A stretch of 64,000 nucleotides of DNA from Cyanidioschyzon merolae (lineage: Eukaryota). Both the position numbers and the translations under genes were made by a program. Positions 1 to 64,000 of this stretch are shown here, piece after piece. The notes under the pieces were generated by a model that saw only the letters and a list, made by a program, of their open reading frames with translations, searched no databases and was not told the origin of the DNA. Numbering within the stretch: the first letter of the stretch is position 1; every line of letters begins with the position of its first letter. The stretch is taken from the NCBI GenBank assembly GCA_000091205.1, contig AP006488.2. One strand, 5' to 3'.

Positions 1-375
1 ATGATTGAACATCTCTGCATACATATGCGGGTCATGCCACGGTCGATAGGACAGGTACGCCATGTTGAAGATCAAAACATGCGTCTCGAGGACAAGTGAG
101 CGCGAGAGCCAGCTGTCTCCATTTCGCAGTGCTTCCTGCTCTGTCTGGTAGTAGAGGTTTGCTTTGCGCAGCTCTCGCTCTGCATCCAGTGCGTCCGCTG
201 GCCACGGTGCCGCCTGGCTGGCGCTGTGCGCGGACAACTCCCACTCGGAGGAAACGCTCCTTTGTGGGGCTCGCTTTTCTTGATATGCAGCTGGGTCCGG
301 AGCCAGCGCAACGATCCAGGGCAGCCAAACACCCAGCACTGTCGGAGGTAAATGCACATAGAGCAGGAGCACCGA

Positions 376-1128
376 TTATGTAAAGAGCATCGCGAAGGCA
401 CCACCATTGAATCGTGCAATACCCAGCAACCGCAACGGTACGCCATCGAGGGACGCGTTCGCGCTTGGTAATGGTACCAGGCCCACTGCGATGGTATCGT
501 TTGCAATCACGAATATATAGGATATCGCAGTAAAGACACGGTAGAAACGAGCACCCATTTGTTTGTGATGACAACAGGTATACGGCAGCTGCTGGAGCAC
601 TCGGAAGGTGCGGTAGAGCTCCATGGCAATCCAGCCATCGAGGAAAATGCGCATGGTAACCACGAGCGCAAACGTAAGCGAGTAGGCCACTTGTTGTTGG
701 TGTCCACGCATAGCAAACTGAACCAACATGCCCGGCCAGGTGAGTCCTAACGTCGTTCGAGACCAGCCGCAAATGGCTGTCTCCACGGCGGCGATGATCA
801 AACAGAGACCAAATACCACGCGGTTTCGTTCTAGAAACGTGTGGCGATCCTTCATATCACGATAGAGTCGTAGAATAGCCATGGCGTGTCCATAAAAACC
901 AAATATCCAGAACCATTGCCAGACCAGGTCGGAGACATAGAGAATGGCGATCGTGGTGCCGCTCGCTTCTCCGATATCGTTCGTGCAATTTTGCCTATCA
1001 TATTCATCGTAAAGAAAATAAATAGACCTTGTAGGAAGCAGCTGCGCATTTCGAAGGTGCGACGGATTCATCCATACCGATAGAGACGCAAAAAGTAGAC
1101 GATCGTGAAAGTAAGCTGGAGCACGCAA
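376..1128 (-). CDS. Hypothetical multi-pass membrane protein, possibly truncated or extended by the window edge. The ORF starts at a TTG; the first in-frame ATG is ~1071.
   Basis: The 250-aa ORF has several hydrophobic 20-25-aa segments (WFWIFGFYGHAMAIL, VVFGLCLIIAAVETAICGW, VAYSLTFALVVTMRIFLDGWIAM, FTAISYIFVIANDTIAVGLV). No family motif was recognised. Confidence 0.3.
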   Translation of the reverse strand: MRAPAYFHDRLLFASLSVWMNPSHLRNAQLLPTRSIYFLYDEYDRQNCTNDIGEASGTTIAILYVSDLVWQWFWIFGFYGHAMAILRLYRDMKDRHTFLERNRVVFGLCLIIAAVETAICGWSRTTLGLTWPGMLVQFAMRGHQQQVAYSLTFALVVTMRIFLDGWIAMELYRTFRVLQQLPYTCCHHKQMGARFYRVFTAISYIFVIANDTIAVGLVPLPSANASLDGVPLRLLGIARFNGGAFAMLFT

Positions 1129-1889
1129 AAGCAGTACACGACGACGCGGTCAACGAGGTTGCGTGCCGGGAGTGCCGCTTCGAAACGGCGTGCAAACAGA
1201 CTCATTGCTAGCGTGTAGGTGACGGAGAGCACGATTGCACTGCATAAGTTGAGAATTTGCCAAGTTACCTGCTTCGAGGATAGCGTCTCAAGGAGGAACT
1301 TGGCTTCCTTTGGATCGCTTCGATCTGTGGTGGAGCAAAGAAACCCGACAAACGACTGCGGTGACGTGCACTGCTTCGACGTGTGCGCGTGCCTCGTTCC
1401 TGTCCATTGATGAGTTCGCTGCTGCCTCTTAGCGTGCTGTCTCCAAATGTCTCCGACTCGAACGAGGAGACGGAGGTACCACGATCAGCCATGAGGGCAG
1501 CGTGCAAGCAGAATTAGAGTTGCATATTGTTCGGTACCCGTGCACTGCAGTGCAGAGTATACGGACCACGAAGCATGAATATGGCAAAGAAGGTTCGTTT
1601 TTATGTATGGAGCGGTGCGTATGCGCATACGCTCACACACGTTCACAAGCCCCAAGTCGGCTAGCTGAGGATTCCTGCACTGCACTGTACTGCACTGCCG
1701 TTCTTGGTCGTTCGAATTCTGTCCATCCAGAAACGCATCCCATGCGGACGCTCGAGACGCTCTCTGCTCACCAGCGCGACTCCATGAGGCTCCATTCCTG
1801 CTATGCATATTCGTATGCTATGTTGATGTGTATAGCAGAAGGTCGAGATGTAGAAGCAATGTGCTGTATAGATCGTAGACGAATAGAAT

Positions 1890-3200
1890 GTTAGATATAT
1901 ATTCTTTACTGAACAGTGCAAGGTGGACTGCATTCCTCGTTCAGGTACGGTTCACCACAGTATTCAGATGGACGAGGAACACTGAAATAAAGAAGCAAGT
2001 ACATGCGATCCGCACCGAAACCAGATATACTCATAGCGTGCTTGCGTTCACTGGTAGAAAAACGACCCGTTGATTACTTTAGGGAAGGGGAAAGCGACGA
2101 TGATACCCATCACCTCTATCTGTTTTTCTCGCCAGCTAATTCGTGTGATCCTGAATGCACTGGCATACAGTCGCGATAAAGTCCTGGTTCATGCACAGCC
2201 GTCTTGTATCGAATTCGCAACGACAGCGTTCCCGGAACGTCCCGATCGGCACGAGGCACAGAGACGTAGCTCTGTCTTTTTCAGACGATGCGACTTTCTT
2301 TGGCCGAAATGGTCGGGGCGTACATGGGTAGTCGCGGGGATGGAGCCAGCTGTATGTATGATCGAACTTGATGAGAGCGAGGACATCATCAACTGTTTGA
2401 GCTGCAGTGGATTCATTTGGCGGCCGCAGTTTCGCTCAGAGGGAAGGCTCGTAGAACAGCACACACTGTACCGAATCATGGAAGAAATTTCCCCTGACGT
2501 CTGACGACGTCGTCCGGTTGTACGGCTTGGTATTTCACCATTCCCCTTGCGTTCGAATGTTTGCTGATTCGATCGGGGAATAGAGCTGCTTTTCATTCCT
2601 CGATATAATCCGTGGTTGAGCCCCGTAGAAAGTGTTTTCTCTATTGTGAGACGTTTTTAATGCTCAACGGGGCGAGTCGCTGAAGCGTTCAGCACACATT
2701 GGTACCTGGCCACATTGCGTCCCTCGTCTGCAAGCCCTTTTTGCTCCGCTTAGCTCCTCATCTAACGGCATAAAGAAGCGCGCCATTTGAAGAAATAAGA
2801 AATCCAAGGGATGAGCTGCGGTGTACACTTCAGAACATCGAGATAGAGAGAAGGCAGCGGAGCGCTTCGCGCGATAGAAAAGTACGGAGAGCTGGCAGAG
2901 CAGCCAATGGTACTGAGTACTCGTGTTCTGGCAATCCTTGCATGGATGAGTTCAACAAGCGGCAATATATGCGAGGAGTTCGTGAAACGAGACTCCAACG
3001 TCACCTTCAGTATCTGACGATATGTAGTGCTGAAGAAGAGAACCGAGGAGCTGACGCGATACAGGTTTATGGGGCAGTCTCTCAGACTTGAAGTGCACAA
3101 GGAGAATCTGAGAACACGATACGAGTCTGCCGATCAAACAAGACTTGGAGGCGTCCTCGGATGGGTATTCATGCACCCCACATGATCGAGGAACTTTTTC
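1890..3200 (+). pseudogene. Degenerate Fanzor/TnpB-like element, copy A, a homolog of the copy at 50.5-51.7 kb. The RuvC-III motif has decayed to KRDSNVTF.
   Basis: Clear DNA and protein homology to the copy at 50530-51700. Both share the block '...FLWPKWSGRTWV...' / '...LFRTKWSGREWV...'. Both share a ~70-bp conserved DNA block (tttcccttgcgttcga...ggggaatagagctgc.tttcattcc at 2540-2610 vs 51160-51230). Both share the RuvC-III codons (agcggcaat.tatgc...ttc.tgaa.cg.gact..aac), here reading SGNICEEFVKRDSNVTF. Broken by stops and frameshifts. Confidence 0.45.
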
Positions 3201-4414
3201 GCTCCACTGATTATATAAGCACGACTGCAGTCTATGGGAGAAGTATCTTCATGCTTTGTCGTTCGAATCATCTGCTGAGATCGTGCGAGTGAGCGGAGCT
3301 TCCATGGGAAGACGCGCGATACTACAGAGACCCCGGTGAAACGTCTAACGCTCTCCCATACGTCAGCGCATGCAACGTCTGTGTACGCCCGAGCGGTGTC
3401 TAAAGGTCAACGCTCCACGCTCCGAAACGCTTCGCTTCGTCTGCAAAGCCTCATGGGATGACGGAAGCTCCCTGATCATGGAACGGAGGCCTGGCTCTCC
3501 TGTTTTCTTCCAGTATCCTGGATCGAGTCGTGAACCCGACTCGTTATTGCGCTAAGCACTCGTGGATACACCGTGCCAAAGCTGCCGCCAAGTTGGTTCA
3601 TGTATACTCAGGGAAACAAGTCGATCATGTTCAGTTATAAAGAATGTCCCGTTTTCGCATGACGATCTCGTATCCTCGACTTGGAAAAGCACACGGAGCA
3701 AGTGCGCTGTGCTGATGGCTCAAGGCAGCGCTGCAAGCTCGTGTTCCGCACCTTTTGTACAGCGCGACGCGCTTTCATTTTAAAGAACGTGAGCGGGGCT
3801 CCTGATTTGTCCACAGTCTCACCTACAATCATCACCGCTTATCTGCCGCTTCAGGATCTGGAACGATCGACCTGCGCTCATCCTGCACGAGCAATTGTTT
3901 GCATCGTCTCCTAGACGTGAAACGGTGTCGCGGGAGCGTGTTACCGCCTGACGCCTTTCGTTCCCAGAAAACAAATCCGCGACTCCTGGACTTGCTCCCG
4001 AGAGGCTGTCAAAAGTTAATGATCGACGCTCTGGACTCACTGAAGCCGCTCAGCGGGTGGTCAAAGCGTCAGCCGCACAAAGCGCTCCCAAGGCTATGGT
4101 GCCTCAAACAGCATCATTCCCTAGGTACGTGTTCGAGAGAGCCAGACTTGAACGCGAGTTCTACGTTATCCTAAGAAGACGCTGTGGTGTGTCACAGACT
4201 TCAACGGCGGCGGCAACTAGCAGGGCGCAGCGATATATGGTAGGTCCCTCAGCGTTTGAGTGAAACTCACTCATCCTGACATTGTCAGACAAGTGCTCAC
4301 CACTGGTGGCCAACGCTCACGTAAAGCACCGCTCTCTTCTGTACACTGCTGAAAGTTAGCGTCCCAGACGCAACAAACAGCCGCGCTACCAACGAGAACG
4401 CTACTGAGGCCGTC

Positions 4415-6802
4415 GTGCCCCAGGCGCGACACACCCCGCGTACACGAGTACAACAGAGCAATGAGCCAGTGTCGCTCGCTGCTGCTTCGTTCCTGAATCT
4501 GCCTCGAATGTGGCTGCAAGTTCGCGGTTTCCGAGAGGCTTCCTTCCGTCTGGGATATTCTCACAGCGCAAGCAGCTCCACTCTGTGGCCACCAGCCGAT
4601 TACCCCACGCTGAGGATCGCCTGGGACCTAGAGGCTTGGCTCCAGCAAGCGCTGGTTGCGGAGCCGCTGACGCCAGCGCTCGCTCTTCGCCCAGCAGACC
4701 GAGCTGCCTGGCAAGTCATCGACGACTGTGCTTTACTGAACGCTTACGGTTGGCTGTCACCGAGCTTCATAGAACGCGCGATCGCTGACCTGGAACGCTG
4801 GCTCTCAGCACTCGGGCGCGAAGTGCAAGAACCTCCGGGTACAGGACGTGGCCCGCACTTGCAGGTTGTACTCCTTGCACCGTCGTCTCACTATATTCAC
4901 TGGGGAGCACAACTACAGCACTTTCGAAAACAGGAGCATCAACAACGTCAAGCACTGGAAAAGGCATGGAACCTGCTAAAGATCGGAACCTCCACAGGAG
5001 ACCAGGCAGCGCTGCGAGCAGGCAAGCGACGTATGGCCGCTATCCAGCGCCTGGTCTATCCGCGCTCGGTTTGGTGGCAGTTACAGCAGGCCCTGTTGCA
5101 GCATGATTGGAAAGGGGCCCGACTTGACTTTTTGGACCCGGCCATAGACCTGGATGTGCCCGAGGTACCAACATGGCTGGTCGCTGCAGACCTCTACGCT
5201 GCAGGTCTGGTGGATGGGGTCTACGCTCCGCACCGAGAAGCGCTCGTTCTCGCCAATGCCCCTTGGGCGCTGCTTTTACTCCGAAACCGCCAAAAACTTC
5301 TCGAAAACGATCGATTTGTATCGTTGATCGACATTATAGCAGGCTGGCCCCTGGACTTTGGACGCTATGGTGCTTTAGCCTGTGCCATCAGTGGACTGGA
5401 TCCTTTCTGTCGACCACATTGGAGCATGGCAAGGAGTGGTGCGTCGTCCATGTCCTTTGAGGAGGCCATGGCACGAGCTCAGTCCATGTTGCTGAGCCAA
5501 CCTGATAACGATTCCACCGCACAGGCAAACGAGCATGTTGAAGATGAGCGTACCGCGCTGAAGTGTGTCACTTTCGTGATATCGGGGTCAGCGTCCATGT
5601 GGTCTCATACAGCACCCATGTCAGGCGAGCATCCCCGACGGCATGCTTTCGCTTTGGAAAGCGCTGCTCTGGAGTCGTCACCAGTGCCTGGCGAGAAAAC
5701 CGTCAGCGCGAACGTGCCAGGCACCGTCACCGCCGAGTCGTACGCGACGCTGACTCCAGGTCAAGCGCCGGACGTTGCACCCGAGGCATCCAGAGATGCA
5801 GCCGATACTTTTCCCACTCCAACGGCGGTGACGTCTTTCGGCGAGACATTGACCGGGACGCGTCTGAACGAGTCAACCCCGACTCGAGCTGGGTGCGAGC
5901 GCTGGACGGCGGACCCCGTTGTCACGCCAACAAGTGCCGGAGACGCATCCAACCAGGGCAAGCAACAGGCGACATCAAACAAACTGGGCGCAAGCTCACC
6001 CGTGACTACTCGGTCGTCCGTGGCAGAGACATCCCGCACGGACCCCGAACAGGAGGCACTGCGGTGGCATCAGCATATATGGCTCCCAGTGATCGATACA
6101 CCCTATCTCCGTCGCCTTTCTGAGCAGATACTCGGCTGGCGCAGGGCCAACGACACCCAAGGCAGCCTTAGTCTGTGGTTTCAACATCGTCGTTACACTT
6201 GGCAAGCGAGTCAGGGGCGTAGTTTGCGAGCAACGCTGTCGCAGTTGCCCCACTGGTTGCAGCGAGTTCTTGTCCGTGCTCGGTTGACGGATAAGGTGCC
6301 ACTTATCCAAGGACTGGAGAAACTCGTCCTCCCAAAAGCTGAGTCGAGCTCGGAAGTATCGACAGCGGTGCTGTTGTGGCCATGGGCGCTCTTATTGCTG
6401 TCACTTGCACTGGGCTGGTTTGCCACCGATGCGGATCACTGGCATGATCGAGTGGTTTGGTGGGTATCCCCAGATAGCGTTCTCGGGGGCGAAACGAACG
6501 CTTCGGCCTGGACCAATTACTTGGTGAAGAACTGGCCCCCGTTTCTCGCGGAGCAGATTGCAGCGAGTGAGATCATGAACTTGATCCTGGGTGTTGAGCT
6601 ACCCGGTCTGCATCTGGCATCCTGCCTGACCTTGGAAGTATACGCTCAACTTCGAGTCGCGTTCACAGAAAGCTACCGCAGTATTCGCTGCTATCTGGAC
6701 GAAGGCACGTGGCGAGCATTGGAGGCACTGCTGTCAGAAACGCTGAAGCCTGTGCAGAAACAAGCGCCTACTTCGGAGCATCACGCACAGCATGCGTTGT
6801 AA
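4415..6802 (+). CDS. Hypothetical 795-aa protein with a C-terminal hydrophobic segment. The ORF opens at GTG; the first ATG is 4508.
   Basis: A 2.4-kb uninterrupted ORF in GC-rich sequence. Possible transmembrane segment (LLWPWALLLLSLALGWF). No recognisable catalytic motif. Confidence 0.45.
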   Translation: MPQARHTPRTRVQQSNEPVSLAAASFLNLPRMWLQVRGFREASFRLGYSHSASSSTLWPPADYPTLRIAWDLEAWLQQALVAEPLTPALALRPADRAAWQVIDDCALLNAYGWLSPSFIERAIADLERWLSALGREVQEPPGTGRGPHLQVVLLAPSSHYIHWGAQLQHFRKQEHQQRQALEKAWNLLKIGTSTGDQAALRAGKRRMAAIQRLVYPRSVWWQLQQALLQHDWKGARLDFLDPAIDLDVPEVPTWLVAADLYAAGLVDGVYAPHREALVLANAPWALLLLRNRQKLLENDRFVSLIDIIAGWPLDFGRYGALACAISGLDPFCRPHWSMARSGASSMSFEEAMARAQSMLLSQPDNDSTAQANEHVEDERTALKCVTFVISGSASMWSHTAPMSGEHPRRHAFALESAALESSPVPGEKTVSANVPGTVTAESYATLTPGQAPDVAPEASRDAADTFPTPTAVTSFGETLTGTRLNESTPTRAGCERWTADPVVTPTSAGDASNQGKQQATSNKLGASSPVTTRSSVAETSRTDPEQEALRWHQHIWLPVIDTPYLRRLSEQILGWRRANDTQGSLSLWFQHRRYTWQASQGRSLRATLSQLPHWLQRVLVRARLTDKVPLIQGLEKLVLPKAESSSEVSTAVLLWPWALLLLSLALGWFATDADHWHDRVVWWVSPDSVLGGETNASAWTNYLVKNWPPFLAEQIAASEIMNLILGVELPGLHLASCLTLEVYAQLRVAFTESYRSIRCYLDEGTWRALEALLSETLKPVQKQAPTSEHHAQHAL

Positions 6803-6985
6803 ACCCGCCTGGTTTCTTTGGATTCAAAAATGCAACGTCAGCGGCTCGACGAGTCCCGAGTAACACGTCGATGAGGTTTCCATGCTCTGAAACCCCCGCC
6901 TGGTTTCTTTGGATTCAAAAATGCAACGTCAGCGGCTCGACGAGTCCCGAGTAACACGTCGATGAGGTTTCCATCCCGCAGAGAC
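6800..6985. repeat. 2 x ~90-bp tandem duplication immediately 3' of the stop codon of the 4415-6802 gene.
   Basis: The unit 'cccgcctggtttctttggattcaaaaatgcaacgtcagcggctcgacgagtcccgagtaacacgtcgatgaggtttccat' occurs twice head-to-tail (6804-6893 and 6895-6984) with 2-3 mismatches. Confidence 0.85.
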
Positions 6986-8293
6986 AACCGGTGCCAGCGT
7001 CCGGGTAGAGTCGAAGCGCAGAGGGCGAACAACTATCCGGTGCGAAACGGAGCTGCACTGCTGCCAGAACCAAAAGTATCGAGAGCGTCACTCGCGGAAC
7101 ACTGCTTCGGTAACCGTAGACAGGGTACGACTTTCTCCAGAGGAACAGGTGTCTAGTTTCGTTGCCGATAGTTTTTTCTCTATTTCGGGTGTGTCCAGGT
7201 CAATTTATGGATAGATTGGGAGAGGAAAATATCGGAGTAGTGTGCGGCTCTGGTACAGCATGCACGAGCGTCACATGATGATCGACAAGGTTGCAGTCAG
7301 CGACGTTCGCATACTGCAGAGGCACGGCGTTTTCGGTGCTCATGTCAGCGTCGTGCCCAGATGCGTATCCAGACGCACCTGTGCTTTTTCTTATAAGCGA
7401 CATTGCTCCGCTTGTCGACCAAGTGCTCGCATGCCGGAGAGCGACGCTCGCACCCGGTAAGCGTCTCTTCGGATGTGTTATCAGGCGGAAACAGCGCGCA
7501 ACGGCTTCACTGAAACCTGCGAGAATTCCTGTCCCAGTACCACTGTGTGCCATGGGGGAAATAATGAATATTCTTGCTGTGCAGCGTGGGAACGCATCTT
7601 CGCCGCAAATGCTGCCCGCGTTACTCCTCAGATGCATACCCCGGCGGGAGAGCGCGCGTTATGTGCGCTTTGTGTCGCTCGACGAGCGTTCAGCATTCCC
7701 AGAACGACACCTACATCAGCAGTGAACAGTCAACAGAGCTGCACTGCCGCTAGTAAGCGCCGGAGTACCCGCGGATGCAGAACGAGAACTTGCAGCATCG
7801 GCAATGAACAGGCAACCGCGCTACAGTGTCGTTTGGGCTTGCACCAAGAACTTCGGATGCAGAATCGGAGCGCACTGCAGCGTCAATGGATACTTTCCCA
7901 AAGCAGCAGTGCCGTGTATGTGTACGCTGCAGAGTCCGCGACAGCAGTGCACTGCTCGTGACGTGCACGTGACTACCCCAGAGGAGCTTTCAGCGCTTTC
8001 ATATGTTGCTAGCGAACCTGCGATACGCTTTGCAGTGCCGCCGAACCTTACTGCATCTCGCTGAGCGGATCACAGCACCCAGATACGCTGGTAAACTGCG
8101 TCCTCAAATGATACTAGCTATCGGATACGGTAGCCGGCAACCGCTGAAAGCAGTTGTTGCTGCTCGTCGAGACATCGTGGATGCTCTGGTGGCCCGAGCG
8201 CGCCCCCGTCACCCCACAAAACCATAATGATGTCTCTGTGGTGAAACGTGTGCCCCAAAACGATAACATATCCTAGGTATATGCACGAGGCAT

Positions 8294-10675
8294 TCAAAAC
8301 GCGAACGAACTATACACGGTCTGAACGAATACGGTATTTGTAAACAGACCATGTGGTGCCAGGGCTTGCAGCACCTCCTGGACATCGACGGTGCTCAACA
8401 TCTGGGCAGCAGTTGCTCCAGCAGCAGCAAAGGCAGCGCTTCTGTTCAGGTTCGCCGCAGAGCGCGCAACACCTATCGTGAAAAACAGGTCGTACTTGGC
8501 CGGTGGTGCACTGTCTGGAGAGGCACGGTACAACGAGCACTCGCTTCGACCTGGCACAAGCGACAGCTGTGCCGTTCCGAACCTGGAAGTGTTCAGCGCC
8601 TTGCTGATAGAAAATTCTAAAACCACCAGAGTTGCACTCTGAAGCAGCGATTGGAAGGATGTATGAGCGCAGAATGCTGTCTGGTTCACCACGGTTCCGG
8701 GAGCGGCCTCGACTCGCCAGTGCACATCATACGCACCGGCATACGACAACGCTGTCTGCAGCGGGAGCGGTGGCGGCATGACCGGTGCCAGCTCGCCGGT
8801 GCGGTCGTAAAGACGGACCACAACGACCGGGTCCAGCGAGAGACTCGTGCCGAGCGCTACCTGCATCGAAACAGCAATCAGAACACCGGTGGTATTGGCA
8901 CTGTCAAGGAGTGTGGCACGCACGCTCCCCAGAGCGGACATGTCGAGGCCCAGGATCGCTGCGCTCAGGAGGTAGCGTTCCGTGGTCTCGTTGAGGTGGC
9001 AGTGCATCGGTGCTACGGCACTGTTGCTGTAGTTATAGGCCTGCAAAACGTTCTGGAGCGCACTCGCGAGCGCCTTTCGAACCTTGCCGCAGGATGGTAA
9101 CAAAGCGTTCGGAAGTCCTGATGTCGAAGGCAACGGTTCGGGTACCAACGGCACGTAGACGTTCTTCCCTTTTTCGAGGCTCGAAGCACCTGCTTCCTGG
9201 TTTCCGGACACCGCTCCTCTCGATGGGGCACTACTTGGCACCAAGTGCATCCACGCAGGTACGTCTGCATCCGGCACGTTCAGGAGCGACGTCGAGAACG
9301 CATCCATACGGCCAATGGAGATGCGTTCCGTGGGTGATCCCAGGTGAGCACGCTCCTGGTCGACGGCTGGTGTGTCCAGTGAAGCGACGCGCCCGGCATT
9401 TACCCCCGGAGCGTCGTCCTGAAACGCTGCAATCGCCTCCGTCACGATGACCGCATTGCTACTGCAGGCCGTTGTGCAGTAACTTGGAAGCGGCGACGGA
9501 AGCGTGTCGTTGCTCATCAGCAGCTCGAGCACCGCGAGTGTATTCGCGCCTATCTCATAGTTCTGTTCACCGGGGACGGCATAGGGTGTAACCAGGGAAC
9601 TGCAGCGCTGGGTCTGGAATCCCGCCGCGACGCAGTCCCACAGCCAGGTCGTCGGCGAAAACTGGTACGTGTTTGTCCCCGCACTGTACGGATTGGGGCT
9701 GAAGAGCATGAACGGATTTCCAGCCCGGTCCCGAATAAGGACATTGTTCAGGGTTGTCAGCGCCTGATAGAGACCGCCGCCGCCGAACGGTCGGCACGAT
9801 TCAATCAAACTGCAGCCTGCAGCATCGGTGAGCAATGAATCAAAGCGTCCAGGAATGGAAAATGCCGGGTACCCGTAGTGTGTGTCGTACGAAAGGCCGT
9901 AGTGCGCGGTTTTGGTCTGAGGGTTCGCGGTGATCGTCCCGCTGAACCCGAGTCCTGCCGCAATCTGCCGCATCACCGTCGTTGCCAAGTCGATTGCGTG
10001 CGGCTCCGACAGCGGATCAATGGTGGTGTACGGATCAAAGTGCCATGGCGCTGCGCTGTTCAAGTCGATCTGCATATCGAAGGGCGTTCCTGCGACGACC
10101 TGCGGGCCCGCGATCGCTCCTGCCAAGGCAGTGTTATACCAAGTCCGGTTCAGGAGGCCGTTGGTGCCATTCCCAAACACCAAGTAGGCGAACGTTGAGC
10201 CCAGATCGCTATTCGTTGCAGATGATACCGCCGCCAGCGCGGCATAGCGGGTGACGACTCGAACAGGAGCGCTGGAACGAAACACGTTTGCCCACTGTAG
10301 TGCCGCGAACGCGAACGCCTCCTTTGCCCGCACGTCGTAAGGCTCCACAAAAGTAATATTAAAAGTAGACTGCGAGCCGTGCACGAGCACCGAAGGCGAA
10401 CCCGGTACGACGCGAAGCGTGTTCGATGTCGAAGATGTCGCTGGGAAGCTGGTCAGCAGCTTCCCAGCCGCGACAGCAGACACACTGCCCAGTACGAGGA
10501 GTGCCACGAGCCACCAGCGTGCCCACGCGAGTACGGTGTTCCGTGGACCGCGCCACGAGTGTTTTCGCCGTACCCAACGGGATTGAGGAAGAGAGCGTCC
10601 AGTTGTACATTGTTCTACTTGGCACTTTGTAGCTAGTCTCTGCATCAATACCGCTACGTTCCAGAGTGAACACAA
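8294..10675 (-). CDS. Hypothetical ~780-aa signal-anchored/secreted protein. The ORF opens at TTG; the first ATG is ~10645.
   Basis: Long ORF with an N-terminal hydrophobic anchor (WWLVALLVLGSVSAVAAG) after a basic stretch. Ser/Thr/Ala-rich with many N-x-S/T sites. The 'HAIDLATTVMRQIAAGLGF' segment vaguely recalls a metzincin helix but lacks HExxH. Confidence 0.45.
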   Translation of the reverse strand: MCSLWNVAVLMQRLATKCQVEQCTTGRSLPQSRWVRRKHSWRGPRNTVLAWARWWLVALLVLGSVSAVAAGKLLTSFPATSSTSNTLRVVPGSPSVLVHGSQSTFNITFVEPYDVRAKEAFAFAALQWANVFRSSAPVRVVTRYAALAAVSSATNSDLGSTFAYLVFGNGTNGLLNRTWYNTALAGAIAGPQVVAGTPFDMQIDLNSAAPWHFDPYTTIDPLSEPHAIDLATTVMRQIAAGLGFSGTITANPQTKTAHYGLSYDTHYGYPAFSIPGRFDSLLTDAAGCSLIESCRPFGGGGLYQALTTLNNVLIRDRAGNPFMLFSPNPYSAGTNTYQFSPTTWLWDCVAAGFQTQRCSSLVTPYAVPGEQNYEIGANTLAVLELLMSNDTLPSPLPSYCTTACSSNAVIVTEAIAAFQDDAPGVNAGRVASLDTPAVDQERAHLGSPTERISIGRMDAFSTSLLNVPDADVPAWMHLVPSSAPSRGAVSGNQEAGASSLEKGKNVYVPLVPEPLPSTSGLPNALLPSCGKVRKALASALQNVLQAYNYSNSAVAPMHCHLNETTERYLLSAAILGLDMSALGSVRATLLDSANTTGVLIAVSMQVALGTSLSLDPVVVVRLYDRTGELAPVMPPPLPLQTALSYAGAYDVHWRVEAAPGTVVNQTAFCAHTSFQSLLQSATLVVLEFSISKALNTSRFGTAQLSLVPGRSECSLYRASPDSAPPAKYDLFFTIGVARSAANLNRSAAFAAAGATAAQMLSTVDVQEVLQALAPHGLFTNTVFVQTVYSSFAF

Positions 10676-11899
10676 CTACAGCGCCCTGTTTGGCGGGAGG
10701 CGAGTTTCTCTGGACCTCTGCAGTGGAGCGAACCCGCAGGAGCCTTACGGCGTCTGGGGTAGGAAAGCCTTGACCTCGATCGGTGCTGATTGCAGATGCT
10801 GGTCGGAAACAAGCCTGTCCAAATTGAAAAAAGAACAGTGCAGATCGATCGACGGCGTCGAGGCCGACGGTTGTAGGAGAAACGTATCTTGGATCGTTTC
10901 CCAGCCGAATAGCATACAAAAGTGCTCTGTAGTTTTCGGACTTTTGTTACTTTTCCGGAGTTTCATCCAGGCTTGATAATTGAAATGCAGTTTCAAGGGC
11001 TTAAGGGTTCGTAGGTTGCTTTGGGATTCTCGGTCGTCTATTCGGAGTGGCTCGTTCTACACGACGTCGCTGCAACGAGTTCAAAGCAAGAAAGCAAGAT
11101 GATCTCCGACGTTCTGGAACAGGGGTTCGTAAAATAACCGAAATCTCTATACAAATCATATGCAAAAGTTATTCCAAGTTTCCGACTCGCTGTTTCAACG
11201 CAAGTCGTGTGCGCAGGGACACGCTGGCCGCTGAATTGCCGGGCAGAGAATCTCCACGTGGTCCTTTGAAGACTTGTTTTCCAAAACTCCTCCCTATTGT
11301 TCACTGAACTTGTCAAGATAAAAAATCGGTTCGTTTCGAAACACAATTTCTCTACGCCTCTTGGCTATCAGCGAAACGGCTTTCCACAGGCGCATCAAAC
11401 ATGTCGTGGGATATGCTTCCAGAGCCTGTCGTCTATTCTGTGTGCATGGAGAAGCATCTTGGACTCGGTGTTGAGTCATCGCAGTGATCGCTTACAGCAG
11501 AGATTGCGTCACCGCTTCGCATGAAGAAAACGTAGATGGACCGAAAATTCTCGACGTGATCTCTAGCCTGGATTTTCCTTTCGGTACTTGTTTTCTCGCC
11601 AACAACATCGCATCCAACAAAGCCCTGATCAAACGGGAAAACCTGAGCCTGTGCATACAGCGGACAGGCTGATCGCAGAGGAGATCGTCCAGAAGAGGTC
11701 CGTGCGCCAAGGGCACGGCATCGGGCGTGGAAACGCTGGAGGGCATCGAGGACAGCCTTCTCCGTCCGCCAAGCGCATGGACGATGCGATGAAGCAAATG
11801 CTTACGCAACACCGAACGAATACCCGAGGAGGAAGAGAAAATATTGGTATACGTTTGGGAGCACGTGAAGATGGCCAAGTGTGCCCTTTCCAAAGGCAC

Positions 11900-12060
11900 A
11901 CCGAGGCTGTATACAAACGAGATGAAAATCGCCAGCGAGGCGTACATCGCAACTTCCGCTTGTGCTGGGAAGGCGTCGACAACAGTTGGAAGCCGCGAAA
12001 TCGGGACTTGAACGCTACCATAAACACGCTTCGAGTGCTGATCATGGGTCTACGGGGAAC
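11900..12060 (+). other. Relic of a Fanzor/TnpB-like RuvC-III region, copy D. It reads '...NSWKPRNRDLNATINTLRV'.
   Basis: Translation of the + strand gives KPRNRDLNATINTL, about 70% DNA identity over the motif codons to copies at 51.6 kb (NRDFNAAIKN) and 25.9 kb (NRDFNAAINI). The surrounding frame is broken. Confidence 0.3.
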
Positions 12061-13441
12061 GCAGAGACTGGCGCATTGCAGTCGGCTACGAAAGAGAAAG
12101 AGTGGGAAAGCATGCTCAGACAAAATCGCAAAGGCTGGTATCGTCGTTGACATCGGGCGCCGAGCCAAATTCGGGTGCCTATACCCATTTTAGGAAACCT
12201 GTTCCATGTTGTTCTGGAATGAGCATAGGCCTGCGACGGGAGCTATGGCCCTCGAGCTGCTTCGAGAAAATCTACGCACAAGTTGTCGAGTCTCTACCCT
12301 GATCAGTGATGGAATATTCACTTCGGCAGGAGCCTGCCATGGTACCAGCACCCTTTTCGAGACATCAGCGAATCTCCGTTGCCCGAAATATTCGCGAGGG
12401 CATGCCGCATCGGGCTGCCGCACTCCGCCTCGATCATGCCGGTCACTGCGAGAAGCGTTCATATTGGATACCTAGGATACATGCGCCCTGCAATGCGCTT
12501 TGACGATCATCACTGACACCGCATTCACAGAGACTCTATGACACGTTGATCGCAAGCAGCGCGATCATAAAGTGTGTCAGTTTGCCGGTAGCTCGACAGT
12601 CGTGTTCGACAGACGCTGGCGAACGCGCTGTCGCGTGTACCACCAGTTCCACGCTGCCTCAGCGTTGAACAGACCAGGTGTGTCGCAGACATGAACCATT
12701 GTGCTCGCTCAAACAGACCGCAACCTGCTGGGCCGAAATCCAAACAAAGATTCGACCGCGTGAATGATACCGACGTCACAGGATGCATCCGGAAACTGTT
12801 CTGGATACGTGTAGCGTTCCCCGGGCAACGACATTTCAGCAGAATTCGTGACAGTACACGCACGCTCGCTCGCACGCACGCACGCATCGAGCACTACACG
12901 CTTTGAGAAAATCCTGAACATACCTGGATAAACCAGATGCTTTTTGCGACGCCTCCTCCCAGCGCGCAGCGATATCGTGTGCACCCCACAGACACCGCCG
13001 CGTCTCTTCTGGTGACCAGCAATGCTCCCAGCTCCACGGTACCCGAGGTAGATGCGTCCAGCACCGGGTACGACCCGAGCCCAGTACGCTGCTCCAGCGG
13101 AACCAGCGCCTCCGATCACCCACAGCGCTGGTACCGACGCGCTGGATTCGCGGGCACGCGACGCTGCGCACCGAACCGAAATGCCCTACTGCGTACCGCG
13201 CGATGAACGAACGCGAATCTGGGCCCCGCGACACGATTGAATTCGGGATTCCAGCTGGTACTCGCGACGCACCAGGTATGCTAGGAACACTAACGAACGA
13301 AAAGCGAAGCTAGACTTTCGGTTTGCTAACTCGGATTTCTTGTTGATTGAAACGGATTGAAAGCGGCTTTTAGTGTCTTGCTCATCGCGGAACGGGGGTC
13401 ATCTCGAACGAGCGTGGTAGGGTTCGTGTCTCTCCCCTGTT

Positions 13442-16400
13442 TTGCCGCGAATGCGCGTCTCTCGCGGCCCAGCCGCCTACCACAGTCCGGCGAGCACGAA
13501 CGCTTCACCACTTCGTTATGGGTCGGTTCAGGGGAGTTTGGGGCACCAGGGTTCACTGTTTATGGAGCGTTCGCGGTCCGCTGCGGTGGTGGTGGCACCA
13601 ACCGGCATGGTATACTGTCCGCGTGCGCCACGCTGGATCATGAAGGCGGTGCGCGCTATCGGTGTTGCGGGCTGGGGCGGCAGCGGCGGCGGTCGCTCCT
13701 GGACGCTGAGTGGGGCGCGGGGTCCCCTCGAGACTGCGCAAGAGTCTGGTGAGGAGCAGTTGAGCGAAGAGAACCCAGAGGGCTCTGAGCGACCAGCCGA
13801 GAGAGACAACGGCGCTGGCAGCGCTGGTAGCCTCACAGCACACGACGTTGTGGTCAGTATGGGCGGCGGGAGTCTCGGCGCGACCGTTTTGGGTAATGAG
13901 TCTTTCATCTGGACCCTGAGCGGATGGAGACAGTCGGTACGAGAGGCTCAGGAGCGAGAGGATGCGAGGCAACTACGTTCCGCTTTCGACCGAGAGGAAA
14001 TGGTCAGTGGTTACGAAACTCCGGCTACTGGCACGTCGTTGCTGTCGACTTCCATCGAGCGGCGCGGGGGTGCTGCGCTCGGCTCGGCGTTGAGCTTGAC
14101 GACTCGCTCACCGTGGGCGATCATTGGCGCGCTAGCGTCCTGGCTTGAGGATCGCTTCTTTCCTCTGTTTGGAGCCGAGGAAGCAGAGAATATCATGGCT
14201 GCCGCAGAAGGCGAAATGCCACGCGCGGCCCGCACTGTCGCCAGCTCGGCAAGCAGTATCACAGGTAGCATGATCGACGAGGAAACCGCCGCTAACCGAC
14301 GCCTCCAAGCCGCACTGCTTCGTCAGAGCGGGTCTACCAGAGACAGACGGGTCGATGCCTTGCAGTACGTTCTAGATCAAATGATTGACCCGTTTTGCCG
14401 CGCTGTACTGGCGAGCTTCGCCGCCGCAGCGACAGATTCAGCTGCGTCAATTCTGGGACCGCTTCTGTTCCTCTACGGGCACGCCTACCATATGCAACGA
14501 GGGGAGATGCAACTAGGGAGCGAAGGAGATCAGGTTTTAATGGAGGAGGACTTGGCAAACATGCCGCGGGCAATCATGGCGCTACGAACGCTAACTGAAT
14601 TGTACAGTGAACTGTTCTCTACGTCAAATGCGGGTTTCGGTAGATCAAGGGGCAACAGCTCAAGTACGCTGAATCAAGCAGGGACACCACAGCATGCTGC
14701 CTTGATCAGCACCAATGCGTCGTCGGCGAATATTGCCGTTGTGCCGTCAAGCAGAAGCAGATTGGGACGAACGTTATCAACGCAATCGGGGAACAAGGCG
14801 TCAGCCCAAGGATCGCTCTCCGATGCTGGGGAGGTTTTGGATGCATTTGCCACGCGGGCGGAACTGCTGGCTGGGACCACAGAAGCCATGGATCCACCGC
14901 TGGCGTCGTCCTTGACAACGGAACCAGCGGTTGGGAGGGCGAGATCGCCAGCGGACGCTGCGGCTGCGATTGCGTCCAGCAGCGCAACCCTACCGCTGAC
15001 GGGCGCATACGGTCGGGAAAGTGAGCCGGCTGATTCTGCTGCAACGTCGAGTGACACCGATGCGGCACTGTCGGAAGCGGTCAAGTCGCTGCGCCATGCG
15101 CCCGCCACGGAGACGGAACGCCCGGAGCTCCGTGCAGCCGCTGGCGCTAGTGCTGCTGCTGCTGCTGTCGGTGCTCCAGACGTTGCTACGATGCCGCAGG
15201 CGGCGGCGGCGGCTGCGGCGGCGGTGTCTCAATGCGCTTTTTCGGAGAACGATCGAACAGCGCTGCTCGAGGCGGCACTGGCCCGCATTGAAGCGCTGGA
15301 GCGAGAGGTGGACTTTTTGAACCGCGAGCTTGCAGCATTCCGTGATGACTGCGTATCGAGCAATCGCGACCTGCACAATTGCGTCGACGCTTGGACGGCA
15401 ATCGTGCTCTCAGAGACGCGCAGTGTTGCGGCAACAGAGCGTGCAACCATTCGAGCACTCGCACGACGACTGCGTAAGCTAGAGCGCCAAATTTTCTCGG
15501 AGAACGTTGCAGCAACTGCTGCTACATCGCCGGAACACTCGAATCGAGGTGAATCTAGAAGGGCAACCCGAGCTAGCAGTGAGCGAGCAGAGGTGCAGGC
15601 GGAAGGCTACGGGACAGCCTCACGGTCAGCGGCGCAGCCGTGGCCAGCAACCGCGACAGCCACGGAGGCTACAGAGACATTAGAATTCGTGGCGGGAAAG
15701 CAGGGGCCGCCCACAGCGTCGCCTTCAGCTCAGGATTCGCGGCTCTTGTACAGTGAGATCTCCAGCGATGACCCTACGGAAGCGCCAAGTCGAGCGATGC
15801 AACCGGGTAGTGGCGCGGCGCGTGGCGCACCGACTGTTACGGTCCGCTCTCCGTCGGCGGGGCCCGTAGCCGCTTTGTCATATCTCCTCAGTGAACACGG
15901 GAGTTTCGGCAGCGACGAAGACCCTCTTCTTACGGCTTTCCAGCGCGCAGTCGGTCTCGGTAACGCCTTGGGCAGCGGCGATGACACCGGTGAGTCCGCC
16001 TCGTCGACACCACGGGGCGGCACACCGCGATCCGGCGGCCTGCATGGCCCTGGTGCCGGCTCACTGCAAGCACCTGCGCAACAAAGCACATATCCAAGCG
16101 TACGCGGTGCCCAGAGAGCAATCATCGGCAGCCTGCCCCGCTCGACGAGTGGCTCGAATATGGTCCGTATTTCATCGCCGATGCTTTCGGATCCCATGTC
16201 CGGCTCCGGTGCGCTATCGAGCTCGCTACCAGTGACGAGTTCACTGCGAACCCGGGTGGCACCTACGGTGAGCATTGCGACCGGCGGGCTGCCCGAAAAC
16301 CCGCACACTTCGCGTCGCATCCTCCGTGACGGTAAATGGGTCCACGAGGAGGCAGCGTCTAGTCCGGGCGCTGCCTGGGGTAGGGCATCGGCTTCGCGAG

Positions 16401-16516
16401 CAAGTCGCCGAGAACGAGAGGCCGTCCTTCGACGCCAGATAGAGAGTATGCAAGTGGCACTGGAAGAAGAGCGGCAACGAAGGCAGATCCTCGAAGAGCG
16501 GCTCCTCCGTCAGTAG
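13442..16516 (+). CDS. Hypothetical 1,020-aa low-complexity (Ala/Ser/Gly-rich) protein with a C-terminal coiled coil. The ORF opens at TTG; the first ATG is 13451.
   Basis: A 3.1-kb uninterrupted ORF. Long poly-Ala/Ser tracts from GCN/CAG repeats. The C-terminal ~60 aa are heptad-like and charged (REREAVLRRQIESMQVALEEERQRRQILEERLLRQ). Confidence 0.45.
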   Translation: MPRMRVSRGPAAYHSPASTNASPLRYGSVQGSLGHQGSLFMERSRSAAVVVAPTGMVYCPRAPRWIMKAVRAIGVAGWGGSGGGRSWTLSGARGPLETAQESGEEQLSEENPEGSERPAERDNGAGSAGSLTAHDVVVSMGGGSLGATVLGNESFIWTLSGWRQSVREAQEREDARQLRSAFDREEMVSGYETPATGTSLLSTSIERRGGAALGSALSLTTRSPWAIIGALASWLEDRFFPLFGAEEAENIMAAAEGEMPRAARTVASSASSITGSMIDEETAANRRLQAALLRQSGSTRDRRVDALQYVLDQMIDPFCRAVLASFAAAATDSAASILGPLLFLYGHAYHMQRGEMQLGSEGDQVLMEEDLANMPRAIMALRTLTELYSELFSTSNAGFGRSRGNSSSTLNQAGTPQHAALISTNASSANIAVVPSSRSRLGRTLSTQSGNKASAQGSLSDAGEVLDAFATRAELLAGTTEAMDPPLASSLTTEPAVGRARSPADAAAAIASSSATLPLTGAYGRESEPADSAATSSDTDAALSEAVKSLRHAPATETERPELRAAAGASAAAAAVGAPDVATMPQAAAAAAAAVSQCAFSENDRTALLEAALARIEALEREVDFLNRELAAFRDDCVSSNRDLHNCVDAWTAIVLSETRSVAATERATIRALARRLRKLERQIFSENVAATAATSPEHSNRGESRRATRASSERAEVQAEGYGTASRSAAQPWPATATATEATETLEFVAGKQGPPTASPSAQDSRLLYSEISSDDPTEAPSRAMQPGSGAARGAPTVTVRSPSAGPVAALSYLLSEHGSFGSDEDPLLTAFQRAVGLGNALGSGDDTGESASSTPRGGTPRSGGLHGPGAGSLQAPAQQSTYPSVRGAQRAIIGSLPRSTSGSNMVRISSPMLSDPMSGSGALSSSLPVTSSLRTRVAPTVSIATGGLPENPHTSRRILRDGKWVHEEAASSPGAAWGRASASRASRREREAVLRRQIESMQVALEEERQRRQILEERLLRQ

Positions 16517-17065
16517 CATGCGGTACGGTGATCATGCGTGCATACGAATATCCTAGTTCAATTTTGTCTGCATTTATGTAGCCTTGCACCAATGCCCCGA
16601 ATACGTAGCATGCGGTACGGTGATCATGCGTGCATACGAATATCCTAGTTCAAGTTCGTCTGCATTTATGTAGCCTTGCACCAATGCCCCGAATACACAG
16701 CATGCGGTACGGTGATCATGCGTGCATACGAATATCCTAGTTCAATTTTGTCTGCATTTATGTAGCCTTGCACCAATGCCCCGAATACACAGCATGCGGT
16801 ACGGTGATCATGCGTGCATACGAATATCCTAGTTCAATTTTGTCTGCATTTCTAAAGCCTTGCACCAATGCCCCGAATACGTAGCATGCGGTACGGTGAT
16901 CATGCGTGCATACAAATATCCTAGTTCAATTTTGTCTGCATTTATGTAGCCTTGCACCAATGCCCCAAATACACAGCATGCGGTACGGTGATCATGCGTG
17001 CATACGAATATCCTAGTTCAATTTTGTCTGCATTTATGTAGCCTTGCACCAATGCCCCGAGGGCA
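16517..17065. repeat. Minisatellite of ~6 tandem copies of a 90-bp unit, starting at the stop codon of the 13442-16516 gene.
   Basis: The unit 'gcatgcggtacggtgatcatgcgtgcatacgaatatcctagttcaattttgtctgcatttatgtagccttgcaccaatgccccgaatac(g/a)(t/c)a' repeats with period 90 at 16515, 16605, 16695, 16785, 16875, 16965 with few substitutions. Confidence 0.9.
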
Positions 17066-17861
17066 TGCGAACGTTCATATTGTGATGGTTTGCGCGCTCT
17101 CTCTACCCGAACGAGAACATCGCGAGCACATCACGACACGATCATAGAATCGTGGCACCTGTGCCCTAGTCGTCATGGAGCGGCATCGTTGCGGGTATTC
17201 ATCGGGAGAACGCGCCAGTGTTCCGCTACATGGAGTTGCTCGTGCCAGCATCACGCGTCGCACTGTGGATTCAGTGTGTTCATCGGCGTGTCGCAAGCGA
17301 AGACTAGAGCGCAGGCTCAGACCTAAAGCCGGCGATTGTGCCCATGCGCGCCTCGTTGGTACCGTGTGCGCGTGCCATGCGCTCGCTCACTGTGCACCGC
17401 GAGCCTGCAACAGGCTCGGCATTTCACAACGTTCCTCGTCAGAGTCGCGCGGTCGTGTCCAGCGCTTCGGCCCCGCGGGGAAATCCTCGACGAGGCCGCG
17501 AACATGTGCTTTCCCGGATCATGCGCAACGGATCAATGCACAGGTTTCCCAGCGAAAGTGTCGCGTGCTCTGATGGAGCGTTGGTCGGTGTGTATGCGTA
17601 CGCGTATGCACACGTATGTGTGTGCGTATGTGGACACGGGTGACGCCGTTGAACAAGAGCCACAAGGATGCAGCGTCGCCCAGCGTGCACGTTTAGGCAT
17701 GCTGAGGCGAACAGGTACTGTATGCATGTCCCGCGAACAGAGCGAGAACGAAACACCCTGCACCTTATGCGCCCTCTCACCCAAAACATTTACAATCACC
17801 CAACACTACCAGTTTAACTTGGATAAAGGGATCGAGTATTGAACGTGCTGCTGGTCCTCGT

Positions 17862-20108
17862 CTACTGCACGTCACGGGTGTAGGAGATGGAGCGTCGCCG
17901 CTGCGGTCGACCGCCTCGCACTCGTGACGAGCGCTCGCGCCGCCCGGTACGACCACCGGGCCCATCACGCGTGCGTCCGTTCAGAGACTGACGATCAGAG
18001 TCGTCGTCAAGCGAGCGGCCGCGTCTACGCTCCAAGTGCCCGGAGCTGAAGCGATAATCATCAACACGCAGTTCTGGAAGCGCGGCACACACCTCAATGG
18101 TAAAGTCTGGGTAGCGGGTGCGTCGATCACCAGTACCTCCACCGGCAGCAGCGCCTGTTGACGCATGTGATGCCGTTGTTCCGTTCTCTGCGTCCGACGA
18201 GGTGGCGTCTGTGGTTGATTGCGGTTCCATGCACCGCAGAATCTCATCGGCAGCCTCGACGGAGACATCGAAAACTGCCTGACGAGGGTCGCGACACAGG
18301 CGCACTTTGCCAATATCATCGGTGAAGAGTTTTCCGGACTGGCTCAGACGCCGAACGATGCCGAGCACATCACGAGGCGTTACTCCCGCCCGGTTCATTG
18401 TCAGGAGCAGGGTACGCAGGCCAGCCTCACCTGTCAACAGGGAGCGGTGCTCGATATGCGTCCGTCCAGAAATGACGGCTAGTGCTGCAGCCAAAGCTCG
18501 ACGCGCATCGCCCTCGAACTGGGCTGCAGCGAGCTCATCGGCGGCCCGTTGGAAATAGGGCACAACGCGATTGGTGCTGGCTTCACCGACTGCACGAGCG
18601 GCATTCTGTGCAGCGACATCCAGCACCCGTTCCAGCGTTGGTGGCCCCGCTTGCTCGAATCGAATCGAAGCACCTCGTTCAAGGGCACGCAAAAGGCCGC
18701 GCTCAGAGTCACTGTACATGATCACTGCTGTGCCACTGCGTCCCGCCCGGCCAGTGCGACCCGCACGATGAATGTAGGTGTCGACGTCGCGCGGCGGGCG
18801 CATCTGCACAATTACGTCTACTTCATGGATATCTAATCCGCGGGCGGCAACATCCGTGGCCACCAGGATAGAGAAACGACCGTCACGAAACTGTTGCAAT
18901 GTGAGCTCGCGTTGCCGTTGACTCACATCGCCATGTAAGACCTGTGCTACACTGCTACGAAAGATGGACGCGGTCATGGCAATCTCGTCGGCTTCACGCT
19001 TTGTATCCGTAAACACGATGCACCGCTGATTTCCCGTCTCTGCGTGGGCAAACACGATATCCTCCAGCATTGCGAATCGGGCAAAATCCGCATCCGGTAC
19101 GCGAACTGCCACATGGCGAACATTCTTTGCGGCCCTGGTCTCTGTTCTGCCGACAACGTCGTGAACCACCGGCGCTCGTTGATGCTGCGCGGCAATCTTC
19201 TGCACCCATGGTGGAATCGTCGCGGAGAAAAGCACCGTTTGCCGCTCCTCCTTCGGCGGCATCTTTTGAAAGATGCGCTCCACGTCCTCAGCGAAACCGA
19301 GCGACAGCATTTCATCCGCTTCGTCGAGGACAGCGATCCGTATATTACTCAGGTTCAATGTTCCCCGATCCAAATGATCGAGAATGCGACCAGGTGTGCC
19401 AACCAGAACGTCAAAGCCGCGACGCAGCGCTTCCTCCTGTTGTGTGTACGATGCGCCGCCATAGAAACAGTCCACCGCTAAGCCGTGCGGTTGCCCAATC
19501 AAACGCAACTGCTCTGTTACCTGTTTTGCCAACTCACGAGTGGGTGTCAAGACCAGTGCACAAGGCGAGCGACCCGGAGCACCGCGTCGGCTACCGTTCG
19601 AAACCCGCGCCTCCACCATACGCTCAACAAGCGGCACGCCAAACGCAAACGTCTTTCCCGTGCCCGTATGCGAACGACCTATGACGTCACGACCGCTGCG
19701 CATGTCGTTGAATGTTATCGCCTGAATCTCCGTCAGTTCCGTGATTCCTTTCTTACGCAACGCTGCTGCAGTGGCCTCGGATAGCGGGAAGCGCTCAAGG
19801 CTCCAGTCCCGGTGCTTGCTCTCGGAGGTGGCGTTCTCCGCTTCGATGACGACGCCGTCCTGTTTGGTCGACTCTAACTCTTCCGATGGCAGGGATAATT
19901 GCATTTTTAGAGAGCACTGGTGCCGACGGGAGGCGCCCCCGAACCGGCACGCAACCGGAGTGAGTTTGCCGCGCGGTACGAAACCGCTAGTGGTGCTGAA
20001 CCAGGACGGCCGGCCGCAAAGGCGGGTCACCGGATCGCCCCAGCAGCTCGCCCGAGAAAACAGACACGTGGACTGTATTCCCGAAATGACATTGGATATA
20101 AAGGTCAT
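17862..20108 (-). CDS. DEAD-box ATP-dependent RNA helicase, with an N-terminal extension and a C-terminal RG-rich tail.
   Basis: Q-motif (FPLSEATAAALRKKGITELTEIQ). Motif I HTGTGKTFAF. Ia PTRELA. II VLDEADEML. III SAT. V ARGLDI. VI HRAGRTGRAG. C-terminal RGG/RRR-rich tail. ATG start at 20108. Confidence 0.9.
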   Translation of the reverse strand: MTFISNVISGIQSTCLFSRASCWGDPVTRLCGRPSWFSTTSGFVPRGKLTPVACRFGGASRRHQCSLKMQLSLPSEELESTKQDGVVIEAENATSESKHRDWSLERFPLSEATAAALRKKGITELTEIQAITFNDMRSGRDVIGRSHTGTGKTFAFGVPLVERMVEARVSNGSRRGAPGRSPCALVLTPTRELAKQVTEQLRLIGQPHGLAVDCFYGGASYTQQEEALRRGFDVLVGTPGRILDHLDRGTLNLSNIRIAVLDEADEMLSLGFAEDVERIFQKMPPKEERQTVLFSATIPPWVQKIAAQHQRAPVVHDVVGRTETRAAKNVRHVAVRVPDADFARFAMLEDIVFAHAETGNQRCIVFTDTKREADEIAMTASIFRSSVAQVLHGDVSQRQRELTLQQFRDGRFSILVATDVAARGLDIHEVDVIVQMRPPRDVDTYIHRAGRTGRAGRSGTAVIMYSDSERGLLRALERGASIRFEQAGPPTLERVLDVAAQNAARAVGEASTNRVVPYFQRAADELAAAQFEGDARRALAAALAVISGRTHIEHRSLLTGEAGLRTLLLTMNRAGVTPRDVLGIVRRLSQSGKLFTDDIGKVRLCRDPRQAVFDVSVEAADEILRCMEPQSTTDATSSDAENGTTASHASTGAAAGGGTGDRRTRYPDFTIEVCAALPELRVDDYRFSSGHLERRRGRSLDDDSDRQSLNGRTRDGPGGRTGRRERSSRVRGGRPQRRRSISYTRDVQ

Positions 20109-22674
20109 ACTTGATTTTTCAACCGCTCTTACGGAGCGTACGATACGAAGTGACGGTGCTCGATAGCCTGCAGCACACGAGCGACGTTAACGTTCGAGAG
20201 CGCAGCGGCTTCATCGCCGCCGTCGTCGACGCCGTCGTCAACGTCGTCGCCAGTTTGCGCTGCTGCATCCGGCGTGTTCGCTCCATAAGATTATCGTCCA
20301 GCGCCCGTGTCATTCGACGGTGGAGCGCTCGGGGCGGGCTGGTGGCGGCTCGCCCTTGAGCAGGTACAGAAATGGGTAAAAAGTTATCTGCTTGTCCCTG
20401 GCGATCTCCTTGCAGGAATCTCTTTTGTACTACCATGTACGTAAATATACAGTTTAGTTCAGTGCCGGTCCGTGGCGACGCGCATGCAGCGCCTGGGGCG
20501 GCACCCGCGCGCGCCTATCGAAGCGCGGGGCACCATTGATTGTTCAGCAGGTGCCCGACTCAAGTCCTTCCTGCTATCTTCATGCGGAGCTAGTGCATTT
20601 CTAGTTCGCTGTAACGCAGCGTATTCGTGCGTGGATTCGGGCGAGAATTTGAATAACGCTCTCCTGGCCACTTATTTTTTATTCGATACCTGGAGCGTTT
20701 CAGCAGAGTGCCCACACTGCATGCGGTGCAGTACCCTCGAAGGTTCGCTCGATACGAAGCCGCTGGATGCTCCAGAAACACAACACTTTTTCCGGATGCT
20801 GGGCGAGACCTTCAATTCTTGGTGCGCAAAGTGCTTGCGCGATTATGGCTCGTAGACTCATGCCATGGTAAGTCGCTTACTGTTCAATGCCTTGCCATCT
20901 GAGGTCCGGTCAGCTTCGCGTGAGGAATCTTTTGCATGCGGCGCTGTTTGGCGGTCTTCTTCTTTACCATTTTGAATCGTGGGACTGTGCTCGTGATTCG
21001 TATATGTCGTCCTGAACGCGTCAATGAGCATCGTACAGAATCAAGTCCTGCACTTGTTGTACGCTTTCGTCGAAGGACCAGGAGCGCAGGGGCCTTTGCT
21101 TGCTCGTCACCGCATCCATCGCGAGCACGCCTACGGGCCGATGCGCGTCTTCCCGTTTCGTCCTGTGCACGATCATAGAAGCAGCGCGGGCGTCCAAGGT
21201 CGGTGAAGGTAGAGAGCGACCTGTCCGAGTATGGTATCAAGAGGCGGACGAATCATCTATAGATCGATGAATGTGAAAATGGCGTTTCGTGTCCATAAAG
21301 ATTTATAGGACTGTGTTGAACAAGCGCTAATAGGCTGGCATGAAGAGCAGCTGAACGCCAATCTAAGCTGCATACTCCTCGACCGATTGGAGTGATGGAA
21401 ACCGACATTGCCCGAGACCCGGACAGGAGAATGTTCGCAAGATAAACATGAAACGCTCTTCGACGAAGGATGACGTGTTCGTCGATGTCATCCGTATGAT
21501 GATTTGGAGGCGAACAGACGATTGCATCGAGGCTAGGGTTCATGTTGTCGTCATGGGAGCATGACCCTTCTTTACGAACAGCGGTTTGAACCCCCATCCC
21601 TGCTTACCCATATACTGGTCTAAAGATTCTCCCTAATAACGTCTCATCGAATGGATCAAACACCCTTCGCTTCTGTAAAAAGCGTTCGCGTTTCGGTACC
21701 TACTCGATCATGTCTACTCCAACGCGCGCAAGCGTCCCAATGAAGCGTACGTTTCCCCTTGTCTGTGCGGGTCCGTCCGTGCCCGTTCGTATCCAAGGCA
21801 CGGAAACTTGACATCCTCTGGCTTTTTTGGTGATATTTTTTGCAGAACGTTTGGAGTGGAATGTATTGACAAGGAGACGATCGTGTTGGTATGGCAGAAT
21901 ATGTTCTGTTTTGAGTACACGACGTTCAGAATGAGAACGATGAGAAGGGTGCTTTATCAAACCCGCTAACCGAAGAATGGCGAACGTCTACAATAATGGC
22001 CGTCTTCCGCAGGCAACGAGTGACACGACCAAGTCTCTTCGCGACGTTTCTCCGATCTTCTGGAACCATTCATATAGTTGAATACTCCCAGAAACACGAA
22101 TGAACATGGGAAGTGGCGTGCCGGTACAGGTGTACCAACATGCACTGTTCTGAATGTCAAGCTTCTCGACCACTGACACCTCCGATGCATACGTTCTGAT
22201 AGGGCATCGGTGGCCGTCAGTGTTCGTCGCCCATATTCTCGAAATCCACTGCCAAGCACCAGAACAACAACATCGCCAACAGGACGTTTCTCGATACCAA
22301 GTATTGTCAAGCGTGCATCCATGGACCGCGTAACGCGTGCAGGCCGCTCCTGAGACGACTCACAGTTCGTACAAGCGCACTCCTGACGCCATCGGAGGTA
22401 CTCAAGGAGACGACCTCGTCACAAGTTAAACTTATAGGACCCGAAAATCTGCGTCAGGGTGTATGACGCTCCGCTGGAACCCGAAGAAGCGTTCTTAAGG
22501 AACGCGCAACGCAAGCCACTCCCGGAAGTCATGCGAGCACTTGACAGACCCAGACTAGGCGGCACGTCGCGCCACCAGCGGTATCGCAACATGAATGCCC
22601 AAGCAGCGTGCGTCAACTTATCCCTGAACAACCAGCCAAAAACGACATTCGGTTGCCTCGGCTTGCAAACATCT

Positions 22675-25611
22675 TTACGCCGACCCGGACTTGTCCTCGA
22701 GGTCGCCTTGGAGCTCAACCATCACCTGAGACTTGCTGCGGCTTTTTCCTCGCTGTGCTTCCCACTCCTCTTGTCGACGACAGAATTCAAGCTGTTGCTC
22801 GCGAGCAAGTTTTTCCAGCTCCTCGATCTCGCGCTGTTCGACTTCGCGACGTTGCCGTACGGCGTCGGCCTGACGAGCGGCAGCAGCCTCCCGCTGCTGC
22901 TGGCGTTGCTGCAGCTCTTCGTGACGGCGCCGGGTGCGCTCCTGCGCTTCAGCCAGCAGCCTACGTGCATATGCCAAGCGATGTAGGCACCAGCTGCTAT
23001 TGGCGTGCGCAGCCTCCGCGGTAACCACTTTGTTTGTCGGACCAGCAAGCGATGGTTGCCATTGTCGAACGACATCGGTAGACACGGAACGTTGCATCTG
23101 ACGGAGGCTCATTTCCATGGCTCGGAAACAACCGCCAGCGCATTCCAGGAGAACCGTAGCTACCTCCGGGTCCGTACCGTGATCAGGACGGCTGAGTCGA
23201 ATGGAAGACTCTTGAGCAAGGGTCAATGACAAGTCGAACCATACCGACAAAGCGGAAGGTTGCAGGTGCAGAGCGCGCTGCAGGGTCTCCATGCAAGCCG
23301 CATACTGGCCAAGGCCGTAGTGTGCAGCTGCGAGTGCCATCAAGGCCCCAGCATCGTACGGGGCGCTTTGAAGACGATCATCAAGAAGACGTATGGCGTT
23401 TCGGAGCGAGGCCACGACAGCGGAACCACGCGACAAGTGCACAGCTATGAGATTCGCCCGAGCACATTCCATGATTTTGGGTTCCGCCGAAGCAACTGCA
23501 CCTAACTGGGCCACCGCACAGAGGGCCTCCTCGGCTTCACTCAAGAGATTCATTTCACGGAAGTAGACTCCGAGAAGTTGCATCGCAGCGACATTATCAT
23601 GCGCGCGCTCTAGAACACCCAATAGCAGGTTTCCCGCAGCTACGAGAAACTTGTGACGGCGGCTCTGATGATGGCGAGCAGTCGCTCGTGCCAAGGTTAC
23701 ATAATACGCAGCAGTGACGAGATCGCAGTAATTTCGAGCTTGGTATCGCGTTTCCAAGTCCTTGCGTAGTTTCTTTCGACGGATAAAGTACTCGAACCAT
23801 GCTTGTGCCTCGTCAACACGGCCACGAGACTGTGCCAAAAAAGCCAAAGCCGTCACAGCTCGCGGATTCGGGAGCACTTGACGATACAGGTCCTCGGCAG
23901 TGTTCAAGTTCCGGTGAAGGTGCTCGGCTAAGACGCCTAGACGCAGCGTGGCATCCTCGTACTCAGGAAATTGTTCATGGATCGTGCGGTAGATGCTCTC
24001 GGAGCGCGTTAGATCGCCCAGTGACTCAAGCAGCCGCCCGAGGTTGTAGCTCAGGGTCAGGTGCCACGGACGCTTGCGGATGAACGCCACCTCAGGGAGC
24101 CAGGTTCGCAACGACAGCCCCTGATCGCCGGTAACCAACTGAAGCGCCCGCTCCAAAGCAATATATGCCTCGTTATACTGACCGAGGCGTACTCTCAAGG
24201 CAGCAATGTTGTTCCAGACAATCGGATCATCCCAGTGTTTCCCCAAGCGCGAGTAAAGCTGCAGCGCGAATGCCGGATCCAGTCGATCCATCAGTTCCGC
24301 GTACACAGCGAGCGCCTCTGCCGGTAGCTGCTCCAAATCCGTGCCCTGCAGTAACTCGAGTGCATGCTGCTGCGCCTGCTCGAGTGCCTTGCGTGACGCC
24401 TGCTCATCCGCTGCTTTCTCCTGGAGAATAACAGCAGAAAGCGCCCGGAGATAGGCATCCAGCCGAGCGGGGAGCGCACGCGACCCCTGTTGGCGAACCC
24501 GCTCTATTTGATCCATTGCTTGATCGAGCGCGTTTCTCCGCAACAGCGAATACGCAAGTGCCAAGCGGGCAACTGCCATCTCAGTCCAATGCTGGATACT
24601 GGTACCGTAGTGCGTTTCAGCCTCAATCCAGTCGCCGCGTCGTTCTCGCCAGCGACCGAGCAGGTATTCGGTACGTGCTGCGGCCCTGTGTGTGGCGGCT
24701 TTCCAGGTGTCCGGTTCAACTGCTCCCAGGAATCGAAACGCACGCTCTCGATGCTCGTGTACGATCGCATTACGGATTCGAAGCTCTTGGGGATAGAGCA
24801 CGAACGCCTCGCGAAGCAGCTCCTCAGCGACAGCACGTGCAGCTGCGGTATCCTTTGCCTCCGACGATGGACCGTGCGTCGGGGCCTCGAGAGCTCGCAA
24901 GCACACCCAGAGGCCCAGTAACGTATCTGGATGTGGATATGCGTCGTCTGCATCCGAATAGTGCATAACGCTCCGATCGATCCGCTCGCACTCCATCGAA
25001 AGACGCCAGCTGAGCACGCGTGTAGCGTCGAGCAACTTGCCGGCGGCAGCGAGCGCGTATGCGTATGAACACCACCATTCCGCTGGTGATGCCTCACCGT
25101 ACATCCAGAGCGCATCCGCATACCAGGCTGCAGCCTGCTGGGCTAGGTGCGGCTCGATGACGCTCCGTTCGAGGAGCACCCGCCCGAGGCCAACTCGAGT
25201 CAAGAGCAGAACAACAGGGCTTGTCTGCGGTTGGACTGCACGAGCGCTCGCTTCGAAGAGTTTCTGTGCCCCCAGGGTGTCCTCCTGAGCGAGGTGAACG
25301 AAGCCTTGCCAGACTGGTGCTAACTGCGCAGCTGCACGGTCGGTTTGAGCGAGTAACGAGGGCTCGAGCTCGACCTGCTCGGCTGCCAGCGTCACACCGA
25401 GTGCAGCCTCCAGCACTGCCGCAGCTTGAGGCCATGTTGAGCGTGCGGACTGCACAAGACGCACGGCTTCGTCCCACTGACGCTCTGCACAGGTGTTCAG
25501 GAACCTGGAACGCCACTGGCTCCAGTTCGTCAACTGCTGTTCGGGCACGGCGACCTCGACGGTGCTGCTGCGTGCCTCGACGCCCGCACGAGGTGCGTTC
25601 ATTAAAGCCAA
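22675..25611 (-). CDS. Large TPR-repeat protein with a C-terminal charged coiled coil, possibly Ctr9/Paf1-complex-like. The ORF opens at TTG; the first ATG is ~25602.
   Basis: A 978-aa ORF with many 34-aa TPR-like units (e.g. WNNIAALRVRLGQYNEAYIALERALQL, ALMALAAAHYGLGQYAACMETLQRALHL). The C-terminus is an R/E/Q-rich heptad region. The Ctr9 assignment is a guess from architecture only. Confidence 0.7.
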   Translation of the reverse strand: MALMNAPRAGVEARSSTVEVAVPEQQLTNWSQWRSRFLNTCAERQWDEAVRLVQSARSTWPQAAAVLEAALGVTLAAEQVELEPSLLAQTDRAAAQLAPVWQGFVHLAQEDTLGAQKLFEASARAVQPQTSPVVLLLTRVGLGRVLLERSVIEPHLAQQAAAWYADALWMYGEASPAEWWCSYAYALAAAGKLLDATRVLSWRLSMECERIDRSVMHYSDADDAYPHPDTLLGLWVCLRALEAPTHGPSSEAKDTAAARAVAEELLREAFVLYPQELRIRNAIVHEHRERAFRFLGAVEPDTWKAATHRAAARTEYLLGRWRERRGDWIEAETHYGTSIQHWTEMAVARLALAYSLLRRNALDQAMDQIERVRQQGSRALPARLDAYLRALSAVILQEKAADEQASRKALEQAQQHALELLQGTDLEQLPAEALAVYAELMDRLDPAFALQLYSRLGKHWDDPIVWNNIAALRVRLGQYNEAYIALERALQLVTGDQGLSLRTWLPEVAFIRKRPWHLTLSYNLGRLLESLGDLTRSESIYRTIHEQFPEYEDATLRLGVLAEHLHRNLNTAEDLYRQVLPNPRAVTALAFLAQSRGRVDEAQAWFEYFIRRKKLRKDLETRYQARNYCDLVTAAYYVTLARATARHHQSRRHKFLVAAGNLLLGVLERAHDNVAAMQLLGVYFREMNLLSEAEEALCAVAQLGAVASAEPKIMECARANLIAVHLSRGSAVVASLRNAIRLLDDRLQSAPYDAGALMALAAAHYGLGQYAACMETLQRALHLQPSALSVWFDLSLTLAQESSIRLSRPDHGTDPEVATVLLECAGGCFRAMEMSLRQMQRSVSTDVVRQWQPSLAGPTNKVVTAEAAHANSSWCLHRLAYARRLLAEAQERTRRRHEELQQRQQQREAAAARQADAVRQRREVEQREIEELEKLAREQQLEFCRRQEEWEAQRGKSRSKSQVMVELQGDLEDKSGSA

Positions 25612-25873
25612 AGACTAGACAAGACTTAAAGAACCTCCTGCAAAGAGCGGAATCACAGACTCGAGAACCGGAACAGAGTACCAAACAGCTGTGAAGGAAC
25701 AACCCAGGAGTGTCCACGGAAACGCCTTTATAAGGACGTGGAGCACACACCACCACCGCCGTTCTAAGTCGAACGACGTCGGGCGTGTACAGTAGTGGCG
25801 AGAAACCCGCCTTGGACAAGAAATCTTCCACTGCGGTGTAGACGCCTTCCAGCCCTTTGAGAACGGCCACCCA

Positions 25874-26314
25874 CTACTGCTTCCAAATTTCTATCATATA
25901 GTTAAACATGAAGAGGTGTCCAATGAAGTTCTCTCTTGTCGACTCTGGAGGTCTTTTCTCCAGCACCGCACATCTCCTTATATTGATTGCGGCATTAAAG
26001 TCTCGGTTCACAAACTCCATACGTTTCTTGCAATTGATTGTACTTCCTAATGCAAGTAGCCCTCGAACTTTCGCCCTCCTTTCCATTTGCTCGTCTGTCA
26101 GCGGTCCGTACTTTGCGATTTCCTCAGGGCTCCGTTGGCACTTTTCCATCTCGACCCTATGAAGTATACAGTCCAGTCCATGGTGTATATACGATGTTCG
26201 AAACTCATCTACAGGTATTGTAACAAAACGCCTTGCCCACTCCTTGTACGTTCTTGTCGTTGGAGCTGGCGTAGTCCATTTTTTGGGTCTTCTAGCGCCC
26301 TGCTCCGTACGCTT
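25874..26314 (-). CDS. Fanzor-like nuclease, C-terminal segment. It carries a TS motif, a Cys/His cluster and the RuvC-III catalytic motif.
   Basis: The open frame reads ...TIPVDEFRTSYIHHGLDCILHRVEMEKCQRSPEEIAKYGPLTDEQMERRAKVRGLLALGSTINCKKRMEFVNRDFNAAINIRRC.... The '(N/D)RDxNAAxNI' element is the hallmark RuvC-III of TnpB/Fanzor/Cas12. The frame is offset from the middle segment by a ~90-100-nt putative intron (gtttgc...tag). Confidence 0.6.
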   Translation of the reverse strand, partial: KRTEQGARRPKKWTTPAPTTRTYKEWARRFVTIPVDEFRTSYIHHGLDCILHRVEMEKCQRSPEEIAKYGPLTDEQMERRAKVRGLLALGSTINCKKRMEFVNRDFNAAINIRRCAVLEKRPPESTRENFIGHLFMFNYMIEIWKQ

Positions 26315-26401
26315 CTACTAGCCTCTGATTTTCATCCTCCTTCAGGGCACTCAACTGATTGAAAAAATTCGCGAACGCCCGCTGCTTCCCACAATACAAA
26401 T

Positions 26402-27187
26402 TCATTCGCAAACGAGCCCACGGGGGTTGGTATACTTCTCCCACAGCGCATCCCAATGCGCCATGCGAACTTTCATGAACTCCCGAAAAGCTTCAAAGTC
26501 CGCCCCTCGGCTCGTCACCTCGCTCAAAGCTTCCAGGTGATCCTTCGTTCCTGAATTCCATGTAACGATTTTCTTCCTCGCATTCATGGTGCCCGATTCC
26601 CGATTGTATCTCGCTCTCGAGAACCTCAAAAGACGCATGTCTTTCTGACGTAAGTTACCATCAGTCCCATCTTCCGCACACTTTGGTACAGAGATGGTTA
26701 TGATATTTGTATTCCCAGGGTCCGCGGCAACGACAAAGTCGTTATCTTCCACTTTCTGGGTCGCAGGATCCGCCTCCTTCTTTTCTTCATCCTTCGCCGC
26801 GTCAAAGACAAAGTCGTTATCCTGCACTTTCTGGGTCGCAGGACCAGCCTCCTCCTCATCTTCATTCTTCGCCGCGTCAAACATAAAGTCGTTATCCTCC
26901 ACCTCCTGCGTCGCAGGACCAGCCTCCTCTTTGTTTTCTTCATGCATCGCCGTGCCAACGACAAGGTCGTTATCTCGCACCTCCTGCGTCGCAGGACCCG
27001 CCTTCTTCTCATCTTCATGGTTCGCCGAAGGCGGAACTGGCCGATCTTTCTTCAACCGCCGATAGTGTATACATAAGGCCACTCCATCGGTTTCGATCAC
27101 CCCCGTGAATACCTTTTGTTTGCTCACGTTGAGACGTTTGAAATCGAAGATACTCCTCCAGTACGTCTCCCGTTTTTCACCGGAGAA
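26402..27187 (-). CDS. Fanzor-like nuclease, middle segment. It carries a 24-aa x4 acidic tandem repeat and then a RuvC-I-like motif.
   Basis: '...[21 protein letters not shown]...' resembles the D-P-G RuvC-I motif of Fanzor (I/V-D-P-G). It is preceded by four copies of 'EEAGPATQ(E/K)V(E/Q)DNDF(M/V)FDAAK(N/D)E(D/E)'. Confidence 0.55.
26715..27010. repeat. In-frame 72-bp (24-codon) tandem repeat x4 inside the Fanzor-like coding region.
   Basis: The DNA unit '...aaagtcgttatcctgcactttctgggtcgcaggaccagcctcctcctcatcttcattcttcgccgcgtcaaagaca...' repeats 4 times. Antisense ORFs 26694-27065 (+) and 26698-27018 (-) are by-products. Confidence 0.8.
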
Positions 27188-27437
27188 TTACTCCCTGCTG
27201 ACATCGAACTCGGGACTGATCTCCCTCATGATGCCATGAAGGACTGCGGAGTCGGTAGTCACAAAATGTGACTTGATCTTGCACACTGGAACCACGTCGA
27301 AGCGCTTACCCATTCGGAAAGCCTTCCGTCTCTCCTACTCTTCATTTGTCTCTTCACTCAGCTTCATCTCTGCCTTGCGTTCGAACTCTCGCTCCAAAAA
27401 CACAAAATAGCGCACGATGAGGCGATAGTATCTTTCC

Positions 27438-28334
27438 TTACCTTTTTTTCAACACTGATATCTTTTCTGTTGGATTCGCCAGCCCCAGTACCGCACGGTG
27501 CTCTTGTATAACCGCGCGGATGACGGAGTCCTCATTTGTGCTCCTGCGTGACGTCTTCTTGTCGACGAATTCGACCTCACCTTCATGCTTGCGATCTTTC
27601 GTGATGCCATTGATAATCGCAAATTTTCCATTGCGAGACAGACCCGGGTAGAGTGCAAACACGGCGCGTATCATGAAACGTTCGAGGTTCGTTGTCAAAC
27701 GGTTCTTCAGGTTCGTAATGTACTTCATTGCCCCGTATGTGTAAATATCCTGGTCACCCTTGTATCGAGTACCATTGAAGCTGTAAAAGGGATGTTTTCC
27801 GTGGAGGGCATGCACCCGCTCATTTTCCATCCGCGCTTCCTTTGTACCAAGCATCAGCTGACGAATAAACTTCTTATCGAAAAACTCGTCTGGAATCTCG
27901 ACCGTTTCCATGTGCGTCACGTCGCGATACATCTCTCTCACCAAATGCATCAGTCCTGACGACGCCTTGACGATACTCTTGGAGTATGACGCAACACGTT
28001 TTTCGATAGCGTCTCGCAACTTTTCCCTGTAGGGATCCTTGATATGTCCAAGAAGAAAGGTTTTCACCACCATCTCGTTGTACAGCCGTCTTTCTTGCCG
28101 CCTTCGACGTAGGGCCTCTCCCTTTAGGTCCTTCTTCGCTTCCTTGTCTTCTGGACTCGGCACAGTTTTCGTTTTTTTCTGGTAGTCGGCGACCCTCGGC
28201 CTCCAGGATCGTCGACTTGCTTTTTCATAACTTTCCTTTTTTAGTTTTTTTTTGAAAAAGAAAGCTCCTGGAACGCTTCTGTTATATACTGCGAAAAAAC
28301 AATTGAATACACATGTTTGAGGTTTGAGACTCAA
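27438..28334 (-). CDS. Fanzor-like nuclease, N-terminal segment (298 aa). It ends at an AG|GTAAGG splice donor.
   Basis: Uninterrupted basic/charged N-terminal region. The ORF's TAA stop lies inside 'aaaaaaaGGTAAGG' (+strand ccttacc at 27436-27442), a consensus 5' splice donor. Confidence 0.55.
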   Translation of the reverse strand: MSLKPQTCVFNCFFAVYNRSVPGAFFFKKKLKKESYEKASRRSWRPRVADYQKKTKTVPSPEDKEAKKDLKGEALRRRRQERRLYNEMVVKTFLLGHIKDPYREKLRDAIEKRVASYSKSIVKASSGLMHLVREMYRDVTHMETVEIPDEFFDKKFIRQLMLGTKEARMENERVHALHGKHPFYSFNGTRYKGDQDIYTYGAMKYITNLKNRLTTNLERFMIRAVFALYPGLSRNGKFAIINGITKDRKHEGEVEFVDKKTSRRSTNEDSVIRAVIQEHRAVLGLANPTEKISVLKKR

Positions 28335-28711
28335 ATGAACTGAAAACTATACTTGGCTATGAAGTTAACGAAAATACAACTTTTACATTAGAGCTACATG
28401 CTAGATATCAAGATCACGTTTTCCTTCGACGGCGGCATTTTTTTCATAAACAAAACGTTTCCTTTGGCCAGCGTTCTCCGACTATGCGCGTTTCTCTTTT
28501 CTTACTTTTTTGTGTTTTCCAATGTGCGGTGAAGTATCCATCAAACAGCCTACTTCCAAGTTCCATTACCTATACTTCTTCTAGGATATTCTGGTCGTTT
28601 CATACGTCCTATCGGGTGTGCCTCGTACCTGCCTTTCTGTATTCGCCTTTGCACCTTAAATGCTGGAGCAGATACCTCATAGAGACAGAACGGCGTTGCC
28701 GTACCACAGAG

Positions 28712-28830
28712 GGCGTCGGCTCAAGGCGTGGTTCACCCGACGTAGAATCGGGTGTCGTTGTCTGTTTGTGCTCGGACAGTCTGCGGATGCAGGCCTGTCT
28801 TCGCTGTACGACACGCTGGAGACACTTGGC
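28712..28830. repeat. Dispersed repeat, copy 1 of a pair with 33806-33925. About 75% identical and in the same orientation.
   Basis: 'gtgctcggacagtctgcggatgcaggcctgtcttcgctgtacgacacg' aligns to 'gtgctcgcccagtctgcgtatgcagacctgccttcgcggcacgacggg' and the flanking ~60 bp. Both copies translate on the minus strand to similar peptides (RRQACIRRLSEH.../RRQVCIRRLGEH...). Confidence 0.6.
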
Positions 28831-30451
28831 TGTTAGGATAAATCGAGGGAGTCGCCTCCCTCCTTTGTGATCATGCATGGAATGCGTTGTCGTCGGTTGG
28901 CAATGCGGATTTGTGCTTGACACCCACCACAGTGGGTAGGCGCAGAAAGCGCACTGGCCCCGTGTTCGCATCCGATCCGCTGGACCTTCCGCCCAGAAGG
29001 TAGCATGTGAGTTTGTTCGCCATTAATGAGCGCTGAGGCTCCGTTAGCGGACCATCAGTTGCCAGTGCTGCACTCAAAGTGAGTGTCCGGCCTTCGCCTA
29101 TCACGGCGATGTCCAGCTGCTGCTGTCCTTCAAGGAGCTCGCTGCGCTCCTGTTTCCAGTGCGGGCACTATAAGCCTAAATATGTCAGCGTCTCGGGGGT
29201 CTGGTCTCCAGAGCAGGGACAGTGTGATTCCCAGTGCGATTCCGGTGTTTCCGTACGGCTTAGAGACGGTGCTAGTCAGAAACCACCAACGCGGATTTCG
29301 GCGATCCACTGGGTACCTCGAGCAAGTCCCGGGAATTCCAGCACCCACTACCAGTACTTGCATGTGTATGCTAGGGTGTAGTTCCGGATAGGGTCAAGCC
29401 GGCGTTACTTGCGCGACTGGTTCCATGTCTACATTCCCGTACTGTTGTTTGGACCGTTCGCTTCAGGCGACGGGAGAATTCTATATTTCTGGGGAACGAT
29501 TGGGTAGCGTGTTTTCGCGTAAGAGGCGCTTCAGCCAAATCTGCGCTGATTTCATCCAAGTGTTCTAGCGGTGCGTTGGGGTCTGCATGAAAATCCGACT
29601 GAACCAGGTGTACATGGTGGGCCCTTTGGCCCACACACGTGCCTGGCAGCCTGCTGCTATCGCTTCTATTGAGGGTATTTGGAGTTCAAGTCCGAGTGCC
29701 AGGCAGGTTGGTTGCTCTGCTCTGCATTGAGCATCCAACAGCAACAACGAGTCGCATTGCCCTGTTGGCGGCTATCTGCAGACGTGAGATATTTGTGTGG
29801 TTCATGCCGCACCATTCAGCACCCCAGGTCGCAGGCTGGATGATACACATCCTTAGCGCCCTGGTACGAATTGCTAAGGGGATAGAGGGGTCGGATGGGA
29901 ATGGGCGTGCGATCGCTGTACGTCTATGCATCTTGGCGATCATCTCGTCGATGTGTGCCTTTTCGTCGAGCGTCGGCGTGAGACAGACCCTGCAGATAGC
30001 GATATTTTTCCACGATTGGAATTTCCTGATTCTGCAACCGCCACGAGCGATTGCGAATGCTCTGCGAGTCTCCATGGATGAGCATGACGCCGCACTTCGA
30101 TGCTCCTACGTTCATCTTCCAGCGATCGACCCAGGTGCTGACTTGTTCCATGCTAGCCGCAAGCGTTTCCGGGGCGGATGCCAACAGCACGACATCGTCC
30201 GCAAGTAGAAGGCCTGCGAGGCGGTTCGTATGTGAGGGCTCCTCATCGGGCATCTCCACAGTCTATCCACGGCACCTCAAGCCCGTATTGTCTGCAGTTG
30301 TTCAGCAGATCGTTGATGAAGATGTTGAAAAGGAGCGGGGATGCGGGGTCGCTCTGTCGCAGTCCACGGCGGATTCTTATACGAGGGATTCATGAGCCGT
30401 CGCCCAGTCGGATGCGCATCCATGAGTCTGCATAGAGCGCCCGGAAGAATG

Positions 30452-31480
30452 CTAAGCACTTTTCGGAGACTCCGGCGCGTTCCATCTTGAGAAATAGAGC
30501 CTCATGCGGGACCGTGTCAAAGGCCTTTTGAAAGTCGATGAAGCATACATGAGGATCGGTGCGACCTCAACACTCCTACATACATCAGGGATGTATGCTT
30601 CTTCGAACATGCGTTGGATGAGCTCCAGAAGGCGTTTGCCCAGGATTCTGTCAGATTCATCTGGTATCGATGGTGTCCCTGTTGTCTCGTCTTTTGGGGT
30701 CGCCAGTTTCATCCACTCCGTCGCGATACCGTCGATGCCAGGTGTTTTGCGGTTGCTTGAGCATAGCAGGGTCCGAACAGATTCAGGCCAGAAGATTGGG
30801 TCGTTCCATACCGGTACCGGTTCGAGGCGCGGTAGTTCTGCAGCATATTGGTGCCGATAGATTCGGTTTTGGCAGTGCCCAGTTGCGTCTTCATGCAGCT
30901 CTGTCCCGTGGTCTGTGCAGGCCTCATTCACTGAGGCACTCTCCGTCCTCAGCGCTTCCTCATAAACGATTGGTGTGAGCCCCAGGCACTTTTTTGGTGG
31001 GTCAAGTCTCGATCGGATGTAGCGCCAGGTCTCATCTTCGTTGGTGCTCTCTAGCATAGATTTCGCCAGGGCGGCGATTTTGCGGCTTCGATCCTCTCGT
31101 TTGTCTTCTCTGGAAAGTTTCTTCTCTCTTTTGATAGCTTCCTCATGTTGTGCCTGTAGCGCCGGTAGCGCTGCCTTCGCTTCCATGTCTCCGGCGTTGG
31201 CGCGTATGGCGGTGCGGTTGACGATCTTATAGAGTCGGCGGTATTCATCAATCCGAGTTTTGGTACGTCGTTTCAGGAACTGAGGTTTGCAACTGTTGTG
31301 TTCTGGTCCAAGCAGTCCCAGCTCTCTGGCGGTCTTCTGATTCCCAGCTACAAACTCGCGTGCCAATTGGTCTAAAGATTTGCATGCACGGCTTTTCGGA
31401 TCTACAGCGCTGTGAGTAGGTGACTGGGTTTGGCGACGGCTTTCTTGAGTTCCTGCTCGGGTGCTCTTTCGGGGGATCAC
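30452..31480 (-). CDS. LINE ORF2 reverse-transcriptase N-terminal fragment.
   Basis: KTPGIDGI (RT domain 1) and ...RLLELIQRMFEEAYIPDVCRS... The RT continues in the shifted ORFs 29924-30259 and 29686-30075. Confidence 0.6.
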   Translation of the reverse strand: MIPRKSTRAGTQESRRQTQSPTHSAVDPKSRACKSLDQLAREFVAGNQKTARELGLLGPEHNSCKPQFLKRRTKTRIDEYRRLYKIVNRTAIRANAGDMEAKAALPALQAQHEEAIKREKKLSREDKREDRSRKIAALAKSMLESTNEDETWRYIRSRLDPPKKCLGLTPIVYEEALRTESASVNEACTDHGTELHEDATGHCQNRIYRHQYAAELPRLEPVPVWNDPIFWPESVRTLLCSSNRKTPGIDGIATEWMKLATPKDETTGTPSIPDESDRILGKRLLELIQRMFEEAYIPDVCRSVEVAPILMYASSTFKRPLTRSRMRLYFSRWNAPESPKSA

Positions 31481-31511
31481 TCATGATGGGCTCGTTTGGG
31501 AGTTCTTCTTT

Positions 31512-32441
31512 CTATTCTTCTGTTTTTTTCTTGCTGGTCTTTTTCTTCTTCGGGCTCTTTCCTGAGCTGCATTCTCTGCTTATTTTGCATCTAGGTGGAT
31601 CATGAGGTTTCTGTGCCTCCTTCTCCGTATCCCGTTGGGTCTCTTTCGCTATTGTAGATCCCTCTATTGTTGTCTCTTCTTCGTTAATGTACTGATAATT
31701 CGTTATCTTTTCTCGGAAGGCTGCAAGTGACTTGTTGGTTAGCATCCGGGCTTGGTATGTTGAGGGTGCACTTGCTGGTAACCCTTGCTGTGCGCTCTGA
31801 GTCGTGTCGGCTGCTGGTTCAGCATTTTGGTTCCTCGGGCGCGGGTACCATCTGCAATGGATGGGCCAGTGATCTGAGGCATCCCAAATTCGGTCAACGG
31901 CGGTTTGTAGGAGTGCCGGGTCGCATCGGTCGCTTAAGATGTGGTCTATCGATGAGCGAAGCAAACGTTGGTCGGTAATGCGGTGCCACGTCAGGGGTGA
32001 ACCTCTACACGGATTCACCGACAGGAATCCGCATCTCATTCGTTGTAGGTGTTGCCTAAGGTGGCCCGCCGACATGTTAAAATCTCCCATAATTATCATC
32101 GGTTCCTGATTCCGTGTGCGGCGTTTCAATCGCTGGATGTTGGAGGCCAACTCTTTGAGTGCCTGTTGGCGCATCTCTCCGGCGTGTGGTATATAAATGG
32201 AGCCCACAAGCCAAGGTGCAGGCTGACCTGGAATTGTAACACTCACAAAGACCATCCATGGAGACGGGTTGCCGACCGCATAGCAAGTGAGGCGTCGATC
32301 GACAGTGAGCGCCACACCACGTGTGCGTAACGAAGTTGGCTTCTCCGTAGGGTCTACGTATGTTGGTTCAAAGGTGTTGTCGCCTGGGGTATGCAGACGA
32401 TAATACGTCTTTGTGTTCTCTGAGTGTAGTGTCTCCTGCAA
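31512..32441 (-). CDS. LINE ORF2 endonuclease (APE/EEP) domain fragment.
   Basis: GDFNM, IDHIL and SDHWP motifs are typical of L1/RTE-type AP-endonuclease domains. Confidence 0.65.
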   Translation of the reverse strand: MQETLHSENTKTYYRLHTPGDNTFEPTYVDPTEKPTSLRTRGVALTVDRRLTCYAVGNPSPWMVFVSVTIPGQPAPWLVGSIYIPHAGEMRQQALKELASNIQRLKRRTRNQEPMIIMGDFNMSAGHLRQHLQRMRCGFLSVNPCRGSPLTWHRITDQRLLRSSIDHILSDRCDPALLQTAVDRIWDASDHWPIHCRWYPRPRNQNAEPAADTTQSAQQGLPASAPSTYQARMLTNKSLAAFREKITNYQYINEEETTIEGSTIAKETQRDTEKEAQKPHDPPRCKISRECSSGKSPKKKKTSKKKTEE

Positions 32442-33805
32442 TGCTAGGATATGGACGTCTCAGCGTTCCAGGAAGTACCTTACGTCATCTAGTATCGAGG
32501 CTGTCCCACAAATATTCCATGATGCGGAACCTATCGAGTCGTAGCGCATAAGGGAATAGGAATAGCGCTGCGGTACTCGAGAGATACGTTGTCGATTGAG
32601 ATGCACCCTCCACGGCGTGTGAGAACGCACATGCCACCATTGCCTCCTGCATTCCAGTCGTTCAGTGAGTGTCTGCCGCAGCGCTAGCGTAGAATCAGAT
32701 GTACATTAGTCAAAGTCGATTCGAATGCGACCTTTATCTTGCCGGACGTGTGAAGCTACCTTCAACCACTGGGGATACGCTATGAACCACCCTGTCAGCG
32801 GCTTCGTATCCGCTCCCCAAATACATAGGCGGGCAAGTCGCTTGTTCCAGCTTCTACCGCGAACATACTGCCAGCTGTCTTCCGAAGTATCCGCCGAGAT
32901 TGTTTCCAAAGTTGAGGTAGGTACCCAAGGTAGGAGGTAAAACTGAGCCCGATTTCGAGGATGGATCTAGGATTCGCGCCGGAACCCGCAGCGTTGTTTC
33001 GAGAGCAGCGGATAACTGCTCAGCATTCTCGTCAACTTTTTCTGCTGCTGCTGCCTCCGCCCTTCCGTTCCTTGCGGTCAAGGTTCCTGTTGTGGGCTTC
33101 CTTCCTCGTCGCCCGAGCACCCCGTGTTTACCCACTTTCAGAGCTTCTCCGGAAAAACTAGACCTCTTAGGCGGGCGTGGTGTGTGGGTCTTTAAGATAG
33201 TTGTTGTTTATTAAATAGTTTGCGACTAGTTTGTTTTTTTCGTCTCCTATCAATGCGGCAGATGCCGAGATCATTCTACGGGAAAAAATCCGAAGCGGCT
33301 ATTCAGTCGTTTTATGGTCTACCGCGGGTTCGCCTCGCCGTTTCGTGTGCGGAAACAGACCAGCAGCGGCATCACTCGTGTGCGCCTGCTTGGTATCGCT
33401 CCGAACGGCTTCAAAGCGTCGACTAGAAAAGTCGCGCATGCGTCTGGTAGCGCGTCTGGCATGCTAGTCCAGTGCCCACAAACGATGATCGTTTCCCTGC
33501 ACGCTGTCCGAGCATTGGACGCGATGGCTTCAATACCGCCTGACTCCAGCCATCCTTTCTTGATCGGCGGAACGTTTACACTGACCAGAGATACATGCCA
33601 CTGTGCAACTGGATATCTGCATCCGGGAAAGCGTCCGTGATAACTCGCGCTACGTCAAAGTTCCACGACGCGTACTTATGCTCGGAGGGTGTGGTCTATG
33701 CATAGGTTCCGCAGCACACCGAGTCTGCTGTGAGCGCTCGCCAAGACGCCTGTAGCGCCGGCGCTGATGCAGCACACTGACAGAAAAGCTTTGCAAGAAC
33801 GTTGA

Positions 33806-33925
33806 GCGTGTCGGCTCGAGGCGCCGTTCATCGATCGCAGGGTCGTGTCTCGTCGTCCGTGGGTGCTCGCCCAGTCTGCGTATGCAGACCTGCCTTCGCG
33901 GCACGACGGGTTTGAGAAACCCCGC
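33806..33925. repeat. Dispersed repeat, copy 2 of the pair with 28712-28830.
   Basis: See copy 1. The spacing is ~5.1 kb, bracketing the LINE. Confidence 0.6.
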
Positions 33926-34358
33926 GATGACGAAGAATCCAAGAGGCCGAGTCTCAACTTTGCTCGTTATCCACCAGTGAGGTGGTGTACGAATCGCTGG
34001 ACTCGCGTGCGCATCTAGTTCGTGGAACCATTCGCCTAGAACGTTGCACACAACGACTGGCCCAGAGATCCAGAGTAATTCCAGCGGATTCACTCCAGAG
34101 CGATTCTTTCTCGCACAAGAACGGGCGTCTAGAATCCGATTCCGCGGATGTGCAACTGCTGCTTGTCATCAGAAAAGAGATCAGGATCCTTCACAGATGC
34201 ACCCCGTGCGCCAGCTCTACCAGCATCATATTCATCTTTTGCTTGTGAATCGAGGCTACCACTCCCGATCGAGATGCATCAGCGGATACGAGCAGGAAAC
34301 TGCCCCAAGGCGTACATCGTTGCAAGTGAACGCTGCCCATACGAGTGAGGCCATAGCG

Positions 34359-34859
34359 CTAACCGGAGAAGTAGCGCTTTGCGAGATTTTTAGCCACTTC
34401 GTGGAACCGCTTGCTCGTAATCGGTGCATCCTCTTCTTGGAATGGGTTGCACACCACATGAGGCACATAGGCCTCGTACACGGCGTGCAGAAACGCCCGT
34501 ACGTTCCGTGACGCATCGTCGCTAGCCCCATGCACTAATACGAAGCGCGTGGCTGCGTTCGGCGTGAGCTGAACCGATGCAGACCAGTCACGGAATCGGA
34601 AGATATGCTTCAAACTTCGGGCCGAGGTTAACCAATATTTCTCCTCGATATGGTCCAGAGCGCTGTAGGCAACGAACTGCAGGAGAACCTGGATGCTCGG
34701 TATGAAATGATGGGGCTCGAAGTCTCCACGCTCTGCCGGACTCGAGAGCTCTGAGCTCGTTCTCCAGTCCAGCTCGGAGAGCGATGCCGGATACAAGAGA
34801 TCGTAGAGAACACGGTCATCTCGTCCGACGATCACAAAATAATAGAGCCGCTCGCTCAT
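34359..34859 (-). CDS. TRAPPC2: TRAPP complex subunit 2 (sedlin/Trs20).
   Basis: 'MSERLYYFVIVGRDDRVLYDL...FIPSIQVLLQFVAYSALDHIEEKYWL...RFVLVHGASDDASRNVRAFLHAVYEAYVPHVVCNPFQ' matches the sedlin fold signature (MSGSFYFVIVGHHDNPVFE...FIAHAALDLVDENMWL...FIMLHD...NPFY). ATG start confirmed at 34857-34859. Confidence 0.85.
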   Translation of the reverse strand: MSERLYYFVIVGRDDRVLYDLLYPASLSELDWRTSSELSSPAERGDFEPHHFIPSIQVLLQFVAYSALDHIEEKYWLTSARSLKHIFRFRDWSASVQLTPNAATRFVLVHGASDDASRNVRAFLHAVYEAYVPHVVCNPFQEEDAPITSKRFHEVAKNLAKRYFSG

Positions 34860-35289
34860 GGTACGACGTTATCGATCTTCCCCGCCTGCCGCGGTTGCCT
34901 CTAAAACCAAGATGATGCCGGGTCCGCAACACCGCCAAAAGACGCGGCAGTTCCCCAAAACCGGGATCAATCAGCGCTCGGGGAGTAGCGCCCCGCCGAA
35001 AGCACCGAACCCTGCTCTAGGTTCAAGAGCAAATCGCAAACAACCCGTCTACGTCTTTTCAAACGTTTGCCGAACCAGGGCAACGAAAGATACGTCAAGT
35101 GCTGATCAGGCTCCAACGACGGTCGTCGTAACAGCAACGATAGCAGTCGTAATGATATCAGCAGCAGGAACAGTAACAATAGTAGTAGCCTGAACCTGTA
35201 CCCAGTGCCACTAGTGCCAGTCAACGGAGCCAGGACAGCTGAACTGCACTTTCCCAAATTCAGGTGCCCTGCTTCATACCCTGCCTTTG

Positions 35290-35576
35290 AAATAAGACAC
35301 AAACTCAGCTCTAAACCCTGAAACAGAAATAACAGCAGTTTTACTGAACGTTCCCACAGCTCTTGTTTCCTGACAAGTTGAGGCTGCTGCTAGGCGTCAC
35401 ACCTCCGAATTGTACAGGCACGTGTGCGCTGAAACAAGACACAAACTCAGCTCTAAACCCTGAAACACAAATAACAGCAGTTTTACTGAACGTTCCCACA
35501 GCTCTTGTTTCCTGACAAGTTGAGGCTGCTGGTAGGCGTCACACCTCCGAATTGTACAGGCACGTGTGCGCTCTTA
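35290..35576. repeat. 2 x ~143-bp tandem duplication in the 5' region of the 35.7-36.6 kb gene.
   Basis: 'aa(g/c)acacaaactcagctctaaaccctgaaaca(g/c)aaataacagcagttttactgaacgttcccacagctcttgtttcctgacaagttgaggctgctg(c/g)taggcgtcacacctccgaattgtacaggcacgtgtgcgct' occurs twice head-to-tail. Confidence 0.85.
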
Positions 35577-35684
35577 AGAGAAACGCCGCTGCAGGGCGTC
35601 TGGGCAAACAGCACAGCGGCTCTGGAGGGAGCGACGCTGTTGCGACAACGAGTTGAGGTTTGTTTCGAGCGAGAGTTTGCTCCT

Positions 35685-36629
35685 ATGGTCCAAGATACAG
35701 CTTGGGTAGCTTGGGGTTGCAGGCCAACTTGGTGTACGCGGACGGTCTCAAGCGGGCAAGGCCATAGTCGAGACGCTGGGTGCTGCAGGTACGCCGGCAA
35801 CCGCCAGCAGCGGTGGCACCCAAAGCTGCCAGCACGCGGTTTTCCTCTGGTTGAAGGTAAACGGCTCTGGTGCCGCAAGCTTGGGGCTTTGCGCGGGCGC
35901 TTTCGAGCAACAGCAGACCCACCAAGCGATGATAAAGACGGCGCTGAGGAGTCGTCGTCGGACAAGCACGAGGAGGACGCTCAGCAGCCGCCACCTGGCG
36001 AGCGCCCGTTGCACCAGATTCCTGGCACTTCTTTGCCGTTAGAGGAACTTCAGAAACGCATACAACAGATGAAGCAAACTAGGGCGAGCGCTGATAGCCC
36101 CGAGGACGCCGCCAGAGACCAGACCACCCGTGCAGGTAACAGCGAGCGCTCTGTATTCGAAGTCGAAGCGACTGTTGTCGAGGGATCGCAAACGCCCTAT
36201 GACGCTTCGAAAGAGGTCTGCGTGCTTGTGTTTCGCTCGTCACCTCGTGGTGACGGGATCTACAGTCTCCGGCTGGGCGACGAAGACATTATTTTGGCCT
36301 TCGAGCGGGACGTGGAGGCCATACGCTACGCGCGTTTACTAGCGGCGCAGGAGTTTCCCGAGCCGCACGTCGAAAAACTGCAGATAGGTGAGGTCTATGC
36401 GTTCTGCGAACAAGCCGGCCTGCGTATGGGACTGGTTCCATCCGGCATGATGGTGATCCCTCCAGAGGACAACATGCCCGGCTATGAGCGGTACTTCCGC
36501 GACGCAAAGGATCAGGGGCCTCCAGATCGCGAATACGTGGGAGAGCTCACTGAACGTCAACTGAATGAGCTGAAAAATCGCCTTGGACGACTTGTGGACG
36601 GCGATTCAGGGCCAAGCAGCCTCGACTAG
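35685..36629 (+). CDS. DUF3110-like protein (cyanobacterial/plastid-lineage family) with an acidic N-terminal extension. The ORF opens at TTG at 35505; the first ATG is ~35685.
   Basis: The C-terminal 90 aa 'VCVLVFRSSPRGDGIYSLRLGDEDIILAFERDVEAIRYARLLAAQEFPEPHVEKLQIGEVYAFCEQAGLRMGLVPSGMMVIPPE' follows my recollection of the DUF3110 pattern (VLLF.....eGI.sL..g....vLaFE.eddA.RYA.LLeAQdFPeP.VE.i....v..FC...G.....VP.G....PPE). This is from memory, not a database hit. Confidence 0.5.
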   Translation: MVQDTAWVAWGCRPTWCTRTVSSGQGHSRDAGCCRYAGNRQQRWHPKLPARGFPLVEGKRLWCRKLGALRGRFRATADPPSDDKDGAEESSSDKHEEDAQQPPPGERPLHQIPGTSLPLEELQKRIQQMKQTRASADSPEDAARDQTTRAGNSERSVFEVEATVVEGSQTPYDASKEVCVLVFRSSPRGDGIYSLRLGDEDIILAFERDVEAIRYARLLAAQEFPEPHVEKLQIGEVYAFCEQAGLRMGLVPSGMMVIPPEDNMPGYERYFRDAKDQGPPDREYVGELTERQLNELKNRLGRLVDGDSGPSSLD

Positions 36630-37480
36630 GGTAGCGATCCGACACGAGCGTGCCGTTCGAGTCGGTCGGAGCCGCTCGCGCTCTGGTACGAATGGCGGCA
36701 CATGCATCATGACACGCTACCTTATGGAGTACTTGGGAACGAATGGATTGCTCACGATGCAAATCAAGGTTACGGAGATGGGTAGGGTTGTTTGGATTTC
36801 GGGTGCCTGCTCTACGCTGGTACATAAGCACAAAGCGTTTATCACTGTGGAACGCGGTGATCAGCGTAACCTCCGGTGATTGCTCACGATTACCGGAGCC
36901 GATAGTGATAATGATGATGGTGGTGATGATTTCAGCCGAATACGGTGAGACTAGCAGTCCGTGCTTGGTTACGTGAACGGTGTGCAGACGCCTACTCTGG
37001 CGACCACGCGCGTAGTGAACCAGTTCGCAGCACTTTTTCCGCGAACAGTGAACGTGCTCAAGCGAGCGTCTATGGATGGCCGCTGATGATGCTGTTGTTT
37101 TTGTATTTGCTACGACTACGACTACTACTGCTGCTGCTGCTGCTGCAATATGTTGTTGTAGGGATCAATTGCTAAAAGACCGATCGACGGGGGATGCTGA
37201 TGCTGGCGTCCATTCAACGAAAAGGTATGCGTTTCTGGATGTTCCAGATGCTTATCCCTTTCGATAAAGAATCCTCGATAGCTTCGATACCGTGCGTGAT
37301 GAGTCCTACACCAGTGAATCCCAATGCATGCCGAGAGTGCGAGGTTGGCATGCTCCTGACAGACACATCATCAAAGAAAAAGTCCATTGGCGTCATCGCT
37401 GGCCCTTATTTCACATCCGAGTTTCCGCCATACCTTTTTGCGGAAGGTGAAAACGCTTCGCGGGATACACGCTAACGCCT

Positions 37481-38428
37481 CTAAGATTTCTCGGGCGATC
37501 GCGGGTTGCTTGGAGCTGCACTTTTCGACACCAGCTCTACAACTTGATCGGACATTTTCCTCTGCTCGATTGCGGGCGCAGACTGTTCGGCTGACAGAGC
37601 GCCAACGCTTCCGTCAGCGAAAAAGGTGGTACCCTGCCCTGCTCTTCGAAGCAGGGGTAAAACGCGTAATGCAGTACCTGCCGGACATGGCTCGCCGATG
37701 CTCACTGCGGGTAAACTCTTCGTGGTCGTTCTCCCATGAGCCAATGATGCCAGCGCTTTGGCAGCGGTAGCCTGCGCAAGAGAATCCAACCGAGACTGGT
37801 CAATGGAACGGCTTTTCGGCTCGGGGTAGTCATACATGATGTGCACCGTCCGTGGGATATCCACCGCTGAGGCGCTGGTCCGCCATCGCGTGTGACTCGC
37901 TGTTCCATCCGGGTAGCCGGGTTCGCCTCCAGGTCGCAGTTTTCGTGCCAGAAGTTCCTCCTTGCGCGGACGGCCACGTTTTCGACGAGGTAGCTGTGAC
38001 GCCACAGCCGGCAAAGCATCTCTACCCGTTCGACTCGAGCGATACATCATGTCTGTCACAGCGGATTCTCCGTTTGCGTTCGTGTTCTCCCCGAGCTCTT
38101 TCGAAGCCCCACCTGACGCATTGGATGAAGAAAACTCCGTCTCCTGTTCCGACGCCAACGCTTTACTCGGGGCGTCACTTGCGATTCGGTTGCTTGCGCA
38201 GTCCTGGATATCTGCAGACTGATGCGGCGGCGGTCGCTTCGTACACAAAGTCGGTCTCTCGGCGGGCACAAATGGCATCTGTGTTTCTCGCGCATCGTAT
38301 TTAGCGTCTGTCAACGGGGGTACATGGACCGCTTCGTCTGCTCCTTCGCCAAAGACTGGGCTGTCTGCGTCTGCAGAATCTGGGTCCCTCGAGTCCCGGA
38401 CGTTCTGCGCTCCCTGCAACTCGCCCAT
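37481..38428 (-). CDS. Hypothetical AT-hook-containing protein.
   Basis: A 315-aa ORF with an ATG start. It contains an AT-hook-like 'RRKRGRPRKEE' and is acidic/Ser-rich and low-complexity. Overlapping + strand ORFs are judged spurious. Confidence 0.35.
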   Translation of the reverse strand: MGELQGAQNVRDSRDPDSADADSPVFGEGADEAVHVPPLTDAKYDARETQMPFVPAERPTLCTKRPPPHQSADIQDCASNRIASDAPSKALASEQETEFSSSNASGGASKELGENTNANGESAVTDMMYRSSRTGRDALPAVASQLPRRKRGRPRKEELLARKLRPGGEPGYPDGTASHTRWRTSASAVDIPRTVHIMYDYPEPKSRSIDQSRLDSLAQATAAKALASLAHGRTTTKSLPAVSIGEPCPAGTALRVLPLLRRAGQGTTFFADGSVGALSAEQSAPAIEQRKMSDQVVELVSKSAAPSNPRSPEKS

Positions 38429-39389
38429 ACACGCTACTTGTCCTTGACCTTGCAGGACCTAAATATCGTTGTAAAGGGGCGTGGACAATGCCCCAAAATG
38501 CCCCCCTGACCGCAGACAGATCGCTGACGTTTGTGACTTGACAAGTATACGGACGAGCGGAGCGCGCGAGCCAGCCCCGTGCCGCACGCGCGCTCTAAAG
38601 ACGCTTTTCTTTTCCGGTTTTTACGTAATACCGTAGCGCGTACGCTTTTCGACGCACTCCTGAATATCTCTGCCCCGCCTTGAGGTCTTTATGTACACGT
38701 GCCCCGCACAAGTCCGAAACCCGCGAACAAAACCGGGAAGCGCGACCGCGAACGCTGACACAGCGTAGCCGGGAATGCGCGCTCTCCAGAACTTGTACGA
38801 AGTTGACACCAACACAACCATCCGTCGAGAAATTCCCTAATTCGTAAGGGAATTTCGTACCTTGTTTGTCAATCGCTTCCCGCAGTGCCCAGCTGACACC
38901 CGATCCGCGTCCCTGCACCGTTCTCGCGTCGACTGGGTTGCGGGTGAGCGTCCCAAGCCACAATGCGCTAGCGCCTCGACGAGCTACGCGTGTCGTCTAA
39001 CAACGCTGGCACCATCAGTGTACAGTTTACCGCGAAGAACGCATGATCCGCTTGATGAAACTCGCATATTCTGAAATGTGTGCGCACTAGATCAGGACGT
39101 TGACTTCATTTCACACCACTCGGGATTCCTCCGTTGCACACGACATCATGGCACAGGCGCTGAGCAACATACGTGGAAAACACCGATTTCCAGGCTATAC
39201 CCCGTAGCAGCGGGCAACGTCCATCTGACAACGACACCCCAGCAGTGCGCTGTTCCGAAGCACCGACGCAGACGCTCCGCGCCACGGCAGCCGACAGCAA
39301 GCAGGCAATCGTCGCTGCGGGTGCAGTCCCAGGGGACCGTTGGTCTCTGTGTACTCAGCGAGACCGCGGTTCGAAACACAGTTGCTTGT

Positions 39390-39809
39390 ATGCAGTCGTC
39401 GCGGTTTGGTTGGTCTAGTACTGGTTCAGATCAAACACCGGTTCCGGGGAAGGCCCCAGGGCTTGCAACGCACCTTGACGGGAGCAGTGCGGAGAAGGAA
39501 CGAGCCGATGAAGCTGCTCGCCAAGCGGCTGCCGCGGAGGAAGAGCGAAGGCGTTCGCTTCTGCGTCTGATTCTCAGTGAGGAAGCTTCTGAACGCTTAG
39601 CTCGTGTCGCGCTCGTGAAACCGGACAGAGCAAGGGCGGTAGAAGACTACCTGCTGCGAGCTGCGCGCTTTGGGGAACTAGCTCCAGGCTCGCGGGTTAC
39701 CGAAGAGCAACTGATTGCGCTCCTGCAACGGGTGCACACCGAGTCGGAACATAGGCCATGCGTGACGATTGCTCGGCGCAGGACCTGGTCTGATGACGAA
39801 GATGAGTAA
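39390..39809 (+). CDS. PDCD5: Programmed cell death protein 5 (PDCD5/TFAR19)-like dsDNA-binding protein. The ORF track opens at GTG 39078; the likely ATG is 39390.
   Basis: 'EEERRRSLLRLILSEEASERLARVALVKPDRARAVEDYLLRAARFGELAPGSRVTEEQLIALLQRVHTESEHRPCVTIARRRTWSDDEDE' aligns along the whole PDCD5 core ([79 protein letters not shown]). Confidence 0.8.
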   Translation: MQSSRFGWSSTGSDQTPVPGKAPGLATHLDGSSAEKERADEAARQAAAAEEERRRSLLRLILSEEASERLARVALVKPDRARAVEDYLLRAARFGELAPGSRVTEEQLIALLQRVHTESEHRPCVTIARRRTWSDDEDE

Positions 39810-40297
39810 GGCAAGCAGAGGCGGTATTGACGTGCGCCTTGGAGCAACGGTCGCTCGGCTGCTGCGGGGGCCAGGCGCTCGCCCGCACTATTGCCACGCG
39901 AAGGCAGCGCCACATGATCCAGGCGTTTTCACCGAAAGCACCGCATGTTCGCTAGTGACGGATGATGCCCGACGACTGCTGTGCTGGGCAGGGTGGTCGC
40001 GCTACGCCGCAGAGGCGTGAAGCTGCTCGTCAAGTGGTTGGAACCTGGGCGTCGGCCTGTGCGGCACGCTTGCGAACACACACACGTACATACATAGATA
40101 CACACACAGCAAAGCGTAGTGCGTACTTGGTGCAAGGAAGCACGCCGCGATCACATACCAGTCCAACCGAAAGCGCGAGACGTGCACACCAATGCACTGC
40201 CTACCTCACTAACACACCAACGCACATCAGACTGGAGGAACAATACCGCAGATACCGGCTGTGTCGGCTTCGATTCAGACGTTTGACACGTGGACGT

Positions 40298-42043
40298 TTA
40301 CGCAGTGTCCAACCAGGGCGAGTCCAGGGCGGCGACCCCGGCAGCAACTCCACCGTCATCCTGCCGTGCTAGCTTAGTCCGTAGGAGATGCCCAACTGCC
40401 TGATTCAAAGTCTCTATCACACCGATGGATCCAGGCGACCCGGCATTCTCAGTGCTCCCGAAAAATATCCCGAAAATACCGAGCTCGGAAACACAGTCGC
40501 TCTGTACTGGTGTGTGTCCGTTTCGGAGGATAACATTCGGAGATATACCTGGGTGAATTCTATCCATGAGTACGTAAGCGCAAAGTGGGTGGTCTGGGTC
40601 CTGTCGATGTGCCAACATGTCGGGAGCATTCCACGTGCGTTCAATGAATGTTTTCATCTCTGCTCCATAGAGATTATGACCGCCACCTTCACGTTGTGGC
40701 TTGAGAACATAGTTTTCCGGCTGATCCAGCACGCGCTGCACCAGCGCAGCACGCGTACTTGGATCATCGAACGCATACATCCCTACGAAAGTCTCACGCA
40801 GCGCCTCGGCTTTGGGATGCGATGGACGAATCGTTGACGCTGCCGCATGCCCATGCGTCATGCGCTCCGACCCGCGCGTATCGTCCAGATACCGCTCTAG
40901 GACACCAGGTTCGCCCAGAATCTGTTGCATGCGCTTCGTTCCGACCAACTGATACGAGGCGTTTGGGCACTCTACCGCATTGGAGCGCGCAATCATCGCT
41001 CGAGCTTGCCACTCGCGATCGCTTGCATAGTCCTGCGGCACGTAACCGGCGCGATAGTAAACAACCGAGATGAACGCCTGCTCCGTTTCCGCGTTTGAGG
41101 TGCTGCGAAGCTGCAACGTCGGACGTGATCCTTCTGCTCCGCCGACGAGTTGTCCGTTCTGAGCAATCTCGGTAAGCGTTGCGCGCCGCACCCGAATATT
41201 GTGCTCCTTCCACAACGTCAGTTCGATCCACTTCTGATCGTAGATATTGCGCTCCTTCGGTTGGACCACGAAGAGAATCACCGTGCTTCCAACGGGTGAC
41301 GAATAGCGCTCGTGCTGGGCGCGCCACCAGCGGTGCGCATGGGCAAGTGCCTCCGCAATACCCTCGAGCGCTCCGCTCTCGGGCATGTTGTTTTCGCACT
41401 GCCCCCGTCGCCATGAAGCAAGCTGCGCCATTGCCCCGTCGAACTGACCGGATCCATCCGAATGTGAACCGTGTCGGAGTTCGCTGGCGAGTCCGAGAAT
41501 ATCCGCGCGGTGCAGGACGTGTGTATGGAGTGCCCGTAGACGGCTGCCGAGTGCTCCAAAGGAGCTCGCAATGGTATTGATTTCCACCAGCTGCAACCGG
41601 CCGTTTGCAGTTACAAAGTAATCCGCACGCGTAACGCTCAAAGCCGGAACATCCGCTTTCAAGGGCTGCTGTCTGACAAGGTCACATAATCGAGCGGTGA
41701 AATCATCTTGAGAAGCAGTTGAGTGCAAGCTCTGGAGCAGAAAAGGAGTATCTCGGGCGAGCCCGTCGATGCAACGGTGCAAGGTTGCCACCAGGCTCCG
41801 GGCTTGGTGGTAGCAGGCGCGCGGAATGACCGTTGGGAAAAGCGTCATGGGCACCGGCACCGCCGTCCAGGTTTGAACTTGATTGCATTCAGTACCGGAC
41901 GACGTTTCTAGGGCCATAACCAAGCCATAGAGCACTGCCGCACACTGGGCGTATTCGGCGAGCTCATGAACGTCGGCTGGTGACGGCACACGCACCAGAA
42001 AGGGTAGCTTCAGCTCAACGGCCGACGACGACGACGACGACAT
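40298..42043 (-). CDS. GSS: Glutathione synthetase, eukaryotic type. The ORF extends to a TTG at ~42205; the likely start is the ATG before the poly-Ser at ~42043, +/-1.
   Basis: 'QDDFTARL', '[59 protein letters not shown]' and '[20 protein letters not shown]' match the conserved eukaryotic GSH-synthetase blocks ([75 protein letters not shown]). It also has 'GHLLRTK...[8 protein letters not shown].LD'. Confidence 0.9.
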   Translation of the reverse strand: [581 protein letters not shown]

Positions 42044-42464
42044 GCCCCCAGCCGATAACTTTACGCCCAAAAATGGTGTCCCGTTGGAAACGTTTCGTGT
42101 CGGGACGCAGGCGGGGTCCACGCAACGAAAGTCGACTCCGCTGCAGCAGCTAAACGCGACTCGCCGCAGCGCTCTTGACGACGCTGCGTCGCACGCGTGA
42201 AACAACTGACACCCAAACTGGCAAACTTGTTGCCAAACTCGTCACAATTTACCACAAACCGAGTTCCAAAAAGCAGTCCCCTCACGTGACTTCGCCCGAG
42301 ACAAACCGCGGCAGCGTACGCTTGTTTGCAGAGCCGAACAAGCCAGCGCCCCGCTGAGTCGGCTCCAGGAGCCCCGCTCGGACACGGGGCAATGCTGCGG
42401 GTCCAGGGCCTGGACTAGACCTCTGGATGCTGTACAGGTTGCTGGTGGATTTTCTGCTGGTCTG

Positions 42465-42500
42465 TGTGTGTGTGTCTGTGTCTGTGTCTGTGTCTGTGTC
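42465..42500. repeat. (GT)n/(GTCT)n microsatellite upstream of the glutathione synthetase gene. A (GAC)6 tract at 42022-42040 encodes the poly-Ser.
   Basis: gtgtgtgtgtgtgtctgtgtctgtgtctgtgtctgtgtc. Confidence 0.9.
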
Positions 42501-42978
42501 ACTTTTTCCGTACCTCCACTCCGGTTCCAAGAGCCAACTGGAGTACTAGACCAAACAAATTTCAGAGACGAGCAAGAGTTGCCCCATGATGTTGACGCAC
42601 TCCGCACCTGGCAGACGCCGAGGCGGCTCCAGAGTATAGCGAGCAAGCCCAGGATCCAGCGTCTAAGCGTATGAACGATTTGAAGATTCACCTCCATACA
42701 CGATGATCTTCTTTTGCCGAATGCCGACGACGATGCGATACAAGCGCGAACTACGGATCGCTGTATCTTCCTGATGCATTCCTGCCATGCCGACGAAACG
42801 AGCCATGATACGATGCATTGCCGCTGTCAAGTAGCAGGTCATTCGCGCTACGCATGCCGGTCCACAGGCGTTGGGTTCCACAATGAACTCACGGAAGCGC
42901 GCTCCCTTCTCGGGAACACACGACGCTAGTGGCCTTCTGGGTCGCTCACGAAACTCGTCGGAGGGCGTTCCAGGTGCG

Positions 42979-44964
42979 CTAACGCTCCCTCGAAACGCTC
43001 ATGATGCGCAGTGGATGTGCCTCGGTGTTGAAAACCCATTCATTCTTGATGTCAAGCGCTGCATCGTCCGAGAAGAGTAAATACGCGTACTTGAGCGTCT
43101 CTGCCAAGAGAAAACTTTCCATTTTGTCGATCGGTATCCGGCAGCCGTTGTCTGGATCTCTACAACCAACGTAACCGCCCGAGGGCACGCGGGTGTACCA
43201 TTCCATGGCCTGGAATATTGTCCATCCCCAGTCTCGGTATTTGGGGTCATGTGTCGCTCTCCAGAGATAAAACAGCGCCTCCAAAGTCTCCGGGCGCTGA
43301 TGGTAACCGCGCACATAGCTCCGAATCTGCACCAGGGGACGATCCGCGTAAGGCGAGTCTTGCGGCGAGGATGGCTGCACCTCGACGCTCTCGCTACTGA
43401 GGCCCGCATTCACCAGATACATTTCGAAGCAGAATCGAGCATGTTCACCGGCTAAGCGGAGAAGACGCTCCGCGCGATCGTTTCGAACGGAGGCGTCCCA
43501 TTGCTCGGGCGGCACCGCCAAGACAAATAGACTGGACGCGAAGCACGACAAATGATCGGGCTGGTGGATTTCTTCGCTATTCGAGAGCACGACCGGCCAG
43601 CTCACGTTCACAAAGCGCTTCAGCGGTTGCTTGAGTTGGTGTTGGCGTTCAGTCTGACGCGCTGGGTCGCTCGGTGACTCGAGCGTCTCGATCAGAACGC
43701 CGCGTCGGAAAACAATTCGTTCCAAAGCGTCGATGATGCGATCGCTTTCACGTCGCCAAAAGGGATCGGTACGACCGAGTTGAATGTAGGATTTGAGAAT
43801 GTATTCGTAGTATGAGTCACCGGCAGCGCCCAAATTCACAAAACGTACGATTTCGGCGGACTTGTTCACAAAGCTGCTCCCATCCGCACTGCTAAGGATG
43901 TTGTTTGGCAGGCCATCGAGCGGAGCTCGCGCGATAATATCGCGCAGAACCTGGTCAGCGCGTTCGGCAAGTCCTTTTAACAGAGGGTCCCGCGTGGCTG
44001 CGCCCAGCGCTCGAAACTCCAGTTGTAGCGTACCGCACTCGCTCAGGACGACTCGTTCCGCAGCTCGACAGGTCACGATGGTTCCGTTCTCGTCATCGGA
44101 TCCCGTACGCTGACTCCGGACTCGAAACCGACAAGATGGATGTGGCATGCGAGGCGGTGGACGCCCCAGGAACGCATGGGCAAATAAATGTCCCAGTTCT
44201 TCAGCCTTCTGGAGGAAGAGCGGGTCTCCACTAAGTTGGTAGGTAGAGAGGAGCCCCCCGAGCAGACGAATATTCATCTCGAAGATGGATACTGGCTCCG
44301 CTTTGGGTCTCGCAAATCGGTGCTCGGAACGCGCAAGCCAAGCTCGAGCGTCTCGAAACTCATCATGGAGCCCCATGAGGTACAGTGTGTCCAACGCATC
44401 GATCAGGGTCAGGCCGACTCCATTCATGCTGTCCTCGTAACTGTGCGAGAGCGGACGCAGTTCGTCGTGATCCCAGGCGTACTGGCGATACCCCCGCCAC
44501 GCGTGTTGCATCGCTCGACGCACCGCTTCCCTGCGCCGCTCGTTACGAGTCACGTCGTCCAAGAAGAGTTCGTTTCCCAGCGTCAGGTTTGGCCGCAGCG
44601 CCGGGGGCCACCGCGAGTAGGATTGATGGCGCCGCTGAGTCGAGCCCGCCGACAACGCCTTCGCCAAAAGACCGGGCAGCCTCGGCTGCAGACGCCCAGC
44701 CAACTCGTTTTCGTCATCAAGAGCTTGAGGACGCCCCACTCGATACATCCACAGAAGCAGTGTGAATACCGTGAGTGCGAGCAGCTGGCGATAGTACCGG
44801 AAACGGCTGAACGTGCGTTGCCAGCTGTTGATCGTGCGGTGCACCGTACGCCTTGTCAGACCAGGATTCAACCCGCAAAACGTGTTCATTGTTTTGGACC
44901 CACAAAAATCGAGCTCGTGGTAACTTGCCTTTGGGACATGTTGCTCGACTGGGCGCCACTGCAT
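42979..44964 (-). CDS. Class I alpha-1,2-mannosidase (glycoside hydrolase family 47, ER mannosidase I/MNS1-like) with an N-terminal signal anchor.
   Basis: GH47 blocks 'SIFEMNIRLLGGLLSTYQLSGD', 'GAAGDSYYEYILKSY' and 'AETLKYAYLLFSDD'. The type-II anchor is RFRYYRQLLALTVFTLLLWMY. ATG start confirmed. Confidence 0.9.
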   Translation of the reverse strand: MQWRPVEQHVPKASYHELDFCGSKTMNTFCGLNPGLTRRTVHRTINSWQRTFSRFRYYRQLLALTVFTLLLWMYRVGRPQALDDENELAGRLQPRLPGLLAKALSAGSTQRRHQSYSRWPPALRPNLTLGNELFLDDVTRNERRREAVRRAMQHAWRGYRQYAWDHDELRPLSHSYEDSMNGVGLTLIDALDTLYLMGLHDEFRDARAWLARSEHRFARPKAEPVSIFEMNIRLLGGLLSTYQLSGDPLFLQKAEELGHLFAHAFLGRPPPRMPHPSCRFRVRSQRTGSDDENGTIVTCRAAERVVLSECGTLQLEFRALGAATRDPLLKGLAERADQVLRDIIARAPLDGLPNNILSSADGSSFVNKSAEIVRFVNLGAAGDSYYEYILKSYIQLGRTDPFWRRESDRIIDALERIVFRRGVLIETLESPSDPARQTERQHQLKQPLKRFVNVSWPVVLSNSEEIHQPDHLSCFASSLFVLAVPPEQWDASVRNDRAERLLRLAGEHARFCFEMYLVNAGLSSESVEVQPSSPQDSPYADRPLVQIRSYVRGYHQRPETLEALFYLWRATHDPKYRDWGWTIFQAMEWYTRVPSGGYVGCRDPDNGCRIPIDKMESFLLAETLKYAYLLFSDDAALDIKNEWVFNTEAHPLRIMSVSRER

Positions 44965-46040
44965 GACGGGAGAAACGGTGAGACGCTTTTCTCCTCCAAA
45001 GTGTGCCCAGCCTTCAGTGGCACTTGCGTCCGCACTTCTTGATTGAGGATCCTAGCGCACGATGTACTGTAAAAGTCACCAAAAGATAAAATGATGTTCG
45101 TATAAAAGTTCCTTGCGTCCAGTATGAATACGGAAAAGCCGGGTGAAACAGTCCTGTGCCACGATTCGAAGAGAAAACGGGACAATTGCGGATTTTACGA
45201 ACGGCTCGCACGGACGGTAAGGCCCATGCGCCGAGAAAGCGCCGCGAGATCTCTCGCCACCACCAGCCCTGAAACGGATCGGAACGGCCGTGCTCAAGGC
45301 CTCTGGATAGATTTGACCAGGAAGATTTATTTTTATACTACATAGGAAGGTCTCGGGTAGAGACGCTTCCAGTTGGCTTTTTCTGTTTGCAATGTACGGG
45401 CCTCGACGAAGCCAGTCCACAGCCGATTCGCAGATGCCTCCGTGTTTCAGAGAAGTCAGAACATTGCAGCTTCTTATATCTGAGCAGCTTGACACTCAGC
45501 GCAACTTGTCAGTCGTCATCCGTTTCGGGCGGCTGCGCAGAACCATGAGGCGGCAAGCGCATTCGACGGCGCGGCACACGCATGCGACACCCCAGCGTGC
45601 ATCCGTGCACGACAAACGCAACGCCCCCAAGTATGACCTTCCACACTGGATCACTGGGAACTTAGAGGCATTCTGGAGGCAGCGGCCGTCTTTCCGCTGG
45701 TCACCAGCAGCATCCTCAGCACCTGTGTACCCGGATCAACGCAGGGCCAGTGCAAGGTTGCCGATCCTTCGAAAAGACGCTGGCGTACCGCCAGCGCACA
45801 GAGTGTAACCCGTACGAACAAACGCGCGCGCGTGTGCTGCGGCGGCTCGCGGCAAATGCGCCCGCGATTTTGAAACGCCGATCGGTGTGTGCGCGTCGAC
45901 TGCGCAAGCGCCGTTTCTCGTGGGCGAAAAAACCGCCAGTAGCGCTGGTTTTCTGTGAGTCGCCTAAGCGGTACTTGAGGACTGTCCAAACGCAACATCA
46001 GTGATGTATTCATGCACTTGCAGTCGAGTACGATGGGCAA

Positions 46041-46679
46041 GTGATGACTCCGGTGCGACCTCTGAGCGTGAAGACGTCTTTACGCGAGCCAGCGGGCTTT
46101 CGGCTACCGTTGACTCTAGATGAAGGCCGCACGCTTTTCGAAAAGCGTTCGGCGACGATGAGCGCCTCACGACCGAACACTTGCATCAACTTAGATACGC
46201 AGTGTAGATCCATTCTACGCGATAACAATCACCAAGCGATATCCTCGAGTGAAGCGACGCTCGCAAAGCGCGTGGCGACACTGAATGCGCTCATCGAAGC
46301 CATCGAGTACAGCAAGGCGATTTACGTGCACTACGACTACAGTGCCGCAGCTCGTGCTGGCGGTGCGATCGATTTGTTGCGCGTGAAGCAGGCAGTGGTT
46401 AAGGCTGCCGGTGCACTCGGTCTGCGTCGCTCCGTTGTGCAGACGTTGCAAAGCTGCTCACCAGAGACGCTGACCAACGAGTGGCTTCTGACGGTGGTGA
46501 TAGACGGCTGGTATCGACCGCCGTCGCCGTTACCGCGACCCGAGGAGGCATCGGGGAAATCTCTATATCCAGGTTCGGAAGCTGCAGAGCCGACTGTCGA
46601 GACGCAAACGGTGCGCAAGCCGCGCGTATCGCAGTCTATCGAGCGAACACGCGGTTTCTGTTGTTGTCGCTGCATGTAG
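46041..46679 (+). CDS. Hypothetical 210-aa protein.
   Basis: ORF between two minus-strand genes, ATG at 46044. No motif recognised. Coding status is uncertain. Confidence 0.25.
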   Translation: MMTPVRPLSVKTSLREPAGFRLPLTLDEGRTLFEKRSATMSASRPNTCINLDTQCRSILRDNNHQAISSSEATLAKRVATLNALIEAIEYSKAIYVHYDYSAAARAGGAIDLLRVKQAVVKAAGALGLRRSVVQTLQSCSPETLTNEWLLTVVIDGWYRPPSPLPRPEEASGKSLYPGSEAAEPTVETQTVRKPRVSQSIERTRGFCCCRCM

Positions 46680-46705
46680 GATCGGTGTCCGCATTCGAGC
46701 CTCTG

Positions 46706-49700
46706 CTAGGCGTTTGGCTCCTCATCCAGTGCGTCGAGCTGGTGAATCAGTGCCCTGCATCTTGCGTGGATGGTTTCGTGGGTCCGGCAGCATTCGTGGA
46801 ACATGTTATCAGCTCTCGGAATGACAGCTAAAGCGCAGCTATAGAGTTGACCGAGAATCTCTTCATCGAGCCAGGAAAAGCGGCGCTGCAACAGTGCCTC
46901 GACGACGGATGACGCAATGTTCCGGTGTGCTGGGTACCAGCGTAACTGGATGGCTGCAGTGGCTGCCCCGCGTAATCTTTTGGGGTCCTGCGAACGCTGA
47001 GCGTATACTGAGGCCAAAGCCAGCGCTTTTGCACCACAGTGAGTATCCAGGAACTCGACACAACGCCAAGTACGGGGCAGAAGCGAGTACGCTCTCAATG
47101 CCGGCCACTGTAAACGCTTGAGCTGTGCTGAGGCTTCCGCAGGGCAGTCCCAAAACTTGTTGAGATGCGCAGCGATCACCAATAAACGTTCAGGACTTGC
47201 AAGCGCCAGCGATTGCACGAAAGACTTCAGTGCTAGCTTCGCACGTTCGTGACCGCCAGGGCTGGCAGAGGCCCACAGCATCCCGTCCAGAATCGCCAAA
47301 ACGCAATGTGCTGGAGTTTCATCAGCAGCGAGCGCTGCTTCAAAGACGCTGAAAATGTGCTCTTCTGCGTCCGTCAGTGGCTTGCGAAAATCACGCGAGA
47401 GAGGCACTGTCCCGTCTGCTAGCGCGAACAACTGCGCTAAACGCTCCCTTGCCAGTGCCCGGACACTGTCAACTCGATCGAAACAGAGAAACAAGAGCGA
47501 CGGTACGAGCGCGGAAGAAAGAGCTTCCCGTTGCGGTCCCGTTAACGCGGTCTGCCATAGAAACGGCAGCACCTCGAGTGCGGCTTCGCGTACCCAGCAG
47601 CCACTGTCACCTCTAGCCGAGGTGATGTGGAAGCACAAGGACGCCGTCCAAGTCTCTAGAAGTGCGTACCAGGCCTCTGTGCGCCTCGTAGCGTCCGTGT
47701 CGCTGCATACTTGTGTCTCTACCAGCAGCGGCAACGACTCGACGATAGCGCGCGCACTCGCATGGTCCTGGGCATCTGCACAACGCTGGAGCGTGTCCTT
47801 CAGTAACGCTATATCGGTCGAGTGCCCGCTTACGGCAACGAGGACACCAAGCAGGACACAGGCTGCGTACCTGCACGGGTCCGGAACAGACGAGCGCGAT
47901 CGCTGCAACTTATTGACGAGAAGACGACGCTTTCTCGGCAGGTGAATTGTATGCACACATTGTTGGCGCCAGTGCGAAACAAGATCCGAACGCAAGCGGT
48001 TATGTTCAAAGTAGAGGAAAAGTGCCCGGCGCGCAACGGAGGCCAAGGCTGCAGCATGGTGCTCCAGCGAGCGCAGCAAATAGTCCGGTACGAGAGGATT
48101 GCAGCTGATGCACTCATGGCCGACTTCAAGCAGGGCAAGCAGCAGATCACAACGTGCACGTACGATATGCTCTGCCTCGGACTCGGTGTGAACTTGAACG
48201 GCGCATTCCATCCAGAGTGGTAGGTTGTCCAGCGGAAGCGTCATTGGCTCCGGCGTTCGTCGTGCAAGCGCACCCAGAAAGCACAGCGCTCCGTGATGCG
48301 CAGCCGCCGTGTTCTCCGTAGCCTTTCCTGTTGCGTACATCCAACACAGCTCCAACACCGCAGGCAGCGCCGTTGATACGTCTCTCGCAAACCCGCGCTC
48401 TGTGCCATCTGCCGCCGATATCGCAGCAACAGACGTCCCTGCGGTCGATACCGATCGTTCGGGCGGTGCCGCAGCAGATGCGCCCGTGAAGACATCAACC
48501 AGGGCTCTGGCTGCTCGGAATCGGATCAACGGGTCTGGTGAAACGAATAACTTGTACCGGAGCAAGTAGCACTGAATCTCGCCGGCATATTGCTGCCCGG
48601 CAGTGGCGCACAAGGCGTTGGTGAGTAAACCAAACGTAGCGTCACAGTCGGCAACACTGTAGAAGTTGACGCGATCTGCAAGGAATAGTGCGCATGGTAC
48701 AGAATCACCCCAGCGACCAGCGCATTCCTGGAGCGCTGCTGCTGCCGCTCGTCTGCATTGCACTTCACGATCATAGAGTGCGGTACATAGCAGAAGGGAG
48801 GCGATGTCGCGGCTCATCTCGCTACATGCTGTTGATGGCAAATACCGCGCGAAGGACCAGAAGACGTAGCAGGCCGCATCGCGAAGGGCCTGGTCTTCAC
48901 GCCGCAGATGATCGGGGCGTTCTAGTCCAGCTGTGAGCGCGCTGGACGTCCAGTCTATCAGGCCGCGGAGATCACCCAGAGGAACGAGTTGTGCACGCGC
49001 CAGTTCCGCGAGAAGCACACACGCACTTTGGCAGGCAATGACATCGCTTGTGCTGGTGTTTCTAATCATGTCCAGCAACTGCACAACGAGGTCGCTGTGT
49101 GCTTCCGCCGGCATCAGCCTGACCAGACCGGCGACAGCAGCAGCGGCAGCCCAGCGCGAACGGGTGTCCGCAGATAACCATATTTTTACCAGGTTCTCAA
49201 GTACCTCGAGGACTTGTGCGAGCACATCGCTTCCCCTCTGAAGCGTCAACAGACATCGACCAAACTGTTTCAGAAGCTTGACACGGGCATGCCCTGTGAG
49301 GATCCGGTACCCTGCACCGAGAAACACTTGGATGATCGGCATCATGGACTGCAGATCCTGTTCATTTCGGGCATGTTTCAGGAGCAACGCGAGATGATAG
49401 CAGAGATTCTGGAGAGCATGGGCTGCGTCATGTGCCAACTGCCTGTTGATTTCGCTGGCCAGCCAGCGCAGGTGCTCGTCGAATAGCCTCGAGGTGGAAG
49501 GTCGCATGTCACGCGTCACCAGTCGACTCATGAAACGGGATGCAGGTACTGCAGCAGCGCTGGCGGCGATCAGCCAGCTCCGTGCAACACCCAGGAGGCC
49601 ACTCGTCAGCTGTTCGTCAAGTGCGAACGGAGCTTGCGCCGCCAACTCCGCCCAACCGAACAACACGTAGGCGACTTGCCAAGGTGTCGTAACCGGTGTT

Positions 49701-50062
49701 TGAATGGGATGTTCCTTCAGCATCAGTTGGAAAAGCCAAAGTACTGTCGGGCGCTCGACTGGAAGCAGTTGGCAGACAGAGGCTAGACCTCGGACCTTGC
49801 ATAGCCGGTAAAACGCGTCGCAGGCGAGGTAACCGATGTTGTCGCATGTTATAGGCTTCTCAAGCGCGCTTCTGAGCACTCCAGCGAGTGTCGTTACAAG
49901 GCGCTCAAGAACGGCGTCCAGTACCGTCCCGTCCTCTTGAAAGGTCTCGATGAGCGTCGCGAGTTGCGCGTACGCATCGCTCTCGCCCAAGCACGACGTT
50001 CGTAACCACCGCTCAATCGCTGCACACTCTGGAACCGCCGCAGAAGTTTCGCTGTCCGCCAT
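46706..50062 (-). CDS. TBCD: Tubulin-folding cofactor D (TBCD), a HEAT-repeat protein.
   Basis: 'RDAACYVFWSFARYLPS' and 'ALYDREVQCRRAAAAALQECAGRWG' align to human TBCD 'RDAACYVCWAFARAYEP' and '[25 protein letters not shown]'. The 1,118-aa length, helical-repeat composition and ATG start fit. Confidence 0.85.
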   Translation of the reverse strand: MADSETSAAVPECAAIERWLRTSCLGESDAYAQLATLIETFQEDGTVLDAVLERLVTTLAGVLRSALEKPITCDNIGYLACDAFYRLCKVRGLASVCQLLPVERPTVLWLFQLMLKEHPIQTPVTTPWQVAYVLFGWAELAAQAPFALDEQLTSGLLGVARSWLIAASAAAVPASRFMSRLVTRDMRPSTSRLFDEHLRWLASEINRQLAHDAAHALQNLCYHLALLLKHARNEQDLQSMMPIIQVFLGAGYRILTGHARVKLLKQFGRCLLTLQRGSDVLAQVLEVLENLVKIWLSADTRSRWAAAAAVAGLVRLMPAEAHSDLVVQLLDMIRNTSTSDVIACQSACVLLAELARAQLVPLGDLRGLIDWTSSALTAGLERPDHLRREDQALRDAACYVFWSFARYLPSTACSEMSRDIASLLLCTALYDREVQCRRAAAAALQECAGRWGDSVPCALFLADRVNFYSVADCDATFGLLTNALCATAGQQYAGEIQCYLLRYKLFVSPDPLIRFRAARALVDVFTGASAAAPPERSVSTAGTSVAAISAADGTERGFARDVSTALPAVLELCWMYATGKATENTAAAHHGALCFLGALARRTPEPMTLPLDNLPLWMECAVQVHTESEAEHIVRARCDLLLALLEVGHECISCNPLVPDYLLRSLEHHAAALASVARRALFLYFEHNRLRSDLVSHWRQQCVHTIHLPRKRRLLVNKLQRSRSSVPDPCRYAACVLLGVLVAVSGHSTDIALLKDTLQRCADAQDHASARAIVESLPLLVETQVCSDTDATRRTEAWYALLETWTASLCFHITSARGDSGCWVREAALEVLPFLWQTALTGPQREALSSALVPSLLFLCFDRVDSVRALARERLAQLFALADGTVPLSRDFRKPLTDAEEHIFSVFEAALAADETPAHCVLAILDGMLWASASPGGHERAKLALKSFVQSLALASPERLLVIAAHLNKFWDCPAEASAQLKRLQWPALRAYSLLPRTWRCVEFLDTHCGAKALALASVYAQRSQDPKRLRGAATAAIQLRWYPAHRNIASSVVEALLQRRFSWLDEEILGQLYSCALAVIPRADNMFHECCRTHETIHARCRALIHQLDALDEEPNA

Positions 50063-50529
50063 AGAGCGACTTTCAGTGGCTGTTTTCCGGTGGACCTGCT
50101 TTGACAGGTTGAGAAAGGTGCAGCGGCTGTCTCAGATCGCTTCGCCGAGAACACCGAGCGCCGTCGCAAGCAAGCCCAAAGGCCGGCGTGCAACGGCCTC
50201 GAAACGCCTCCGCTACAAAGCTCGTTTTGTTCCAGTGCACACTGGACGCGTCGAATTCCACTGATCTGAGGGCGCGATCACCGCCACAGTCGATGTGGCA
50301 AGCGTCCTTGGCTAGACCGCGGTCGCGCCTGCGTTCCTGCAGAGAAGCACCCCAGAATGGGGATGATGTGCGCAGGTGTTTGCGCGCGCACTTTTGCCGC
50401 GCGCGATTTCGATTTTATCGCCTTCAACGCTTATCTGCTTCACTCTGCTGCGGTGTAGAGCCGGAGATCGACGTCACGGTAGAATGTACCCTATAGACCG
50501 TAGACGGACTGCTTGTGGGATATATATTG

Positions 50530-51700
50530 TTTAATGGTCAGTACAAGAAGGACTGCATTCTCTCTTCAGCATGGTCACACCACAGTACTCAGATGGGTAC
50601 GGAAGACTGCGGGAAAAAGAGTATGCGCTTGGCCCCATAAACCGATATTATGAAAGACTGGCTGCGGTCAATGGTCGAAATCGACCCGTTAATGACCTTA
50701 CGGAATGCAAAACGAGGTGGTGGCCGACATGTACGTTTCTGTTTCTCAACAGATTGTTCATGTTGTCTTGAAAACATATGAATACAATCGCGAAAGGAGC
50801 GTCAGATTTCACCCGAGGTCATCTACCGACATCGAAACGACAGCGTTCCTGGAACAAAGGGATCAATATGGAGCACAGGGACGTCGATTTGTTTTTCTCA
50901 GACGATGGGACTTGTTTCGGACGAAATGGTCAGGGCGCGAATGGGTACTCGCGGAGCAGGGAGCCCGTTGTATGTACAATCGAACTAGAAGGTAGCTAAG
51001 GCATCATCATCTGTTCTAGATACAGTTGGTTCACGTAGCGGCCGCAGTATCGTTCGTACAGGAGGCTCATCCAACAGCATCAACGACTTTGTCGAAGTAC
51101 TCGAACTTCTTTCCTTGACGTCCAGAAACGCACTGCTTTGGATGCCGTGGCATCTCATCGTTTCCCTTGCGTTCGAGCTTTTGCCGATTCTATCGGGGTA
51201 GAGCTGCGTTTCATTCCTTCGTACGCTTTGTGGTCCAATCGCATAAAAAGGAGTGTTGCCTGTCGTGAAACGTAGTGATCGCTCCACTGGACGAATCGCT
51301 GAAGCGTTCATCACACGGGGACATATTAAGGCACATTTCGTGTTCCTTGAGCCAGTCCTGCTCGCTCCGGGAACGTCCTCACCACAACCTATAAAAAACT
51401 GCGTTCGTTTTCAAAGAATTAAGGTAGAGCCACGATGCATAATTCAGAAGTTCGACATGGAGAGAAGGCAGCGGAACGCTTCGGCGATAGCAGAGGACGC
51501 AGAGCTGACACAGCACCAAATGGTTCAGAGGGCGCGAGTTCTACGACACTTTGCACTGGTGAGTACAAACAGCGGCAATAAATGCATGGACTTCATGAAC
51601 CGCGACTTTAACGCTGCTATCAAGAACAGACGATTTGATAAGATGAAGACGAGACCCGTGGAGCAGACGCGAGCCAACCTTGTAGGGCAGCCTCTCAGTC
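50530..51700 (+). pseudogene. Degenerate Fanzor/TnpB-like element, copy B. It retains RuvC-III 'NRDFNAAIKNRR' but the zinc-finger Cys have changed to Arg.
   Basis: '...PRCIIQKFDMERRQRNASAIAEDAELTQHQMVQRARVLRHFALVSTNSGNKCMDFMNRDFNAAIKNRRF' aligns residue by residue with copy C 'LDCILHRVEMEKCQRSPEEIAKYGPLTDEQMERRAKVRGLLALGSTINCKKRMEFVNRDFNAAINIRRC'. The upstream part is homologous to copy A at DNA level. Interrupted by stops. Confidence 0.5.
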
Positions 51701-52149
51701 TCGTAGTGTGCATGCAGATACTGAAACCGATAGCAGGCGGCCAGTCGACAAGCGCCCGGAGGAGGCGCCCGCGGATGGGCATCCATTTACCCTGCACGGT
51801 CGTGAACGTATTTTTGTTTCACTCAGGATTGCAAGGTGGAAGATCGAGGCATCGAACTGGAAATCCCGAACGTGTGACTGCTGCTGCTATACCCGGCCAC
51901 ATCGAGCGATGGAAACACCAGAATCGTTCACTGCTTGTCCGGCAGAATCGTTCGCAGTGTGTAAATTCGAGGATCTGCGTCTGTGCTGGACTGTTGAACC
52001 GTACCATACCAGTGCCATGATCCAGGCGAGTATCCAAATGGACTCCCTCACGGTTACTGAAGTTAACCTTATCGAAAATCTCCAGCGCTTCCGAGCAATG
52101 CCCCTACTGGGTACCAAACGAGTGCTTGGAAACGTTGTTCGATAAACAG

Positions 52150-52320
52150 ATGCTACAAGTTCCAGAAGCGCGAAATGCTTCCGGATGTTGATCGAGGCGT
52201 TCAGGGCGCGGTGTGCAAAGTGTGGCGCGCATCGGGTCCTGGTCGACTCGTACCGTGGCAAGTCTGTCACCTTCGATTGCTTTGCCGTTCGGCGTTCGGT
52301 CAGCTTGCCGTTCACCACCT
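52150..52320 (-). other. Second RuvC-III-like relic, copy E ('CAPHFAHRALNASINIRK'), on the opposite strand just 3' of copy B.
   Basis: The minus-strand translation at ~52178-52216 gives the NAxINIR(K/R) core; the catalytic Asp is replaced. Low-confidence remnant. Confidence 0.25.
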
Positions 52321-52968
52321 CGTGCGACAGTCTCTGGCTCAGCTGCTTCTTCTGTATCTAATTCAGGGTGCATCTGAGCTCGGTATGTGTGAATAAAGTA
52401 CAGGACGCGTGAAAGAAAACCGGTTTGAATCGATTCCTGCATCCGTGACTCATGATCACCATTCGTATCAACCGTACAGAAGCTTTCCATCTTGTGGCTA
52501 CTTTGATAGTCTTTTTTGGGAACGTATGGAGTAGTATGGATTGACGGAGAGTCAATCGCACAGAACGAGTTTTGCCACCTTCTGCTTTGGGTGCACGACA
52601 TTCAGAATACGGAGCACGAGAACTGCGCTTTATCTAATGATTGAACGCAGAGTGACTGGCGGGCAGAAATCAAGCCGGTTTGCGCAACCTAGCAGTGATA
52701 GCATGCAGACGTTCTGCTCGACATTCCTGCAATCTACAGCATACATTCCTTTTCTTGCATACCTGCAAGAAAAACAAACAGGGCGAGCTGATATAGGTAT
52801 TCCAGAATTCATTACCCTGAGTATCGCAACGGACCTAGAGGCGCGGGCACCCACTTCCGGGCCAAGCCATCTTTCGATGACGCCGCTCTGTGGTATGCGC
52901 AACATTCGCCGCAAACGAACATGAAATGCACACCGCTCCGTCGATATCGTACCCGAGGGCATGTACTC

Positions 52969-53916
52969 CTAGGTCGACGTTGTTTCTATCGTCTCCAAGG
53001 GTAGTTCCATGCAGGCACCATACTCTGCCCAGCTCCCGTCGTAGATGGCACACTCGGGAATCCCTAATTCATGTAACGCTAGCGCTATGATAGCTGCAGT
53101 GACCCCAGAGCCACACGACGCAACCAGCTGTGGCGATTGCGTGTTCGCGTCTGCTGCTGGAGACGGCACCGCAAGATGCTGGACGCAAGATGAGAAGATT
53201 TGGCGCAACTCGGATACGGGTCGCAGAGAGCATCCCTCATTGCATACAAGTGACTCGTACGGGACGTTGTAGGCTCCGGGAATATGGCCCAGTCGTAGAC
53301 CTGGTCGAGGTTCGGGTTCCTCTCCGCGAAAGCGACCCCGTGAACGCGCATCCAGAAGCCGGATTCGTCGACTTCCCGCAAGATAATCGCAGATTTCCGT
53401 ACGCGAACAAACGAGCTCTCGTCGAAAGCGCAGCGGGAACACGGCACTCGAGGGTGCGGCCTCCGAGTCGCCGCTTCGCGGCGATGGCGTACCAGTTTCT
53501 AGTTCATACCCAGCATTTATCCAGGAACGAAAGCCACCATCAAGTACGAACACTCGATCAATACCAAAGACGCGAAACATCCACCAAGCCCGAGCAGCTG
53601 CAATGAATGCCCCGTTCCGGGCATAGCAGACGATGGCGGTGTCAGCAGGGTCAGGTGTTCGAGGACGAATACGAAGACGTTCCAAACACTCGCGAAAGGC
53701 TTCTGCGCTTCGCGGAAGCATATGAGGGAGCGGGGTTTCTTTATCGGCTACTTCGTCGATGTCAAAGCGAATCGATGTGGGTATCCGCGCCTTGGTGAAC
53801 TCGGCAGCAGCGTCCTTTCCAGCCGAAGGCATGTACCACGTCGCGTCCAGTACGCAGCAGCGCTTCAGTTCCGCTCTGAGCCAGGCTGGAGAAACCAACG
53901 CTGAAACCCACATTTT
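52969..53916 (-). CDS. MPST: 3-mercaptopyruvate sulfurtransferase with a tandem rhodanese fold. The ORF continues in-frame to a TTG at 54105; the first ATG is ~53916.
   Basis: It aligns to human MPST from the N-terminus (ALVSPAWLRAELKRCCVLDATWYMPSAGKDAAAEFTKARIPTSIRFDIDE vs ALVSAQWVAEALR...[34 protein letters not shown]). It has the MST-type active-site loop 'CGSGVTA' (not the TST 'CRKGVTA'), plus 'RFRGEEPEPRPG...GHIPGAYNVPY'. Confidence 0.85.
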   Translation of the reverse strand, partial: KMWVSALVSPAWLRAELKRCCVLDATWYMPSAGKDAAAEFTKARIPTSIRFDIDEVADKETPLPHMLPRSAEAFRECLERLRIRPRTPDPADTAIVCYARNGAFIAAARAWWMFRVFGIDRVFVLDGGFRSWINAGYELETGTPSPRSGDSEAAPSSAVFPLRFRRELVCSRTEICDYLAGSRRIRLLDARSRGRFRGEEPEPRPGLRLGHIPGAYNVPYESLVCNEGCSLRPVSELRQIFSSCVQHLAVPSPAADANTQSPQLVASCGSGVTAAIIALALHELGIPECAIYDGSWAEYGACMELPLETIETTST

Positions 53917-56377
53917 TTTAAAAGCAAAGAGCAAGAGCGAACGCAGGTTGCTCTGGACGTGACCTGAGTCAGCGAAATGCCTTCGCAAAACGCCGCGTCT
54001 GGTGCGTTCGAGCAGCGCACTTAGAAACGGTGCCCGAAGCGTCGAGGCCAACGACGACGACGCGTCCCTGTCGCTTAATTCGAGGCTGAAGAGCGTTCCG
54101 TGCAACCAGAAGAATGGACCTTGACCCGCACACCCGCCCGGGCGACGTCACGAACTCGTGCAGCAGCGGTGTGGAGCACGCGAGGGAAACGGAGATGATA
54201 CAGGCGTGCAACCTGCGTCTCAGCATGCCCGACACTTGTGATACATCTTCGGCGGCGATGCGTTTGTGTTGCAACCACCGCTGCAACCAGCCTATGATAG
54301 ATTTGTTTCAGGATATCAAGGCCAGAGGCATGAGTTCATGGGCTTACGGGGATTTGCTGCAATCATTCGCTGATTCGAGAGGAACTTGCCGCCGAGGCAG
54401 CGGTCATGCGTACGACGCCTGCCGACGGGGCTCGCCTGGTACACCAGCTGCAAGGTGTAAAATTCGGGTTTCACGGTACGGGAGCGTTGTACGGAAAAAA
54501 GACTATTGCCTGCTTCACAGACGCTGTGACGAAGATTCTGCGATGGACGCTGTCGCCAGATAGTTGCCACAGGCAGGGGAGCTCGCTCGCTCGCTCGCTC
54601 GCTCGCGTGCTGTTGCCAACAGGATCCGTGATGCAGCTCCCCCGATCATCGCCAAAGCGGCGCTCACTACTGCGATAGACAGTAACATCCTATACAATGT
54701 TACTTCATATCGTGACGCTCATGGAAGAAAGCGAGTGTCAACGGGGAGCTGCTCTGGCTCTAGCCGACAACACGCAAGCGACTGGTGCTCATGCACCGCG
54801 GTTCCTCCTCGGCTCGCATGCACAAAGCCAGGGACCACGCTGTCTCCGCACGGCGGCTCCAGCGAGACGGATCCAGTGCAGAAACAGGCACCACGCCAGG
54901 CTCGACACCCGGAGACTCTTCTAGAAGAACCATCATCCATAAAGTTGCGACCGGTCCGTGGTTTTTGAAAGCAGGGATCTAGAACGGTGTATCCGTTGCT
55001 TCTCCGGATGCTGATAACAATGGCGCATTCGGGAGATCCGCGGTTATATTCATGGACTCCGAACCGTAAAACCCGGAGCTTGAGCGTTCGTGGTGGCGCG
55101 GCGACGCTGAACGTTTCCAAAATATCGTAGCCGTGTTGCGTATCTCTCAAGCAAATCGAGGAAAAGCTATGGGGTCACTGAGCCCGACCAGACTTTCCTG
55201 AATTCGCAAACGCTACCGAGCACGAAGGAATATACTTCAACTTCGTTGACAACGTCGCATCTTGCCTTCAACACCAGAAGCGTATTCCCTTCTGGTATAG
55301 AGGCCGGTTCGATCAAGCGACTCGGCAGGCGCTGCTCAGGAACAGACTGGCGCTGTGATGCCTCGATCCAGCGCCAGCTCAAAGCGCACAGGGCCCGCCA
55401 CACGGCGAACACGCATCCTTCGTTGGCGCCCGTGGAAGCTGGACAGGCAGCCAGTCAGGAAGAGCCGCTGTCGGCGGCGCGGCACACTGGAGAAACTCAG
55501 CGACTAGCGCAATAACTGTGCTTTAGGTGCGTTGTTCTCGCGATTGCGTCCAGAGTAATCGAAATCGATGCGCGTTATCGGATTCCGGTGGGAATGCCCC
55601 AGCTTGGTGCGTATTCTCAGCGTTGAGGCCAGGATAGCACGTGTCCCGATACCGCTTGTGCCCCGCACCATGCCGACCTATACGTCATGCGGACGCATCC
55701 GAGCATGTCCAAAACAATACACATTCTTTGGGATATCACTCGCTACCGATCGAACGTAGCTATCGGTGAAGCGCATGCGATCTGCACGACGATGCAAAAG
55801 CGCACACCAGAGGCCTCACCTCGGGACACGTTGCACGTTTTCAGCAGACACCACCGACGCATCCCAATATGGATCCAAAGAGCACGCGTCCCGCCAGAGA
55901 CCATCTGGATCGGATGCGAAAAAGAACGAACCGGCCAACAGAAGCACCCGTAGCTTGTTTGCGTTGTTCTGTCCTGTGCGTGCTGGCACTCGATCCACCG
56001 CGATCCCGCCGCCAGTAAAGTGCGCCCCGGGCAACAATGCGCCGCCGATGCCGATGCCGCCGCCATCACACGCGGTTTGCGGTGAACAGCGGCCGGCGAT
56101 GCACCGCATGCGTGACGCGTGTGTGTGCCTGAGACGCGCGGTCCGCTCAGCGCGCGCCGCATCCGCAGCCTGCGATCATGTACGGCCGAGCGCGCACGCT
56201 GCCTGCAACACGGAGGCGATTTATCTCGCTACTTGATTCACGGCGGATCATGGACGAAAAGGACTGTCGAGATGCTGGGTGCGACGAACATCTTCGTTGC
56301 GCTCCGCCATACAAAATTTTTTCTATGTGTTTCTACAATAAACAATACATTGCCGTCGTTGTGTTTTAGCTGAGGTC

Positions 56378-57466
56378 TTGAAGATGACTGGGTTCTTACA
56401 CAGCGCAAAGTTGTTTTTCCTGTCAAGCTCGCAACGCGCGGGTCTTGAGAAGGGCGAGTTTTCTGAGGTACAGGCCGAGTGGGAGGCGAAGCTGCGGCGC
56501 ACCATGCGGCACGCCGAGCGGCTGGAGGAGGGTCTCACGCAAGTGACACCGGCCTGGAAGTCGGTCATAAAGTCTGTGCGAACGACGACGAGGAACGCGA
56601 AAGTGAAAGTGGCGAAAGGGACCGGTCGTAGAAAGCAGGTCGTGGAAGACTCGTTCCATGACGTAGACCCCGGGTACCTTGAGTTTGTGCAGCTGTCAGA
56701 GGAAGCGCTGAGCGCACTCGAGAGCCTGTGTGGGCGCGAGCTCTTCACGGGCGGCACGACGCTGTCGCATATGCTCAGCGAGGTACGCCAGTACATCGAG
56801 GGATGCCGCACACTCATCACCTACATTGGACAAGACGTAGAGAACGCCCGTCTGGAGTTTGACCACTACTACAACAAGTGCGAAGCGCTGAGTCAGCGCG
56901 CTCGTCAGCGTCGTTTGACAGAGGCGGAATCAGAGCGCATGATTCGGAATCGCGTGAAACTCGAACGCGCCCGCGATCGTTACGTTGCTCGCAAGCGCAA
57001 CTACGTCGACAGCGCGCGTGCGATGTACTACAAGTATCCACCGCTGTGTCGCGCCGTGTTGGCCGCACTGTGGTCATACCAGATGAGGGCATCGGAAGCG
57101 TTTCAGGAAGTTTCGGAAATGGTCGAGCAACATGTCTCGAACAATATTGAGCTGGCGAAGACGATCGATGTGCAGAGCATGGCGCCGGCGATTGCGGAAG
57201 AGGACAAAGAGGTCAAGCATGATGACCCCGAGATTCCGCTGACGTCCTACGAAGCAGCGACCAAGTTTGAGAAAAACGTATCGGAGGTGCCGCTGCCGCC
57301 TGGCTGGGAGGAACGCATCGATCCGGCTACCGGGCGCATCTTTTACATCTCGCATGCGGAGAAGAAGACGAGCTGGGTACCGCCGACGCCGCCAAAGTAC
57401 GAGAAGGCGCTTAAGGCACCGAAGCCGCATATTGAAAAAATGACGCCAGAGTCAGTACGTGTCTGA
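56378..57466 (+). CDS. WW-domain-containing coiled-coil protein, hypothetical. The first ATG is 56384.
   Basis: The C-terminal 'LPPGWEERIDPATGRIFYISHAEKKTSWVPP' is a canonical WW domain (W...G...Y.NH....T.W..P). The rest is helical and charged. Confidence 0.6.
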   Translation: MKMTGFLHSAKLFFLSSSQRAGLEKGEFSEVQAEWEAKLRRTMRHAERLEEGLTQVTPAWKSVIKSVRTTTRNAKVKVAKGTGRRKQVVEDSFHDVDPGYLEFVQLSEEALSALESLCGRELFTGGTTLSHMLSEVRQYIEGCRTLITYIGQDVENARLEFDHYYNKCEALSQRARQRRLTEAESERMIRNRVKLERARDRYVARKRNYVDSARAMYYKYPPLCRAVLAALWSYQMRASEAFQEVSEMVEQHVSNNIELAKTIDVQSMAPAIAEEDKEVKHDDPEIPLTSYEAATKFEKNVSEVPLPPGWEERIDPATGRIFYISHAEKKTSWVPPTPPKYEKALKAPKPHIEKMTPESVRV

Positions 57467-58858
57467 AATCGGATTGACAGGGACAGATGTAACAGCAAAC
57501 GCCGGCACGATGGGCGTCATTGGAACATGATGAGCACCGCGGCATGCTTTTCAGTTTGGAGAGCATCGCGAATACATGACGAACCCCGGGAGGACACGTG
57601 TATTTCATTGGCACCATCGTGAGGTGCAAGGTTTCAAAGATAAAAGTTGAGATGTTTCAGTCATAGAGTCAGGTATGCCAGTGCCAGAATGACATGCGGC
57701 GTGGAACATGTCCTCGAAATCGGGCGCTCACGCGAAATTTGAGTCTCTTTCTGCTGTCATGGAGAACAGGCTCTTGGGGGCTTTGTCGGCGACTGCTTCC
57801 CTTTCCTCCCTCGTATCTCCAGCGTTCAATGCCGCGGTCTGTCCTTGGCTTTCGGACCCGCTGTCCGCAGTCGCAGGATGTCGATGGCAGCGCCAAAGAC
57901 TCGCTTTCGGTGTCTCTTGATGTTGTAGATGCATTACGTGCACAGAGAGAACTTGGGATCTACGCTTCGTTTCCTATTTTCCTCTGATTGTTATCTGGCC
58001 TCAGTGCACCCTTCGCAGAGATGACACTTGTCCGTGGTGAGACGTTCCCATGTGTCCACCATGCTTCTCCTTCTCCGTGCGCCGCCCTGCCGCGCATTAT
58101 TGAAAACTTGAAGAATGCGTAATTCGAGCTCGCTCAATGTAAGCAGCAGGAGAAGCGTGGACGCCTGTATGTATGAATCAATAAAAAAATATCGGCGTTT
58201 TTTGTTGTAAAACACCTTGCTCGATGCCGTCGCGGATCATCTCGATGACGATAACGTAACGAATGCCATGGATGAACTGTCGCGGGATCCATTCCGAAAG
58301 CATCACCCGAAACCCTAAACCCTAACATGAAACCGTTATAACCCGTTGATGTTCTTACAATGCGGATGCTGTTCATTGCAAACAACCTCCAAAAGTCTCC
58401 AAATGCAAGAATAGAGCGAGCTCCTCCGTGCCCCGTTTGAACCTGGGTTCGCTGGAGGTGCCACTGGTACACCGACCGGGGCTCCAGTCGGGCACTCGCC
58501 TTGAAGCCAAACTGCATCGCTGCTCCAGGAGAACCCTACCACTAAACCGACGCTCAAAAAGCCTCCACGAAACCGTCCGCCCTCCGAACAGCATTGTCGA
58601 CGACGCTAACGCCCGATCGCAACGAGCACCCAGCGTACGCGCTGCACTCTGTAGACCGGTGCTGTCGTCAGAGGGAACGAAAACCAGGCTCTCATTTGGA
58701 ATGGCTGATTCGACGTTCACGGAACAGAGAAGCGTCTAGAGACGTACCTCACATCCGCGTTCTTGGTTCCCAAATATCCAGCCCACATCCAGAGAATAGG
58801 CAGATGACCCCCGGGATCGTCCACGACCAGGTACCAATGCAGCGTTTGAGCTATCGAC

Positions 58859-60451
58859 GTGCGTGCGTGCATGCGTGCGTGCATCCCGTGTCACGCGCGT
58901 CACGCGGGCGACCAGCGCGCCGGTCGAATCCAGCGAAAGCGCGCTGCAGCGGCAGCTCTAGTATTCAGGGGGCTTCTTGCGCTGACAACAGGTTTTTTCG
59001 GGCTGCATCGAACAGTGTTGCCGGTGAATCTAGCGTCCAATTCAGTGGACTGTGCGAGGTCTATAAGTACACCCATGGACTGGAGTTTGAATGGTGTCGG
59101 AGATGACGCGGACTTCCGTGCGCGACGGGGGCGTTACGCTGGTGCCGCTGGCGCTGCGGTGCCGGTGGTGGCGTTCGCGGTACCGCCGGCGCACCTGCAG
59201 CTCCGCAAGAACCTGACACCCAACGCTTGTACGGTGCCTTTTCGTCGAAAGGGTCGTGTACTTGGGAGTCGGCGCTGTTTTGTGGTGGCAGAGTCTGACT
59301 ACGCGGCGGACGACGACTCCGAGACAAGCTATTCTGGTACAACAAATCACGGGTATGCGCAGCCGGGTACCGCGCGAGGTTTTGGGGTATTCACGCGCAG
59401 TCAGGACAGCGAACTAGAGCGTGGACGAGGACGGAGGCAGCAGGCATATCGGTTGCTGTCGGATAGTCGCACGTTTCGGTTCTACGACTATCTGAGAGAG
59501 GCGCACTTTCCAAAAGTTGCGCTAGCTGAGGTTCCAGTGGATGGTGCGTCGTCGTTGAAGATGCGCGGGCTCGTTGCTACCGCAGCCATTCGAGCTGGCG
59601 AGGTCATCTGTCGGATACCTCGTCGGCTTGCTATCTGTCTGGGTAGCGAGGGTGAGAACCCCGGTTTGCCCGCACTCCATCTCTTGCGCATGATGACGGA
59701 CGGCGAGGCCGTGCACAAGTATAAGGCGTACTTTGACGTTTTGCCGCGCCCGGAAATGTGCCAAATGACTACCGACTTCTATAACGATGAGGAACTGGGG
59801 CAAATTGCGCACACACCGACTGTTGAGGAGACGCGGCGACGTCGACAGCAGTTGCGAGACACCTTCCTGCAGGAGTTCCTTCGAACGGGAGCGGATTATC
59901 TGCATCCCCAGGTGGCTGCCCAAAATCTTGATCATATGCCAGAGTTTCAGCGTTATCTATGGGCTGTGCACTTAGTCGTCAGCCGGGCGTTAGCAGTGCG
60001 CACGGGCGACGAGGCTCAGCGCTACCTCATCCCGCTCCTCGACATGATCAACTGCCGTATGGATTCGAAACACGAGCTTCGTTACCGTATTGCAACTGAT
60101 GAATTCGTACTCATCGCTGGTGAATCTGTGCGGCGCTCGGAGGAGATTCGCATCCCATATGGCGGGGGTTTCGTCAGCAACGATCGACTCATTCAAGATT
60201 ATGGGTTTATCGTTGAACGGAACCCCGCCGATCTGTTGCTCTTCCTTCCTCGACATTGTGTCCAACGGGCGGACCTCCTGTCCTCCGAGGAACGCGAAAA
60301 CGTCCGCCAAGAATGCGCGGCGGTACTTGCGCGGCAGCAACAGGTTCTTAGTGTTCCGTCCGAGCGCATTCGTGCCTTTAATCGAGCTGTCGTGGACGCC
60401 GCTCGAAAATGCATTGAGTTGCTGGAAACCGCCGAAGAAATTCAGTCTTGA
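58859..60451 (+). CDS. SET-domain protein-lysine N-methyltransferase (Rubisco-LSMT/SETD6-like). The N-terminus is uncertain: the ORF opens at GTG in low-complexity sequence.
   Basis: 'KMRGLVATAAIRAGEVICRIPRRLAI' is the SET N-region. 'LIPLLDMINCRMD' is the (NH)-type SET motif. 'EEIRIPYGGGFVSNDRLIQDYGFIVE' is the post-SET 'SYG..SNdeLl..YGF' motif. It has a C-terminal LSMT-like substrate-binding extension. Confidence 0.7.
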   Translation: MRACMRACIPCHARHAGDQRAGRIQRKRAAAAALVFRGLLALTTGFFGLHRTVLPVNLASNSVDCARSISTPMDWSLNGVGDDADFRARRGRYAGAAGAAVPVVAFAVPPAHLQLRKNLTPNACTVPFRRKGRVLGSRRCFVVAESDYAADDDSETSYSGTTNHGYAQPGTARGFGVFTRSQDSELERGRGRRQQAYRLLSDSRTFRFYDYLREAHFPKVALAEVPVDGASSLKMRGLVATAAIRAGEVICRIPRRLAICLGSEGENPGLPALHLLRMMTDGEAVHKYKAYFDVLPRPEMCQMTTDFYNDEELGQIAHTPTVEETRRRRQQLRDTFLQEFLRTGADYLHPQVAAQNLDHMPEFQRYLWAVHLVVSRALAVRTGDEAQRYLIPLLDMINCRMDSKHELRYRIATDEFVLIAGESVRRSEEIRIPYGGGFVSNDRLIQDYGFIVERNPADLLLFLPRHCVQRADLLSSEERENVRQECAAVLARQQQVLSVPSERIRAFNRAVVDAARKCIELLETAEEIQS

Positions 60452-61662
60452 ACTGATGGACGCGTCTCGTTACGGGCTGTGGCGCAGCTGCTGCGGCATC
60501 CGCACCGCCTCTGGGTCTTGAAAATATCTTTCGGGTGCGAATCGAAAAACGGCGTCAAAGCGAATCTCGAGCTGGTTTCATGACCAGCGCTATTTGCTCA
60601 TACATCGGTTGCTGTTTGCGGCAGGCGTGAGCATCTTGATATGCCGAAGAGCCTGCATCGTTCATGGGCATCGTCGGCAGCGGCACCGATAGGCGCTGCG
60701 GTAGAAGCAACTACGTTGTGCGAATCGTAGCTCACTGCAAGGTTCACTGAAAAATCTCTTGTCAGTGATGTTGCACCCAGTGCATCACATGGCGTTTCCA
60801 TAGCGCCATAAGATGCTCCGCGTGGCGGTATCGCGTGTATGCAGTGCCGCGCGCACGCCAGCCTCGAGAACCCTCGCACCGCCCGGTGCTGGCGTCACGC
60901 CTGAGCGGCTCTGTGCAGGCACGGCGTCGGTGTAACAGTCACTTTTGTGTGCATGTAGGTTTGTGGGAGTGTAATTCTATGCGTATGTGCGTTTGTTTGC
61001 ACTTGCGTGTTTGTCCTGATTATAAACGTTTCCTGCACTGCCGAGGGTGCAAACAATAGCTGCACGGTACACGCTGGAAGCGGTTTGTGATGCGCACAGA
61101 CTTTGCATCGTGACTCGACAAGATGAATGCGTTCCGTTGCGCACGGCAACAGAGCACGAGCTGCGTCACCAGCGTGTTACAGAGGCGAGCGAGGAGCGGG
61201 CTCCGTGCCTGGCGTCGTCACGCGTGGCGTCATGCGATGTGTTCGCGTTGCTAGCGAATCCTTAGCATGGCACAACACACAAGCATATATGTATATACAT
61301 ACACGCGTGCGTACCCGTCTACCAGACGCAGGAAAGAAAAGAGATGCAAGCATGGTCGTTTGGGTATGAGCGGCGCGGTCGCGGGCGGTACGCGTCTCGA
61401 ACACAGTCCAGAGGACGCCCGACTCCACAGTTGCATGACCTGTCCGGGTCGTGGCAGCAGCAACAATTTTCCATCCCCTATAAGCGTACTGAAAGCAAGG
61501 CCCGCCGACATTCTTCGTTTACCTGATGCTCGCCGGAACGCCCCCAAACAATGTCGCACACGGGATGCAACGCGGTGTGCTGGCCCTTGCATCGGCCGCG
61601 ATTCTGAGGCGAGAAACGCGCCCCACAAAGGTCCTTTCATGTGCGTTTGTGTCTGTGCCGAT

Positions 61663-62958
61663 TCACGCTTTGGGTTGCATATCGATGGTCTCGAGCTCTT
61701 TGGCAAGCTGCGCCATTCGCGTACCCTGCGCAGCTGCTTTGACTGCTGCTTTCATTTTGTTGCGTTTCGCCTCCTGCATGGCCCTCAGACCTGCTGTGCT
61801 AGAGAGACTAGCGACCGACAATGTATTTGACGTGCACCAGGGATGCTTCAGTGCCTCCTCAGCCGAGAGGCGTTGTTCCGGGTTCACCTGGAGCAGTGCC
61901 CGAACCAATTCCTTGGCGTCATCGCTGACTTGTGCCCATTCGGATTCTCGGAATTTGTATTGCGCTCGTACGATGCGGCGCATGATTTCGTAGTCGTCTT
62001 TTCCGTAAAAAGGCATTTTTCCACTCAACATGATAAAAAGAATCACACCAGCGCTCCAGCAATCTACCTTGCTCGTGTAAGGTTGATGTTTGACGATCTC
62101 GGGCGCTACGTAGCCCGGTGTACCAATACAGGTTCGCATGAGCGCTTCTGTGCCCTTGCCAATCACGTTCGCCAGACCAAAGTCGGCGATTTTCAGGTGC
62201 ATTTTGGAAAGCGGCGCAGTCGGGTCTGTCGTCAAGAGGTTCTCTGGTTTGAGATCACGGTGTGCAATGCCGCGGCTATGCAGGTACGCAACGCCGCGCA
62301 TCAACTGCCGAAACACGTGAGCGGCATCGCGCTCACTAAACGCACCAGCCACGGCGATGCGGTCAAAGAGTTCACCGCCTTTCATTTTCTCCATGACGAT
62401 GTAGATGGCATCCGGCGCATCATAGATATCGTAAGTCTCGACACAATTCGGGTGTTGGACCGTCAATAGAATATGAACCTCTCGCGCGAGCAGGGCAAAG
62501 TCCGCCGGGTCTAAACTCGCCTTTCGAATAACTTTCACTGCTGCCTGCTCACCGGTGACTTTGTCGTAGGCGTCGTAGACGACGGCGAACGCACCTTCCC
62601 CGATCTTGCTGCCAAGCTCATAATCGCGCTCAAACGAGCGGCTCACTGCTTGGCTGAGGGCCACGAACCAGTCCTCTGCCTCTTTGTCGGAGGGGGCCAC
62701 GAACTCCAACTTTCGCTCGGTGGTCGTGATGCGGAATCCACGTTTACCCACGCGCTCTAGCTGTGCGCCGAGGATGTTCAGTCTCCAGGTCGGCTCGAAG
62801 GCTTCGCGACTCGTGTAGTTGCTGAGCGTGGAGCCGGCTGCCACCATCCAGCGTTTCGTTGAGGAAAACGTTCGACACTTTTTCTGGACGTAGCCACGGT
62901 ACTGAGCGGGTGCCCCGTGGCGCATCGTCACCTGGCGCACATTGTCCATGGCTGACAT
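61663..62958 (-). CDS. Serine/threonine protein kinase of the CaMK-like group with an N-terminal PH domain. The ORF opens at GTG 62976; the first ATG is ~62958.
   Basis: GEGAFAVVYDA...AAVKVI (subdomain I-II). HRDLKPENLL (VIb). DFGLA (VII). GTPGYVAPE (VIII). DCWSAGVILFIMLSG (IX). N-terminal PH-like 'GYVQKKCRTFSSTKRWMVAAGSTLSNY...FRITTTERKLEFVAPSDKEAEDWFVAL'. Confidence 0.85.
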   Translation of the reverse strand: MSAMDNVRQVTMRHGAPAQYRGYVQKKCRTFSSTKRWMVAAGSTLSNYTSREAFEPTWRLNILGAQLERVGKRGFRITTTERKLEFVAPSDKEAEDWFVALSQAVSRSFERDYELGSKIGEGAFAVVYDAYDKVTGEQAAVKVIRKASLDPADFALLAREVHILLTVQHPNCVETYDIYDAPDAIYIVMEKMKGGELFDRIAVAGAFSERDAAHVFRQLMRGVAYLHSRGIAHRDLKPENLLTTDPTAPLSKMHLKIADFGLANVIGKGTEALMRTCIGTPGYVAPEIVKHQPYTSKVDCWSAGVILFIMLSGKMPFYGKDDYEIMRRIVRAQYKFRESEWAQVSDDAKELVRALLQVNPEQRLSAEEALKHPWCTSNTLSVASLSSTAGLRAMQEAKRNKMKAAVKAAAQGTRMAQLAKELETIDMQPKA

Positions 62959-63529
62959 CGCGCTCAACCGGTACACGTTCCGCGAGTCGCAGCGTCACCC
63001 GACGTGCGTTTTCGCTCTGTGCTGCGCAGCACCGTGCCGTGTCCCGGCCTGCCGTACTGGAAGCGCTGCTATCCGTCGTGCCGCTCAGGGAGTATCCTCG
63101 CCGATGCGCGCCTGCGTCCAAAGAAGCAGCATCTCAGATTCTCGACATATATGGACTAATCGGCATTCAGCATATCGCCCGCAATGCCGAGAGCCAACGC
63201 TACCGAATACTATCGCCAGGGGCAAAGCACATGCGGCAAACAAGGAGCGATACGAACGCTTCATGTATGGCGCACGAAAAGAAAGCGTTGCAAAGCATGA
63301 CGTCCGCTCCAGTATCGATGTCGTTTGCGTATGTGCGGTGAATCGCAAGTGAGATGGCGAATATGTGCCGAGTGCGCAACTCGACCCTGATCGCGCGAGC
63401 ATCCCTGTCTAACCGCGTGTTTTCGTACTTGTACGAATGATGATACTTTTCTTTTCAACGACACTGCTCGGGATCAGCACGGATACACACTGAGAAGATG
63501 TAGTCGACTGTGAGCCCAAGTGACACCAC

Positions 63530-63566
63530 GATACCGACCGACCGACCGACCGACCGACCGACCGAC
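63530..63566. repeat. (CCGA)9 microsatellite.
   Basis: accgaccgaccgaccgaccgaccgaccgaccg. Another (GCTC)6 tract lies at ~54584-54608. Confidence 0.9.
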
Positions 63567-64000
63567 CGGAACTGCTGCCGATACGAGCAGCAAAGCTCCG
63601 GGTGGCATCCCGGCGTCGTTTTCATATCCAGTGCCTTGGTCGAGGGTGAAACCACCAGCTTTATGCTTCGACTGTGAATGTTTATGGTTTATAAGCGTGT
63701 TCGTGAATATGAAAAGGCAGCCTGGGGGGAATCACGGTTTCCAATGGAATACGCGTTTCAGCGAATACTCTGTTGACTGCGCAACGTACCAACAGACATA
63801 CTCCGAATGCAGCATCAAACTCGTAGTAGAGAAGATACGATCTATACCATCAACATTGCGGACTCGGTGACTCGGCATTGGCTGCTGAACGGATGAGACG
63901 CATGCGCGACGCTCGTGCAGGTACCAGGTTCCGCCGGCGCCTCCTTGAACACTGCTACTGCAATCGAGACGAGTCGCTCGAAGTACCAAGTGATTCCGGA

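Follow-up and report, generated by a model that had tools for sequence, protein, structure and literature searches.

Two repeats in a 64-kb window of Cyanidioschyzon merolae as probable dead IS630/Tc1-type transposons with an internally deleted Fanzor1 gene

Two related repeats, A and B, lie in a 64-kb stretch of DNA from the red alga Cyanidioschyzon merolae 10D (the whole stretch analysed, here called the window; its GH47 ORF is identical to BAM79428.1 of this strain), and with a probability of roughly 0.8 each is a separate insertion, dead for a long time, of a ~1.45-kb class II transposon that would have descended from a composite ancestor by internal deletion, spread in one burst and decayed neutrally. 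An earlier note on this DNA had presented them as decayed copies of a Fanzor gene, a description that has to be given up as ~1 kb of each is DDE transposase and only the 3' end of Fanzor, about a sixth of the gene, is present. Its broader statement that a Fanzor1 family has proliferated and decayed in the window is borne out, and with six Fanzor-derived pieces there are more of them than it had listed (Table 1). In characterised relatives, Fanzor is an RNA-guided nuclease. The proliferation of Fanzor repeats in C. merolae is published knowledge: the Fanzor1 repeat family CMe-1A comprises 150–253 copies that are ~80% identical to their consensus (Nozaki et al., 2007, PMC1955436; Bao and Jurka, 2013, PMC3627910). 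It was reported without a transposase, without TIRs and without classification (Bao and Jurka, 2013, PMC3627910), and the interspersed repeat, of 253 copies and 3.2 kb, that Nozaki et al. (2007, PMC1955436) described as WSV486-like is evidently the same CMe-1A/CMe-1 family. The latter study also mentioned "eight class II elements closest to bacterial transposases" (PMC1955436), of which the IS630-like pseudogene copies in the window may be representatives. By the published counts, 64 kb of the genome should hold ~0.6–1 CMe-1A copy; a single one is present in the window. Tc1/mariner elements with a Fanzor1 gene are known as PUl-1, PUl-2 and PGv-1 (Bao and Jurka, 2013, PMC3627910); new here is a red-alga addition to them.

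Table 1. Positions of the six Fanzor-derived pieces in the window and of their recognisable parts.
Feature	Position	Strand	Basis or remark
Copy A, whole IS630-like transposase + deleted-Fanzor element (type 1)	1777..3212	+	5' end uncertain by ~20 nt
A: decayed DDE transposase gene (DD34E, Pfam DDE_3/IS630-type)	2003..2760	+	stitched DDE_3 match
A: putative Fanzor gene 5' leader remnant, left side of internal deletion	2776..2810	+	matches CMe-1A consensus ~869-894
A: Fanzor1 tail, CMe-1 codons ~611-727	2811..3155	+	blastn to CMe-1A consensus 2737-3081, 69%
Copy B, whole element, same type as A	50414..51823	+	nhmmer match 50369-51830, E-value 0
B: transposase	~50623-51372	+	tblastn with DDE consensus, E-value 6e-34
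B: Fanzor tail, includes NRDFNAAIKN (51598-51627)	51427-51762	+	blastn to CMe-1A 2739-3077
R12 relic, decayed copy of a second TnpB/Fanzor-like repeat family	11177..12081	+	65-74% identical to 6 or more independent loci
Copy E, very decayed divergent sister element, absent from the earlier list	20610..22100	-	HMM match 21082..20951, iE 4e-5
E: transposase aa ~27-219	21849..21279	-	tblastn with DDE consensus, E-value 1e-3
E: Fanzor codons ~558-700, after transposase	21153..~20790	-	tblastn with CMe-1, E-value 5e-7
Copy C, CMe-1A pseudogene, consensus 703-3137	25785..28434	-	blastn to CMe-1A consensus, 84-87%
Copy D, the 52.2-kb relic, deletion derivative of an E-like element	51995..52824	-	blastn vs copy E

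The earlier observation that A and B are homologous over more than 1 kb of DNA was confirmed by blastn, which aligns window positions 1858–3178 with 50483–51792 at 68.5% identity over 1341 nt (E-value 3e-117); four repeat families are collinear between the two copies at a constant offset of ~48,617 nt. The peptides quoted from the individual copies were likewise recovered, i.e., KRDSNVTF at 2985–3008, NRDFNAAIKN in copy B and NRDLNATINTL at 11999–12031 (all on the plus strand) as well as HRALNASINIRK at 52213–52178 (minus strand). As A and B have the same orientation on one chromosome, at a distance of 48.6 kb, the pair might have arisen from a copied chromosome segment and not by transposition, an origin that is barely conceivable given that homology ends at the element ends with unrelated flanks, and that paralogues at unrelated loci are as similar to A as B is (67–70% for L004, L006, L008 and L009 by blastn). 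Because these identities equal that between A and B, the two copies are, as judged from sequence, independent old insertions and not local duplications. Both contain, in this order and on one strand, a decayed transposase gene, a leader match of ~25 nt, a Fanzor1 tail of ~350 nt and a hairpin-prone 3' end of ~60–110 nt. An nhmmer profile of 26 paralogues excluding A and B matched copy A at 1777–3221 (E-value 0), and the 3' end of A was read from alignments as '...CACTGA'.

The first ~1 kb of A and B is, by its predicted protein, a decayed IS630/Tc1-type DD34E transposase gene. The family consensus scored 65.2 bits against Pfam DDE_3 (PF13358; cut-off 28.6; E-value 7.6e-18) and 103.7 bits against NCBIfam IS630 (NF033545; cut-off 100), while the stitched translation of A reached 30.6 bits against DDE_3 (E-value 3.6e-7) and that of B 18.6 bits, below the same cut-off. 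Pfam searches with raw open reading frames or single frames of A and B returned almost no matches, and it was the stitched frames and family consensuses that were informative. The spacing of the DD34E triad was read from the family consensus and from an intact homologue on the metagenome contig L088, and an N-terminal HTH in the consensus is suggested by weak matches to HTH_Tnp_Tc3_2 and HTH_33. The family thus resembles the IS630/Tc1-mariner superfamily in passing the curated cut-offs with its consensus and in its triad, and it differs in that every copy in the window is a pseudogene: in A the transposase gene, covered by family consensus aa 1–232 (tblastn), runs through three reading frames with several stops and has lost the second catalytic D but kept the E (LSPVESVF), and in B the catalytic E is lost. 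The first DDE consensus was built with A and B included; the database relatives P0072 and P0074, which carry DDE_3, and the nhmmer profile tests are independent of both copies. Weak DDE-like matches in a tubulin-chaperone gene at 48.4–48.5 kb (E-values 0.006–0.26) were judged to be chance.

Downstream of the transposase, the tails of A and B match the published CMe-1 consensus protein in tblastn at aa 598–711 (A; E-value 1.2e-14, with an HMM match at 2937–3077) and aa 615–725 (B; E-value 3e-21). The tail of A contains a degenerate zinc-finger linker and the RuvC-III motif; the 'RD..NA' motif of Fanzor1 is carried by both copies and degraded in A to the peptide given above. Homology to a full-length Fanzor1, with the RuvC-I D, the RuvC-II E and the RuvC-III D, was found in neither, the match being limited to CMe-1 aa ~598/611–727, and an HMM search gave no Fanzor-profile match in A/B upstream of profile position ~554. 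The protein alignment with copy C claimed in the earlier note stands for the 3' ends (B 97 aa, E-value 1.9e-15; A 68 aa, E-value 1.8e-7) and fails for its extent, the Fanzor part covering only ~350 nt and not the whole >1 kb. At the DNA level, A and B match only positions 2737–3081 of the CMe-1A consensus, at 68–72%, and they are not CMe-1A members; the A/B-family consensus is 76% identical to that of CMe-1A over 2737–3084, plus the leader from 869. Among A, B and C, the ~80% identity to the 3169-bp consensus by which CMe-1A is defined is reached by copy C only. Copy C is thus a family member and the A and B tails come from the same gene lineage, whereas A and B have nothing more in common with CMe-1A than the leader remnant and the final ~350 nt; the kilobase at their 5' end (the transposase) and their last ~100 nt are unrelated to it.

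The Fanzor loss in A/B is best read as one clean internal deletion common to many paralogues and not as the progressive decay proposed before. The same transposase-Fanzor junction is common to many paralogues at unrelated loci, and on its left side the family consensus aligns to the CMe-1A leader with a score of 30, compared with 13.2 ± 2.2 for shuffles (z 7.7). Moreover, locus L004 keeps the leader and the first Fanzor codons at the junction (E-value 4.8e-12), and the A/B family profile matches the leader of copy C (E-value 1e-6). The left breakpoint is uncertain, as the leader remnant is just 25 A-rich nt and the same stretch is vaguely RuvC-II-like at the protein level; a junction inside the RuvC-II region, suggested by the protein resemblance 'APG..KNC' / 'SAPFEEIRNP', was rejected with a DNA z of −1.0 against 7.7 for the leader. 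That A and B are instead full-length Fanzor paralogues worn down to their C-terminal motifs by CpG-type point mutation is highly improbable: their tails do align with Fanzor and the copies are old (~19% from consensus), which makes a loss of upstream similarity conceivable, but the upstream 1 kb is positively DDE_3/IS630, copy C is of similar age and recognisable over its whole length, and over 28 copies CpG transitions are only 1.16 times as frequent as other C/G transitions. The Cys-to-Arg changes by TGC to CGC on which the CpG argument had been based were not recovered either; the sole Cys-to-Arg codon in A and B is AGG (AGC in the family consensus), and the other Cys codon now reads TTT in B and TAT in A.

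The A/B family, ~1.45 kb in length, comprises at least 28 paralogues, all of which carry the transposase and the internally deleted Fanzor. A metagenome scan with a single DDE consensus as query yielded 78 loci, corresponding to 26 distinct paralogues (28 including A and B), and ~70 of the 78 have, downstream of the transposase and in the same orientation, a truncated Fanzor consisting of aa ~607–733 or of aa 1–55 plus ~640–733. Each of the 28 copies is 80.6–85.9% identical to the family consensus. Decay after amplification appears to have been neutral, because A and B resemble each other equally well in each of the six frames, the CpG excess is absent and the 3' hairpins are devoid of covariation. 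This frame-independent similarity also bears on the idea that a transposase-Fanzor-tail fusion was domesticated as a selected, chimeric host gene, for example the 255-aa ORF of B at 51253–52020. The ORF is open for 255 codons, is reported by gene callers in many assemblies, sits in an 18-member cluster at 90% identity, and its tail continues the frame of the transposase C-terminus in a consensus of six copies. The members of the cluster, however, are near-identical orthologues, so that constraint does not follow from the open frame; many stops interrupt this stretch in A and other paralogues, and the ORF lacks catalytic parts except the RuvC-III motif and reads past the element end. Domestication is consequently an explanation to which we attach very little credence.

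The transposase and Fanzor1 genes stand together, both intact, on metagenome contigs. The contig L088 encodes an intact DDE_3 protein of 308 aa that shares 45% identity with the family consensus (E-value 3e-56), and 23 nt after this gene, on the same strand, an intact 646-aa Fanzor1 homologue (~30–38% identical; E-values 7e-47 and 4e-31 to P0001). L089 is arranged like L088, and long decayed forms with DDE and Fanzor retain Fanzor aa 172–643 (L020), 274–699 (L039) and 422–681 (L066). A full-length transposase-plus-Fanzor copy of the A/B subtype was not found in C. merolae-like contigs. In phmmer searches of PDB sequences the L088 proteins gave no matches, and only the family profile reaches Fanzor structures. 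We consider it very improbable that an IS630-like transposon landed independently at each locus inside a pre-existing Fanzor copy; Fanzor repeats are abundant in the genome (PMC1955436) and the window has islands of transposable elements (a LINE beside C; D beside B), but the single junction is common to many paralogues at unrelated loci, in neither A nor B nor any of the 26 further paralogues does a Fanzor 5' part precede the transposase, and the two L088 genes are intact, 23 nt apart and on one strand. With PUl-1, PUl-2 and PGv-1 the red-alga elements share a transposase followed by Fanzor1 on one strand of one element (intact in L088 and L089, decayed in L020, L039 and L066); the candidate TA-flanked ends of the A/B family may be a further resemblance. 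They differ from the PUl-1 type in their red-alga lineage and DD34E triad, the PUl-1 transposase having 43 residues from the second D to the E (own count on the supplement sequence), and in that ~85% of the Fanzor gene is missing from the amplified red-alga form, whose transposase gene is kept.

We therefore favour the reading of A and B as deleted composite transposons. Their progenitor would have been a cut-and-paste composite in which a full-length Fanzor1 gene stood downstream of the transposase gene, because this arrangement is intact in L088 and present in long decayed copies of relatives. An internal deletion would then have taken out Fanzor codons ~1–610, leaving a derivative with both ends preserved and the transposase still encoded; of the composite's Fanzor part, A and B have only leader and tail left. 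This derivative would have been amplified in one old burst, in which it would have moved by means of its own transposase and not in trans, and all copies would since have decayed neutrally to ~81–86% of the consensus. The DDE transposase would thus have moved the element, and Fanzor would have been dispensable for movement. A functional element is unlikely to be present in the window today. Internal-deletion derivatives are general class II transposon biology, e.g., Ds from Ac. The red-alga forms resemble these in that the ends are kept, internal coding sequence is lost and several independent deletion types exist, and they differ in that the transposase gene is spared and the passenger Fanzor removed.

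All four deletion types (type 1, type 2, E and D) keep the Fanzor 3' end. Candidate element ends were read by eye, with nAGTCTTTCAAC following a TA at the start of the element and GTTTCACTGACTn preceding a TA at its end; the repeat is short and imperfect, and TA stands at the 3' flank in 7 of the 11 copies read. An inverted-repeat search of L088 returned many equally long chance repeats, and the by-eye terminal repeat was outside the top 25. In characterised TnpB/Fanzor systems, the guide (omega) RNA is encoded by the 3' end of the gene together with the right element end. The Fanzor 3' end could accordingly have been kept for a function, the deleted elements being 'omegaRNA-only' passengers whose RNA is loaded in trans by the Fanzor of CMe-1A, a possibility that we regard as very improbable. 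It is compatible with the significantly structured ancestral 3' end (z −3.8) and the retention of this end in all four deletion types, but the hairpins predicted from the 3' consensus show no covariation among family copies, with pair counts not above shuffles, and retention of ends is expected for any cut-and-paste derivative. RNAalifold gave no consensus structure across the 3' ends, and Rfam and tRNA scans of the 64-kb window gave no matches.

Besides A and B, the window also holds a divergent sister pair consisting of E and its deletion derivative D, an ordinary pseudogene of CMe-1A (C) and a relic from a second Fanzor-like family. Copy C, which had been described as intact, has three frame changes and two in-frame stops in three-frame translation. 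It keeps the RuvC motifs DPGNTN, VDEFRTS and NRDFNAAINI and contains a 75-nt repeat within the ORF in four copies; a LINE adjoins it. An intact but intron-containing gene was excluded by the frame changes, the in-frame stops and the nearly intronless genome (introns in 0.5% of the genes; PMC1955436). Its intact relative P0001 has 752 aa and is 72% identical. A profile of 13 CMe-1 family members matches the characterised Fanzor1 proteins by sequence, i.e., those of Parasitella parasitica (9cf0, E-value 4.5e-22), Spizellomyces punctatus (8gkh, 2.1e-19) and Guillardia theta (9cer, 1.6e-5), and intact CMe-1 members share their RuvC D/E/D motifs; as differences, the canonical C4 zinc finger is absent even from intact CMe-1 proteins, and A and B have only the RuvC-III end.

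The RuvC-III region of copy E reads HFAHQELKVSPSIRKK. The copy matches CMe-1A at 2579–2742 (blastn, E-value 1e-5), its DDE core is matched by nhmmer (E-value 9.5e-5), and it matches the long forms in L039, L020 and L073. Copy D, lying tail to tail with B at a distance of ~170 nt, aligns with E in two collinear blocks, a 5' block and a Fanzor tail block (E-values 1e-26 and 1.4e-27), and has no counterpart of E's 21783..21052. The relic noted earlier at 52.2 kb is therefore real (CMe-1 aa 592–697, tblastn E-value 2.6e-5). So is the one at 12.0 kb (R12), which belongs to a different family from CMe-1 (Table 1). The R12 family consensus keeps CxxC...CxxC and NRDLNAAINI, in translation it reaches 28.1 bits against Pfam PF07282 (cut-off 26.3), and the Fanzor profile matches several R12 copies; with CMe-1 alone the relic gave an E-value of 6.3, and tblastn gave nothing at E ≤ 1. 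PDB matches of the R12 consensus were WD40-like noise.

For this model red alga, whose genome has been described as almost transposon-free, the findings amount to an annotation correction: some of the apparent 'Fanzor decay' belongs to another transposon family, of IS630/Tc1 type and present in dozens of copies. The Fanzor lineage of C. merolae, so far unclassified, gains a carrier, a DD34E element of which at least one environmental genome has an intact copy, and one Fanzor gene module, which begins 37 nt ahead of the ATG and ends close to the stop codon, is found in two different vehicles. The nuclease would have been repeatedly dispensable for amplification, with the transposase gene and the 3' end kept. 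The proteins of L088 and P0001 are intact and suitable for testing. If the very improbable 'omegaRNA-only' reading were true, a DDE transposon would gain RNA-guided homing or retention without encoding the nuclease. A known repeat family is thereby refined; this is no new kind of system, and the current view of Fanzor biology is unchanged.

Copies A and B are most aptly seen as dead insertions of an IS630/Tc1-type transposon that lost most of its Fanzor1 gene by deletion before it amplified. Their mutual homology over more than 1 kb of DNA, claimed in the earlier note, is borne out by blastn, which aligns them at 68.5% identity over 1341 nt (1858-3178 vs 50483-51792). They share four collinear repeat blocks, and in tblastx their similarity is equally strong in all six frames, so that they resemble each other at the DNA level without coding constraint. 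The earlier note had also aligned both with the protein of copy C, a member of the published Fanzor1 repeat family CMe-1A. This holds for the 3' ends (B, E 1.9e-15; A, E 1.8e-7), which likewise match the published consensus protein CMe-1 (B aa 615-725, E 3e-21; A aa 598-711, E 1.2e-14), but the Fanzor similarity is limited to the last ~350 nt, equivalent to CMe-1A consensus 2737-3081, and a Fanzor profile search of A and B gave no match upstream of profile position ~554. In the first kilobase, motifs including FSDDATFFGRNG, LLFIPRYNPWLSPVESVFS, and FIPSYALWSNRIK pointed to a transposase of the DDE type. Pfam DDE_3 (cut-off 28.6 bits) scores 30.6 bits against frame-stitched A and 18.6 bits against stitched B, and independent relatives found with stitched A+B as database query (P0072, P0074) bear DDE_3. 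The family-consensus transposase reaches 65.2 bits with DDE_3 (E 7.6e-18) and 103.7 bits with NCBIfam IS630 (cut-off 100), and it has DD34E spacing. Three weak transposase-family matches at 48404-48535, within a tubulin-chaperone-D-like gene, were judged to be due to chance (E 0.006-0.26).

Features of the window with their coordinates
Feature	Position	Strand	Description
Copy A	~1777-3212	+	
R12 repeat (12.0-kb relic)	11177-12081	+	0.9 kb; copies 65-74% identical at at least 6 loci
Copy E	22100..20610	-	missed by the earlier note; decayed transposase, then Fanzor aa ~558-700
Copy C	28434..25785	-	three frame changes needed, two in-frame stops
Non-LTR retrotransposon	28438-32441, 33571-34044	-, +	Exo_endo_phos 36 bits; RVT_1 E 7e-5
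GH47 ORF	42979-44964	-	661 aa; identical to C. merolae 10D BAM79428.1 / XP_005535714.1
Copy B	~50414-51823	+	
Copy D (52.2-kb relic)	52824..51995	-	two blocks homologous to E (E 1e-26 and 1.4e-27)

A metagenome scan yielded 78 loci representing 26 distinct paralogues, and in ~70 of the 78 a truncated CMe-1-like Fanzor follows the transposase on the same strand, 50-300 nt 3' of it. Type 1, to which A and B belong, retains Fanzor aa ~607-733, type 2 aa 1-55 and ~640-733. Both A and B were recovered (1777-3221 and 50369-51830, E 0) by a DNA profile from which they had been left out. A local duplication as origin of A and B was ruled out: paralogues from unrelated loci (L004, L006, L008, L009) are 67-70% identical to them over the entire 1.3-1.4 kb, which equals the identity between A and B and argues for independent insertions. 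At both loci, other assemblies carry near-identical orthologues (P0079, P0078). All copies show 80.6-85.9% identity to the consensus (A 81.0%, B 81.7%), and this star-like divergence indicates that the family probably amplified in a single ancient burst, about as old as CMe-1A. A 255-aa ORF at 51253-52020 (+) runs from the C-terminal part of the transposase through the Fanzor tail to beyond the end of B; gene callers predict it as protein-coding in 18 near-identical assemblies, and it is likely mis-annotated as a hypothetical gene.

An IS630/Tc1-type transposon would once have borne a Fanzor1 gene, most of which would have been lost by internal deletion, followed by amplification. In the family consensus, ~25 nt between transposase and tail match the CMe-1A leader at 869-894 (score 30 vs 13.2 +/- 2.2 for shuffles, z 7.7), while an alternative internal site for this stretch reached z -1.0 and was rejected. 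The type 2 copy L004 keeps leader and first codons (869-976, E 4.8e-12), after which its match resumes at 2849; in a 28-copy consensus leader, ATG, and N-terminal codons are plainly visible. These junctions suggest that types 1 and 2 arose as independent internal deletions. The family profile also matches the leader of copy C itself (E 1e-6). The tail homology to CMe-1A stops near position 3084 and the last ~100 nt differ between the two families, which points to one Fanzor gene module in two different vehicles. Moreover, decayed long forms with transposase and then Fanzor were found (L020, aa 172-643; L039, aa 274-699; L066, aa 422-681), and ENA contig L088, which L089 resembles, contains an intact composite of a 308-aa DDE_3 protein (45% identical to the family consensus, E 3e-56), 23 nt, and a 646-aa Fanzor1 homologue (E 7e-47 and 4e-31 vs the intact protein P0001) with the motifs MDPGRS, IDEFRTT, and DRDLNAALNI.

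The shared terminal sequences that were to define the carrier are represented only by short, imperfect candidate ends, TA followed by nAGTCTTTCAAC and GTTTCACTGACTn followed by TA, and L088 contains chance inverted repeats as long as the candidate TIR. The ancestral 3' 104 nt fold better than 200 of 200 shuffles (z -3.8); no covariation was seen among the 3' ends of the copies, and an Rfam search of the window gave no match. The four peptides quoted in the earlier note were all found in their places. Its CpG-type decay is unsupported, since transitions per site are barely higher at CpG (0.111) than at other C/G (0.095) and the cited Cys-to-Arg codon is AGG, with AGC in the family consensus.

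Copy C, taken to be intact in the earlier note, is a pseudogene given its frame changes and stops. It is 84-87% identical to the published CMe-1A consensus (positions 703-3137), and intact relatives such as P0001 (752 aa) exist. A profile of 13 relatives matches solved Fanzor1 proteins (Parasitella, E 4.5e-22; Spizellomyces, 2.1e-19; Guillardia, 1.6e-5), and judged from sequence the family is a genuine Fanzor1 family. CMe-1A is unclassified and lacks TIRs and TSDs; its ~150 copies, some of them still intact, share ~80% identity with a consensus of 3169 bp (PMC3627910). Just 5' of the RuvC-I motif of copy C lies a 75-nt (25-aa, acidic) tandem repeat (26722-27024, -) with four units here and in P0001, a single unit in the consensus protein CMe-1, and a larger number in P0017; it is a variable in-ORF minisatellite of the Fanzor gene. 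The non-LTR retrotransposon directly adjoins the 5' boundary of copy C. Its ~0.5-kb 3' terminus matches CMe-1A consensus 60-534, a part named "TE-N2_CMe", and in L002 (4401-5668) the same 1.27-kb LINE segment lies beside a Fanzor unit in reversed orientation; a LINE 3' end, rather than part of the Fanzor unit, may thus account for the 5' 635 bp of the CMe-1A consensus.

The 52.2-kb relic is real. Copy D lacks the middle 730 nt of its divergent sister E and is therefore a deletion derivative; it lies tail to tail with B across a gap of ~170 nt (51823-51995). The 12.0-kb relic is a real TnpB/Fanzor-like remnant but belongs to another family and gave no detectable match with CMe-1 as query. The R12 consensus scores above the Pfam PF07282 cut-off (28.1 vs 26.3 bits) and contains the motifs CxxC...CxxC and NRDLNAAINI; R12 is a second TnpB/Fanzor-like family. 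With its canonical C4 zinc ribbon it occurs in many Cyanidioschyzon-like contigs; only one Fanzor family is listed for C. merolae (Bao and Jurka, PMC3627910).

The window is gene-dense eukaryotic DNA, and introns occur in just 0.5% of C. merolae genes (Nozaki et al., 2007, PMC1955436). G+C is lower (0.50-0.53) over the Fanzor and LINE island at 26001-32000, a region that also has a strongly negative AT skew (-0.17 to -0.28), and at the remaining insertion sites (0-4, 20-22, and 50-54 kb). Further repeats are a 92-nt tandem repeat (16423-17152, ~8 units, core 96-97% identical) directly 3' of a 1024-aa ORF (13442-16516) that gave no match in a Pfam search, a 142-nt tandem duplication (35288-35571, 98% identical) overlapping the start of a DUF3110 ORF, and a perfect 80-nt direct repeat with 91-nt spacing (6804-6974) just 3' of a 795-aa ORF (4415-6802).

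The proliferation of the Fanzor family is real, though already published (PMC3627910; PMC1955436): a 3.2-kb WSV486-like repeat with 253 copies makes up ~5% of the genome, and the "class II" elements reported there number just eight and most resemble transposases of bacteria (Nozaki et al., PMC1955436). Pythium PUl-1 is likewise a Tc1/mariner element bearing Fanzor1, as the ancestor of A and B would have been. The A/B transposon falls within these already known elements and is of limited surprise; the findings have some value for annotation and for picking intact proteins to test.

Follow-up and report, generated by a model that had tools for sequence, protein, structure and literature searches.

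Bao and Jurka reported a single Fanzor1 family, CMe-1A, in the genome of Cyanidioschyzon merolae in 2013 (Mob DNA 4:12; PMC3627910). The family comprises about 150 copies, which are about 80% identical to their consensus, about 3 kb long, and without TIRs, and some of the copies still encode an intact Fanzor1 protein. Fanzor1 proteins are eukaryotic relatives of TnpB, and the characterized ones include SpuFz1 from Spizellomyces punctatus (PDB 8GKH and 9CEU-9CEZ), GtFz1, and PpFz. A hallmark of Fanzors is a rearranged catalytic Glu, in which the canonical RuvC-II residue is lost and an alternative is found downstream, and many Fanzors outside C. merolae contain introns (PMC10530073). The C. merolae genome has 27 introns in total, and it has yielded no candidate for a U1 snRNA (PMC4829280).

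The window analyzed here is a stretch of 64,000 nucleotides of C. merolae DNA, in which a preliminary description had placed a nearly intact, intron-containing Fanzor/TnpB-like gene on a eukaryotic chromosome. The family assignment was sound; the profile match to SpuFz1 and the Foldseek ranking given below identify the feature as a Fanzor1 relic. Almost certainly, the minus-strand stretch from 28438 to 25743 represents a single copy of the CMe-1A Fanzor1 element of C. merolae, old and inactivated.

Locus and limits of the element

The locus sits on chromosome 6 of C. merolae 10D, and the copy is read 28438→25743 on the minus strand. Translations of neighboring ORFs match proteins of C. merolae 10D exactly (e.g., CMF040C, BAM79422.1). 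Comparison by blastn with 71 metagenome loci delimited a Fanzor1-encoding transposable element remnant of the CMe-1A type, about 2.7 kb long, at 25743..28438 (minus strand); the homology ended consistently at 28438/28437 and at 25757-25740. An alignment of 38 to 50 copies placed the 3' end at about 25757-25743. About 57 nt have been lost from the 5' terminus, where a segment found in other copies (the 5' "s" segment) is absent, and the tail of a LINE-type retroelement now abuts the truncated end. The 5' limit of the element as such is fuzzy, about 57 to 90 nt upstream of the position corresponding to 28438, and the 3' flank has a weak GT-rich tendency only. The 3' end lies about 140 nt upstream of the ATG, at 25602, of a neighboring TPR gene. 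A gene for a helicase protein is also among the neighbors of the locus.

The copy is 90.3% identical in nucleotide sequence to the majority consensus. No second ORF and no TnpA-like ORF was found within the element, either in the ORF list or in the consensus. As had been supposed, the locus appears to be unannotated: none of the 45 and 152 homologs is an NCBI-sourced protein, and exact look-up returned no annotated protein equal to the ATG-started fragments of the copy. Besides this copy, the window holds extra fragments of the same Fanzor1 element family. Eight loci begin at the equivalent of window position 27026, which might point to a 5'-truncated subfamily; five of these eight (L043, L044, L056, L058, and L060) are one locus, 91 to 100% identical upstream, with a palindromic rearrangement.

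The copy almost certainly belongs to CMe-1A, a family known since 2013 and not a new one. This assignment is based on the host, the copy number, the length, the apparent lack of TIRs, and the report of a single Fanzor family in the genome. Compared by description, the two agree in being found in the same genome, multicopy, and old, with a single Fanzor1 ORF and mostly decayed copies. The element delimited here is about 2.75 kb long, including the 57-nt 5' segment, versus about 3 kb for CMe-1A, and otherwise nothing substantive distinguishes them. Among the copies of the family, a LINE tail is often found directly upstream of the element, which is one possible reason for the difference in length.

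Ancestral coding region and relationship to Fanzor1

The consensus of 28 copies is one intronless ORF that starts at an ATG, runs from MKKQVDDPGG… to …HVSWRRFV*, and has an ancestral length of about 750 to 800 codons. In the window, the corresponding coding region, now a pseudogene, is at 25812..28228 (minus strand), with the consensus ATG at 28228-28226 and the ancestral stop position at 25814-25812. The three ordered ORF segments of the preliminary description were confirmed at 28334→27438, 27187→26402/5, and 26314→25874/7 on the minus strand. They do not hold up as exons, and the 5' part of the first (28334→28229) is noncoding, being upstream of the consensus ATG. Between them lie three extra coding pieces, 27448→27338, 27334→27191, and 26492→26295, in other frames or behind stops. 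The family profile (alignment A1) tiles hmm positions 4 to 642 of 652 across these six ORF pieces with no position skipped, and the stitched translation matches homologs at an E value of 0; chance cannot account for such a resemblance. One homolog, P0001 (752 aa), aligns to 98% of the stitched query with 78% identity.

A profile of 13 family proteins, searched against all PDB sequences, yielded a single match, SpuFz1 (8GKH; E=2.3e-8), over its WED/RuvC/TNB half. Query positions 268-621 aligned to chain positions 653-1008, with the DPG, DEFRTS, and NRDxNAA motifs in register. When an AlphaFold (AF2) model of P0001 was compared to the PDB with Foldseek, ranks 1 to 7 were all Fanzor1 structures (SpuFz, PpFz, and GtFz), with E values of 2.4e-10 to 3.9e-7, a probability of 1.00, and TM-scores of 0.30 to 0.46. 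Cas12, TnpB-like, and Fanzor2 structures ranked far below, the Cas12 and TnpB-like ones at E≥0.03 versus ≤4e-7 for Fanzor1. The confidence scores of the model are modest (mean pLDDT, 57.9; pTM, 0.42), and therefore the fold evidence is the ranking rather than a tight superposition. Pfam searches with the separate ORF pieces gave only a subthreshold match to Cas12f1-like_TNB (E=0.0064), and the precomputed family of the protein is a DUF (PF26935/DUF8286).

The catalytic Asp codons of RuvC-I and RuvC-III, both of which had been claimed for this copy, were found, and the two motifs are kept across the family alignment. The RuvC-I peptide is at 26734→26705, and its Asp codon (GAC; 26720..26722, minus strand), in ADPGNTN, aligns to IDPNKRD of SpuFz1. 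The RuvC-III Asp codon (GAC) is at 26000..26002 (minus strand) within NRDFNAAINI (26008→25979). The canonical RuvC-II position, which reads VEAYGAG in the copy and VxAYG(A/S) in the family, has no Glu. About 35 residues downstream, a conserved Glu is found in (D/C/S)E(F/Y)RT(S/T); the codon for this relocated ("alternative") RuvC-II residue in the copy (GAG; 26204..26206, minus strand) is in VDEFRTS (26212→26192), which aligns to DEYKTS of SpuFz1. This Asp, relocated Glu, Asp site is shared with SpuFz1 and with the GtFz and PpFz structures, as is a long helical, REC-like N-terminal half, which in the C. merolae family begins with a basic N terminus. A candidate structured RNA-like region, predicted over the 3' end of the ORF, would be a further likeness to SpuFz1.

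The family is nonetheless only about 14% identical to SpuFz1, and it differs in several features besides the absence of introns from the gene and the pseudogene state of the window copy. The family has not kept the zinc-ribbon cysteines (CxxC…CxxC) that SpuFz1 has. The preliminary description had pointed to a TS dipeptide followed by a Cys/His zinc-finger cluster; this is the correct position, but the canonical cysteines are absent throughout the family, a family-level trait and not one specific to the window copy. The region reads TSYTHHELGCTL…EKCQ…LVSTTSDGKK in the close family and TTIVHWKDDSLL…WCDSTNC in a distant branch, with no four-Cys pattern in either. Immediately ahead of the RuvC-I strand, the C. 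merolae family also has an inserted, variable array made up of acidic 25-aa units. In the copy, the array is a 75-nt tandem repeat of four units (26722..27027, minus strand; identified with TRF), and every 25-aa unit closes with a copy of the strand preceding the RuvC-I Asp. Close homologs have between 1 and 6 of these units, and distant homologs lack the repeat altogether.

With bacterial IS200/IS605 TnpB (e.g., ISDra2) and Cas12f, the family shares the split RuvC fold and the RuvC-III NRDxNAAxN block, and a guide RNA would likewise be expected to be encoded by the gene and element at their 3' end. It differs from them in having no canonical RuvC-II Glu, a protein about twice as long, and no TnpA partner. 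Membership in bacterial IS200/IS605 TnpB, which would entail the canonical Glu, a protein of about 400 aa, and a TnpA (Y1) or an IS607 serine recombinase, was considered and rejected for this gene of about 750 to 800 codons.

Decay of the copy and its 3' module

Relative to the consensus, the copy has five frameshifts of 1 nt each and four premature stop codons, and it has lost the ancestral stop. All are given here on the minus strand. Near the N terminus, a 1-nt deletion in or beside an A-run (28172..28179; 71% column support) is also found in orthologs L073 and L076 and not in L077. The second frameshift, evident against the consensus and L077, is a 1-nt insertion in an A-run (27438..27449) that makes a TAA at 27440-27438. 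Downstream are two nonsense codons, TGG (W)→TAG at 27335..27337, present in all orthologs, and GAG/GAC→TAA at 27188..27190, identified from the consensus and ortholog comparison. The third frameshift, a 1-nt deletion at 26427 (93% support; common to all orthologs), starts what had been proposed as a second intron. It is followed by TGG (W)→TAG at 26292..26294, where L073 keeps TGG, and by a 1-nt insertion at 26278 (96% support). The last frameshift is a 1-nt deletion at 25918, also common to all orthologs, of a base present in all 28 other copies; this -1 shift is the cause of the false C terminus …IEIWKQ* at 25874. In the ancestral frame, consensus and ortholog comparison show GAA→TAA at 25902..25904, and the ancestral stop position, 25814-25812, is now CAA. 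With these lesions and a truncated 5' end, the gene is far from nearly intact. The suggestion that it may be active also fails, as no full protein can come from the ORF and most of the lesions are shared with orthologs up to 5.6% diverged. The copy makes no functional nuclease.

Orthologous copies stand beside the same TPR gene in environmental Cyanidioschyzon contigs, with 94.4 to 98.6% identity, and have most of the lesions in common with the window copy. Judged from these shared lesions at the same locus across populations, the copy is old and already dead. A long ORF is kept in only 1 of the 71 related loci in Cyanidioschyzon-bearing metagenomes. Copies are 85 to 91% identical to the metagenome-derived consensus, and third codon positions have an excess of the mismatches to it (45/48/100; p=3.5e-7), which argues that the protein was under selection during diversification of the family.

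A conserved 3' module at 25743..25885 (minus strand; conserved in 38 copies) overlaps with the end of the ORF and is a candidate for an ωRNA scaffold, and the 3' 140 nt or so are the best conserved nonrepeat part of the element in those 38 copies. A long-range stem is predicted in which CAGUAGUGG (25879→25871) pairs with CCACUACUG (25798→25790), with a predicted terminal hairpin at 25780→25757 and then a GT-rich stretch to about 25743. The z scores of the predicted fold were -2.6 in this copy, -4.0 in L001, and -2.5 in the consensus. With default settings, RNAalifold gave no consensus structure for the 3' ends of 38 copies. In the RIBOSUM-scored alifold structure, 86.5% of cells pair, which is not above the shuffles (78/500), and no covariation beyond that of shuffles was seen; the putative ωRNA structure therefore draws on thermodynamic stability only. 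No Rfam match was found in 25000-30500.

Alternative readings and meaning for the family

The GTAAGG string after the end of the first ORF piece, together with the introns common in Fanzors elsewhere (PMC10530073), could suggest a nearly intact, eukaryote-adapted Fanzor of three exons and two GT-AG introns that is possibly still active. We give this reading practically no chance of being correct, as P0001, the consensus, and the profile all follow the genomic DNA without interruption through both gaps. Coding pieces were found between the three segments, which makes the proposed introns coding sequence. Both stretches encode the family's most conserved motifs, including the most invariant columns; the conserved homolog protein there includes KERYYRLILRYFVFL…KRFNVVPxCNIKSHFVTID, and removing both would delete profile positions 222-306 and 487-529. 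The string AAG|GTAAGG, taken earlier for a spliceosomal donor, is indeed present at about 27443-27435, but the site codes for protein in frame both in the consensus (AAA GAT AAG GAA, containing GATAAGG) and in ortholog L077 (AAA GGT AAG GAA, containing GGTAAGG), encoding Lys-Gly/Asp-Lys-Glu. It is out of frame in the copy because of one extra A in the A-run. Moreover, further frameshifts (about 28176 and 25918) and a nonsense codon (25904-25902) lie outside the proposed introns, and the host genome, with only 27 introns, lacks any candidate for a U1 snRNA (PMC4829280). That ORF fragments are collinear and lie between GT…AG strings is no evidence of introns, particularly in a 27-intron genome, and comparison with homologs immediately exposes frameshifts and stops where introns were supposed.

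A recent acquisition of a bacterial IS200/IS605-type TnpB, by horizontal transfer or contamination, is just as improbable. The RuvC-III (N/D)RDxNAAxNI block is common to TnpB and Cas12, and the Pfam match is to Cas12f1-like_TNB, but the sole PDB sequence match is to a eukaryotic protein, SpuFz1, and Fanzor1 structures rank far above Cas12 and Fanzor2. The protein of about 750 aa, with its long helical N-terminal half and basic N terminus, also argues against such an origin, as do the absence of a TnpA-like ORF and the position of the locus between bona fide C. merolae genes, orthologous across populations. A third reading accepts that the protein gene is dead and holds that the 3' module (25885→25743) is still transcribed and loaded in trans by Fanzor1 from one of the few intact CMe-1A copies at other places in the genome; the DNA immediately 3' of the element, some 140 nt upstream of the TPR ATG at 25602, would then serve as the guide. 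The module is well conserved, the copy still folds to the family's predicted shape (z=-2.6), some CMe-1A copies encode intact Fanzor1 (PMC3627910), and the third-codon-position enrichment indicates a protein selected during family diversification. Against this, the RNA structure has no covariation support, the 5' terminus of the element's own promoter region is lost, and the 3' region of the orthologs gathers substitutions like the rest of the element, so that we consider the reading improbable, if less so than the other two.

Under the preferred reading, that of one inactivated CMe-1A copy, the ancestral element carried a single intronless gene of about 750 to 800 codons for a Fanzor1 protein. 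By homology with SpuFz1, GtFz1, and PpFz, this protein would bind an ωRNA that is transcribed from its own gene and element, at their 3' end, and cut guide-matching double-stranded DNA via one RuvC site (Asp, relocated Glu, Asp). Cleavage presumably helps the element persist or spread. In the present copy, the lesions have destroyed the gene, and the ORF pieces are the fragments into which they split one continuous ORF, not exons.

The copy itself matters little, being a fixed, decayed member of a family catalogued in 2013. A modest residual value lies at the family level, in an intact or consensus-reconstructed Fanzor1 without the usual zinc finger. It is conceivable, though doubtful, that the C. 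merolae Fanzor1 lineage is an unusual, moderately thermophilic variant, without zinc-ribbon cysteines and with acidic 25-aa repeats and long selection, that dead copies supply ωRNA guides in trans, and that the recurrent LINE poly(A) junction hints at the way in which this unclassified element moves. C. merolae, a eukaryote, has its growth range at about 42-45 °C and at very low pH, and an intact or consensus C. merolae Fanzor1 could therefore be a candidate for a heat-tolerant Fanzor.

One Fanzor1 reading frame, not three exons

The three minus-strand ORF pieces of the preliminary description, and the peptides quoted from them, are present in the window, including a 10-residue peptide from the RuvC-I region (26734->26705), VDEFRTS (26212->26192), and NRDFNAAINI (26008->25979). 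A search with the frame-corrected translation of the window copy returned 45 homologs, every one from metagenomes, and the top homolog, P0001 (752 amino acids), showed 78% identity across 98% of the query. Pfam gave one weak match with the separate ORF pieces, Cas12f1-like_TNB (E=0.0064), and the precomputed Pfam family of the homologs is PF26935 (DUF8286). The family is large, its profile matching 4,080 clusters at 50% identity (E<=1e-3). In a PDB-wide sequence search with a profile from 13 family members, the sole protein matched was Spizellomyces punctatus Fanzor1 (SpuFz1; 8GKH; E=2.3e-8), and the family blocks DPG, DEFRTS, and NRDxNAA aligned with IDPNKRD, DEYKTS, and NRDM of SpuFz1, respectively. 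P0001 was modeled with AlphaFold2 at modest quality (pLDDT 57.9), and Fanzor1 structures (SpuFz, PpFz, and GtFz) took Foldseek PDB ranks 1 to 7 (E 2.4e-10 to 3.9e-7), with Cas12 variants and Fanzor2 ranking lower (E>=0.03). In the family alignment, the canonical RuvC-II Glu position reads VxAYG, and an invariant Glu lies about 35 residues downstream, in DEFRTS. Such a rearranged catalytic site has been described as a Fanzor hallmark (PMC10530073), and the C. merolae family shares it. Bao and Jurka (2013; PMC3627910) reported CMe-1A as the sole Fanzor1 family of C. merolae. In their account it numbers about 150 copies sharing about 80% identity with a consensus of roughly 3 kb; TIRs are absent, TSDs were left undetermined, and some of the copies have stayed intact. 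On the evidence of profile, structure, catalytic site, and that report, the Fanzor/TnpB assignment was right, and a Fanzor1 family in this genome has been described since 2013.

Compared with TnpB and Fanzor proteins, the C. merolae family and its 35%-identity relatives (P0001-P0045; window 26192-26010) are missing the canonical CxxC…CxxC zinc-ribbon cysteines, although the catalytic D/E/D residues are kept. The missing cysteines probably explain why the Pfam TNB/OrfB_Zn_ribbon model barely detects the family and why it has been placed in DUF8286.

The ORF pieces had been read as a three-exon gene with two GT-AG introns, the first opening at a consensus donor, AAG|GTAAGG. C. merolae is well known for its scarcity of introns, with 27 genome-wide, and a U1 snRNA candidate was not found (PMC4829280). 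Three-frame translation showed that the gaps between the pieces read as good protein, either after a change of frame or past one stop codon. The window copy aligned end to end with L001, the DNA locus of P0001 (28438->25740, 84.5% identity), and the P0001 ORF is continuous through both proposed introns. The family protein profile likewise covers six window ORF pieces with zero profile positions skipped: 4-223 (28346->27441), 222-257 (27448->27338), 259-306 (27334->27191), 308-489 (27187->26405), 487-529 (26492->26295), and 530-642 (26314->25877), all on the minus strand. Proposed intron 1 codes for KRFNVVPxCNIKSHFVTID, a block holding the family's invariant columns, and proposed intron 2 for LYGGKxRAFAxFFN. 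The supposed donor is itself coding sequence, reading TTG AAA AAA GAT AAG GAA (L-K-K-D-K-E) in the family consensus and, in frame, TTG AAA AAA GGT AAG GAA in L077, an environmental ortholog of the window copy; the window copy and two other orthologs carry one extra A there. The collinear homolog, the consensus, and the profile thus rule out an intron-containing gene.

Lesions, age, and past selection

From 71 related loci taken from metagenomes, a majority consensus was built from 28 full-length copies. It forms a single uninterrupted ORF outside a tandem-repeat array, where alignment is unreliable, starting at an ATG (MKKQVDDPGGPGSPAARKKQKTVPSPEEKEEKKNRKGEALRRRRQERR…) with a basic, NLS-like N terminus and terminating …LEAVVGGRSKKTGRRLHVSWRRFV*. 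The window copy matches this consensus at 90.3% identity and, scored relative to it, carries five frameshifts and four nonsense codons on the minus strand. The frameshifts are -1 at ~28176 in an A-run, +1 in the A-run 27449-27441, -1 at 26427, +1 at 26278, and -1 at 25918. The nonsense codons are TGG->TAG at 27337-27335, GAG/GAC->TAA at 27190-27188, TGG->TAG at 26294-26292, and GAA->TAA at 25904-25902, and the ancestral stop at 25814-25812 has been lost and is now CAA. The window copy is unable to make Fanzor1 protein. The observation behind the preliminary description was real but misread, and its account of a nearly intact gene with introns that may be active is refuted on all three points.

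Contigs from several environmental populations of Cyanidioschyzon (L073-L078, corresponding to window ~25500-28700) carry the same LINE remnant, Fanzor relic, and TPR gene, with 94.4 to 98.6% identity over 3.2 kb. These orthologs have in common the frameshifts at 26427 (-1), 26278 (+1), and 25918 (-1), premature stops at 27337, 27190, and 25904, and loss of the ancestral stop. They differ only in the two A-run frameshifts and in one stop: L073 has TGG at the window TAG position 26294-26292, and L077 is without two of the A-run frameshifts. Because the same lesions are shared, the gene was already dead in the common ancestor, and the window copy represents an ancient insertion that has become fixed.

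Of the 71 paralogous loci, L001 alone retains a long ORF, and even this locus carries an A-run frameshift toward the N terminus and an early TAA toward the C terminus. The window copy departs from the consensus more often at third codon positions than at the first two (45/48/100, p=3.5e-7), and so does the family as a whole (1788/1465/2779 over all copies), differences being about twice as common there. Given this excess, much of the divergence accumulated at a time when selection acted on the protein encoded by master copies, a sign of prolonged purifying selection on Fanzor1 as the family diversified. This agrees with the remark of Bao and Jurka (2013) on long-lasting coding capacity.

Element ends, tandem repeat, and adjoining LINE

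The terminal ~140 nt of the element are highly conserved and overlap the end of the ancestral ORF. In the predicted fold (z -2.5 to -4.0), the stem CAGUAGUGG/CCACUACUG closes a domain, and a terminal hairpin, CGUCGUUCGA…UCGAACGGCG, comes after it. This 3' module would resemble the expected scaffold of an ωRNA, the Fanzor/TnpB guide RNA. We infer such a scaffold as a candidate only, since covariation in the module was no greater than in the shuffle control, a default RNAalifold run returned no consensus structure, and an Rfam search gave no match. Beyond the terminal hairpin (window 25743-25756), about 38 loci share a weak, GT-rich similarity in their 3' flanks (TTGATGGTG, TTTGGTG, GTGGTGGTG), a pattern that could represent the last element bases or a target-site preference.

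Within the coding region, a 75-nt tandem repeat (four units, 26722-27027, minus strand) encodes acidic units of 25 amino acids, in which the strand just before the RuvC-I Asp is duplicated. Close homologs have 1 to 6 units, the distant, 35%-identity branch has no such repeat, and AlphaFold predicts the stretch to be disordered (pLDDT 22 to 25). One metagenome locus, represented by L043, L044, L056, L058, and L060 (91 to 100% identical across samples), shows a head-to-head palindromic rearrangement, with inverted consensus 1648-2224 fused at the start of the tandem array.

At the 5' end, homology between copies starts ~57 nt further upstream than the position corresponding to 28438 (…ATCGCGCTCGGTGAGCGCACCTGGGAGATC…), and this segment is absent from the window copy. 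Here the truncated end directly abuts the A-run tail end (28444-28438) of a degenerate non-LTR, LINE-type retrotransposon (32441->28439, minus strand), whose A-rich 3' tail lies directly upstream of the relic. In this LINE, an ORF for the APE endonuclease lies at 31512-32441 (Exo_endo_phos, E=7e-9) and a weak RVT_1 match at 29924-30259, both on the minus strand. The LINE also accounts for the strongly negative AT skew between 28 and 32 kb. The same junction, with the 57 nt present, occurs in at least five non-orthologous metagenome loci (L013, L015/L016, L019, L022, and L030), and L001 has an inverted LINE fragment (8401-9668). Many loci contain solo LINE tails of ~325 bp, in either orientation. 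The recurrence may reflect target preference, co-amplification as a composite, or coincidence where repeats are dense, and the LINE tail may be linked to TE-N2_CMe of Bao and Jurka.

Genomic setting and a possible residual role

Four long window ORFs are identical to annotated C. merolae 10D proteins, including tubulin cofactor D, a nucleolar RNA helicase, α-1,2-mannosidase, and CMF040C, and place the window on chromosome 6 of the red alga. At least five Fanzor-derived relics lie within the 64 kb. Two ~1.3-kb plus-strand repeats (1858-3178 and 50483-51792) are 68% identical to each other; the final ~350 bp of both match Fanzor consensus ~2251-2597 (nhmmer, E~1e-37) and encode diverged RuvC C-terminal fragments with 32 to 47% amino acid identity. 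Shorter minus-strand fragments lie at 20779-21104 and 52085-52441.

Homology to SpuFz1, GtFz, and PpFz points to an ancestral protein that would have been an ωRNA-guided, TAM-dependent double-stranded DNA endonuclease with one RuvC site, a nuclease that the element presumably carried for its own maintenance. The window copy could conceivably retain one activity only, in which its 3' RNA module is still transcribed and serves intact copies in trans, and this is very improbable. Just downstream lies the gene for BAM79422.1, a 975-amino-acid TPR protein (22675-25602, minus strand), and the 3' end of the element is only ~140 to 155 nt upstream of its ATG on the same strand (25602-25757). This proximity places the relic in the presumptive promoter or 5' region of the TPR gene.

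Follow-up and report, generated by a model that had tools for sequence, protein, structure and literature searches.

A two-hairpin module at the right end of a decayed Fanzor1-like element is a candidate ωRNA scaffold

The 3' end of a dead Fanzor1-like element was found to carry a conserved module of two hairpins, which is probably an ωRNA scaffold. The element copy lies on the minus strand at 25741-28438 of the window, which is the whole 64,000-nucleotide stretch of DNA that was analysed, and it was delimited by blastn, a list of its indels and homologous proteins. A sequence-only reading had placed a candidate ωRNA region at 25620-25900. The gene 3' end in it, together with the adjacent right end, does look like an ωRNA module, with two covarying hairpins, but 121 of the 281 bases are host flank. 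Alignments with other copies assign only 25741-25900 to the element, of which 25741-25874 lies 3' of a premature stop codon.

The window copy is a dead relic, with a broken ORF and a 5' end lost to a retroelement. It is 84.5% identical to the copy at locus L001 across 25740-28438 (blastn). Compared with the intact P0001 ORF of L001, it has at least four frameshifting indels (near 27440, 26426, 26278 and 25917) and two nonsense codons (at 27335 and 27188). One A is missing near 25917, seen as a gap at column 47 of alignment A2, and because this 1-nt deletion causes a -1 frameshift, the TAG at 25874-25876 (minus strand) is premature. It had been taken as the Fanzor stop; a minus-strand TnpB/Fanzor-like frame does end there, but the stop of the family lies at 25814-25812. 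The sequence at 25917 is identical in two independent contigs, L081 and L082, which are 99.3-99.5% identical to the window, so the frameshift is not an assembly error. On the 5' side, other copies extend about 50 nt beyond the window copy (CGCTCAGTGAGCGCACCTGGGAGATC...). Here, these first ~50 nt of the element are missing, and from the junction at 28438/28439 their place is taken by the 3' part of a retroelement of the non-LTR type, 'X' (28439-29703, minus strand), which ends ...AUGAAAAAAA at 28439 and whose 3' end is A-rich (...ATGAAAAAAA) at the junction. RT fragments of the retroelement reach 31480, with an RVT_1 match at 29924-30259 (Pfam). The absent left-end 26-mer was not found elsewhere in a search of the window, and no further copies of the same Fanzor family were detected in the window by blastn or with the covariance model R1 described below. 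The G+C content of the Fanzor segment is about 0.48-0.50, compared to about 0.56-0.59 around it. With these frameshifts and nonsense codons and with its 5' end replaced, the locus does not hold an intact, expressible gene. The decayed, 5'-truncated pseudogene state of the copy had been missed by the sequence-only reading.

The protein family is Fanzor1-like by its modeled fold and its active site, not by current sequence models. A frameshift-corrected translation of the window copy recovered 45 relatives at 57-82% identity from JGI metagenomes and two more at 32-33%, and over 310 proteins with lengths of about 600 aa were found by a profile search. An AF2 model (pLDDT 91, pTM 0.87) was built with a 53-sequence alignment on the intact homologue P0044, not on the broken window copy; P0044 is 33% identical to the frameshift-corrected translation (E 6e-76). 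The best PDB matches of this model were the SpuFz structures 9ceu, 9cez and 8gkh, over the full length (TM 0.69-0.70, E ~2e-22). They were followed by PpFz and then GtFz, the Parasitella and Guillardia Fanzor1 proteins, and Cas12f was far behind (E 1e-6, TM 0.25). The full-length Fanzor1 fold (WED-REC-RuvC-TNB) is therefore predicted on a 33%-identical relative. The columns of the RuvC residues D361, E521 and D565 show no or almost no variation in A4, the family alignment of 53 sequences. Their codons can still be recognized when the window copy is translated (26000-26722, minus strand): the D in AADPGNTN at 26722-26720, the E in VDEFRTS at 26206-26204 and the D in NRDFNAAINI at 26002-26000.

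Sequence models recognize this family poorly. Pfam PF07282 (Cas12f1-like_TNB / OrfB Zn-ribbon) scored only 12-15 bits, which is below its cut-off of 26.3, and neither phmmer nor a profile search gave a PDB sequence match. A few relatives have precomputed PF07282 and DUF8286 matches. The family does not conserve the four Zn-ribbon cysteines, and a variable 25-aa tandem repeat precedes RuvC-I. Distant relatives of the protein adjoin DDE_3 (Tc1/mariner-type) transposase genes; the DDE_3-like decayed ORFs of the window had no Pfam match, and no Rep/helicase gene was seen in 570 kb of loci. Within the window, DDE_3-like genes at 1897-2696, 50484-51248 and 21704-21249 come before other Fanzor remnants.

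The end of the gene was relocated by comparison with these relatives. Many of their reading frames pass through the position of the 25874 stop into a conserved tail. The frame of a 66-copy consensus stays open, ending ...ENFVGQPLKVELYEKKLEAVVGGRSKKTGRRLHVSWRRFV* at 25812-25814 (minus strand), where most copies have TAG and the window has CAA. It extends 37 codons beyond the frameshift point near 25917 and about 21 codons beyond the premature stop. Third codon positions vary more than first and second positions until about 10 codons before the consensus stop, and not after. The longest frame ends at the consensus TAG in 12 of the 66 copies, including L052, L016, L076, L020 and L010. A frame open through about 250 codons to the consensus stop is kept by five distinct copies of the 66 (six loci, as L010 has the sequence of L006). 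The loci come from one metagenome scan with the C-terminal alignment, which returned 79 of them, among at least 450 relatives. The family may be extinct.

The right-end boundary was located with the same copies. All 87 blastn alignments of window positions 26200-25300 to other copies end at 25835-25740, most of them between 25791 and 25742. None continues beyond 25740, so 25620-25740 is not part of the element. Conservation of the flank among other copies, on which the sequence-only reading had staked its proposal, was found up to about 25757-25741, and at least 60 distinct sister copies in metagenomes share the 3' flank. A covariance-model comparison across copies, which that reading had also put forward, yields 87 matches to R1. 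In the multiple alignment, conservation drops just after the second hairpin (S2), the downstream flanks are unrelated between loci, and the junction is fuzzy over about 15 nt. These alignments put the right end of the element within about 25757-25741; its exact point is fuzzy, and the scaffold-guide junction is not fixed. This interval lies in a G/T-rich tail, GUGGUGGUGUGUGCUC (25741-25756, minus strand), which contains the right end and is conserved within a subfamily only. The tails after S2 read TTTGGTG, GTGGTG, TTCGGTG or TTTGTT.

The neighboring gene encodes a TPR-repeat protein of 975 aa (22675-25602 or 25611, minus strand; Pfam TPR_1, TPR_19 and others), and P0165, also 975 aa, is 99% identical to it. 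The two genes had been described as divergent, but both are on the minus strand, in tandem. The distance from the Fanzor stop at 25874 to the TPR start, given earlier as about 260-270 bp, was measured as 263-272 bp. An ωRNA-like right end had correctly been placed in the upstream region of the TPR gene: about 140-155 bp separate it from the ATG of that gene. Between them, 25620-25740 (minus strand) is unique host DNA to which no copy aligns, and UAUAAAGG at 25732-25725 is a putative TATA-like element. The genes around the locus are long uninterrupted ORFs. In a relative with a 65%-identical TPR protein, the order Sedlin_N - TPR - DEAD helicase is kept as in the window. Its spacer is 1.5 kb, compared to 8.8 kb in the window, and the longer spacer indicates that the Fanzor relic and the retroelement are insertions into it. 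A TPR orthologue comes from the Los Azufres fumarole-sediment run SRR17356570 (PMC9583776). The search for an empty site gave none: L081 and L082 (99% identical) have the same insertion, no alignment was obtained with the intergenic DNA of the relative at 65% TPR identity, and no record of the exact TPR protein was found.

This arrangement raises the question of whether the 3' end of the relic has been co-opted as the promoter or 5' UTR of the TPR gene. The relic is in tandem with that gene and close to its ATG, and the TATA-like motif is next to it. In addition, two independent contigs from the same population, L081 and L082, begin within the relic, at 25870 and 25927, and extend across the TPR gene; repeat-induced assembly breaks explain these starts equally well. 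The TATA-like motif lies outside the element. Moreover, the conservation is among transposon copies at unrelated loci and thus does not come from TPR regulation. We regard co-option as highly improbable.

About 70 nt past the consensus stop are made up of a first hairpin (S1), a conserved linker, S2 and the short G/T-rich tail. S1, the candidate ωRNA stem-loop 1 (25797-25811, minus strand), starts 1 nt past the consensus stop and pairs GGCGG with CU(C)GCC around a variable loop. Its cells are 94-95.5% paired, and one pair is G-C in 25 sequences and C-G in 23. The linker, ACUACUGUACACGCCCGA (25779-25796, minus strand), was recognized by its conservation in the alignments and has a per-site diversity of 3-27%. 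The C just before the linker and the first 12 nt of the linker make up the motif CACUACUGUACAC, with a conservation of at least 90% and a predicted unpaired state. S2, the terminal hairpin and candidate ωRNA stem-loop 2 (25757-25778, minus strand), reads CGUCGUUC - GACUUA - GAACGGCG, with conserved pairing of 25778-25771 with 25764-25757, and conservation stops 0-16 nt past it. For S2, the model-fitted alignment has 84% of cells paired, with two-sided changes at 8 of the 10 pairs.

Both hairpins were folded in almost every copy with RNAfold. RNAalifold, applied to the whole 253-column 3' alignment, returned S1 only. Detection of S2 depended on a covariance model and an explicitly given structure, because one subfamily (GUUUUUC...GAAAGGCG) keeps S2 in a register shifted by 3. 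The palindromes to which the sequence-only reading had pointed, cgacgtcg (25774-25781) and gtcgaacgac (25768-25777), are present and lie in the 5' arm of S2. As evidence, they are at chance level, because an 8-nt perfect palindrome is expected about once per 280 nt (273 positions x 4^-4), and the conserved pairing of S2 differs from these palindromes.

Pairing of the two hairpins was scored on two alignments. In the MAFFT alignment, 82% of cells are paired, compared to 37-47% after the partners are displaced by 1-3 columns, apart from a displacement of +3, which is the alternative register of the subfamily and gives 67%. The covariation score is 0.192 versus 0.163 for shuffles (0/500). The covariance model R1, comprising S1, the linker and S2, was built from 23 sequences. 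Its only significant match in the window is at 25755-25821 (minus strand; 84 bits, E 1e-24), a sequence that was in the seed. In the loci, 86 further matches were found; with two exceptions, they immediately follow a copy of the Fanzor gene 3' end. In the model-fitted alignment of 60 distinct rows, 88.4% of cells are paired versus 35-41% when slid by 1-2 columns, 9 pairs have changes on both sides versus 4.8 expected (0/500), and the covariation score is 0.179 versus 0.117 for shuffles. Because this alignment is biased toward the structure and the copies share ancestry, the shuffle controls overstate significance; we take the pairing and covariation figures as supportive, not as proof. In the helix cells, G·U/U·G combinations outnumber A·C/C·A combinations by 94 to 18, and this excess suggests that the pairing is read or selected on the sense strand.

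Seen in the window alone, the palindromes and the fold could be meaningless products of chance. The single-sequence fold has a z-score of only -1.64, with 13 of 200 shuffles folding equally well, and the palindromes are of a kind expected about once in such a stretch. Set against this are the 87 matches to R1, 60 of them distinct, which show covariation and all but two of which follow a Fanzor 3' end. By this comparison across copies, chance is refuted for 25741-25874. It holds for 25620-25740 only, and as a general account of the region its probability is close to negligible.

Searches for other structure were negative. No Rfam family matched the window at gathering thresholds or the segment 25600-26100 at E<=1, and R1 detected nothing beside the distant relatives L087-L092. 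Three candidate helices in the coding tail (CUGGAG/CUCCAG, CCGGUC/GACNGG and GCGUCU/AGACGU) were rejected, as compensatory changes were absent by eye. Over 60-nt windows, the coding tail has no drop in third-position diversity, apart from the short near-invariant run CTATATGAG. Pairing of the G/T-rich tail with the linker was also rejected, as swapped tails cost no energy (Wilcoxon p=0.57).

We hold with moderate confidence that the two-hairpin module is an ωRNA scaffold, which is the likeliest reading because its position, size and two-stem-loop plan equal those of the SpuFz1 and PpFz1 ωRNAs. The marks of an ωRNA that can be read from sequence are present: the module runs from the 3' end of the gene to the right end, it is conserved next to a variable flank, and its structure covaries. 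By analogy with those systems, the right-end module would be transcribed in the sense direction as the scaffold, the Fanzor protein would bind it, and the host DNA just beyond the right end would be read as the guide. At the window locus, the guide would derive from the DNA upstream of the TPR gene, from about 25756-25740. Any ωRNA from the window copy would be made without a cognate protein from the same locus. A discrete RNA from the module, its binding by the protein and guided cleavage are thus predictions.

The conserved tail could instead be the 3' UTR of the Fanzor mRNA, acting in stability, termination or polyadenylation and having no guide role. Structured 3' UTRs are common, and the tail directly follows the consensus stop and would be sense-transcribed if the gene were expressed. 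However, conservation continues to the very end of the element, where the structure abuts the flank, and a conserved motif resembling a poly(A) signal was not seen in the alignment. The ωRNA sits at exactly this place in all characterised TnpB and Fanzor systems. A 3' UTR role is improbable on these grounds.

The hairpins may also be DNA-level cis signals of the right end, used by the transposition machinery (e.g., a rolling-circle/HUH-type or other end-binding enzyme). The ends of the element bear on this. In other copies, the left-end boundary lies tentatively at CGCUCAGUGAGCG, preceded by (C/A)A(U/G)CG. In about eight unrelated contexts, CGCTCAGTGAGCG is preceded by (C/A)A(T/G)CG; these bases may represent a TAM, a target motif or a portion of the element itself. 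The left-end flank is A|TC in five of the eight contexts. A terminal-inverted-repeat reading of the ends was rejected, with similarities of only 7-10 nt, about chance level.

Several observations fit a DNA signal. The right end is fuzzy and has a subterminal hairpin at a distance of 0-15 nt, terminal inverted repeats and target duplications were not found, and the left end begins with a palindrome too, CGCTCAgTGAGCG. Another copy (L031, L016) is preceded, in direct orientation, by a 5'-truncated right end of about 107 nt, an arrangement of the kind left by rolling-circle elements. The covariation and the tolerance of G·T would also suit a single-stranded DNA hairpin, and Chlamydomonas Fanzors are carried by Helitrons, with fuzzy right ends (PMC10288648). 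A Helitron-type right end has a single 3' hairpin about 10-12 nt before a CTRR terminus, with a 5' TC and insertion into AT. CTRR was never found in the tails after S2, and the two hairpins and the conserved 13-nt single-stranded linker, running from the stop codon onwards, exceed a single hairpin of that type. The 94:18 bias in G·U indicates strand-specific pairing, for which RNA is the best fit, with single-stranded DNA possible, and the DDE_3 (Tc1/mariner-type) genes beside distant relatives are of a class that uses no hairpins. Taken together, we consider a purely DNA-level role possible but rather unlikely. Both roles could coexist, as in IS200/IS605, where the right-end hairpin acts both as DNA and as RNA.

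Fanzor1 right ends with an ωRNA are already known, and the right end described here, in a dead copy, carries an ωRNA-like two-hairpin module. As an ωRNA scaffold, the module would give a concrete candidate with exact coordinates for a Fanzor1 lineage barely recognised by sequence profiles, and R1 locates the module after the Fanzor 3' ends of sister copies. For annotation, the Fanzor gene becomes a pseudogene with a relocated true stop and right end, and the last ~120 bp before the TPR gene become host promoter DNA, not transposon. A wider picture, which we think doubtful, is that of an abundant (at least 450 copies in the metagenome scan), undescribed Fanzor1 lineage of an intron-poor acid-geothermal eukaryote, perhaps a cyanidiophycean-type alga, with a two-hairpin ωRNA of about 70 nt, in which S2 serves as the transposition signal and broken copies are mobilised in trans by a few intact genes. 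If this were true, a compact, heat- and acid-tolerant RNA-guided nuclease could come from such a lineage. If the few intact relatives and the scaffold were active, they would offer a small guide-RNA/nuclease pair from an extreme habitat for editing.

Compared with known systems, the element resembles the Helitrons of Chlamydomonas in its hairpin near a fuzzy right end and its lack of inverted repeats. It differs from them in its two hairpins, in having no CTRR terminus and no Rep/helicase in the 570 kb of loci, and in the link of its relatives to DDE_3 genes. With ISDra2 and IS200-IS605 TnpB, it would share a guide RNA derived from the gene 3' end plus the right end, with the guide taken from the flank (PMC10432273). 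The bacterial ωRNA overlaps the tnpB ORF extensively, in contrast to the supported structure here, which is almost wholly downstream of the consensus stop, behind a coding tail that has no covarying helices.

The closest likeness is to the Fanzor1 systems with solved ωRNAs, in which SL1 has 7 bp and, in SpuFz1 and PpFz1, is followed by one further stem-loop and then the guide (PMC11423790). SpuFz1, from Spizellomyces punctatus, is the best structure match of the homologue model (TM 0.70). Its ωRNA is 90 nt long (PMC11423790), and here about 70 nt separate the stop from the right end, with 5-8 bp in S1 and 8-10 bp in S2. Protein identity to SpuFz1 is only about 15%, the RNAs have no sequence similarity, and SpuFz1 elements carry 30-nt inverted repeats, none of which were found here. 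PpFz1, from Parasitella parasitica, is the second-best structural match. It has an extra FRI domain, unlike the variable 25-aa tandem repeat before RuvC-I in this family, and its ωRNA, at 75 nt in total (PMC11423790), is a minimal two-stem-loop scaffold like the one proposed here. The arrangement of the SpuFz1 and PpFz1 ωRNAs is that of the right-end module (PMC10432273, PMC11423790).

The coding tail of the Fanzor family carries two features ahead of the consensus stop. In the alignment of the family copies' 3' ends (A2), column 23, which corresponds to window 25938, the middle base of the TCG codon at 25939-25937, is an alternative-stop site. TAG stands directly after ...RPPE in 10 or more distinct copies, among them L031, L005, L025, L029, L077, and L078, and the remaining copies have TTG, TCG, TGG, or CTG as this codon. 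This recurrent stop would end the reading frame 45 codons short of the consensus stop. The second feature is a near-invariant run at 25896-25888, roughly 80 nt upstream of the consensus stop, which reads CTATATGAT in the window and CTATATGAG in the consensus. Per-site diversity across the run is 0-5%, even at third codon positions. This run could mark where the candidate RNA has its promoter or its 5' portion.

A contig with 99.5% identity to window 21932-25927 (L082) ends near these features. Its positions 1-12 are T12 at window ~25927, where the window has GAGAACT. The T12 end could come from a poly(A)-tailed antisense transcript. Another possible explanation is an assembly artefact.

Within the Fanzor ORF, immediately ahead of the RuvC-I motif, a 75-nt (25-aa) tandem repeat was found on the minus strand at 26695-27027. 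The window copy has four repeats and its relatives have about one to six. Two paralogous copies, P0025 and P0039, are 71-75% identical to the frameshift-corrected translation over the alignable parts, and their C-terminal frameshifted peptide, from the frameshift at window ~26426, is identical to that of the window copy. Either a copy in which this C-run was already broken has been propagated, or the deletion is recurrent.

On its 5' side, the relic adjoins a non-LTR-type retroelement (28439-31480, minus strand) that contains RVT_1-like fragments and has a short, A-rich 3' end, ...ATGAAAAAAA at 28439. [quoted passage not shown] At L011 and L045, the 3' end of the same retroelement stops 6 nt ahead of a Fanzor left end, and at other loci its flanks are unrelated. 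Upstream copies of the right end were seen at two loci, L031:956-1062 and L016:1335-1431, each a 5'-truncated Fanzor 3' end of ~107 nt with the two-hairpin S1-S2 module, located ~780 nt from the next Fanzor ORF downstream in direct orientation. These two loci have at least 1.9 kb of upstream sequence in common. In other copies the shared part of this upstream region is progressively shorter, with homology starting from 1153, 1216, 1364, and 1656 (L031 coordinates). Any left-end position assigned to the mobile unit is tentative, because copies share differing lengths of this region.

The order DUF3110, Sedlin_N, TPR, and DEAD helicase in window 18240-36598 is kept in a 65%-identical relative (L083-L086; Los Azufres fumarole sediment is the source of one of these). 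The Sedlin-TPR spacer is 8.8 kb in the window compared to 1.5 kb in this relative.

Four decayed Fanzor C-terminal remnants in the window belong to a divergent second subfamily, distinct from that of the relic: 2874-3074 (within 1897-3275) and 51436-51687 (within 50484-51792) on the plus strand, and 21130-20972 (within 20972-21704) and 52399-52160 on the minus strand. A plus-strand segment at 11355-11609 was grouped with these remnants. A candidate 31-nt inverted repeat (1552-1582 / 3245-3275) may be the boundary of one element. Three second-subfamily remnants have DDE_3-like (Tc1/mariner-type) transposase remnants directly upstream in the same orientation; the decayed ORFs gave no Pfam match. 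This order resembles the DDE_3 and Fanzor gene pairs in the distant relatives L087 and L088.

Follow-up and report, generated by a model that had tools for sequence, protein, structure and literature searches.

The array described here raises the question of what an acidic tandem repeat is doing within the reading frame of a transposon-encoded nuclease. The repeat lies on the minus strand of a 64,000-nucleotide stretch of DNA from Cyanidioschyzon merolae (contig AP006488.2), which was analyzed as a whole and is referred to as the window. An initial annotation made from the sequence had considered both a functional adaptation and a tolerated minisatellite, and assumed a recent expansion within an otherwise intact Fanzor-like gene. 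The results presented here make it likely that the array is an old, neutrally evolving coding minisatellite (VNTR) in a length-tolerant disordered loop of a dead copy of the Fanzor1 family CMe-1A.

The family CMe-1A of C. merolae comprises approximately 150 copies without TIRs, each of which shows about 80% identity to a consensus of about 3 kb (Bao & Jurka 2013, Mobile DNA 4:12, PMC3627910). The window matches positions 703-3137 of this consensus at 28434-25785(-) with 85-87% nucleotide identity, in detail 84.7% over consensus positions 703-2196 and 87.4% over positions 2120-3137. These values lie above the identity of at least about 80% to the 3169-bp consensus that was taken as indicative of membership. 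The reading frames of the window are collinear with the published 734-aa CMe-1 protein in tblastn analysis, and repeat-family coverage extends over approximately 25740-28430. Based on the consensus match and on this collinearity the host ORF is a copy of the known element. According to the consensus alignment and tblastn with the consensus protein, this degenerate copy spans 25785..28434(-), with its ATG at 28228. In the published consensus the 5' part of about 635 bp is shared with TE-N2_CMe and is positioned upstream of the ORF in the same orientation (PMC3627910). In the window only consensus positions 84-271 were found (28549-28741), and their orientation is opposite to that of the ORF. 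The 5' part of this copy is rearranged or truncated.

Several further repeats surround the copy. Upstream of the Fanzor ORF, positions 28438-29703 harbor another repeat that is common to some loci and includes the TE-N2_CMe-like consensus segment 84-271, which is inverted with respect to the ORF here but has the consensus orientation in the paralogous locus L001. The orthologous metagenome locus L015 breaks off at position 28439 and resumes at about 32904; thus, strains differ structurally upstream of the Fanzor copy. The copy is adjoined by a degenerate non-LTR retrotransposon (29924-32441(-)), of which an RVT_1 fragment (29924-30259(-), E 7e-5) and an ORF for an Exo_endo_phos endonuclease (31512-32441(-), E 7e-9) are recognizable. 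Four more Fanzor-like C-terminal fragments comprising RuvC-II/III-TNB are located at 51436-51690(+), 52441-52112(-), 2874-3077(+) and 21130-20777(-). They are 31-47% identical to CMe-1-type proteins and probably represent remnants of other Fanzor1 families. Within the window no Rfam family was detected at the gathering threshold.

The reconstructed protein has 174 relatives; the closest of these show 70-80% identity and all stem from JGI or ENA metagenomes. A single-sequence phmmer search with P0001, the longest paralog (752 aa), gave no match among the PDB sequences, and the solved Fanzor1 structures were reached only with a profile of 118 sequences (hmmsearch; PpFz1 5.4e-19, SpuFz1 7.6e-12, GtFz1 0.011). 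Pfam analysis yielded merely a weak Cas12f1-like_TNB match for the ORF pieces (E 0.0056) and no match for the intact paralogs P0001 and P0115. The precomputed label PF26935/DUF8286 was uninformative, and no mention of it was found in the literature. An AlphaFold2 model of P0001 (mean pLDDT 83.9, pTM 0.81) was compared to the PDB using Foldseek, and the first seven hits were SpuFz, PpFz and GtFz (E 1e-15 to 5e-13, target TM-score up to 0.73). Profile and fold both revealed similarity to the REC/WED/RuvC/TNB architecture of the solved proteins. The predicted structure shares its overall fold with SpuFz1 (8GKH, 9CEU-9CEZ), PpFz1 (9CF0-3) and GtFz1 (9CER-T), including the succession of WED-hairpin, loop and RuvC beta-1, whereas the sequence identity between the solved proteins and the CMe-1 type is just 12-15%.

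All three motifs of the RuvC triad (DPG, DEFRTS and NRDxNAA) are present in the window copy. The codon for the RuvC-II glutamate (26204..26206(-)), located in the motif VDEFRTS at 26212-26192, is retained, with the frame broken upstream of it. The codon for the RuvC-III aspartate (26000..26002(-)) lies in the motif NRDFNAAINI at 26008-25979, to which the weak Cas12f1-like_TNB match also corresponds. In the alignment of 118 sequences the residues D484 and E656 are invariant and D725 is nearly invariant. The profile alignment equates D484 and E656 of P0001 with D383 and E541 of SpuFz1, which are published catalytic residues. The ORF that was initially described as Fanzor-like can thus be specified, by consensus, profile and fold matches, as Fanzor1 of the family CMe-1A.

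Judged by its sequence, the window copy is a Fanzor1 pseudogene of this family and not a functional member. With respect to the CMe-1 consensus protein the frame changes about five times, near positions 28170, 27446, 26424, 26285 and 25915, and homopolymer runs are found at 27446 (A7), 26424 (C5) and 26285 (A6). In-frame stops occur at 27337-27335(-), where a TAG replaces the tryptophan (TGG) of the paralogs and the serine (TCG) of the consensus, at 27190-27188(-), where a TAA replaces glutamate or aspartate of the paralogs, and at 26294-26292(-), where a G-to-A transition has converted the tryptophan codon TGG of consensus and paralogs into TAG. A further in-frame stop lies near 25905, and the total for this copy is at least three. 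An uninterrupted ORF is thus absent, and the assumption of an otherwise intact gene had to be abandoned. Introns were rejected as a cause of the frame breaks, as the paralogs read straight through in one frame; the breaks in the window copy are 1-nt changes in homopolymers, plus stop substitutions (26294-26292 and 27337-27335). Since the gene is broken, the array has no function in this copy.

This state is typical for the sampled family members. Essentially all of the 48 distinct metagenome loci bear stops or frameshifts, and even at the otherwise 'intact' P0001 locus the ATG is out of frame with the main ORF. The same displacement of the Fanzor1 ATG (MKKQVDDPGG…) relative to the main ORF was observed in the window (28228-28127) and in the paralog L001 (9880-10010), which has no other interruption. 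The shift is positioned in A-runs (A6-A7) encoding a basic KKRK stretch, and CDS positions 40-60 represent the densest frameshift hot spot of the family (20 events in 48 loci). It could be due to shared decay, sequencing error or slippage-dependent expression.

The array itself was reported by Tandem Repeats Finder at 26722-27027 with a period of 75, 4.0 copies, 81% matches and a score of 359. Self-BLAST of the region gave shifted matches with E values of about 1e-53, and a tandem array of this kind is far beyond chance expectation. Together with slicing into units and translation, the array was delimited to 26699..27028(-). It begins with a leader, SANHEDEKK (27028-27002(-)), which is followed by four head-to-tail units. 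Unit 1 comprises 78 bp or 26 aa (27001-26924(-)), whereas unit 2 (26923-26849(-)), unit 3 (26848-26774(-)) and unit 4 (26773-26699(-)) have 75 bp or 25 aa each. Unit 4 is the native copy, the last eight codons of which encode DPGNTNII, and only three units are extra. The GAC codon of the catalytic RuvC-I aspartate (26722-26720(-)) is codon 18 of unit 4 and belongs to the motif AADPGNT (26728-26708(-)), which directly abuts the array; the homology between the repeats stops exactly at this aspartate codon. The array is in the frame of an ORF fragment of 241 aa (26402..27127(-)), which is limited by an in-frame TAA upstream and by the frameshift in the C5 run downstream. Pairwise identities between units range from 78 to 89% over 54 homologous nucleotides. 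The 100 aa of the array contain 31 D+E versus 10 K+R residues, resulting in a net charge of about -21. Two overlapping reading frames, a plus-strand ORF at 26694..27065 and an alternative minus-frame ORF at 26698..27018, were discarded as by-products of the periodicity with R- or S-rich nonsense translations. The exact translation thus bears out the initial description of four acidic units that are in frame with the flanking coding sequence just upstream of RuvC-I. Its period of 72 bp or 24 aa was too short, and the units are less similar than the term near-identical implied.

The position of the array in the protein was deduced from the P0001 model. In this model the last WED hairpin is formed by strands at residues 351-358 and 362-370, and strand beta-1 of the RuvC domain comprises residues 479-485. 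Residues 379-469, which correspond to the leader and three internal units, are the sole long low-confidence stretch (pLDDT 26-45) and show no secondary structure. A disordered insertion, as proposed initially, agrees with this prediction, in which pLDDT stays below 50 across the array in an otherwise confident Fanzor1 fold. Directly upstream of the array, the window encodes at 27029..27097(-) what the model identifies as the last WED beta-hairpin, followed by the conserved beginning of the loop between WED and RuvC, a segment that was aligned to TDGASVSVYLKHPEADKY345 of SpuFz1. The insertion had been regarded as unusual for the inside of a RuvC nuclease, but its site is the linker between WED and RuvC, the length of which varies within the family anyway. 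Among relatives with 33-64% identity the spacing between TDG and DPG is 27-53 aa in 112 proteins and 69 aa in P0233, as compared to 122 aa in P0001. The sequence of the linker shows no conservation across 113 relatives, and in 112 of 114 relatives (33-64% identity) the loop is short, of mixed charge and devoid of a comparable insert.

It has been shown for solved Fanzor1 proteins that the WED-RuvC loop helps to start DNA unwinding (PMC11423790), and the stacking residue Y345 of SpuFz1 stabilises the unwound DNA (Xu et al., PMC11423790). Due to this role of the loop, the site of the array cannot be regarded as functionally inert a priori. Based on the profile alignment and a numbering offset of 394 for the MBP fusion, Y345 would fall a few residues past the WED strand, that is within the conserved segment upstream of the array. 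The array would then extend the loop in its distal portion, whereas the functional portion is the proximal one. Acidic sequences were also observed in this loop in two distant proteins, both about 32-37% identical to P0115. The 69-aa linker of P0233 is acidic with heptad-like INVEDSE/INEGNEE/INVENEE repeats, and P0172 harbors a D/E-rich stretch. The WED-RuvC loop may be a recurrent site for independent acidic expansions.

The number of units was determined in 80 related loci, which were clustered into 48 distinct ones, and the lowest copy number was taken for each distinct locus. In the 80 loci and the window the distance between the anchors is always a multiple of three and corresponds to one to seven units. 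A single unit was found at one of the 48 loci, two units at 10, three at 11, four at 16, five at seven and six at three; the maximum of seven occurs in one allele. At least two units are therefore present in 47 of the 48 distinct loci. Three orthologous pairs of loci are collinear over about 10 kb, which includes 4 kb of flanking sequence at either end, and are 97-99% identical. They differ solely by whole units, namely L016 and L018 (seven versus three), L038 and L039 (five versus three) and L054 and L067 (three versus two), that is by four, two and one units, respectively. These differences are an allelic or strain-level length polymorphism, and the whole-unit variation between alleles that characterizes coding VNTRs is thus found in the family at three pairs. 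No length polymorphism was detected at the locus of the window itself, as four units are present in each of L015, L064 and L066, which match the window with 97% identity in the element as well as in the adjacent TPR gene. All that these metagenome loci demonstrate is the presence of close relatives in environmental samples. The search for copy-number variation suggested in the initial annotation was thus positive both among paralogs and between orthologous alleles. The annotation had also named an outcome that would speak against it, namely a repeat confined to one pseudogene copy; the window copy has indeed decayed into a pseudogene, yet the array is present in nearly all other copies as well.

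The selective regime was assessed by dN/dS from Nei-Gojobori counts in 43 representative loci. The values are derived from short paralogous units and non-independent pairs with possible gene conversion, and part of the divergence is decay after insertion as most copies are pseudogenes; within these limits dN/dS was 0.25 for the 100 codons downstream of DPG and 0.43 for the 50 codons upstream of the array, in comparison to 0.83 for the linker part of the terminal unit and to 1.02 (between loci, all pairs) and 1.13 (within arrays) for the internal units. Restricted to nearest neighbours, the internal units gave 0.80 and the downstream flank 0.28. The flanks serve as a control for pseudogene decay, because they were taken from the same copies as the units. 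In the units, nucleotide diversity is spread evenly over the three codon positions (0.216/0.171/0.200), whereas downstream it is 0.114/0.074/0.216. Purifying selection or wider conservation, as expected for a functional acidic domain, was thus found neither by dN/dS nor among the relatives, 112 of 114 of which do without a comparable insert. Selection on composition or length, which would be invisible to dN/dS, might underlie the presence of at least two units in 47 of 48 loci and the strong acidity of all units.

Two apparent signals of constraint were rejected. The arrays contain no frameshifting indels in 14 kb, where the gene-wide rate predicts about 14, even with homopolymer context allowed for. 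However, frameshifts cluster in a few hot spots, namely in A-runs around CDS positions 300-400 and 700-800 and towards the C-terminus at 2000-2200, and the local rate in the 500 nt bracketing the array (three frameshifts in 24 kb) predicts only about 1.8 events; a protection of the arrays from frameshifts was therefore dismissed. The low density of in-frame stops in the arrays (2.2 versus 4.5 per 1000 codons) was not accepted as a sign of selection either, since codon content accounts for it. In the array, codons for E and K can become stops only by transversion, whereas the flanks contain TGG, CGA and CAG codons. With regard to age, the nearest relative of a unit belongs to another locus in 139 of 158 cases and to its own array in only 11. 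This indicates that the array is old at the level of the family, with occasional recent duplications.

The origin of the unit can be traced to the protein itself. The published consensus and one divergent lineage, L036/L037/L074, show a single-unit state, 'SA(K/S..)HE(E/D)EK.ADPATQ.VQ.NDFV.GADPG', which indicates that the unit consists of native linker and beta-1 sequence and not of foreign DNA. The 75-bp unit would have arisen when the 25 codons directly preceding the RuvC-I aspartate were duplicated in tandem; these codons encode the distal WED-RuvC linker together with the initial half of strand beta-1 of the RuvC domain. A duplication of these 25 codons yields exactly the observed period, in which …FVVGA is followed directly by AKHEDEKEADP…. 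In the internal units the hydrophobic DNDF/LVV core is kept and D-P-G-N-T is replaced by (A/T)-K-(H/D)-E-(E/D); they may be regarded as carrying a decayed pseudo-beta-1 (DNDFVVDAAKHEE...) that lacks the aspartate. Only the last unit would join DPG and fold into the nuclease core, and the extra units would, according to the model, extend a disordered acidic tether and leave the fold undisturbed. Whole units were presumably gained and lost through replication slippage or unequal exchange. As the unit measures 3 x 25 nt, such events keep the frame automatically. The amino acid sequence of the units would drift neutrally. The elements that seeded most of the copies probably possessed a multi-unit array already, the length of which appears to be still shifting between strains.

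Other explanations of the array were considered. It might be a selected functional module, namely an acidic disordered tether adjoining the loop that starts R-loop formation. Such a tether might auto-inhibit the nuclease by mimicking DNA or RNA, bind histones or chromatin, or tune activity through its length as a spacer. The location directly after the segment aligned with Y345 of SpuFz1, the net charge of about -21 over 100 aa, the maintenance of multi-unit arrays in 47 of 48 distinct loci and the independent acidic stretches of P0233 and P0172 in the same loop are in line with such a role. It is nevertheless unlikely, as the dN/dS of the units is about 0.8-1.0 in contrast to 0.25-0.43 in the flanks, the copy number of one to seven is unconstrained and varies between near-identical alleles, and short loops, mixed in charge, were found in 112 of 114 relatives. 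In addition, the published consensus serves as a model of the family with one unit, no structured element and no conserved motif beyond the inherited sequence was found, and the window copy as well as nearly all sampled copies are pseudogenes. The DNA-mimic, chromatin-interaction and nuclear-targeting functions that were initially suggested thus gained no positive evidence, and a regulatory role of the tether, conceivable through selection on charge or length rather than sequence, finds no support in the results. An even less likely version holds that the acidic units, tethered next to the wedge loop between WED and RuvC, mimic nucleic acid and compete with TAM-proximal DNA or the guide-target junction, with the number of units as a fast-evolving rheostat damping cleavage; the acidic expansions of P0233 and P0172 would fit this proposal.

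A recent, copy-specific expansion at the window locus shortly before sampling, as initially assumed, is already contradicted by the data and must be considered highly improbable. Recent events do occur elsewhere in the family, as unit pairs with at least 95% identity were found within the arrays of L040, L043, L063 and L069 and alleles with 97-99% identity differ by whole units. The units of the window, however, are just 78-89% identical to one another, each of them is 92-96% identical to a unit of another locus and thus closer to it than to its neighbours, and the orthologs L015, L064 and L066 share the same four units at 97% identity. Still less probable is an array that was mis-expanded or mis-collapsed during assembly. 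Tandem repeats are error-prone in assembly, and several frameshifts of the window in homopolymer runs (A7, C5 and A6) could be sequencing errors; but metagenomes of at least three samples, assembled independently, show the same four-unit array at the orthologous locus, the divergence of the units allows unambiguous assembly, and in-register arrays were found in 80 independent loci. Among the initial readings the tolerated minisatellite fits best, given the relaxed dN/dS of the units relative to their flanks.

The neutrally evolving coding minisatellite can be compared to known systems. Like the window copy, most members of CMe-1A, a multicopy family of elements of about 3 kb, are degenerate. 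As published, the consensus has a single unit at the DNA as well as the protein level, whereas the window harbors four and 47 of 48 sampled loci two to seven. The term 'tandem repeat' is absent from the main text of the CMe-1A paper (PMC3627910), and the published consensus seems to have collapsed the array, with 734 aa being the length of a one-unit protein. As the array is absent from the consensus and no mention of it was found in the searchable Fanzor literature, it represents a small undescribed variant feature of a known family. In the profile alignment the WED-RuvC linker of solved Fanzor1 proteins measures about 45-50 aa and contains no tandem repeat, whereas the loop of CMe-1 reaches about 120-200 aa through the 25-aa repeats. 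The array resembles the FRI (PMC11423790) in that both are insertions into a Fanzor1 protein that are lineage-specific and about 100 aa long. The FRI, however, is folded into three helices and three strands, lies inside the RuvC domain and binds cyclophilin, whereas the array of CMe-1A is unstructured, repetitive, positioned before RuvC-I and neutrally evolving. With coding VNTRs it shares head-to-tail units with lengths that are multiples of three, whole-unit allelic polymorphism, relaxed amino acid constraint and location in a surface-exposed disordered region. It differs from typical examples in that the unit holds a duplicated half of a beta-strand of the catalytic core and in that the host is a transposon-encoded family of predicted RNA-guided nucleases.

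The WED-RuvC linker of Fanzor1 can take about 75-150 additional disordered acidic residues, which might be of minor use for engineering insertions or fusions at this site. The array also illustrates how, in nature, the duplication of half a catalytic-core strand gave rise to a coding VNTR and left the predicted fold unharmed. As it stands the finding matters little, and it would matter more if the number of units modulated nuclease activity. If the array did act as a rheostat that damps cleavage, such self-restraint would allow an element of high copy number to be maintained in a red-algal genome that is very compact.

Follow-up and report, generated by a model that had tools for sequence, protein, structure and literature searches.

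How a Fanzor nuclease gene without a transposase comes to lie beside a retrotransposon, and whether two diverged direct repeats nearby mark the ends of an element that carried it, are the questions raised by an island of mobile-element remnants in Cyanidioschyzon merolae 10D. The island occupies the intergenic space running from a TPR gene to a sedlin gene, within a 64,000-nt stretch of contig AP006488.2 that was analysed as a whole (hereafter the window). Four proteins encoded in the window are identical to the C. merolae 10D entries BAM79421/23/28/29. According to the first-pass annotation, a Fanzor-like gene and a degenerate APE+RT LINE lie at 28340-34000 and are bracketed by repeats that could be either the termini of a composite carrying the Fanzor gene or two SINE-like copies. 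Our analysis favors, with a probability of about 0.85, a nested transposon graveyard made of a decayed CMe-1A Fanzor, a 4.8-kb LINE and an older LINE-tail fragment. As such, the island reflects routine genome decay and calls for no new biology.

A degenerate LINE from 28438 to 33240

The LINE and its parts were delimited as follows.

28438-33240, minus strand: degenerate, near full-length, single-ORF APE+RT non-LTR retrotransposon of 4803 bp, with limits taken from other copies
28438-28870, minus strand: LINE 3' UTR with a terminal A7 at 28438-28444; contains the left repeat and has a sharp 3' end in copies
28874-30904, minus strand: frameshifted RT domain and C-terminal region of ORF2, the latter with a Cys/His motif (tblastn; Pfam RVT_1)
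31512-32567, minus strand: APE endonuclease domain, interrupted close to its start by an in-frame stop (Pfam, translation, tblastn)
32568-33240, minus strand: LINE 5' UTR with the element start AAAAAAACAAACTAGTCGCAAAC (aligned 5' ends)

With an endonuclease, an RT and an A-rich 3' end, this element is an APE-type non-LTR retrotransposon. The APE ORF (31512-32441, minus strand) matched Pfam Exo_endo_phos at 7e-9 and Exo_endo_phos_2 at 1e-5, and RVT_1 was matched at 6.8e-5 by the window fragment and at 4.6e-28 by an RT rebuilt from paralogues. The domain order is APE, linker and RT, the APE being N-terminal to the RT in one ORF, and the ORF2 C-terminus was placed at 28874-29460 by tblastn. Relatives bear the annotation retroelement or RT, and the nearest named ones are 'retroelement, alive [C. 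merolae 10D]' (84-87% amino acid identity); outside Cyanidiales, the nearest named matches share 25-42% identity and bear no clade name. The coding region is broken, as had been described, and the figure of at least four frames understated the decay, since tblastn with an ORF2 rebuilt from better copies gave at least six changes of frame and showed the RT to be interrupted by a gap of about 66 aa.

The limits of the element were set by its relatives. At the 3' side, colinear copies at more than 20 distinct loci stop at 28437-28440 with ...ATGAAAAAAA and an A-run, followed by unrelated flanks. At the 5' side, three copies (L066, L092, and L097) end at 33236-33240 with unrelated upstream flanks, and two further copies join Fanzor sequence at LINE position 8. 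The interval of 29.4-32.5 kb initially assigned to the LINE was thus too narrow. Because the best match between the flanks of the window LINE is not a significant target-site duplication (P=0.1), we infer its insertion by target-primed reverse transcription from the other copies.

Two LINE tails of different ages carry the direct repeats

Comparison of the window with itself by blastn aligned 28709-28825 with 33804-33920 (117 nt, 74.4% identity, E=4e-15). The two lie in the same orientation, and the window has no third copy. The presence of same-orientation diverged repeats of about 115 bp, 5.1 kb apart, is thereby confirmed, and we agree that their length and divergence exceed those of target-site duplications. 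The pair was absent from the output of a separate repeat-finding scan. Weaker colinear homology extends around it, with positions 10-256 of the CMe-1A consensus aligning with 33571-33821 and positions 84-282 with 28549-28752 (blastn). The repeat is neither a known RNA gene nor a tRNA-derived SINE, since a search of 25000-35500 against Rfam (E<=1) was negative and ARAGORN found no tRNA gene in the window.

Two further features are needed to place the right repeat.

33241-33559, no strand: spacer from the LINE 5' end to the older tail fragment, with no significant LINE or Fanzor match
~33560-33945, minus strand: older 5'-truncated LINE-tail fragment that includes the right repeat and ends near 33560 in a degenerate A-run

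As independent copies end at 28438 and 33236-33240 with unrelated flanks, the left repeat is inside the LINE and the right one outside it. Indeed, the left repeat lies in the LINE's own 3' UTR, 270 bp inward from the end, and the right repeat lies about 560 bp beyond the LINE 5' end, in a separate tail fragment that begins about 320 bp past that end. This fragment aligns with other LINE tails over 33719-33940 (68-77% identity) and with CMe-1A 10-256 over 33571-33821. The left and right repeats are therefore homologous 3'-UTR segments of two LINE-tail copies of one family. The two copies differ in age, since the right repeat shares 68-77% identity with all tails and the left one 80-90% with tails of the active lineage.

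The same orientation of the repeats, their spacing of 5.1 kb and the RT-coding body between them would also suit the termini of a single retroelement reaching about 33.95 kb, whether LTR-like, Penelope-type pseudo-LTRs or TART-like UTR repeats. This reading is highly improbable given the three independent LINE ends at 33236-33240, the two copies joined to Fanzor at LINE position 8, the different ages of the repeats and the internal position of the left one. Besides, a unit bounded by both repeats (28.7-33.9 kb) was reproduced at no locus among the comparison copies, which end at 28438 and 33240. The proposal that the repeats are termini of a composite carrying the Fanzor gene is not supported at this locus, given the same LINE ends and a Fanzor gene that lies outside the bracket. 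The alternative of two SINE-like copies came close: they are LINE 3'-UTR tails, of a family that includes 290-bp SINE-like derivatives. A stub of a Fanzor 5' end after the right repeat, which would have made a second tail-then-Fanzor junction, was considered and dropped after shuffle tests (z<=2.3).

Dispersal of the LINE-tail family

The most conserved core of the LINE 3' UTR lies at 28682-28701 (GAACGGCGTTGCCGTACCAC on the plus strand), and this motif retrieved 95 metagenome stretches. Copies outside the window come from metagenome contigs of related strains, which do not amount to a full genome census. In these contigs the tail family is dispersed over about 25 distinct loci, many copies being solitary, and such copy counts are biased because most comparison copies were fetched through the tail motif. 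Copies are 5' truncated at many points, including the equivalents of 28999-30548, and deletion derivatives join head and tail (28732|30662, 31708|32483, and 28999|32592). Discrete short copies of 290 bp are also found, with the 5' end CCTCGAGCCGACGCCC at about 12 loci. Target-site duplications of 12-23 bp surround other copies, at L018 (ACCTGCATCCGCGC), L080 (GCAATCCGGCAACGAGCGCACGC), L086 and L025 (CTCGTATACCAT). The A-run 3' ends, 5' truncations, target-site duplications and absence of terminal repeats show that the family retrotransposes in the ordinary manner of LINEs.

The SINE-like traits of the short units are limited to a LINE-derived tail, a discrete 5' end and target-site duplications; Rfam and ARAGORN detected no pol III-type head (tRNA, 5S, or 7SL) in them. 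Instead of true SINEs, these units may be derivatives made up of the 3' UTR alone.

A decayed CMe-1A Fanzor beside the LINE

The Fanzor gene is real, and its position had to be revised, as it lies almost wholly outside 28340-34000.

25750-28437, minus strand: Fanzor1 unit of the CMe-1A family, a pseudogene corresponding to ~703-3145 of the 3169-bp consensus
26695-27027, minus strand: four tandem repeats of 75-78 bp, acidic units within the Fanzor ORF (repeat scan, self-blast)
25750-25873, minus strand: conserved non-coding 3' (right) end of the Fanzor unit with the terminal hairpin CGTCGTTCGACTTAGAACGGCG, conserved in 16 paralogues

The consensus used was that of supplementary file 2 of Bao & Jurka 2013 (PMC3627910). 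By blastn, its positions 703-2196 correspond to 28434-26950 at 84% identity and 2117-3137 to 26801-25785 at 87%, and the 734-aa CMe-1 protein matched the window by tblastn at 67-78% identity in frames -1/-3/-1/-1/-3. Together with the Pfam matches of the LINE, this homology bears out the earlier observation of a degenerate APE+RT LINE beside a Fanzor gene. No intact RuvC nuclease ORF is left: the ORF is broken into at least four frame segments by at least three frameshifts, and the motifs DPGNTN and NRDFNAAINI are still legible in the ORFs at 26402-27127 and 25874-26149. Pfam gave nothing beyond a weak Cas12f1-like_TNB match for the Fanzor ORFs and the CMe-1 consensus. The tandem unit is present once in the consensus and four times in the window, and its number varies between paralogues.

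Fanzor paralogues stop at 25744-25791 and 28432-28438. The window unit is devoid of the first 702 bp of the consensus, including the 635-bp TE-N2_CMe module, and can be considered a 5'-truncated or interrupted member because the match starts at consensus position 703 with the LINE A-tail adjoining. At its other end, the hand-drawn stems proposed for the conserved 3' sequence are 91% paired, against 26-68% with their partners slid. Covariation is weak (three pairs altered on both sides), and RNAalifold found no compensatory changes. By analogy with TnpB/Fanzor biology, this 3' end is presumed to be a putative omegaRNA scaffold. Read as its reverse complement, the Fanzor 3' hairpin is identical to the LINE-tail core over 11 nt (AACGCCGTTCT).

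The TE-N2_CMe module reads as an antisense LINE 3' UTR

In the original description, the 5' 635 bp of CMe-1A were regarded as a separate repeat, TE-N2_CMe, lacking TIRs, for which TSDs were not found and the class was unknown (PMC3627910). Positions 6-534 of TE-N2/CMe-1A align with the plus strand of the window at 28450-29003 at 64% identity, with a score of 139 compared with at most 17 for shuffled sequence. Judged by this alignment, the module is the reverse complement of the LINE 3' UTR, an identity that appears new and is not stated in PMC3627910. A further proposal, in which the TE-N2 5' end would be a LINE 5' head, making it a head-plus-tail derivative and uniting two junction classes, was dropped (P=0.05 and 0.7). 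The CMe-1A consensus was built from about 150 copies and bears the LINE-tail module (Bao & Jurka 2013, Mob DNA 4:12, PMC3627910). The repeat identifies as a LINE 3' tail the 5' module of a C. merolae Fanzor family whose carrier has been of 'class unknown' since 2013.

Fanzor 5' boundaries recur as LINE junctions

The first-pass annotation suggested looking for the repeat beside Fanzor copies elsewhere, and held that its linkage proposal would fall if the repeat were high-copy, dispersed and unlinked to either element. Many dispersed copies of the repeat do exist, yet it is linked to both elements, being part of the LINE and belonging to a tail family that recurs at the 5' boundary of Fanzor copies elsewhere. 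LINE-derived sequence adjoins all of the approximately 13 intact Fanzor 5' boundaries examined, always within the same few nucleotides, and does so in both orientations and at least four junction configurations. Among them are six out of six boundaries sampled without use of the repeat, and loci reached by the Fanzor protein alone (L102-L105 and L107) likewise have LINE sequence at each intact 5' boundary. We infer that the adjacency is not due to chance and that the Fanzor 5' edge is a recurrent LINE junction.

Scarce neutral insertion space in a compact genome could also bring the two elements together with no specific relation. Indeed, the window is filled by long intron-poor ORFs with short intergenic gaps, solitary LINE-tail copies are numerous, and LINEs are also present within Fanzor bodies at other positions and orientations (e.g., antisense at consensus position 1525 in L059). 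Such an account is nonetheless very doubtful in view of the recurrence of the junction at all ~13 boundaries in at least four configurations, its presence in the repeat-independent sample (6/6) and the LINE-tail module carried by the published consensus of ~150 copies (PMC3627910).

For the window itself, the nested history would involve target-primed reverse transcription on two independent occasions, both in the same orientation, giving 28438-33240 and ~33560-33945. The younger LINE would have inserted into a Fanzor copy already in place, at its 5' end, with removal or displacement of the 5' module. At the junction, the A7 3' end of the LINE adjoins consensus position 703 of the Fanzor unit; a displaced 5' part of the Fanzor copy was not detectable upstream of the LINE.

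The pair could instead be a chimeric retrocopy made in one event and, more generally, CMe-1A Fanzors could be mobilised by the LINE reverse transcriptase. Either a LINE transcript would read into the Fanzor, or the RT, copying Fanzor RNA from its 3' end, would then jump to the 3' end of LINE RNA. Junctions of the type [LINE...A-run][Fanzor x...3' end] are recurrent (x = 660-671, 703, and 2934) and combine a constant Fanzor 3' end with differing LINE lengths, and the upstream Fanzor remainder is absent in both testable loci with x = 2934. Canonical CMe-1A copies end, on the opposite strand, in the LINE tail with a variable A-run. Fanzor+LINE composites, some without the Fanzor 5' boundary, recur as units at more than one locus. 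This is illustrated by a derivative deleted for 494-1075, and thereby for this boundary, that is still found at two loci, and by a young composite pair, L104 and L105, different loci that are 95.7% identical over 3.7 kb with similarity ending exactly at the Fanzor 3' end. Against such an origin, no A-run follows the Fanzor 3' end, whose precise terminus is more in keeping with a DNA end than with the start of a transcript, all seven full CMe-1A copies have an untruncated Fanzor body, unlike the LINE copies with their many truncation points, and no convincing target-site duplication was found around whole CMe-1A composites, which are old copies. A one-event chimera thus seems improbable, and we retain the nested insertion.

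Among the mechanisms that could account for the recurrent junction, a Fanzor 5' boundary acting as a favored, A-rich or nicked, LINE landing site is tentatively the most plausible, at somewhat less than even odds. Joint mobilisation of Fanzor and LINE sequences is rather unlikely. We would give similarly modest odds to a structural, possibly mechanistic, coupling of CMe-1A-type Fanzors to a non-LTR retrotransposon, in which the nuclease gene would be spread by LINE reverse transcription or, conversely, LINEs would use nicks at Fanzor ends. If true, the known carriers of Fanzors would extend to non-LTR retrotransposons. How a Fanzor without transposase spreads becomes a question open to test in an alga that can be transformed and whose genome is finished.

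Comparison with known systems

Partnerships in which a LINE and a SINE have a common 3' tail are known, as is the truncation of LINE copies at their 5' end. The present family resembles them in its common A-run 3' tail, variable 5' truncation, target-site duplications of 12-23 bp, head-plus-tail deletions and discrete short non-autonomous units (290 bp and about 635 bp), and differs from them in that no pol III-type head (tRNA, 5S, or 7SL) was found in the short units. L1 3' transduction and U6/L1-type template-switch chimeras are another known comparison. In both cases one partner is joined exactly at its 3' end and the other at variable positions, and composites propagate. Here, however, the Fanzor end is not followed by a poly(A) tract, the composites are not flanked by target-site duplications, and the order and orientation of Fanzor and LINE occur both ways round.

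CMe-1A (PMC3627910) belongs to the same genome, and the window unit is 84-87% identical to its consensus over 703-3137 and encodes a CMe-1-like protein. The window copy differs by the lack of the TE-N2 module, at least three frameshifts, extra 75-bp tandem units and its junction, at position 703, with the A-tail of a sense-oriented LINE.

Finally, TnpB-only IS200/IS605 derivatives and Fanzors with a 3' omegaRNA (PMC10432273) likewise combine a RuvC nuclease gene with a conserved structured 3' end that closes in a terminal hairpin, and their right end is precise and adjoins unique DNA. LINEs or other retrotransposons are not mentioned by Saito et al. 2023 (PMC10432273), and Jiang et al. 2023 reported only Gypsy/ERV/hAT and other transposons within 10 kb of these nucleases. 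In contrast to those systems, the family described here has neither a transposase nor inverted repeats, and its left end always borders LINE-derived sequence.

Composition of the island

When the window was compared with itself, the direct repeats that the first-pass annotation had taken to flank the island proved to be a real pair in the same orientation (74.4% identity over 117 nt, E=4e-15), with no other copy in the window, and the pair was not recovered by an exact-seed repeat search of the window. Their proposed role as brackets or termini of a composite element was not borne out. The region is an ordinary nested-transposon island built from known families, and its “bracketing” by two repeats is coincidental to element structure:

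25750-28437, minus: Fanzor unit, frameshifted CMe-1A member
28438-33240, minus: APE+RT LINE, limits from other copies
28709-28825: left repeat
~33560-33945, minus: separate, older LINE-tail fragment
33804-33920: right repeat

Public metagenome contigs were scanned with the 20-mer at 28682-28701, the one most strongly conserved in the repeat. The scan gave 95 stretches, most of them from the same samples as the contigs of this alga, representing ~25 distinct loci after merging of orthologous contigs. Alignment to the window placed the left repeat in a longer colinear unit, many copies of which extend from 28437-28440 up into the RT. The 3′ ends of these copies all lie at ...GTTTTGTCAATGAAAAAAA, followed by unrelated flanks, and their upstream ends vary (equivalents of ~29000, 29168-29193, 29210 and 29298 inside contigs, and deeper in the RT on contigs that reach that far), a pattern that corresponds to the 5′ truncation typical of a LINE. 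Together with a 5′ end at 33236-33240 in three loci, the 3′ stops therefore delimit the LINE as 28438-33240. Since ORF2 ends near 28871, the left repeat sits in the LINE 3′ UTR. The repeat is high-copy and dispersed, but it is not unlinked to the LINE and Fanzor copies: it belongs to the LINE, and members of its family recur at the 5′ edge of Fanzor copies at other loci. The APE region matches Pfam Exo_endo_phos (7e-9) and an RT fragment RVT_1, the nearest named proteins being “retroelement, alive [Cyanidioschyzon merolae strain 10D]” (84-87% identity). Relative to an ORF2 rebuilt from better copies, the window LINE has at least six frame changes and lacks ~66 RT residues, and is therefore old, in agreement with the first-pass annotation. 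No significant target-site duplication was found in its flanks.

The right repeat lies ~560 bp outside the LINE 5′ end, shares only 68-77% identity with all LINE tails, and the homology of the fragment holding it reaches a degenerate tail end near 33560 as read from the sequence. The fragment is therefore a separate, older, 5′-truncated tail in LINE orientation; the right repeat is the terminus of nothing that includes the LINE. A Fanzor 5′-end stub after the right repeat was an initial idea that failed a shuffle test.

Several copies of the family carry clear target-site duplications (ACCTGCATCCGCGC, GCAATCCGGCAACGAGCGCACGC, CTCGTATACCAT). Head-plus-tail internal-deletion derivatives occur at several loci (28732 joined to 30662 with 31708 joined to 32483; 28999 to 32592; 31708 to 32483 alone), and a discrete ~290-bp short form starting CCTCGAGCCGACGCCC at ~12 loci. 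Conservation in the 3′ UTR is highest in the 28682-28701 core (GTGGTACGGCAACGCCGTTC). A 5-bp hairpin lies within this core, and an 11-mer in it, AACGCCGTTCT, also occurs in the terminal hairpin at the Fanzor 3′ end (25752-25775) when that hairpin is read as its reverse complement.

The Fanzor-like gene assigned to the island exists, at ~25.75-28.44 kb and thus almost entirely outside the interval first given. It matches positions 703-3137 of the consensus of CMe-1A, a published Fanzor1 element (minus strand, 84-87%), and its protein, split across several frames, is 67-78% identical to that of the element, CMe-1. The unit is without the 5′ module of CMe-1A, and its consensus position 703 directly abuts the A7 tail of the LINE. 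We attribute the island to two separate insertions of the same LINE family by target-primed reverse transcription; the more recent LINE would have inserted into the 5′ end of a CMe-1A copy that was already in place. Within the Fanzor ORF, four 75-78-bp tandem units (26695-27027) encode an acidic repeat, and paralogues differ in how many they carry: the consensus has one, and locus L103 has about four or five. Further Fanzor-like C-terminal fragments, at 2777-3110(+), 51436-51765(+), 52130-52441(-) and 20939-21130(-), show 31-46% amino acid identity to CMe-1 and presumably belong to different Fanzor families that are more distantly related; within the window, none of them has a LINE-tail copy beside it.

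Host locus

Four host proteins of the window exactly match C. merolae strain 10D entries (BAM79421, BAM79423, BAM79428 and BAM79429), and several metagenomes in JGI and ENA include contigs with the same locus (97-99% identity). A 142-bp unit located between the genes for sedlin and DUF3110 is duplicated in tandem in perfect register (35288-35571, 98% identical). Its copy number seems polymorphic, since the related metagenome contigs L001, L002 and L004 align as if with one unit. In a related strain (L006:2996-4330 and beyond, JGI 3300050748), the same flank on the sedlin side is followed by a LINE with an internal deletion and, beyond it, by cyclophilin, RPL18A and mitochondrial carrier genes in place of Fanzor and the TPR gene, which suggests a rearrangement via LINE copies.

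Fanzor-LINE junctions

Both limits of the Fanzor core are constant from locus to locus: the 5′ boundary, at consensus ~648-671, and the 3′ end, which bears a hairpin. At every locus examined, LINE sequence borders the 5′ boundary, in one of five configurations; six of the boundaries come from loci fetched by Fanzor proteins alone and are thus free of repeat-motif bias.

Configurations at the Fanzor 5′ boundary (L-numbers, comparison loci on metagenome contigs of related strains)
Antisense LINE-B tail, the canonical CMe-1A arrangement: L049/77, L084, L078, L073, L043, L016, L103, L107A
Antisense LINE from position 3538: L102, beside an intact 752-aa Fanzor
Antisense 5′ end of a nearly full LINE: L104, L105
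Sense LINE tail ending in an A-run: L007, L093, L081, L107B
Junction inside the Fanzor unit, always beside the LINE A-run: at 703, this window; at 2934, L075, L092, L079

This general coupling may reflect either a preferred landing site or mobilisation by reverse transcriptase. If the Fanzor 5′ edge is a preferred LINE landing site, a reading that we hold tentatively, at somewhat below even odds, this would account for LINE truncation points that vary and for the occurrence of both orientations. However, it leaves unexplained that composites recur as units. Fanzor-LINE composites behave as units: the copies at two separate loci, L104 and L105, share 95.7% identity across 3.7 kb, and this similarity ends exactly at the Fanzor 3′ end, and a deletion derivative (494-1075), with the junction removed, is present at two loci. 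Mobilisation of the composites by reverse transcriptase would fit an outer end formed by a LINE tail with a variable A-run, the tolerance of internal deletions and junctions exactly at RNA-like ends. Against it, no A-run follows the Fanzor 3′ end, the composites are without flanking target-site duplications and none of seven full copies is truncated within the Fanzor body; we rate it somewhat below the landing-site reading.

Several LINE-tail insertion sites (3′ flanks in L006/L087, L080, L065/L024 and L018) start with AATCG/AATCC and a GCGC-rich stretch similar to the Fanzor 5′ edge (AGAATCGCGCT.AGTGAGCGCAC), which hints at a LINE target preference. Just past the Fanzor 3′ hairpin, the DNA is often G/T-rich and alike between unrelated loci (GTGGTGGTGTGTGC, TTGTTGTTGGTGTG...; window 25720-25750 and equivalents in L102, L103, L056/L079, L007 and L084); either a preference for particular targets or a guide segment that was inherited could account for this. 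At an SMC-adjacent locus, one strain has an antisense LINE and Fanzor (L104:3350-5898), whereas another (L106:1464-6362) has two head-to-head Fanzor copies, truncated at consensus 1038 and 780, in an arrangement that resembles a fold-back junction. The 5′ regions of Fanzor thus seem prone to rearrangement. At L107:5767-11410, a single LINE-tail (TE-N2) module lies between two Fanzor cores (78% identical) whose 5′ ends both face it, one a full CMe-1A and the other, on the opposite strand, starting 23 bp past the tail A-run.

Comparison with CMe-1A and TE-N2_CMe

CMe-1A is a roughly 3.2-kb element with ~150 copies in this genome, whose 5′ 635 bp are another repeat, TE-N2_CMe (~70 copies); no TIRs or TSDs were found for them and their class was given as unknown (Bao & Jurka 2013, PMC3627910). 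Consensus positions 84-282 of CMe-1A match the window LINE 3′ UTR and positions 10-256 the right fragment, both running antisense to the Fanzor gene, and local alignment of positions 6-534 with 28450-29003 gave 64% identity and a score of 139 (shuffle maximum, 17). Thus, the TE-N2 module is the reverse complement of the 3′ UTR of a LINE of this family. No statement tying CMe-1A or TE-N2_CMe to a LINE was found in the literature. What is new here is modest but can be checked: the carrier module of Fanzor is a LINE tail, and the junction between Fanzor and LINE is invariant.
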